Below, one piece after another: positions 1 through 21,649 of a stretch of 21,649 nt of DNA. The first letter of the stretch is position 1. Each line of letters starts with the position of its first letter. The notes under the pieces are model-generated. The model saw only the letters and a program-made list of their open reading frames with translations, did not search any database and was not told where the DNA came from. The translations under genes and the position numbers were made by a program. Origin of the DNA: Chthoniobacteraceae bacterium (GTDB lineage Bacteria; Verrucomicrobiota; Verrucomicrobiia; Chthoniobacterales; Chthoniobacteraceae); assembly GCA_031409655.1 (NCBI GenBank), contig JANNXQ010000287.1, positions 1 to 21,649 of the forward strand, in the 5' to 3' direction.

Positions 1-1
1 G

Positions 2-697
2 CCCGAGGGCATCGCGCCGGAATGCTGGTGGGCGAAGAAATTTCCCGTCGCGCAGATCAATCACTACCCGAATGGCGACCTGAACGTGAACATGCTGCCG
101 ACGATGGAGGGCGTGGAGTTCATGAAGCTCGGCTGGGTGGATGCGCGCACGGAATGCGAGCGGCGTGTGCGCGCGCATTGGCACGACCTCCAGACGCGGT
201 GCGCCGAGTTCCGCGGCTTCCGGCTCGACGCTATCGCGCCCGTGCTCGGCGTGCGCGAGACGAAGCGTGTCGTCGGCGAATACGTGCTTACGCAGAACGA
301 TCTCGATGCGGGCATCAGCGGGAAGAAGCACGCCGACATCATCTGTCTCGCCGACCATCCGTGCGACACGCACGGCGGGCACAACAAGGGCATCAAGCCG
401 TTGCGCGAACCCTACGGCGTGCCGTTCCGCTGCCTGATTCCGCGCGGGACGCGCAACCTGCTCATCACCTGCCGCGCGGCGAGCTTCAGTTCCATCGCCG
501 CATCGAGCTGTCGCCTCTCGCGCACGATGATGCAGCTCGGTCAGGCCGCAGGCACGGCGGTCGCCCTGGCAAAGGAGTTGAAAATCGAAGTGCCTGATGT
601 GCCGGCGGAGCGTCTGCGGGAGTCGTTGCGCAGGCAGCACGTCCAATTAGAGCATCCGATGCCCGACGAACTGCGGAGCCACCTTCAGAAAGAATAG
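2..697 (+). CDS. FAD-dependent oxidoreductase (FAD_oxidored-like family), C-terminal part; 5' end lies outside the window
   Basis: Frame 2 is open from the window edge (PEGIAPECWWAKKFP...) to TAG at 695-697. It has motifs typical of the family C-terminus: 'GVRETKRVVGEYVLTQNDL', 'YGVPFRCLIP...NLLITCRAAS', 'SSCRLSRTMMQLGQAAGTA'. Confidence 0.8.
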   Translation, partial: PEGIAPECWWAKKFPVAQINHYPNGDLNVNMLPTMEGVEFMKLGWVDARTECERRVRAHWHDLQTRCAEFRGFRLDAIAPVLGVRETKRVVGEYVLTQNDLDAGISGKKHADIICLADHPCDTHGGHNKGIKPLREPYGVPFRCLIPRGTRNLLITCRAASFSSIAASSCRLSRTMMQLGQAAGTAVALAKELKIEVPDVPAERLRESLRRQHVQLEHPMPDELRSHLQKE

Positions 698-699
698 CC

Positions 700-2784
700 A
701 TGCGACCCTCGCACACACTCATCACTGTCCTGCTCCTCGCCATTGCGGGCACGGGCTCGGAGGCCGCGCCATTTGTCGCAGGCTTCGATCGCTTCCACGG
801 CGCGCAGCCCTCGGAGGAAGGCGGGCGGCTGCTCTTCAATGAACTCGGCTGTGCGAATTGCCACGGTGGTGAGACGGGGCTGCCTGCGCGGCGCGGGCCG
901 GATCTCGTTGGGGTCACGCAGCGCGTGAGTGCGGAGTGGCTGCGAAAATTCCTCGCGAATCCGTCTGCGACGCATGAGGGCACGGCGATGCCGCAACTGC
1001 TGGCTCCGGACGAGAGTGATGCGGTGCTGCATTACCTCGGCACGCTGAAGCCGAAGGTGGCGGCGAAGCCGAAGGTGCTCCGGCATGTGAATGCCGTGCG
1101 TGGCGGCGAGCTGTTTCACACGATGGGCTGCGTCGCGTGTCATGCGCCGGGGAGGGATTTCACGCCGCCGGATGGGATGCCGAAGGCTGCGGATTTCACG
1201 CATCGCTCGGTCGCGTTTCCGAATCTCGCGGAGAAGCATGTGCTGTCGTCGCTCGCGGAGTTCATCCGCGATCCGCTGAAGGTGCGCGCGGATGGTCGCA
1301 TGCCGAAGACTGCAATGGATGAGCAGGACTCGGTGGACGTCGCGGGCTGGCTGCTGAATTTCGAGGGCAGCGACGGACAGATCGCGTCGAAGATTCCGGC
1401 GTTCAAGGCGGACGCTGCGCTCGCGGAACGCGGGCGCGGTCTGGTGGCGTCGTTGCGCTGCGCGGCGTGTCACGAGCTGCCGAAGGATGTGGCTGCGCAG
1501 CCGGTGGCGCTGAAGCGGACGGGCGGCGGATGCCTCGGCGATGCGAAGGCTGCCGGTGTCCCGCGCTACGATCTCAGCGCGGCGCAGCGCGAGGCACTTT
1601 CGCTCTTTTTGAAAAAGCGCGATGAGCCTGCGACTCCGCAGCAACTCGCGACGCTCACGCTCGAAGCGCTGAACTGTCTCGCATGCCACGACCGCGATGG
1701 ACGCGGCGGGCCGGATGTGGCGCGGAAGGCGTATTTTGTCGGCGACCACAATCTCGGCGACACGGGCCGCTACGCTCCGCCGCTCACGGGCGTGGGTCGC
1801 AAGCTGCAGCCCGAGTGGCTCGCGAAAGTGCTGACCGGGGAGTTCCGCGTGCGGCCGTATTTGCAGACGAAGATGCCGGTGTATGGCGCGGCGACGGCGA
1901 CGCTCGGTGCATTGCTCGCGAAGGCGGATGCGAAGACGGAAGCGGCGCTGCCCGGCGGCGACGACACCGCGGGGCGCAAACTCATGGGCACACTCGGCGG
2001 GCTTGGTTGCATCACGTGTCATCGCTGGGGCGAGCGCCCTTCGCTCGGCATCCAGGGGCTCGACCTGAGCAATCTTGGCCAGCGCATCCAGCTGGGCTGG
2101 TTCCGCGAGTATGTCGTGAATCCCGCGGCGTATCGCGCAGGCACGCTCATGCCTTCATTTTGGCCCGAGGGAATGGCGGCGAATCGCGACATCCTCGGCG
2201 GTGACACCGCGCGGCAGATCGCGTCCATCTACTCGTTTGCGAAGAGCGCGAATGGCGAGCCGGAGGGTTTCCCGGAAAATCAGAGCGGTGAGTTTGAAAT
2301 TGTCCCGAAGGAATTTCCCGTCGTGCAGCGGACCTTTATGGAAGGCGTCGGCACGCACGCCATCCTCGTCGGCTTTCCCCAAGGCGTGCATCTGGCCTAC
2401 GACGGGAAAAACGGACGTCCCGCACTCGCGTGGCGCGGCAAGTTCTTTGATGCCTACAACACTTGGTTCTCCCGGTTCGCGCCTTTTGAAAAGCCTATCG
2501 GGACGGAAGTCGTGCCATGGCCCACCGCCTCGGCTAGCAGCGCGGGCACAAGCTTCGACGGCTATCGCCTCGACGCGCAGCGCGTGCCGATCTTCCTGCT
2601 CACCATCGGAGGCGTGCGCGTCGAAGATCGCTTCGAGCCAAGCGACGGCGGACTGCGCCGCTCGCTGCAATGGGACGCCGCGGCGCTGCAAAGCATTGAG
2701 ATCACGCATCCCGATGGCGTCACCGTCGCCGAAGAATCCGACAGCGCTGCTGGCCACCGCCGGTTCACTTACCCCTGGAAATGA
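700..2784 (+). CDS. Secreted multiheme c-type cytochrome (5 CxxCH) of PVC type, with a non-heme C-terminal domain
   Basis: 694 aa with an N-terminal signal peptide (MRPSHTLITVLLLAIAGTGSEA). Heme motifs are CANCH, CVACH, CAACH, CLACH and CITCH, with class I cytochrome c features (GPDL/PPL, W..FL.NP, MP). It starts 2 nt after the upstream stop and overlaps the next gene by ATGA. Confidence 0.88.
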   Translation: MRPSHTLITVLLLAIAGTGSEAAPFVAGFDRFHGAQPSEEGGRLLFNELGCANCHGGETGLPARRGPDLVGVTQRVSAEWLRKFLANPSATHEGTAMPQLLAPDESDAVLHYLGTLKPKVAAKPKVLRHVNAVRGGELFHTMGCVACHAPGRDFTPPDGMPKAADFTHRSVAFPNLAEKHVLSSLAEFIRDPLKVRADGRMPKTAMDEQDSVDVAGWLLNFEGSDGQIASKIPAFKADAALAERGRGLVASLRCAACHELPKDVAAQPVALKRTGGGCLGDAKAAGVPRYDLSAAQREALSLFLKKRDEPATPQQLATLTLEALNCLACHDRDGRGGPDVARKAYFVGDHNLGDTGRYAPPLTGVGRKLQPEWLAKVLTGEFRVRPYLQTKMPVYGAATATLGALLAKADAKTEAALPGGDDTAGRKLMGTLGGLGCITCHRWGERPSLGIQGLDLSNLGQRIQLGWFREYVVNPAAYRAGTLMPSFWPEGMAANRDILGGDTARQIASIYSFAKSANGEPEGFPENQSGEFEIVPKEFPVVQRTFMEGVGTHAILVGFPQGVHLAYDGKNGRPALAWRGKFFDAYNTWFSRFAPFEKPIGTEVVPWPTASASSAGTSFDGYRLDAQRVPIFLLTIGGVRVEDRFEPSDGGLRRSLQWDAAALQSIEITHPDGVTVAEESDSAAGHRRFTYPWK

Positions 2785-4274
2785 AACTCGCCCTTTTCTC
2801 CCTCGCGCTACTGGTGAGCACTGCCGGGCTTGCGGCAGCCGCGCCTTACGAGATCCTCGACATCCTCACCGCGGATTCGCCGTCTGCGTCGCGCAGCAAG
2901 GACTGGAAGCCGGGCGCTGGCATCGCACTCGAAGTCAGCGGCATGGACTTTACCGCCGAGGGCAAACTCGCGGTCGCGATTCGCAAAGGTGAAGTGTACT
3001 TGCTGGATGGTGTGCTCGGCGGCGATGCGAGCAAGGTGACTTACAAGCTCTTTGCCTCGGGTCTGCACGAACCGCTCGGTCTGCTGCGCGACGGTGATGA
3101 TCTCCTCGTCGCTCAGCGCACGGAAGTCACGCGACTGCGCGACACGGACAAGGATGGCGTCGCTGACGAATATCTCACCGCGGGCCAGGGCTGGAACGTC
3201 TCGGGCGCATACCACGGCTACGCTTACGGACCCAAGCGCGACGGGCACGGCGATCTCTGGGTCTCGCTGAATGTGGACATGGGCGATCACGCGGACAATA
3301 AGGCGCCGTGGCGCGGCTGGGCCGGGATCATTGATCCGCATGGTAAGTTCAAAGCGATGGTCGCCGGGATGCGTTCGCCGTGCGGACTCGGCGCGAATGC
3401 GGCGGGCGATATGTTTTGCGTCGATCAGCAGGGCACGTGGATTTGCACCACACCGATCTATCATCTGCGATCCGGCGCGTTTTTTCTGAACCCCGAAGGC
3501 ATCGCCTCGCAGAATCTGCCCGGCTCCCCGCTTCACCTCTCCGCGCCCGTGCCAGAGAAGAGGCCGTATCCGGAAGCCGTGCGCGCACTGCCCGAAATGC
3601 GCCCGCCCGCCGTGTGGCTCCCCTACAACAAGATGGGCCGCAGCGGCACGGACCTCGTGACTATTCCCGCGGGCGGAAAGTTCGGCCCCTTCGACGGGCA
3701 GATGCTCGTCGCGGAATTCACCGATGCGAAGGTCGGGCGCGTCTTCATGGAGAAAGTGGACGGCGAATATCAGGGCGCGGCGTTTCCGTTCCTCGCTGGG
3801 TTTGCGTCGGGGATTGTGCGGCTGCTCTTCGCGCCGGACGGCAGTCTCATGGTCGGCATGACGAGCCGTGGATGGTCATCGCTCGGCACCAAGGCCTACG
3901 GACTGCAGCGGGTGCGCTGGAAAGGCGAGACTCCATTTGCCATCCGCGAGATGCGCGCTCGGCCGGATGGCTTCGAGCTCGCCTTCACTGAGCCCGTGGA
4001 TGCCTCGACCGCTGGCGATCCCGCGTCTTACGCCATGAAGAGCTACACGTATCTCTACAGCAGTGCGTATGGCAGCGAGGAGATCGAGACGCAGCCGTGT
4101 CCGATCGCGGGCGTGACCGTGAGCGAAGATCGCAAGAGCGTCATTTTGCAAGTGGATGGCCGGCGCGAACTCTACGTCCACGAGTTGCGCGCGGAAGGAG
4201 TCCGCTCGGTGGTAAAGGAAAGGCTCGATCACCCCGACGCCTACTACACGCTGAATCGCATCCCGAAACCGTAA
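2781..4274 (+). CDS. Secreted beta-propeller protein (glucose/sorbosone dehydrogenase-like PVC family) with a C-terminal beta-sandwich-like domain
   Basis: 497 aa with signal peptide MKLALFSLALLVSTAGLAAA. Propeller-type motifs: 'FASGLHEPLGL', 'TRLRDTDKDGVADEY', 'GMRSPCGLG', 'DQQGTW', 'FGPFDGQMLVAE', 'LFAPDGSLMVG'. 4-nt ATGA overlap with the cytochrome gene. Confidence 0.78.
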   Translation: MKLALFSLALLVSTAGLAAAAPYEILDILTADSPSASRSKDWKPGAGIALEVSGMDFTAEGKLAVAIRKGEVYLLDGVLGGDASKVTYKLFASGLHEPLGLLRDGDDLLVAQRTEVTRLRDTDKDGVADEYLTAGQGWNVSGAYHGYAYGPKRDGHGDLWVSLNVDMGDHADNKAPWRGWAGIIDPHGKFKAMVAGMRSPCGLGANAAGDMFCVDQQGTWICTTPIYHLRSGAFFLNPEGIASQNLPGSPLHLSAPVPEKRPYPEAVRALPEMRPPAVWLPYNKMGRSGTDLVTIPAGGKFGPFDGQMLVAEFTDAKVGRVFMEKVDGEYQGAAFPFLAGFASGIVRLLFAPDGSLMVGMTSRGWSSLGTKAYGLQRVRWKGETPFAIREMRARPDGFELAFTEPVDASTAGDPASYAMKSYTYLYSSAYGSEEIETQPCPIAGVTVSEDRKSVILQVDGRRELYVHELRAEGVRSVVKERLDHPDAYYTLNRIPKP

Positions 4275-4318
4275 TCTCGCAACGGGCTGTGGTTAATCCC
4301 AATTTCTCTCCCACGCTC

Positions 4319-5731
4319 ATGCGCATCCCTCGCTTCCTCGTTCTCCTTTTCGTCACCGTATCGGCCTTCGCTGCGGATCGGCCCAATGTCGTCCTGATCC
4401 TCGCCGACGATCTCGGCTACGGCGATCTGAGCTGCTACGGCCATCCGAAATTCAAAACGCCACGACTCGACCGCATGGCCGCGGAGGGTGCGAAGCTCAC
4501 CCAGTTCAATTGCCCGACCGCCTTCTGCGCCCCGACGCGGGCGTCGCTGATGACGGGGCGTTACCCCTTCCGCTGCGGCATGACGCAGAATCCCGCACCG
4601 GATGGCGGACCCACTGCGGACGCGCTCCGGATGCCGGCCTCCGAAGTCACGCTGGCGCAGGTGCTGAAGTCGGCGGGTTACGCGACGGGTATGATCGGCA
4701 AGTGGCACCTCGGTCACAAACCCGGCGCGCTGCCGACAGACCGCGGCTTCGATGAGTACTACGGCATCCCTTACTCAAACGACATGCGGCCCGTGCAGGT
4801 GCTCGAAGGCACAACAGTCGTCGAGTACCCCGTGGTGCAGGCGACGCTGACCACGCGCTATGCGAAACGCGCGACGGAGTTCATCCAGCGGCATAAGGCC
4901 AAGCCCTTCTTCCTCTATTTCGCCGAAGCGATGCCGCACAAGCCGCTGGCCGCTGCCGAGAAGCATTACAAGAAATCCGGCGCCGGACTCTATGGCGACG
5001 CCTTGGCGGATCTCGACGACAGCGTGGGCGCGGTGCTCGATGCGCTGAAAGAAAACGGTCTCGACAATAACACCCTTGTGCTTTTCACGAGCGACAACGG
5101 CGCGACCTTCGGCGGCAGCACGGGTGGCTTGCGCGGCATGAAGGGCAGCACTTACGAAGGCGGCTTCCGCGTGCCGATGATCGCGCGCTGGCCGGGAAAA
5201 ATCCCCGCCGGTCGAGTCTGCGGGGAGTTCGCGGTGATGATGGATCTTTTCGCCACCGCCGTAAAAGCTACTGGCGCGCAAATGCCCGATGCCCGGGTGC
5301 TCGATGGACGCGACATCCTGCCGCTCTTCACCAGCGCTGCGAAATCACCGCACGACTTCATCTTCGGCCACCAGAACTCGCGGCTCGCCACGATCCGCGA
5401 TGCCCGCTGGAAGCTGCACGTGCTCAAGCCAGGCATCGGACTGGCCGCCAGCTACCAACCTGGCGATCACTGGACCGATCCGCGCGCGCCCGACAGCGTG
5501 ACGATCCTCGCGCCCTGCGAGCAAGCGCAGCCGAGCGAGTATCCCGGCGTGAGGACGGGCGACGCATCGAATGCGATGCAGCTCTTCGACCTGGCCGCTG
5601 ATCCCAACGAGCAGCATGACGTCGCCACCGAACACCCGGACGAAATGCAGCGCCTGAAGGCTGCCTACGATGCGATGAACAAGGACGTGCCAGTGGTGGA
5701 GGAAGTGAAGCGCGTGCCTTTTCCGAAGTAA
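4319..5731 (+). CDS. Cys-type (formylglycine-dependent) sulfatase, secreted
   Basis: ATG at 4319 gives signal peptide MRIPRFLVLLFVTVSAFA, followed by 'RPNVVLILADDLGYGD', the sulfatase signature CAPTRASLMTG, 'GKWHLG', 'SDNG' and 'YEGGFRVP'. The ORF-track start at 4097 overlaps the previous gene and is unlikely. Confidence 0.93.
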   Translation: MRIPRFLVLLFVTVSAFAADRPNVVLILADDLGYGDLSCYGHPKFKTPRLDRMAAEGAKLTQFNCPTAFCAPTRASLMTGRYPFRCGMTQNPAPDGGPTADALRMPASEVTLAQVLKSAGYATGMIGKWHLGHKPGALPTDRGFDEYYGIPYSNDMRPVQVLEGTTVVEYPVVQATLTTRYAKRATEFIQRHKAKPFFLYFAEAMPHKPLAAAEKHYKKSGAGLYGDALADLDDSVGAVLDALKENGLDNNTLVLFTSDNGATFGGSTGGLRGMKGSTYEGGFRVPMIARWPGKIPAGRVCGEFAVMMDLFATAVKATGAQMPDARVLDGRDILPLFTSAAKSPHDFIFGHQNSRLATIRDARWKLHVLKPGIGLAASYQPGDHWTDPRAPDSVTILAPCEQAQPSEYPGVRTGDASNAMQLFDLAADPNEQHDVATEHPDEMQRLKAAYDAMNKDVPVVEEVKRVPFPK

Positions 5732-5762
5732 CCGCTCCCGCTTCACTGGCCGGACAACTCCC

Positions 5763-7016
5763 ATGAATTTATCCTGCATCAAACGACTCTTCATCGCTCT
5801 GGCCCTGATCGGAGCCGCCTCCGCCGCTGAGATCGTCGGGCCGTGGAATCTCACCGAACTCTTCCAGCCGCCGGCGATGCAGTGGATCACGCAGACCGGA
5901 CCGGTGCATGCGCTGACCTACGAGGGCGAAGTATTCGAAGATCATCGCACGGATGTTTTTGCGTTCTATGCCTCGCCGGCCACGCTCGGATTAGCCGAGC
6001 CCGGCACGAAGTTTCCGGGAGTGGTGCTCATCCACGGCGGCGGTGGGACGGCGTTTGCGGAATGGGCGTGGCTCTGGGCGAAGCGGGGATACGCGGCGAT
6101 TGCCATGGATCTTTCCGGCCGACGCCCGCCGGACCCCACTTTCGATGCGAAAACGGGTGCGCCCTCGAATTCACCGAACGATGCCAAGCTGCGCACACGG
6201 CTCCCGAAAGGAGGACCGGAGCATGGGCATCCGGAGAAGTTCGACTCGATCGGCGGCACGAGTGCGGACGACTGGCCCTTTCACGCCGCCGCGTCCGTGA
6301 TCCGGGCGCACTCGCTGCTGCGTTCCTTTCCCGAAGTGGACGCGGAGCACACGGCGGTCACCGGGATCAGTTGGGGCGGCTACACGACGTGCCTCGTGGC
6401 CTCGCTCGATCATCGCTTCAAGGCCGCCGTTCCCGTGTATGGCTGCGGCTTTCTGCACGAAGGCGAATCCGTGCAGAAGGCGAGCATCGACAAACTCGGC
6501 GACCGTCGCGACGCGTGGGTGAAGGCTTACGATCCTGGCAGCCTGCTGCCGCGCTGCCGCGTGCCGATCCTTTTTGTCAATGGAACGAACGACGTTCACT
6601 ACCCTCTGGATAGTTACGAGAAGAGTTTCGATGTCGTGCCGCGCGAGAAGCAGATGCGGATCGAAGTGAAGATGCCGCACGGTCATCCGCCCGGGTGGGC
6701 ACCGCAGGAGATCGGGCTTTTCATCGACGCGCACTGTCGTGGTGGCGCGCCTTTACCGGTGCCTGGAAAGGTGGAGATCGCGGGCGAGAAAGTGCGCGTG
6801 GCTTTCACCAGCGCAGTGCCTCTGAAGTCTGCATCGCTCCACTACACCACCGATGCAGGCCTCCGCTCCAAGCGCGATTGGCAGAGTGTGCCTGCAACGA
6901 TCGACGGCGATCACGTGACCGCGCCAAAGCCGCCTGCGGAGGCGAACACGTGGTTCGTTACGCTGACTGACGAACGTGGCGCGATGATCACGACGCCGGT
7001 GCACTTTCAGCCGTAG
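5763..7016 (+). CDS. Secreted alpha/beta-hydrolase (acetylxylan esterase / dienelactone hydrolase-like)
   Basis: 417 aa with a signal peptide, 'VLIHGGGG', nucleophile elbow GISWGG, acid 'GTNDVHY' and histidine region 'MPHGH'. Confidence 0.85.
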   Translation: MNLSCIKRLFIALALIGAASAAEIVGPWNLTELFQPPAMQWITQTGPVHALTYEGEVFEDHRTDVFAFYASPATLGLAEPGTKFPGVVLIHGGGGTAFAEWAWLWAKRGYAAIAMDLSGRRPPDPTFDAKTGAPSNSPNDAKLRTRLPKGGPEHGHPEKFDSIGGTSADDWPFHAAASVIRAHSLLRSFPEVDAEHTAVTGISWGGYTTCLVASLDHRFKAAVPVYGCGFLHEGESVQKASIDKLGDRRDAWVKAYDPGSLLPRCRVPILFVNGTNDVHYPLDSYEKSFDVVPREKQMRIEVKMPHGHPPGWAPQEIGLFIDAHCRGGAPLPVPGKVEIAGEKVRVAFTSAVPLKSASLHYTTDAGLRSKRDWQSVPATIDGDHVTAPKPPAEANTWFVTLTDERGAMITTPVHFQP

Positions 7017-7053
7017 CAGGCGTCGAAGGCAGACTCGGGGAGGGGAGTCGGAA

Positions 7054-7117
7054 CCAAGGAGCAGGGGCGCCCTCGCCCCGAGGATCGACTGGGGGCGAGG
7101 GCGCCCCTAATCCTTGG
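7054..7117. repeat. REP-doublet-like long inverted repeat between convergent genes; possible bidirectional terminator or RNA stabiliser
   Basis: ccaagga-gc-aggggcgccctcgcccc ... ggggcgagggcgcccct-aa-tccttgg gives a 17-bp perfect inner stem plus a 7-bp outer stem. Each arm is itself a hairpin (ggggcg-N4-cgcccc). No U-tract. Confidence 0.75.
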
Positions 7118-7154
7118 GTGGATCGCCGCTCGCTCGTTTACAAACTCGGCTCTG

Positions 7155-9392
7155 TCAAAAGCGGTAGTCGAGGCTGACGAGGTCGAGGAGGGATTGCAGG
7201 ACGAGTCTTCCCCACGGGCGGGTGCCGGCGAAGATGCGGGCGCGGCCGGTCATGCCCTGGCGCAGGATGCCGTCGGGATTCTTTACTTCGATCTCGGCGG
7301 TGAAGACGCGTTCGAGCGGGACTTCCTTTCCGTGGGCGTCGTAGCCGGTGGGCACGTCGCCGGCGCGGCGGGCGGAAAAGGCGGCGGGCATGTCCTGGCC
7401 AACGAACATCAGCGGTTTGCTCGCGATCGTGCCTTCAAAGGTGCGCCCGGGATAGGCGTCGGCCTTGAGTCGCACGCGCTGCCCTTGCTCGACGTAGCGG
7501 ACCTGCTTTTCGTTGAGCGCGATTTTGATCCGCATCGGGTCCACGTTGACGATGTCGCAGAAAAGTTCGCCGGGTTTCAGCAGGCGACCCTGGAGATTCC
7601 CAGGATGCTTGGTGAGGACGGTGGTGTCGTGGGTGAGCACGGATCCGTTTTGTTTCGCGCGCAGGGTGAGCGCCTCGACGCTCCGCTGGCTTTCGGCAAA
7701 GCGGGCGCGCAGGCCGGCCACATTGTTTTCCCACTGCTTCTGCTCGGCCGGCAGGCCGAGGCCGAGGGCGCGCTGGAGTTGAGCTTCGGCGCCGCGGAGA
7801 CGTTGTTCGTCGGCGTAAAGATTCTGCTGCCGCTCGCGATTGGCGAGACGGGCGAGGGGCTGGCCGGAGCGCACCTGGTCACCTTCTTGCACCAGCACCT
7901 CGGCGATGAAGCCTTCCACTTCGGGCCGCACTTCCTCGGGTTCCGCGAGCTGCACGGCGCCGACGCGGGTGATCTTTAACTCGACGGGCACGAAGCACAT
8001 GACCCCGAAGATGCCGAAGGCGATGGCGCCGAAGAGCGAGAGCCGGCGGAGGCGTCCGCCACTTTTCCAGTCTGCGAGGGTGAGTTGCATGGTTTTGAAA
8101 AAGCCGATCAAGGGCATCGCGATCCAGGAGATCAAGGCCAGCGCGGTGAACCAGGTGGCCAGACCTTCGAGGCCGATGGGCTCGAGATGCGGCTTCATGA
8201 AGACGGCGAGGCTGTAGATGACGTAGTAGCCGTAGACCCACGAGAGCACGGCGTAGGTGTAGAAGAGCCAGAAGCGTTTTTTCGGCAGCGGCATCCTTGC
8301 GAGGGCCTGGTTGTTGCTCGAGCCGAAGAGGAGTTTCGTGAGCTGATGCTGGATGAGGGCGCGCGATTTCGCCTGGAGATTCGGCACCTCGATCGCGTCG
8401 GTCATGATGTAGTAGCCGTCGAAACGCATCAGCGGATTTGCGTTGAAGATGATCGTCGAGACCGAGGCGATGACCATCACGTTGAAGAGGAAATCCTGAA
8501 AAGGTCCCGGCTGCACGATGGCCCAGAGGAACGTGGCGAGCGCGGCGATCACGAGCTCCACGTAGATCCCGGCCGCGGAGACGAGGATGCGATGGACGCG
8601 GTTGGGCATCGTCCACGAGTCCGTCACATTCACGAAGAAGTAAGGCGTGAAGACCATGGACATCGCGCCGACTTCGTGGACCTCGCCGCCGTAGTGTTTG
8701 CAGGTCAGCCCGTGGCCGAGTTCGTGGACGGATTTGATGAGGATGGTCGTCACCCACATCAGGGCGATATTTTTGAAGGAGAAAAAGTTCTCCATCGTCG
8801 GCTGGATGCGCTCGACGTTCAGATAGAAGACGAGGATCGCGGCGAGGCAGAGGCCGATGGAGATCCACAGCGAAGTCCGCGTCCACATCCACCAGATCGG
8901 CTTCGCCATGCGGCCGAAGAGACGATCGGGATCGAAGAGCGAGAAGCGGAAGAAGAAGACCTGGTTGGCGAGATTGTAGAGGCCCTTCTTTTGAGACTTC
9001 TGGTTCTTCTTGGCGTCGAGGCGGGCTTTGAGCCGCATGCCCTGCACGCTCAGGAATTGCATGAGGGCCAGATCATTCGCGAAGCGCAGCACGCGCTCCT
9101 GAAGCTCCTCGATGGTGTAGTCGAGCCGCACGTGCGGATAGCGTTGCACGTAGGCCTCGCGGATCTGGCCGAAAGTGCGCGCGCCGTCGAAGAGCGTGGC
9201 GAGGTAGTAATCCTCGGCCGTCATCCGGAAATACTGGAGCGAGATGGGATCCTTGACGACGTAGTAGGTGCGGCCTTCGAAGGTCGTCTGACTGATGATC
9301 AGATCCCTCCGCAAGGGCGGCATCACCACATTTTCCTGCGCGGGGGGCGTCGGGGGCGCGAGCGGCTCGGGGTGGGTGACGGCGGCGCTCAT
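7155..9392 (-). CDS. PqqD/RRE-like domain + M50 (site-2) intramembrane zinc metalloprotease + HlyD-like membrane fusion domain
   Basis: 745 aa. HELGH zinc motif at 8712-8726 and NANPLMRFDGYY (third-ligand NPxxxxDG), among multiple hydrophobic segments. The N-terminus has 'YYVVKDP..QYFRM..YYLATLFDGARTFGQI' (PqqD-like). The C-terminus has a lipoyl-like 'EGFIAEVLVQEGDQVRSGQPLARL', a coiled hairpin and 'LRQGMTGRARI'. Confidence 0.88.
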   Translation of the reverse strand: MSAAVTHPEPLAPPTPPAQENVVMPPLRRDLIISQTTFEGRTYYVVKDPISLQYFRMTAEDYYLATLFDGARTFGQIREAYVQRYPHVRLDYTIEELQERVLRFANDLALMQFLSVQGMRLKARLDAKKNQKSQKKGLYNLANQVFFFRFSLFDPDRLFGRMAKPIWWMWTRTSLWISIGLCLAAILVFYLNVERIQPTMENFFSFKNIALMWVTTILIKSVHELGHGLTCKHYGGEVHEVGAMSMVFTPYFFVNVTDSWTMPNRVHRILVSAAGIYVELVIAALATFLWAIVQPGPFQDFLFNVMVIASVSTIIFNANPLMRFDGYYIMTDAIEVPNLQAKSRALIQHQLTKLLFGSSNNQALARMPLPKKRFWLFYTYAVLSWVYGYYVIYSLAVFMKPHLEPIGLEGLATWFTALALISWIAMPLIGFFKTMQLTLADWKSGGRLRRLSLFGAIAFGIFGVMCFVPVELKITRVGAVQLAEPEEVRPEVEGFIAEVLVQEGDQVRSGQPLARLANRERQQNLYADEQRLRGAEAQLQRALGLGLPAEQKQWENNVAGLRARFAESQRSVEALTLRAKQNGSVLTHDTTVLTKHPGNLQGRLLKPGELFCDIVNVDPMRIKIALNEKQVRYVEQGQRVRLKADAYPGRTFEGTIASKPLMFVGQDMPAAFSARRAGDVPTGYDAHGKEVPLERVFTAEIEVKNPDGILRQGMTGRARIFAGTRPWGRLVLQSLLDLVSLDYRF

Positions 9393-9420
9393 GTTCGACG
9401 TTCGAGGTTCATCCGAAGCC

Positions 9421-10158
9421 CTACTTCGGCGCGTTTCCCGTCCCGAAATCCGCGATCCCGCGCATCCCGGCCTTGATCTGGTGATCCGCGTTATCGATCA
9501 GCACTTTGACCCGGAAGAGGTTGGAGCCGGCATCAATGCGCGGGTCGATGAAGGAAATCTTGCCGGCGAATTCCGTCGCGCCGATGACCGGGATTTTCAC
9601 CTTCACGGGCTGGTCGAGTTTCAGCGCAGTCCAAAGCTTGGGATCGAGGTAAAACTGCACATAGACCTGATCGATGTTCACGATCTCGACGAGCTTCTCG
9701 GCGCGATCGACGGACTCGCCGTTCTCCTTGTGCTTCTTCACGACGATGCCGCTGAGGGGCGAGCGGATCGTTTTTTCCCGGAATGCAGCTTCCGCCAAGC
9801 GGTGCTGGATCCGGGTCAGGTCGAGTTGGGCGCGTTCTTCGAGCGCCTTCTCCTTGCTCCCCATTTTCTCGGCAAAAAGGGCCTCCGCGCCCTTGGATTT
9901 GAACTGCGCCAGTTCGATGATTTTTTCGGCCCGTTCGACATCCAGCATTTCCCGTTCGTCGCGGAGTTTCACGATGACCTGTCCTTCCTTCACAGTGTCG
10001 CCTTCATTCACGAGCACGGCCTCGACGACTTCCTGCAAGACGGGCGAGGCCACACTCACGGATTTGAACGGGACGACGAGCCCCTGGGTGTCCTCGGCGC
10101 GGATGAGCGATACCGTGAAAGATAGGGCGATCGGAAAAAGGAGGCGAGAGTGGATCAT
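9421..10158 (-). CDS. Periplasmic adaptor / membrane fusion protein (RND/HlyD-type), short, with a signal peptide
   Basis: 245 aa with signal-like N-terminus MIHSRLLFPIALSFTVSLIRA. Motifs 'VLVNEGDTVKEGQVIVKL', 'IRSPLSGIV', 'GKISFIDPRID...FRVKVLIDN...IKAGM' are characteristic of MFP lipoyl and beta-barrel parts. Confidence 0.9.
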   Translation of the reverse strand: MIHSRLLFPIALSFTVSLIRAEDTQGLVVPFKSVSVASPVLQEVVEAVLVNEGDTVKEGQVIVKLRDEREMLDVERAEKIIELAQFKSKGAEALFAEKMGSKEKALEERAQLDLTRIQHRLAEAAFREKTIRSPLSGIVVKKHKENGESVDRAEKLVEIVNIDQVYVQFYLDPKLWTALKLDQPVKVKIPVIGATEFAGKISFIDPRIDAGSNLFRVKVLIDNADHQIKAGMRGIADFGTGNAPK

Positions 10159-10230
10159 GGAGAAAAGATGCTCAGAGTCTGTGCTCAGACAGGCCGATGG
10201 GGTCCGGCGTTCGCCCGCGGCGCGCTGGGT

Positions 10231-12339
10231 TCATCGGATCCACTTGAGCCGTGCCCAAGCCCACACTCGGTTGGCCCAGATGAAGATGAGCGGGCGGCGA
10301 CCCATCTCGATGCTCGCGCGACCGGTCAGGCCTGGGCGCAGGGCGGGTTTGAGCTCTTCGCTCAACTGGAGGTCGCCGATCGAGACGACAAAAACATTCT
10401 CCGTTTCCCGCGGATGCGCGGCGGCGCTGAGCTGATCGTGGCTGGTGAGCTTCGTTTGCAGCTTCATCGCGCTCTGACTGTACAAGATGTAGCGCACGTT
10501 GATCGGCTGCGGGGTGCCGGTTTTCGGGACGAATTTCTCCAGGCGGCCGATGCGCTTTTCGGGGACGTCGATCTGGAGCACCCAGTCATCGAGAGCGGCG
10601 ACTTCGGCGAAGAGGGTGCCGGCTTGAATGAACTCGCCGGTGCGCAGATCGAGATCCTTGGTGAGCACCACGCCATCGATCGGCGAACGCAGAGTGGCAG
10701 CGGCGATGTCAAGCTGGATCTTTTTGCTGTTCTGCTCCGCGGCCCGCGCCTGGATGAGGGCGACTTGCGCGCCAGCTTCATCCGGTTGCGGACCACCGCG
10801 ATAGCGTTCTGCTTCGGCGACCAGACGCAGGCGCTCCTGTTCGTTTTGCGCCAGCTCGGTTTCGAGACGGCGGATGTCGAGTTGGGCGATTGGGTCGCCT
10901 TTTTTAACCCGCTGATTTTCGCGCGCGTGAACTTTGTCCACGCGGCCGGGCACTTCGGAGATCACGCCGCTGCGTACCACCGGGAGCACGGCGCAGTTGC
11001 CATCCACGCTGTCCATGCGTGGGTAAAAAAGGATCGCGCCGAGGATGGCGAGGATGACGAAGGTGCGGGTGAGGACGCGCTTGCGGTGCTGGCCAGTGAC
11101 CGCCACCCGAGCATTGCGCAGCCGCCGCGTGACGGCGAGGAAGGGCAGGGAGTGGTAGTCTTGCGCGGCCTGCAGCGAGCGTCCGGTGTGGATGGCGAGG
11201 AAGTCCGCGAGGCGGCTCGATTGGCTGGCCTCCTTGGCACCGGGCGCGCCATCGAAGAAAGCGTCCGCCGTGCTCTCCGCAAAATATGCGCCGACGAGCG
11301 CCTTCTCCTTATCGAGGATCGGCGCGATGGCGGCGCTGACGACATGGCTGAGCTCGAAGTAGGCGAGATCGATGGCGTCGGTGCGGGCGAGGGTGTGAAA
11401 TTTCTCCGGGGAATCCCCATTGGAGACGGCGACCGCGTTCCCGTTCTGAGCGGCTTCGGCGCGGGCGAGCAGTTCCTTTTTCGAGAGCACCACGCCTTCG
11501 GTGCGCGCGTGGGCGCCGACAAAGGCAGCCATCGCTTTCACCATGGAGCTCTTCTTTTCCACCACCTCCTGTCCCGAGATGGAGAGCACCTTCCATCGTC
11601 CGCCGTCGAGCGTGAGGATGGAGCAGCGCTCGCAGTTGAGGAGATCGCGCCCGTAGTTTGCGGCGAGCCGGGCGACCTCGAGTGGATCCAGCGAGCCCGC
11701 GAGGTCGCCGGTGAATTTCAGGACGTGCTGCAGGCGGTTGTTTTCCAGCACGAGATTGCCGAGGCGGCGCGACTGGAGGTGCTGCTCCACGTGACCCGCG
11801 AGCCCGCCGAGGAAGGTGGCGAACTCGTTGTAATTCTGCGGCGTGACGTAGGGTTGGAGCCACACTTGGAGGACGCCGAGCACCTGCTCTTTCAGGAAAA
11901 GCGGGACGTGCAGGAAAGGGTAGGGGGTCTTGTTGGGATTCGCCGGTTTTTCGCCACTTTGGAGTTGCGAGAGCTGGGCCTGCAGCGAGCTCGGGTCCGG
12001 CCGCCCCGCCGCCGAGCCCGGGAGCACGTGCGGCTGTTTGGTCTGCACCACCTCCGAGAGCATCCGCAGGACTACGGCGCGCATCTCCTCGTCGGATTGG
12101 AAAAGGGACGACTCAATTTCGACCTGGGCCGCGAGCTGGAATTCGCTCTTCCCATCCGCCGCCCGCTGCCCCACCAGCCACACCGCGCCGCCCTTGCCGT
12201 CGCAGGCCTGCACTGCCCGGACTAGGAATTGCCCGAAGTATTCCTCGCTCCGCAAATCTTTCCGGCTCAGGGCCGCAATCTCTTCCACCAGTCGCTGAAT
12301 TCGGGCACGCGCAGCGTCGATCGTTTGTTCCTGAGACAT
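10231..12339 (-). CDS. GAF-like domain(s) + single TM + HlyD-like membrane fusion protein
   Basis: 702 aa. The N-terminal region has GAF-like patterns ('DGKGGAVWLV', 'LHVPLFLKEQVLGVLQVW', 'LLNCERCSIL'). TM segment TFVILAILGAILFY, then MFP motifs 'PGRVDKVHARENQRVKKGDPIAQLD', 'LRSPIDGVVLT' and 'LRPGLTGRASI'. Confidence 0.85.
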   Translation of the reverse strand: MSQEQTIDAARARIQRLVEEIAALSRKDLRSEEYFGQFLVRAVQACDGKGGAVWLVGQRAADGKSEFQLAAQVEIESSLFQSDEEMRAVVLRMLSEVVQTKQPHVLPGSAAGRPDPSSLQAQLSQLQSGEKPANPNKTPYPFLHVPLFLKEQVLGVLQVWLQPYVTPQNYNEFATFLGGLAGHVEQHLQSRRLGNLVLENNRLQHVLKFTGDLAGSLDPLEVARLAANYGRDLLNCERCSILTLDGGRWKVLSISGQEVVEKKSSMVKAMAAFVGAHARTEGVVLSKKELLARAEAAQNGNAVAVSNGDSPEKFHTLARTDAIDLAYFELSHVVSAAIAPILDKEKALVGAYFAESTADAFFDGAPGAKEASQSSRLADFLAIHTGRSLQAAQDYHSLPFLAVTRRLRNARVAVTGQHRKRVLTRTFVILAILGAILFYPRMDSVDGNCAVLPVVRSGVISEVPGRVDKVHARENQRVKKGDPIAQLDIRRLETELAQNEQERLRLVAEAERYRGGPQPDEAGAQVALIQARAAEQNSKKIQLDIAAATLRSPIDGVVLTKDLDLRTGEFIQAGTLFAEVAALDDWVLQIDVPEKRIGRLEKFVPKTGTPQPINVRYILYSQSAMKLQTKLTSHDQLSAAAHPRETENVFVVSIGDLQLSEELKPALRPGLTGRASIEMGRRPLIFIWANRVWAWARLKWIR

Positions 12340-12351
12340 GAGTGGACGGGG

Positions 12352-12379
12352 AAAGTAGGGGGGTAGGGGTGAATTGCAA
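12352..12379 (-). promoter_or_regulatory. Putative sigma70 promoter of the adaptor/M50 operon (TTGCAA-N16-TACTTT)
   Basis: On the - strand, TTGCAA (12379-12374), a 16-nt spacer and TACTTT (12357-12352) lie 12 nt upstream of the ATG at 12339. No Shine-Dalgarno is present. Confidence 0.5.
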
Positions 12380-12412
12380 GCGAGGGGAGACCTTGAATCG
12401 GGCTGAGGGCAA

Positions 12413-12487
12413 CTCGTAATCGTAATCGTCCTCGTCCTCGTCCTCGATGCGTCAACGGTCGATTACGAGGACGAGGACGAGGACGAG
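12413..12487. repeat. Inverted array of hexamer tandem repeats ((C/A)TCGT(C/A))n ... ((G/T)ACGA(G/T))n
   Basis: Left arm ctcgta atcgta atcgtc ctcgtc ctcgtc ctcga (12413-12447), 11-nt spacer, right arm tcgat tacgag gacgag gacgag gacgag (12459-12487). The arms are near reverse complements. Confidence 0.85.
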
Positions 12488-12541
12488 CCGCCCCCGTCAT
12501 TCCTCTTCCTCGGCGCACCTGATCGCCAGCGGCAGGCGTAA

Positions 12542-12569
12542 TTGACTTCGATCCATCAACTCCTACCCT
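12542..12569 (+). promoter_or_regulatory. Putative sigma70 promoter of the polyprenyl synthase gene (TTGACT-N16-TACCCT), possibly giving a leaderless mRNA
   Basis: TTGACT at 12542-12547, 16-nt spacer, TACCCT at 12564-12569, then 7 nt to the GTG at 12577. Confidence 0.5.
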
Positions 12570-12576
12570 GCAACCG

Positions 12577-13596
12577 GTGAACTCAGCCACGAAGCGCAAA
12601 CCCAGTCCTGACAAAACGACCGCCCTCAAAGGCACTTTCGAGCTCATCAATTCCCAGCTCTACTCGGTAGAAGAGCGCATCCGGCAGCAGGCACGGGCTT
12701 TCGATCCGGCGGTGGAGGGGTATGTGGCATATGCCATCGAGTCTCACGGAAAGCGGTTGCGGCCAGCGCTGGCTTTGCTGGCCGGAGGAGCGACCGGGAA
12801 TATCGGCCCCAGCCATCTGGATCTCGCGGTGATCCTCGAATTGATCCATGCCGCCACATTGGTCCACGACGACATCCTCGATGGCGCGGACAAGCGGCGC
12901 GGGCAACCCACGGCGAATGCGAAGTGGGGCAACGCGATCTCGGTGCTGCTCGGCGATTGCCTCTTTGCCCATGCGCTGAAGCTCTCGACCAGCTTTCCGA
13001 ACGGGGAGATCAGCCGGCGCATCGCGCACGCGGCTGCGGAGGTGTGCAGCGGCGAGATCATCCAGACGCAGCGGCGCTTCGACCTGAAGCTGAGCGTGCC
13101 GGATTATTACAAAATCATCGAAATGAAGACGGCCGCGCTTTTCGCGGCGGCGACGGAACTCGGTGCGTTCATCAACGAGGCCCCGCCCGACGTGATCAGC
13201 GCTCTGCGCACCTTCGGACTCCGACTCGGCACGGCCTATCAAATTTACGACGATGTGCTGGACCTCGCCGGCGACGAATCCACGGTCGGGAAAACGCTCG
13301 GCAGCGACCTGCGCAAGGGGAAGCTCACGCTGCCCGTCCTTTACTTGCTCCAAAACGCGGACATTGCGGAGCGGCATCGGCTCAGCGAAATCATCCTGAA
13401 TGGTGACGAGGGTGATATTCGCGCGCTGGCGGAACGCGCGCTCGAAGCGGGTGCGGTGAAGAGCGCCGTCGCGACCGCACGCAAGATGTTGCGTGAGGCG
13501 CAGGTGCAACTCGCGATCGTGCCGGAAAACAAATATTGCGAATCGCTTGCCGGACTGGTGACGACGCTCGACGCGATGCTCGTTCAATTCGTGTAG
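12577..13596 (+). CDS. ispB: Trans-polyprenyl diphosphate synthase (octaprenyl/heptaprenyl-type, IspB-like)
   Basis: 339 aa with 'GKRLRP', FARM 'ELIHAATLVHDDILDGADKRRG', 'KTAALF' and SARM 'YQIYDDVLD...GKTLGSDLRKGKLTLP'. A small residue (Ala) five positions before the FARM is consistent with a long-chain product. Confidence 0.9.
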   Translation: MNSATKRKPSPDKTTALKGTFELINSQLYSVEERIRQQARAFDPAVEGYVAYAIESHGKRLRPALALLAGGATGNIGPSHLDLAVILELIHAATLVHDDILDGADKRRGQPTANAKWGNAISVLLGDCLFAHALKLSTSFPNGEISRRIAHAAAEVCSGEIIQTQRRFDLKLSVPDYYKIIEMKTAALFAAATELGAFINEAPPDVISALRTFGLRLGTAYQIYDDVLDLAGDESTVGKTLGSDLRKGKLTLPVLYLLQNADIAERHRLSEIILNGDEGDIRALAERALEAGAVKSAVATARKMLREAQVQLAIVPENKYCESLAGLVTTLDAMLVQFV

Positions 13597-13691
13597 GCTG
13601 CGCGGTTTTCTGTTTATCGGAGGCAGGTTGGGAAAAAGAAACCGTGATTTCCGGGACGGCTTGCGTATTTTTCGCAGGCAACACCTCAGCC

Positions 13692-14324
13692 ATGAAAAAA
13701 TCCGCCTTCACGCTTATCGAACTCCTCGTCGTCATTTCGATCATCGCCATCCTCGCGAGCATCGCGGTCCCGGTGTTTGGAAAAACCATGGAGAAGGCGA
13801 AGGCGACGAACTGCGCGGCAAACCTGCGGCAACTGGGCTTGGGCACGGTCGCCTACCTGAATGACAATGAAGACATGATGTTCACGCCAGGAGCAGCCGA
13901 GGGAGATGGGAGCACCTGGCCGCAGACGCTGCACTCGAAGTACGTGACGAATTGGAAAGTGTTCCGCAGCCCCTTCGACAAACGTCCTGATAGGGACGAT
14001 AACAGCGCGCCCGTGAGTTACGGATTTAACCAGAACGTCCTCGGTGTTCACACCTCGAAGTTTGAGTCGCCTTCGCAGCTCATCATGATCGCTCCGGCAA
14101 TTGAAGGCGGCAAAGAAATCCGCTTTTCCGGCTCGGCGTTGCAAAACGTCAGTGTCTCGCCCGGGACGGGCGCCGAGAGCGGCACCCATACGAATCGCAC
14201 GCAGATCAATGTGGCCTATGCTGACGCTCACACCGCGAGCATCAACGCGCGCGAGTTTGCCGAAGCCTCCGGCACCGAAGGATTGCGGCGCTGGTTTCCA
14301 GCGGGGGCCGCGGCCACCGAATAG
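13692..14324 (+). CDS. PVC-type prepilin N-terminal cleavage/methylation domain protein with an H-X9-DG-like C-terminal motif
   Basis: ATG at 13692 gives MKKSA|FTLIELLVVISIIAILASIAVP...AKATNCAANLRQLG. It also has 'SYGFN' and C-terminal 'HTNRTQINVAYADAH'. 210 aa. Confidence 0.88.
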   Translation: MKKSAFTLIELLVVISIIAILASIAVPVFGKTMEKAKATNCAANLRQLGLGTVAYLNDNEDMMFTPGAAEGDGSTWPQTLHSKYVTNWKVFRSPFDKRPDRDDNSAPVSYGFNQNVLGVHTSKFESPSQLIMIAPAIEGGKEIRFSGSALQNVSVSPGTGAESGTHTNRTQINVAYADAHTASINAREFAEASGTEGLRRWFPAGAAATE

Positions 14325-14351
14325 GGGCGCTTGCTCGCCCAGTTCAGCGGG

Positions 14352-15614
14352 TCATGGGAAAAGCCCGCGACTCTTCTTGGCCGCGAGTACGCGTTCGACG
14401 CCGATGGCCATCGCCGCCATGCGGTGCGGAAGCTTGGCTTCCTTGGCGCGTTTGATCACGGCGGTGAAGGCTTGCTCGAGGATGCGGAAAAGACGGTCCA
14501 TCACTTCGCTCTCGTTCCAGAAGACATTCTGCAGCCCCTGCACCCACTCAAAGTAGGAGACGACCACGCCGCCCGCGTTGCAGAGGATGTCGGGGATTAC
14601 GAAAATCTCGGCCCATCGCTCCGCGAGGATGCGATCCGCGCCGGGCGTGGTCGGCCCGTTGGCCCCTTCGGCGAGGATGCGGCAGCGGAGCTTCCCGGCA
14701 TTGTGTTCCGTGATCACGGCTTCGATGGCAGCGGGCACGAGTACGTCGCACTTGAGGGTCAGTAAATCTTCCGGCGGGAGCGGGTCCGCGCCGGGAAAGC
14801 CTTGCAGACTCCCGTGGGTCGCCGCGTATTTTTCCGCGGAGGCGACGTCGATCCCCTCGGCACGGTGATAGGCCCCGTATTGATCGCTGAGGCCGATCAC
14901 CTTCATCCCGCTTTTGTAGGCCAGGCCGAGCGCCGTCACCGCGCCCACATTGCCAAAGCCCTGGATCACCGCGGTGCAGCCTTCCGGCTTCATCTTCAGC
15001 ACATTCAGCGCGCGCTCGATGAGATAGACCACGCCGCGCCCGGTTGCCTCGCGCCGCCCCACGGTGCCGCCGGCGGCGATCGGTTTGCCCGTCACGATGC
15101 CCGGTACCGAGTGCCCCGCATAGACCGAGTAGGTGTCCATGAACCACGCCATGACCTGCTCATTCGTGCCCATGTCGGGACCCATGATGTCGGTGTGTTC
15201 GCCCACAAAGGGGATCATCTCCTGCATGTAGCGGCGCGAGAGGGCTTCGAGTTCGCGCAGCGAAAGGGTACGCACATCCACGGCCACCCCGCCTTTTGCG
15301 CCGCCGTAGGGCAGGCCAGTCAGCGCGCACTTCCAGCTCATCCACATCGAGAGCGCCGCAACTTCACCAAGCGTCACCGAGGGGTGAAAGCGGGTGCCGC
15401 CTTTGGTTGGCCCGAGCGCGAGGTGATGCTGCACCCGGTAACCTTGGTAGGTGACGATGCGCCCGTCATCCATCCGCACGGGCAAGGTCACAGCCATCGC
15501 GCGCTTCGGATGGGACATGCGCTGGCGCAGGTTTTCGTCGATCTGGAGGTAGTCGGCGACGATCTGAAATTGCTCCGTGGCCATCGCGTAAGCGGGATCG
15601 GTGTAGATATCCAT
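14352..15614 (-). CDS. gdhA: Glu/Leu/Phe/Val dehydrogenase, most likely glutamate dehydrogenase
   Basis: Motifs 'GYRVQH...GPTKGGTRF', 'LPYGGAKGG', 'GPDMGT', 'ATGRGV', Rossmann 'QGFGNVG', 'EGANGP' and 'NAGGVVVSYFEWVQ'. Start is either ATG 15614 (chosen) or GTG 15632. Confidence 0.92.
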   Translation of the reverse strand: MDIYTDPAYAMATEQFQIVADYLQIDENLRQRMSHPKRAMAVTLPVRMDDGRIVTYQGYRVQHHLALGPTKGGTRFHPSVTLGEVAALSMWMSWKCALTGLPYGGAKGGVAVDVRTLSLRELEALSRRYMQEMIPFVGEHTDIMGPDMGTNEQVMAWFMDTYSVYAGHSVPGIVTGKPIAAGGTVGRREATGRGVVYLIERALNVLKMKPEGCTAVIQGFGNVGAVTALGLAYKSGMKVIGLSDQYGAYHRAEGIDVASAEKYAATHGSLQGFPGADPLPPEDLLTLKCDVLVPAAIEAVITEHNAGKLRCRILAEGANGPTTPGADRILAERWAEIFVIPDILCNAGGVVVSYFEWVQGLQNVFWNESEVMDRLFRILEQAFTAVIKRAKEAKLPHRMAAMAIGVERVLAAKKSRGLFP

Positions 15615-15719
15615 ACCGTCGGGTATAGCCACGATCCGCTCGCGCTTCGCCTTAAAAAATCGCCGCCGACCGCGCCGATCCGCTGCTGCCGGAGTTCACG
15701 CTTCCCAAAGAACCGCCCC

Positions 15720-16517
15720 ATGAAATCCTTTCTCCGCCTGCTGCTCCTTTCCCTCTGTCCCGCCATCTTTGGCCAAAGCCGCGCTGCCGACGCGCTGGAA
15801 CGTCGCGAGTGGACGATCGACGGCGTCGCGCGCGAAGCTCTCGTGTACCTTCCGCCGAAGGCGAAGACGGAGGCCACCCCGGTCGTCTTCGGATTTCACG
15901 GCCATGGCGGAACGATGAAAAATGCCTCTCGGATGTACGGCTACCACACGCTCTGGCCGGAGGCGCTCGTAGTGTATATGCAGGGGCTGAATACGCCCGG
16001 ACGCCTGACTGACCCCGAGGGGAAAAAACCCGGCTGGCAGCACGGAGCGGGGGATCAAGGGGATCGCGATCTGAAGTTTTTCGATGCCGTCCTGGCGAGT
16101 CTGCAGGCGGAGTTCCGGGTGGACGGAAAGCGCATCTACTCCACCGGACATTCCAATGGCGGCGGCTTCACCTATCTGCTCTGGGCCCTGCGGGGGGATC
16201 GTTTCGCGGCCTTTGCGCCGTCTGCTTCCGCCGCTTCGAAAAGCCTGCCGCTGTTCAAACCCAAACCCGTGCTGCATGTCGCCGGAGAAAATGATCCGCT
16301 CGTGAAATTTGCCTGGCAGCAGCCGACGATGGAGGCGCTCCGCAAGCTCAACCAGTGCGGCGAAGGTCATCCCTGGGAGAAGGACAAGGCCTGCACCTAT
16401 TACCCGTCGAAGATCGGCGCGCCGGTCGTCACCTATATCCACCCTGGCACCCACAGCTTCCTCGCGGCCGCGCCGGCGGCGATCGTGAAGTTCTTTCAGG
16501 AACAAGCGAAGCCCTGA
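15720..16517 (+). CDS. Secreted alpha/beta-hydrolase esterase (PHB depolymerase / LpqC-like family)
   Basis: ATG at 15720 gives signal peptide MKSFLRLLLLSLCPAIFGQSRA. Motifs 'PVVFGFHGHGG', 'VDGKRIYSTGHSNGG' (GxSxG), 'HVAGENDPLV' and 'HPGTH'. The ORF-track extension to 14802 is antisense to gdhA. Confidence 0.85.
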   Translation: MKSFLRLLLLSLCPAIFGQSRAADALERREWTIDGVAREALVYLPPKAKTEATPVVFGFHGHGGTMKNASRMYGYHTLWPEALVVYMQGLNTPGRLTDPEGKKPGWQHGAGDQGDRDLKFFDAVLASLQAEFRVDGKRIYSTGHSNGGGFTYLLWALRGDRFAAFAPSASAASKSLPLFKPKPVLHVAGENDPLVKFAWQQPTMEALRKLNQCGEGHPWEKDKACTYYPSKIGAPVVTYIHPGTHSFLAAAPAAIVKFFQEQAKP

Positions 16518-16543
16518 GCCGAAACCGGTGAACGAGTTTTGAA

Positions 16544-16560
16544 AACGCAGAGGCGCAGAG
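16544..16560. repeat. Short AACGCAGAGGCGCAGAG motif (tandem CGCAGAG), likely a solo arm of a dispersed intergenic repeat
   Basis: aa-cgcagag-g-cgcagag in the esterase/AlkD-like intergenic region. No partner arm is seen in the window. Confidence 0.35.
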
Positions 16561-16678
16561 AAGATGGAGGCGGCCACGCGGTTGTGAGAGCGAGGTTTGC
16601 CCGGCGTTGACGAGGAGGCGGGATTGGTCAGTCTCATTGACGCGCCTCCACGAGCACCCCCTCCAGAAAATCCTGCCT

Positions 16679-17386
16679 ATGACCGCGAACGAAGTCGTTG
16701 CCGAGTTGCGAGCGCTCGGCCGTGAATCCATCAAGAAAGTGCTCCGCAATCATGGTGTGAAAGAACCGTTTTTCGGCGTGCGGATTGGCGACATGAAAAG
16801 CCTCCGCCAACGCCTCAAGAAAGACTACCAACTCGCCCTCGACCTCTACGCGACCGGCAATTACGACGCCATGTATCTCGCCGGGCTGATCGCCGACGAT
16901 GCGCGGATGACCCGGAAGGATCTGCAACGCTGGATGGATCGGGCGTCTTGCGCACCGGCCTGCGGATTCACGGTAGCGTGGGTCGCGGCCGGGAGTCCGC
17001 ACGGTTGGGATCTGGCACTGAAGTGGATCGACTCCGAAAAGCCGCTGGAGGCGGTAGGCGGGTGGGCGACACTGAGCAGCGTGGTATCGATCAAGGCGGA
17101 CGCCGAACTCGACTTGCCCTTGCTCAAACAGCTCCTGCAACGCGTGCAGCGGACGATCCACCGTTCCCCGGATGCGGTGCGGTATCAGATGAATGCCTTC
17201 GTCATCGCGGTGGGCGCTTACGTCCAGCCGCTCTCGATCTCCGCGATGGAAACCGGGGAGAAGATCGGGCCGGTCTCGGCGGACTTGGGGGATAACGCTT
17301 GCCAGGTTCCCTTTGCGCCGGACTACATCCGCAAAGTCGAACAACGCGGAAGCATCGGGAAAAAGCGCAAGACCGCGAAGTGCTGA
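16679..17386 (+). CDS. DNA alkylation repair protein (AlkD-like HEAT-repeat family)
   Basis: ATG at 16679 (MTANEVVAELRALG). Motifs 'FFGVRIGDMK', 'YQLALDLYATGNYDAMYLAGLIAD', 'VRYQMNAFVIAVG' and C-terminal 'GKKRKTAKC'. 235 aa. Confidence 0.82.
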   Translation: MTANEVVAELRALGRESIKKVLRNHGVKEPFFGVRIGDMKSLRQRLKKDYQLALDLYATGNYDAMYLAGLIADDARMTRKDLQRWMDRASCAPACGFTVAWVAAGSPHGWDLALKWIDSEKPLEAVGGWATLSSVVSIKADAELDLPLLKQLLQRVQRTIHRSPDAVRYQMNAFVIAVGAYVQPLSISAMETGEKIGPVSADLGDNACQVPFAPDYIRKVEQRGSIGKKRKTAKC

Positions 17387-17487
17387 CCGGCGCCCTTCAC
17401 CAGATGCATCTTTCGAGACGCTCCACGGGTTTCCTCCTGAATCCAAAGACGACCGATCCCGTGAAACGTGACGGACGCGACTTCCGC

Positions 17488-17684
17488 GGAGCATGCGCGT
17501 CCCGCGCGTTGGTTTCGGCGTCCCGCCGAAACGGACTTTCGAGGGCGTGCGGGTCGGCAAGGGTTTTGAGACTTGAAGCTGTCGCGGGGTTTCTTTCCGG
17601 TGTGAAATTCGTGCGGAAGGCGTCCTCGCAAGGAAGTTCGTCGCGGCGGGACGCCGCGACCCACACGCGGGACACGTGTGCTCC
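17488..17684. repeat. Composite palindromic (REP/MITE-like) element with terminal inverted repeats and two internal hairpins
   Basis: The 5' arm ggagcatgcgcgtcccgcgcgttgg (17488-17512) pairs imperfectly with ccacacgcgggacacgtgtgctcc (17661-17684). Internal hairpins are gtttcggc-gtccc-gccgaaac (17512-17532) and gtcgcggc-gggac-gccgcgac (17640-17660). Confidence 0.75.
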
Positions 17685-20649
17685 CCGGAGTTACGCCGCG
17701 CGATTCGCGGGCTGTTGGATCGCCGTCGTCTCGTGCTTCGCCGCGATCGTCGCGCAAGCCGCGAGTCCCATCGCCCTGCCTTCTGCGGAATGGATCGCTG
17801 CTCCCGCGCCGAAAACCGAGGCCGTCGTTCATTTTCGCAAGGCCTTCACTGTGCAACCCGGTCTCCAGAGTGCCGTTCTTCTCGGCGCATGCGCCGGACG
17901 GGCGACGGCCGTTCTGAACGGTGAGCGTATCGGAGAATTTAGCGACCGCGCGCGTGCCGCGAGTTTCGATGTGTCCCGACACGCCCGGGCTGGAGGCAAT
18001 GTGCTCGAACTGGAAGCCGCGCGCGGCGAACCGGACGGCGTCGCCTTCATCCTCCAACTTGTCTTCGACACCGGCCGCCATGAATGGATCGCGACCGATG
18101 GTTCCTGGCTCGCCGCCAGCCGCCGTGATGCGCCGGATGCCGAGTGGCAGCCCGTCGCGAAACTCGGACGCGTGGATGCGAAGGCGGACGAAAACCCCTT
18201 CGATCCCGCGCGCGCCGTCGATGCCTACAATAGCTGGACGCTGGCCCGCGGCGTGGACCGCGCGACCGATCCCGCCACGATCCGCACGCCGCCGGGCTTT
18301 AGCGTCGATCTTCTCCGCTCTGCTCTGCCCGGCGAGGATTCGTGGATCGCGATGGCCTTCGATCCGCGCGGGCGCATCATCGTGGCGCGGGAAAAAGCAC
18401 CGGGCCTGCTGCGGCTGAATCTTGGCGCGTCGCAAGTGGAGAGCGTCGAAGTCATCGAGGAGACGCTGCGCGAGTGCCGCGGCCTGCTCTACGCCTTCGA
18501 CGCGCTCTACGTTCACGCCAATAACTCGAAGACGCTCGTCCGTCTGCGCGACACCGACGGGGATGATCGCTTTGATGAAACGAAGGAACTCCTGCGCACC
18601 GAAGGCGGCTCGGGACACGGACGCAATCATCTGCGGCTCGGTCCCGATGGCCTGATCTACTTGATCGCCGGAGACGATGTGGCACTCCCGCCGCGGCCTG
18701 TGGCGCACTCACCCTTCCGGCGTTTTGCGCCGGCACCATGGGATCCCGGCGGGCGTGATCCGCAGATGTTTGACGCCGCCGGGCGGCTGCTCACTGGCTA
18801 CCTGGCGCGCACCGACCGGGAGGGCTCGCGCTGGGAGATCGTCGCTGGAGGACTGCGCAACCCACTCGACGTGGCCTTCGACGAGGACGGCGAAATGTTC
18901 ACCTACGAAGCCGACAACGAACGCGACATCGGCAACCCCTGGTACAAACCTTCGCGGGTCCATCATCTGGTCTCCGGCGGCGATTACGCGTGGCGGCGTG
19001 GGACTGGCGTGCTGCCTTCGTTTGCGGCGGATGTGCTGCCGACGATGCATGACGTGGGTCTCGGTTCACCGACCGGGATTGAGTTCGGCACGCGGTCCAC
19101 CTTTCCCGAAAAGTATCGGCGGGCCTTGTTCATCGGCGATTGGGCCTATGGCCGCATCCTCGCGCTGCATCTCACGCCGCGCGGTGCGAGCTACACCGCG
19201 ACCCGCGAAGATTTTGCCGTTGGTCGCCCCTTGAACGTGACCGATATGGTCGTGGGCTCGGATGGCGCGCTCTATTTCGCGACCGGTGGGCGCGGCACCC
19301 AGTCCGGGCTCTATCGGATCCGTTACATCGGCGGGAAAGAAGATCCCGCCTTGATTCCCGGGGATGTTCCCGCTCGCACCGCCCGCGAAGTGCGGCACCA
19401 GATTGAGGCCTTTCACCTCCGGATGAATGGCGCGGAGATCCTTCCCGAACTCTGGCCGCATCTCGGCAACGAGGACCGCTGGATTCGCAACGCCGCGCGC
19501 ATCGCGCTCGAAACGGTCCCGCCCTCCGCTTGGCACGAGAGGGCCCTTGCCGAGAGGGACACCGAGTGCGCGCTCACCGCGCTGCTGGCACTCGTCCGGG
19601 TCGGCGAAGATGTGGATGCGCGTGCGGTGGTCGAAAAGCTCGACGGATTGGACCTGGCCGAGCTCGCCGAGAAGCATCTGCTCGCAGCGCTGCGCATCTC
19701 CGAGATCGCGCTTGCGCGCGTTGGTCCTGCGCGATCCAGCGCGGCGAAATTGGACGCGCTCTATCCGGCGTCGAGCGGGCTGGTGAATCGCGAGCTGTGC
19801 AAGTTGCTCGTGAATTTGCGCGCTCCCGGCTTCGTGGGGAAGACGACCGCGCTGCTGGCGGCCGCAAGCACGCAGGAGGATCGCGTGCATTTTCTCTTCT
19901 TCCTCCGCCACGCGGTGGAGCCTTGGACGCTGGAGCAGCGCCGCATTTTTTTCGCGGCCCTGCGGCAGGCCGAGCAGGGACAGGGAGCGCAGAACTACGT
20001 GGCGACCGTACGCACCATCAAAACGGCGGCGGCCGCAGCGCTCACTGACCCGGAGCGCGCCGCACTCGCGCCTTTGCTCGAAGACAAGGCGATCGTCCTG
20101 ACCACGCTCGCCGGTGATCAGCCGCGGCGCTTCGTGCGCGATTGGTCGATGGACGATTTCACGACGACCCTCGATCGAGTCGGCTCCGGGCGATCGTTTT
20201 CCAAAGGCAAAGAGGCTTTTGCCGCGGCGCTGTGTCTGGCGTGTCATCGCGTGGGCGCTGAACCCGGCGGCGTCCTCGGGCCGGACCTCACCGCAGTCGC
20301 GAGCCGCTTTGGCCGGCGCGATCTGCTGGAGGCGATCCTAAATCCGTCGCGGGCCATGGATGAGAAATTCCGCAGCGCCATCCTCCGCCTGAAAGACGGG
20401 CGCAGCTTTGTCGGCACCATCGAGTCCGAGACCGCCGAGACCATCGTCCTGCGTCCGAATCCGCTCGTCGCCGCGACTTCCGAGCTGCGCCCGTCCGACG
20501 TCGTGGCTCGCGAGTGGTCCGCCCTTTCCCCGATGCCTACTGGTCTGCTCGATGGGCTCGAGCGGGAGCAAATCCTCGACCTCCTCGCCTACCTCGAATC
20601 CAGCGGCAATCCGGAGCACGCCGCCTTCCAGCCTGCCGCGCGGAAATAG
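17602..20649 (+). CDS. Large PVC-type heme-binding protein: N-terminal jelly-roll-like domain, glucose/sorbosone-dehydrogenase-like beta-propeller, HEAT repeats and C-terminal cytochrome c (CxxCH)
   Basis: Signal-like h-region 'CWIAVVSCFAAIVAQA'. 'AEWIAAP..VVHFRKAFTV...WIATDGSW' resembles alpha-L-rhamnosidase N-terminal beta-sandwiches. Propeller motifs 'RLRDTDGDDRFDE', 'GGLRNPLDVAFDEDGEMFTYEAD' and 'GSPTG'. C-terminal 'CLACH...GPDLT...LLEAILNPS...SPMPTGL'. The start is uncertain; GTG 17602 was chosen. Confidence 0.85.
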   Translation: MKFVRKASSQGSSSRRDAATHTRDTCAPRSYAARFAGCWIAVVSCFAAIVAQAASPIALPSAEWIAAPAPKTEAVVHFRKAFTVQPGLQSAVLLGACAGRATAVLNGERIGEFSDRARAASFDVSRHARAGGNVLELEAARGEPDGVAFILQLVFDTGRHEWIATDGSWLAASRRDAPDAEWQPVAKLGRVDAKADENPFDPARAVDAYNSWTLARGVDRATDPATIRTPPGFSVDLLRSALPGEDSWIAMAFDPRGRIIVAREKAPGLLRLNLGASQVESVEVIEETLRECRGLLYAFDALYVHANNSKTLVRLRDTDGDDRFDETKELLRTEGGSGHGRNHLRLGPDGLIYLIAGDDVALPPRPVAHSPFRRFAPAPWDPGGRDPQMFDAAGRLLTGYLARTDREGSRWEIVAGGLRNPLDVAFDEDGEMFTYEADNERDIGNPWYKPSRVHHLVSGGDYAWRRGTGVLPSFAADVLPTMHDVGLGSPTGIEFGTRSTFPEKYRRALFIGDWAYGRILALHLTPRGASYTATREDFAVGRPLNVTDMVVGSDGALYFATGGRGTQSGLYRIRYIGGKEDPALIPGDVPARTAREVRHQIEAFHLRMNGAEILPELWPHLGNEDRWIRNAARIALETVPPSAWHERALAERDTECALTALLALVRVGEDVDARAVVEKLDGLDLAELAEKHLLAALRISEIALARVGPARSSAAKLDALYPASSGLVNRELCKLLVNLRAPGFVGKTTALLAAASTQEDRVHFLFFLRHAVEPWTLEQRRIFFAALRQAEQGQGAQNYVATVRTIKTAAAAALTDPERAALAPLLEDKAIVLTTLAGDQPRRFVRDWSMDDFTTTLDRVGSGRSFSKGKEAFAAALCLACHRVGAEPGGVLGPDLTAVASRFGRRDLLEAILNPSRAMDEKFRSAILRLKDGRSFVGTIESETAETIVLRPNPLVAATSELRPSDVVAREWSALSPMPTGLLDGLEREQILDLLAYLESSGNPEHAAFQPAARK

Positions 20650-20714
20650 CGCCGGGGAGAGAAGTTGGAGCCCGGCATTGGACGCGGCACGCAGAATGCA
20701 TATGAGCACCTGTA

Positions 20715-21539
20715 ATGATCGAACAACACGATGCCGTCCTGCGCCTCCTCCGCGACGACGATCCGTCCACCGTCGAACTCGTGAAGTGCCAGCTCGCCCG
20801 CGCCGGGATCGAAGCGTTGCCGGATCTGCGCGAACTTCTTTCGGTGGCGGACCGCCAGGCTGCACGGCCGCTGCGCGAGATGATCGCGACGATCGAACGG
20901 GCCTCCGCCGACGAGATTTTCAGCCGGATGTGCGAGGGTTTTCGCGAAGCGGATCTCGAGGAGACGGTGTGGCAACTCGCGGCAACCTTTTTGCCAGGGG
21001 AAGATTTTCACCCGCAGCGCACCAAGCTCGACGACTGGGGCGCGGAGATTTCGCAGCGCTTCCGCAAAGCCTCCACGGAAGTGGATCGCATCGAGATGCT
21101 CGTGGAATACCTGGGCGATGAAGTGCGCCTGCGCGGCAACGACGAGGACTACTACAACATCAACAACTCGCTCCTCCCCGAGGTCATCGACTCGCGGGTC
21201 GGCATCCCGATTTCACTCTCGATGCTCTACGTCTTCGTCGGGAAGCGGTGCAATTTGCCGATCCGCGGAGTGGGGCTGCCCGGGCATTTTCTGATCCGTT
21301 ATCGCGAGCATTTTTTCGATCCTTTTCATCGCGGGCGGCGGATCGGTCTGGAGGAATGTCGCGCCCTCGTGGAGCAGCAAAATCTCGAACTCACCGCGAG
21401 TCATCTCGAGCCGACCACGGGCCGCCAGATGCTCATCCGCATGCTCACGAATATCCACGCGCTGGCCTCGGAGCGGGACCCGGAGCTGGGAGCGAAAGTG
21501 CGGACGTGGGCCGGCATCCTGCACGCCGGCGCGCGGTAG
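20715..21539 (+). CDS. SirB1-like / transglutaminase-like (Transglut_core2) protein
   Basis: 274 aa with 'LRGNDEDYYNINNSLLPEVIDSRVGIPISLSMLY', 'GVGLPGHFLIRY', 'FFDPFHRG' and 'MLIRMLTNI', as in SirB1/YchA-family proteins. Confidence 0.85.
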   Translation: MIEQHDAVLRLLRDDDPSTVELVKCQLARAGIEALPDLRELLSVADRQAARPLREMIATIERASADEIFSRMCEGFREADLEETVWQLAATFLPGEDFHPQRTKLDDWGAEISQRFRKASTEVDRIEMLVEYLGDEVRLRGNDEDYYNINNSLLPEVIDSRVGIPISLSMLYVFVGKRCNLPIRGVGLPGHFLIRYREHFFDPFHRGRRIGLEECRALVEQQNLELTASHLEPTTGRQMLIRMLTNIHALASERDPELGAKVRTWAGILHAGAR

Positions 21540-21555
21540 TTCGGAACGCCGCCCT

Positions 21556-21580
21556 GGGAGCGCCGCCGTCCCGTGCGGCA
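21556..21580. repeat. Possible solo GGAGC-hairpin REP-like unit downstream of the SirB1-like gene
   Basis: gggagc-gccgc-cgtcccgt-gcggc-a is a small hairpin that shares the GGAGC start and CGTCCCG core with the 17488 element. Confidence 0.4.
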
Positions 21581-21649
21581 TCGGTTTCCATCAGCGCGCA
21601 GCGCCCATCCTGAATCGTTCCTCGAAAAGGAGGCGCGGCGCGCGAAGGC

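Follow-up and report, generated by a model that had tools for sequence, protein, structure and literature searches.

Type I secretion systems (HlyB-HlyD-TolC) and peptidase-containing ABC transporters (PCATs) both combine membrane fusion protein (MFP) adaptors with TolC, and PCATs couple leader cleavage to export. A triad of the same three protein types as those treated here was described in silico by Kamneva, Poudel and Ward in 2015 (PMC4452313), beside a short SecA, and its M50 protein was proposed to be a pore that replaces the ABC transporter. A sequence-only reading of the locus described here had put it forward as a candidate under-described system; the idea is not new. The main text of the 2015 paper contains no cargo, leader, PqqD/RRE or DUF3467, and its S13 heatmap, which includes two Methylacidiphilum genomes, may show SecA-less cases.

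In daptides, a fusion of an RRE and a site-2 protease removes the leader ELExMEAP, in which Pro occupies position -1 and Leu position -7 (PMC10036551). An N-terminal motif of the ExLExR type in large Planctomycete and Verrucomicrobial proteins was regarded as a signal for export as early as 2004 (cited in PMC8567305). The latter paper reports LxLExLExRxxP on 52 genes of Tuwongella, 20 of them detected by proteomics, and regards it as a novel export signal; the available part assigns no exporter to it. PF07595 is listed as a signal in PMC11451748 and PMC10952558, and a 2026 preprint describes the Chlorobium LEPRxLL giants as lacking known transport signals, with SapC/TolC/HlyD proposed (10.64898/2026.03.19.712371). 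No exporter for the ExLExR-type motif turned up in the literature searched.

Here, we describe an operon that probably encodes the core components, in the inner membrane and periplasm, of a type-I-like exporter. Its RRE is predicted to bind an ExLExRIAPA tag found on large proteins of the same genome and its M50 protease to cut the tag off, and the exporter probably lacks a dedicated motor.

Results

Organization of the operon

The analysed stretch of 21,649 nucleotides from a Chthoniobacteraceae bacterium (the window) contains three genes on the minus strand, encoding a GAF-GAF-TM-MFP adaptor (702 aa; 10231..12339), a stand-alone MFP adaptor (245 aa; 9421..10158) and an RRE-M50-MFP fusion (745 aa; 7155..9392), with intergenic gaps of 72 and 28 nt. 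HlyD_D23/HlyD_3 matched above the Pfam cut-off in all three proteins, and GAF matched above cut-off in the first, so that the HMM searches and the ORFs bear out the three co-oriented MFP-domain genes of the sequence-only reading. That reading had also found no ATPase, pump, TolC or substrate in the unit; a motif scan of the three proteins detected no Walker A, and no ATPase, pump, TolC or cargo gene lies within the operon. No RND or MFS permease is co-encoded in the window, as judged by Pfam.

Pfam likewise confirmed the closed flanks, formed by a divergent polyprenyl synthetase gene (12577-13596) and a convergent alpha/beta hydrolase gene (5763-7016). The promoter scan returned no sigma-70-like sites. 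The long palindrome between the operon and the hydrolase gene (7054..7117, no strand assigned) forms a real hairpin (fold z -6.75), but it is not among the U-tract terminator matches, and it was ruled out as an operon-specific element because it belongs to a dispersed repeat family of about 106 similar loci genome-wide.

Domains of the three proteins

For the fusion protein, Pfam PqqD gave no match, and it is the structure that reveals the PqqD-like RRE. In VIA-align, residues 23-117 (9042..9326, minus strand) superpose on two lasso-peptide RREs, 5v1u (Z 10.5, rmsd 2.5, 84/84 aligned) and 6jx3 (Z 10.3). This domain is the predicted leader-binding site, on the basis of the structural alignment and a complex model. 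The M50/site-2 protease core, residues 204-335 (8388..8783, minus strand), was assigned from structural alignment with RseP 7w6z (Z 10.2) and SpoIVFB 8vjl (Z 9.6) and from the motifs HELGH at residues 223-227 (8712-8726, minus strand) and NANPLMRFDG at residues 317-326 (8415-8444, minus strand). H223, E224, H227, N317, P320, D325 and G326 are invariant in 42 of 42 sequences, and HExxH is present in 140 of 140 homologues. The Pfam M50 match reached 24.6 bits, below the cut-off of 27.2, and the match to NCBIfam NF041824, the daptide intramembrane metalloprotease family, had an E value of 6e-50 with 170 bits against a cut-off of 300. The periplasmic MFP domain, residues 471-724 (7221..7982, minus strand), matches MexA 1vf7 in structural alignment (Z 16.3) and in Foldseek (E 7.5e-15). 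The matches that Foldseek listed for the full-length protein were adaptors only, and the RRE and M50 domains were found by a wider structural aligner. M50 folds are not known to serve as pores for proteins.

For the GAF-MFP protein, the GAF domain at residues 218-359 scored above the Pfam cut-off and a second one at residues 94-186 below it; a match to NCBIfam RND_mfp was likewise below cut-off. Hydropathy revealed a single hydrophobic segment at residues 422-440, giving a layout of a cytoplasmic tandem GAF (about 1-396), an anchor (422-440) and an MFP domain (about 456-680). The model (pLDDT 92) matches the tandem-GAF structures of PDE5A and CyaB2 (E about 1e-9). The fold of the GAF region matches known tandem GAFs only and shows no hidden motor.

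For the stand-alone MFP, the match to TIGR01730 (133.9 bits, cut-off 94.9) agrees with that to Pfam HlyD, and no inner-membrane anchor was detected. A cleavable signal peptide, as first proposed, is probable by eye and from homologues, but was not flagged by a 19-residue hydropathy scan.

Tagged proteins encoded elsewhere in the genome

The motif [IL]ExLExRIAPA, searched as E.LE.R[ILV][AV]P[AS], occurs in 38 ORFs of the window genome, compared with none in the reversed ORFs; at the DNA level 39 sites were found, the ORF set having excluded ORFs shorter than 80 aa. In 36 of the 38, the tag lies at most 25 residues from a Met, near the N-terminus, and these 36 ORFs span 268-2872 aa (median 750). 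The mature parts contain 18% Gly and hardly any Cys or Trp. A hydrophobic core is missing from the leaders, whose highest 10-residue hydropathy is 1.23. The motif pattern was used because NF012209 and PF07595, as cargo detectors, yielded nothing above cut-off: NF012209 matched neither tags nor controls, and PF07595 gave two sub-cut-off matches, one of them at the giant protein of a second locus (C17), with the shared ExLExR core visible by eye. The RIAPA pattern at the DNA level is informative within the order only, and other tag variants occur outside it; across the phylum it is multi-copy in the window genome (G000) and G003 only, and 16 other genomes have single copies, near background. The tagged ORFs, the TolC orthologue (contig C90) and the DUF3467 gene (contig C99) all lie on contigs other than that of the operon, in line with the initial expectation that channel and cargo are encoded elsewhere.

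In the leader L-E-x-R-I-A-P, the residues L, E, A and P are spaced as they are in the daptide ELExMEAP. The module might mature and export small RiPP-like peptides, with the large tagged proteins leaving by other means. Consistent with this, the closest family match of the N-terminal half of the fusion is the daptide peptidase, a free-standing PqqD gene occurs at locus L157 together with a tagged ORF of 144 aa, and tags are present without the module in G048. The latter genome, which is 96% complete in 120 contigs, carries 23 tags as well as DUF3467 and yielded no M50-MFP, GAF-MFP or close TolC. This counts against the pairing of tag and module; a single gap of ~7.5 kb in the assembly would account for it, as would a different export route. 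However, the window shows no small precursor, among ORFs of at least 80 aa in its genome the shortest with an N-terminal tag is 268 aa long, and the tagged genes linked to the triads of close relatives encode giants, making a role confined to small peptides highly improbable. A MacAB-like ABC set was observed beside the G048 cargo genes.

Model of the leader bound to the RRE and the protease

The complex model, in which the tag leader lies on the RRE and runs into the zinc site, scored 0.64, compared with 0.05 for the best control. In calibration, 116 of 157 solved pairs came up to the mark, as did 2 of 215 mismatched ones, and this holds only roughly for the leader complex, which used its own alignments and included zinc. 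Since RRE-leader complexes have already been solved (5v1u, 6jx3), the score may come from likeness to them. Agreement between runs is at least 83% of contacts, and the partner pLDDT is at least 52. In the model, leader residues 3-6 pair with RRE strand 53-57, leader Arg9 lies by fusion residues 255-260, where D258 and W260 are conserved, and the contacts reach H223, E224, H227 and residues 323-328.

Distribution of the triad, TolC and the tag

In a FastTree tree of 138 of the 140 M50 rows, two duplicate loci being left out, the window's protein falls in a 42-row clade with support 94, referred to as the lineage. Within the window's 12-row clade, TolC lies directly 3' of the triad in 7 of the 11 other members; three of the remaining four are cut by contig ends and one stands alone. 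Tagged proteins of 1.1-1.5 kaa directly abut the triad in L060, L090, L096 and L097 and are encoded by a divergent neighbour in L059.

Among 120 genomes of the order, which as kin are not independent, the tag was found in 10 of the 12 genomes of the window's M50 lineage and 7 of 108 others, and at least two tags in 9 of 12 and 2 of 108, respectively. G002, G018 and G051, which were not placed in the tree, were counted among the others; over all 19 M50-positive genomes, the profile is 10/19 compared with 7/101. G106 and G086 have the lineage's M50 and no tag under the pattern used. DUF3467 is present in 11 of the 12 lineage genomes, and an ESM Atlas search with it returned DUF3467 clusters only. 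The module as such occurs in 72 of 301 Verrucomicrobiota genomes.

The three genes do not always occur together: the closest homologue (L076, 82% identity) is an M50 fusion alone, and Prosthecobacter-type loci carry one or two members of the triad, as do L085-L089 and L091. In G046, no TolC close to the triad-linked type was found. In support of the sequence-only reading, the gene calls in triad neighbourhoods (a subset of relatives for RND) revealed no cognate ABC or RND pump, and no cognate ABC transporter for a type I system was found in the window or in the relatives' neighbourhoods inspected. Within the flanks fetched, ABC-ATPase matches turn up at 17 of 138 loci, and the one checked by Pfam is Wzt. 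In L088 and L159, RND-like genes are found at a distance of a few kb, on the opposite strand.

RseP and SpoIVFB being the nearest solved M50 folds, the protease could instead carry out regulated intramembrane proteolysis of a regulator, with GAF sensing a ligand and the adaptors reporting the envelope state. Such a signalling role would fit the LuxR genes of some loci and a third, paralogous triad of the window genome (contig C295), within which lies an ECF sigma factor that carries, as an in-frame fusion, the tag-like QPLEQRRVPS and an acidic tail. It is nevertheless very unlikely, given three adaptors with TolC directly linked in close relatives, dozens of large Gly-rich tagged proteins without other export signals, and no regulator within the window's operon.

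SecA and the energy source

The one short SecA of the window genome belongs to the paralogous locus C17, which is complete with TolC; the C17 M50 is far from the window's M50 in the tree, and next to it lies a giant of its own that bears another tag. Given the C17 and C295 loci, which machine serves the 38 tags of this genome is judged from the cross-genome profile. An adjacent short SecA was found in 0 of 42 lineage loci and, by Pfam, none in the window. A single SecA_DEAD gene is present in 15 of 17 lineage genomes checked, including the closed genomes G034, G248, G304 and G392, and looser SecA searches in 8 of these genomes recovered the canonical gene only. The C17 short SecA was ruled out as the lineage motor, being absent from 15 of the 17. 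Moreover, 43 of 69 module genomes tested have a single SecA_DEAD gene, indicating that the ATPase proposed in 2015 cannot be general.

That the window genome has a short SecA and TolC at C17 might suggest that the triad is an accessory of a C17/C19 short-SecA machine, or a decaying remnant. This is hardly credible, as the C17 M50 is distant and has its own differently tagged giant, the three window genes are intact, and orthologues are kept in closed genomes without a short SecA.

For the export energy, borrowing of the housekeeping SecA is given not quite an even chance; a process without an ATPase, driven by co-translational pushing, the proton-motive force or a folding ratchet outside, is somewhat less probable, and an unrecognised ATPase is rather unlikely. 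A rival account is a two-step route, in which the RRE-M50 would be a targeting factor and leader peptidase handing cargo to the housekeeping SecA/SecYEG, the adaptors and TolC would serve the periplasm and outer membrane, and M50 would form no pore. The housekeeping SecA is the sole SecA in 15 of 17 lineage genomes, the free MFP has no inner-membrane anchor, M50 is modelled as a compact site-2-protease bundle, and Chlorobium symbiosis proteins are reported in a preprint to be kept in the periplasm when the partner is absent (10.64898/2026.03.19.712371). In contrast, the tags have no hydrophobic h-region, and the short SecA of related loci is reported to be without all or most of SecA_SW, a region implicated in contact with SecYEG (Kamneva 2015, PMC4452313), which argues for a SecY-independent ancestor. 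Overall, the two-step route appears unlikely.

Discussion

A leader-cleaving type-I-like route, as the sequence-only reading envisaged, is suggested by the position of TolC after the triad in close relatives and by the complex model, which seats the leader; export, cleavage and the energy source are what we infer. In the preferred mechanism, the cytoplasmic RRE would bind the ExLE strand of the tag, which would run on into the M50 zinc site and be cut at or just after Pro-Ala, a position predicted from the daptide register and from where tag conservation ends. The freed N-terminus would then thread first into a mixed sleeve of the GAF-MFP, the free MFP and the M50-MFP, docked on a TolC encoded elsewhere (contig C90), a step derived from domain content and gene order in relatives. 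DUF3467 may be an accessory factor of small size, and the tandem GAF may serve in the cytoplasm as a scaffold or a sensor. Pore formation by M50 and co-assembly of the three adaptors are candidate features.

A stronger form of this proposal is possible but doubtful. The operon would represent a distinct secretion system, the missing exporter for the ExLExR surface proteins of the PVC group, in which an RRE and a site-2 protease replace the ABC transporter, read the tag, clip it in the membrane, and pass dozens of large proteins, N-terminus first, along a conduit of three adaptors and TolC. It would have no ATPase dedicated to it, and the short SecA would be an optional add-on in other lineages.

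The module has been known in silico since 2015 without cargo, and the present analysis joins it to the tag through the RRE-protease, which provides a short peptide, a catalytic Glu (E224) and a predicted cut site. If true, protein secretion would have recruited a RiPP leader peptidase, and a tag of 10 residues could guide proteins of thousands of residues through export.

The Kamneva module and the operon share the same three protein types (Peptidase_M50-HlyD, HlyD/biotin-lipoyl and GAF-HlyD, with or without OEP) and have no ABC transporter, and the members can lie unlinked in the genome. That module is defined by an adjacent short SecA, its proposed ATPase, whereas the lineage of the window has none adjacent in 42 loci and none at all in 15 of 17 genomes. 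With the daptide peptidase MpaP/DapP (NF041824), the fusion has the RRE-M50 architecture in common (E 6e-50), including HExxH and NxxPxxxxDG, and the daptide leader ELExMEAP is in register with LExRIAP. It differs in its sub-cut-off score, its periplasmic MFP domain and its substrates, which are 268-2872 aa long rather than short peptides; short precursors with Thr at their end are absent from the window, and so are daptide tailoring enzymes and ABC transporters. Planc_extracel (PF07595, RRLxxExLExRxLLA) and LEPR-XLL (NF012209) have, like the tags, an ExLExR core at the N-terminus of large proteins, and neither HMM reaches its cut-off on the RIAPA tags. With type I systems, the operon shares MFP adaptors and, in relatives, TolC, but it has three MFPs and no ABC transporter; compared with PCATs, a zinc M50 stands in place of the C39 protease, together with three different MFPs, and the signal is an N-terminal tag predicted to be read by an RRE instead of the C-terminal RTX or double-glycine signal of type I systems and PCATs.

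Architecture of the window operon

Three minus-strand genes encode a GAF-GAF-TM-MFP protein of 702 aa (10231-12339), a stand-alone MFP, or HlyD-type adaptor, of 245 aa (9421-10158), and an RRE-M50-MFP fusion of 745 aa (7155-9392). The ORF calls reproduced the strand, coordinates and gaps of 72 and 28 nt given by the sequence-only reading. As it had also stated, all three proteins carry the adaptor domain, here scored above the Pfam cut-off, and a search of the three for a Walker A motif returned none (0/3). The 702-aa protein contains two GAF domains and one membrane segment; in its model (pLDDT 92), the GAF part resembles tandem GAFs.

For the fusion, the proposed PqqD-like, M50 and MFP make-up was borne out by structure matches of residues 23-117 to the lasso-peptide RRE 5v1u (Z 10.5, rmsd 2.5, 84/84 residues), residues 204-335 to RseP (Z 10.2) and residues 471-724 to MexA (Z 16.3). 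Intramembrane signalling appears improbable as the role of the operon. The zinc motifs are unchanged in 42/42 aligned homologues, and HExxH was found in 140/140; accessory or remnant status is the reading that we consider least probable.

The operon is flanked by a polyprenyl synthetase gene and an alpha/beta hydrolase gene, and its named close homologues belong to Chthoniobacteraceae. The long downstream hairpin that had been taken to close the operon (7054-7117) is instead a member of a dispersed intergenic palindrome family with ~106 loci in the genome; a second such family, at 12400-12500, has ~32. Ordinary PVC content makes up positions 700-4274 and 17680-20649 (Planctomycete-type cytochrome c/DUF7133 dehydrogenase-like genes, a sulfatase and glutamate dehydrogenase) and 13692-14324 (a prepilin-type N-methylation protein gene).

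Module parts elsewhere in the genome

The genome assembly (G000; 6.85 Mb, 306 contigs, 94.9% complete) holds two further triads, on contigs C17 and C295. The C17 triad is accompanied by a short SecA, TolC and an adjoining ~3,350-aa giant with a Planc_extracel-like tag. With M50-MFP, MFP, a 629-aa SecA, TolC and the giant, this short-SecA locus is complete (L002:171-17571 and G000:C19:39586-41502); it probably continues at the end of C19 with DUF3467 and the first part of GAF-MFP, and it is 55-68% identical to a locus in the closed genome G059.

Within the C295 triad lies an ECF sigma factor gene that also encodes a tag-like motif. This ORF (Sigma70 r2/r4; L001:3073-4743), between the MFP and GAF-MFP genes, is one frame with an internal QPLEQRRVPS and an acidic tail; the fusion could couple secretion to transcription, or two genes could have merged by a lost stop.

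TolC and cargo had been expected to be encoded elsewhere, and candidates for both were found in the rest of the genome. In G076 a TolC gene comes after the triad; its orthologue here (47% identity) is unlinked, on contig C90, and 38 ORFs of the genome are tagged. A DUF3467 gene, on contig C99, is likewise unlinked to the window's triad.

Tagged candidate cargo

The pattern E.LE.R[ILV][AV]P[AS] occurs in those 38 ORFs vs 0 reversed ORFs; it nearly always reads ExLExRIAPA, and conservation stops past the final Ala. In 36/38, the motif lies ≤25 residues from a Met. These 36 N-terminally tagged proteins are Gly-rich, 268-2872 aa long and without a hydrophobic signal, and small-peptide maturation is given slightly less credence than signalling. 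Tagged genes form tandem arrays (C126:311-27762; C230:20124-30214; C179:10190-15395), with 10 on C126 and at least 5 on C230, and many array proteins share a conserved C-terminal segment like IARIASIxIGG...DHFGFVAQQIGSF...DVTLREV.

Among 120 other genomes of the order, whose kin are not independent, the tag was found in 10/12 with the window's M50 lineage vs 7/108 others, and at least two copies in 9/12 vs 2/108. When all M50-positive genomes are counted, the split is 10/19 vs 7/101; because of kinship, p-values are not relied on. Six tags examined in G034, G003 and G046 all lie in open frames (148-3853 residues), five of them ≤15 residues from a Met and one 41 residues past a Met. For three tagged proteins from relatives, a Pfam scan of the sequence from the leader onwards gave no family above cut-off. 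Tagged giants adjoin the triad in four loci (L060, L090, L096, L097). The main counter-example is the genome G048, with 23 tags and DUF3467, in which searches for M50-MFP, GAF-MFP and a close TolC found none. In one of its loci (L174, G048:C32), DUF3467 sits amid three tagged genes, beside a MacAB-like ABC set.

Genes for a MethyTransf_Reg-containing methyltransferase are found repeatedly in the vicinity of triads and their cargo (L060:17003-18760, L062:130-1749, L162:675-2339); the enzyme possibly modifies cargo, and no full-length orthologue was found in G000.

The tag family has been considered a likely export signal since 2004, according to PMC8567305, and a 2026 preprint still describes LEPRxLL giants as lacking any known transport signal (10.64898/2026.03.19.712371).

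Predicted leader recognition and the proposed route

Fusion residues 20-440 were modelled together with zinc and the first 32 residues of a tagged protein. The complex scored 0.64 vs 0.05 for the best control, past a mark that 116/157 solved pairs reach vs 2/215 mismatched; this pass may come from likeness, because RRE-leader complexes have already been solved. Runs share at least 83% of contacts, with partner pLDDT of at least 52. In the model, tag residues 3-6 extend the RRE sheet at 53-57, Arg9 lies beside residues 255-260, and contacts extend to H223, E224, H227 and 323-328. The model supports binding of the tag by the RRE as a prediction.

We favour, with moderate confidence, the reading that the operon encodes the central part of a type-I-like exporter guided by a leader. 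The tag would be bound by the RRE and cut off by the M50 domain, and the cargo, led by its N-terminus, would pass a sleeve built of the different adaptors and a TolC whose gene lies elsewhere.

The motor

In a FastTree phylogeny of 138 RRE-M50 domains, the window falls in a 42-row verrucomicrobial clade (support 94, unstarred); the neighbouring clade is mainly planctomycete, with short SecA genes often adjacent. An adjacent short SecA was found at 0/42 clade loci vs 33/138 overall, many loci being cut by contig ends. A single SecA_DEAD gene is present in 15/17 clade genomes, including the closed G034, G248, G304 and G392 (where the fusion appears split in two). Both exceptions, G000 and G068, have a C17-type paralogue as well. 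Looser SecA searches in 8 of the clade genomes found nothing beyond the canonical gene.

Across the phylum, the fusion occurs in 72/301 genomes. Among the 69 in which SecA was tested, SecA_DEAD matched once in 43; another 23 carry a short second SecA, which lies next to the M50 gene in 22 of them, and in 3 a long SecA is split or duplicated. Since most of the fusion genomes tested have a single SecA_DEAD, the short SecA put forward as ATPase in 2015 does not apply in general. ABC ATPases occur in the flanks of 17/138 loci, at variable positions; the one examined is Wzt. In G150 and in G285, SecA is encoded twice, both times by a long gene (929-1028 aa) that differs from the short secondary type.

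For the favoured exporter, housekeeping SecA ranks as the most likely energy source, export without any ATPase comes next as a serious candidate, and an unrecognised ATPase is the least likely of the three. A two-step route through SecYEG is unlikely.

Short SecA is also missing from another set of loci (L159-L173; families f29, f36, f46, f60), and several of these have genes for TolC-like proteins and for large proteins beginning YxLExRILFD nearby. In L157, a free PqqD gene (15082-15393) heads a triad-TolC operon near a 144-aa ORF (18089-18520) with an EELESRQLFA tag; here the module occurs at peptide scale, and the genome (G248) is closed and has one SecA.

Comparison with known systems

The sequence-only reading had called the system under-described; the triad and the M50-pore idea are already in print. 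The same three types of protein were reported by Kamneva, Poudel and Ward (2015; PMC4452313) in the neighbourhood of a short 'secondary SecA_DEAD' protein, with TolC in some cases and no ABC transporter. Those authors suggested that the short SecA serves as the ATPase and that the M50 protein forms the pore, and assigned the system no role. The accessible main text mentions neither the leader, PqqD, Planc_extracel nor DUF3467. For the pairing with tagged cargo through the RRE and for the SecA-less lineage, no earlier account was found in mostly non-subscription literature, and several supplementary figures of PMC4452313 may bear on SecA-less cases.

Daptide precursors contain ELExMEAP, in which Pro is at -1, and a fusion of an RRE to a site-2 protease releases them (PMC10036551); in LExRIAP, the spacing between Leu, Glu, Ala and Pro is the same as in the daptide motif. 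The M50 protein EpeP is thought to cleave as well as export its own peptide (PMC10885120). In its proposed mode of action the exporter resembles peptidase-coupled type I systems; since it has no ABC transporter, it does not belong to them. Compared with the 2015 module, the window operon is the same triad minus the defining short SecA, and is a variant of a module known from computational work only.
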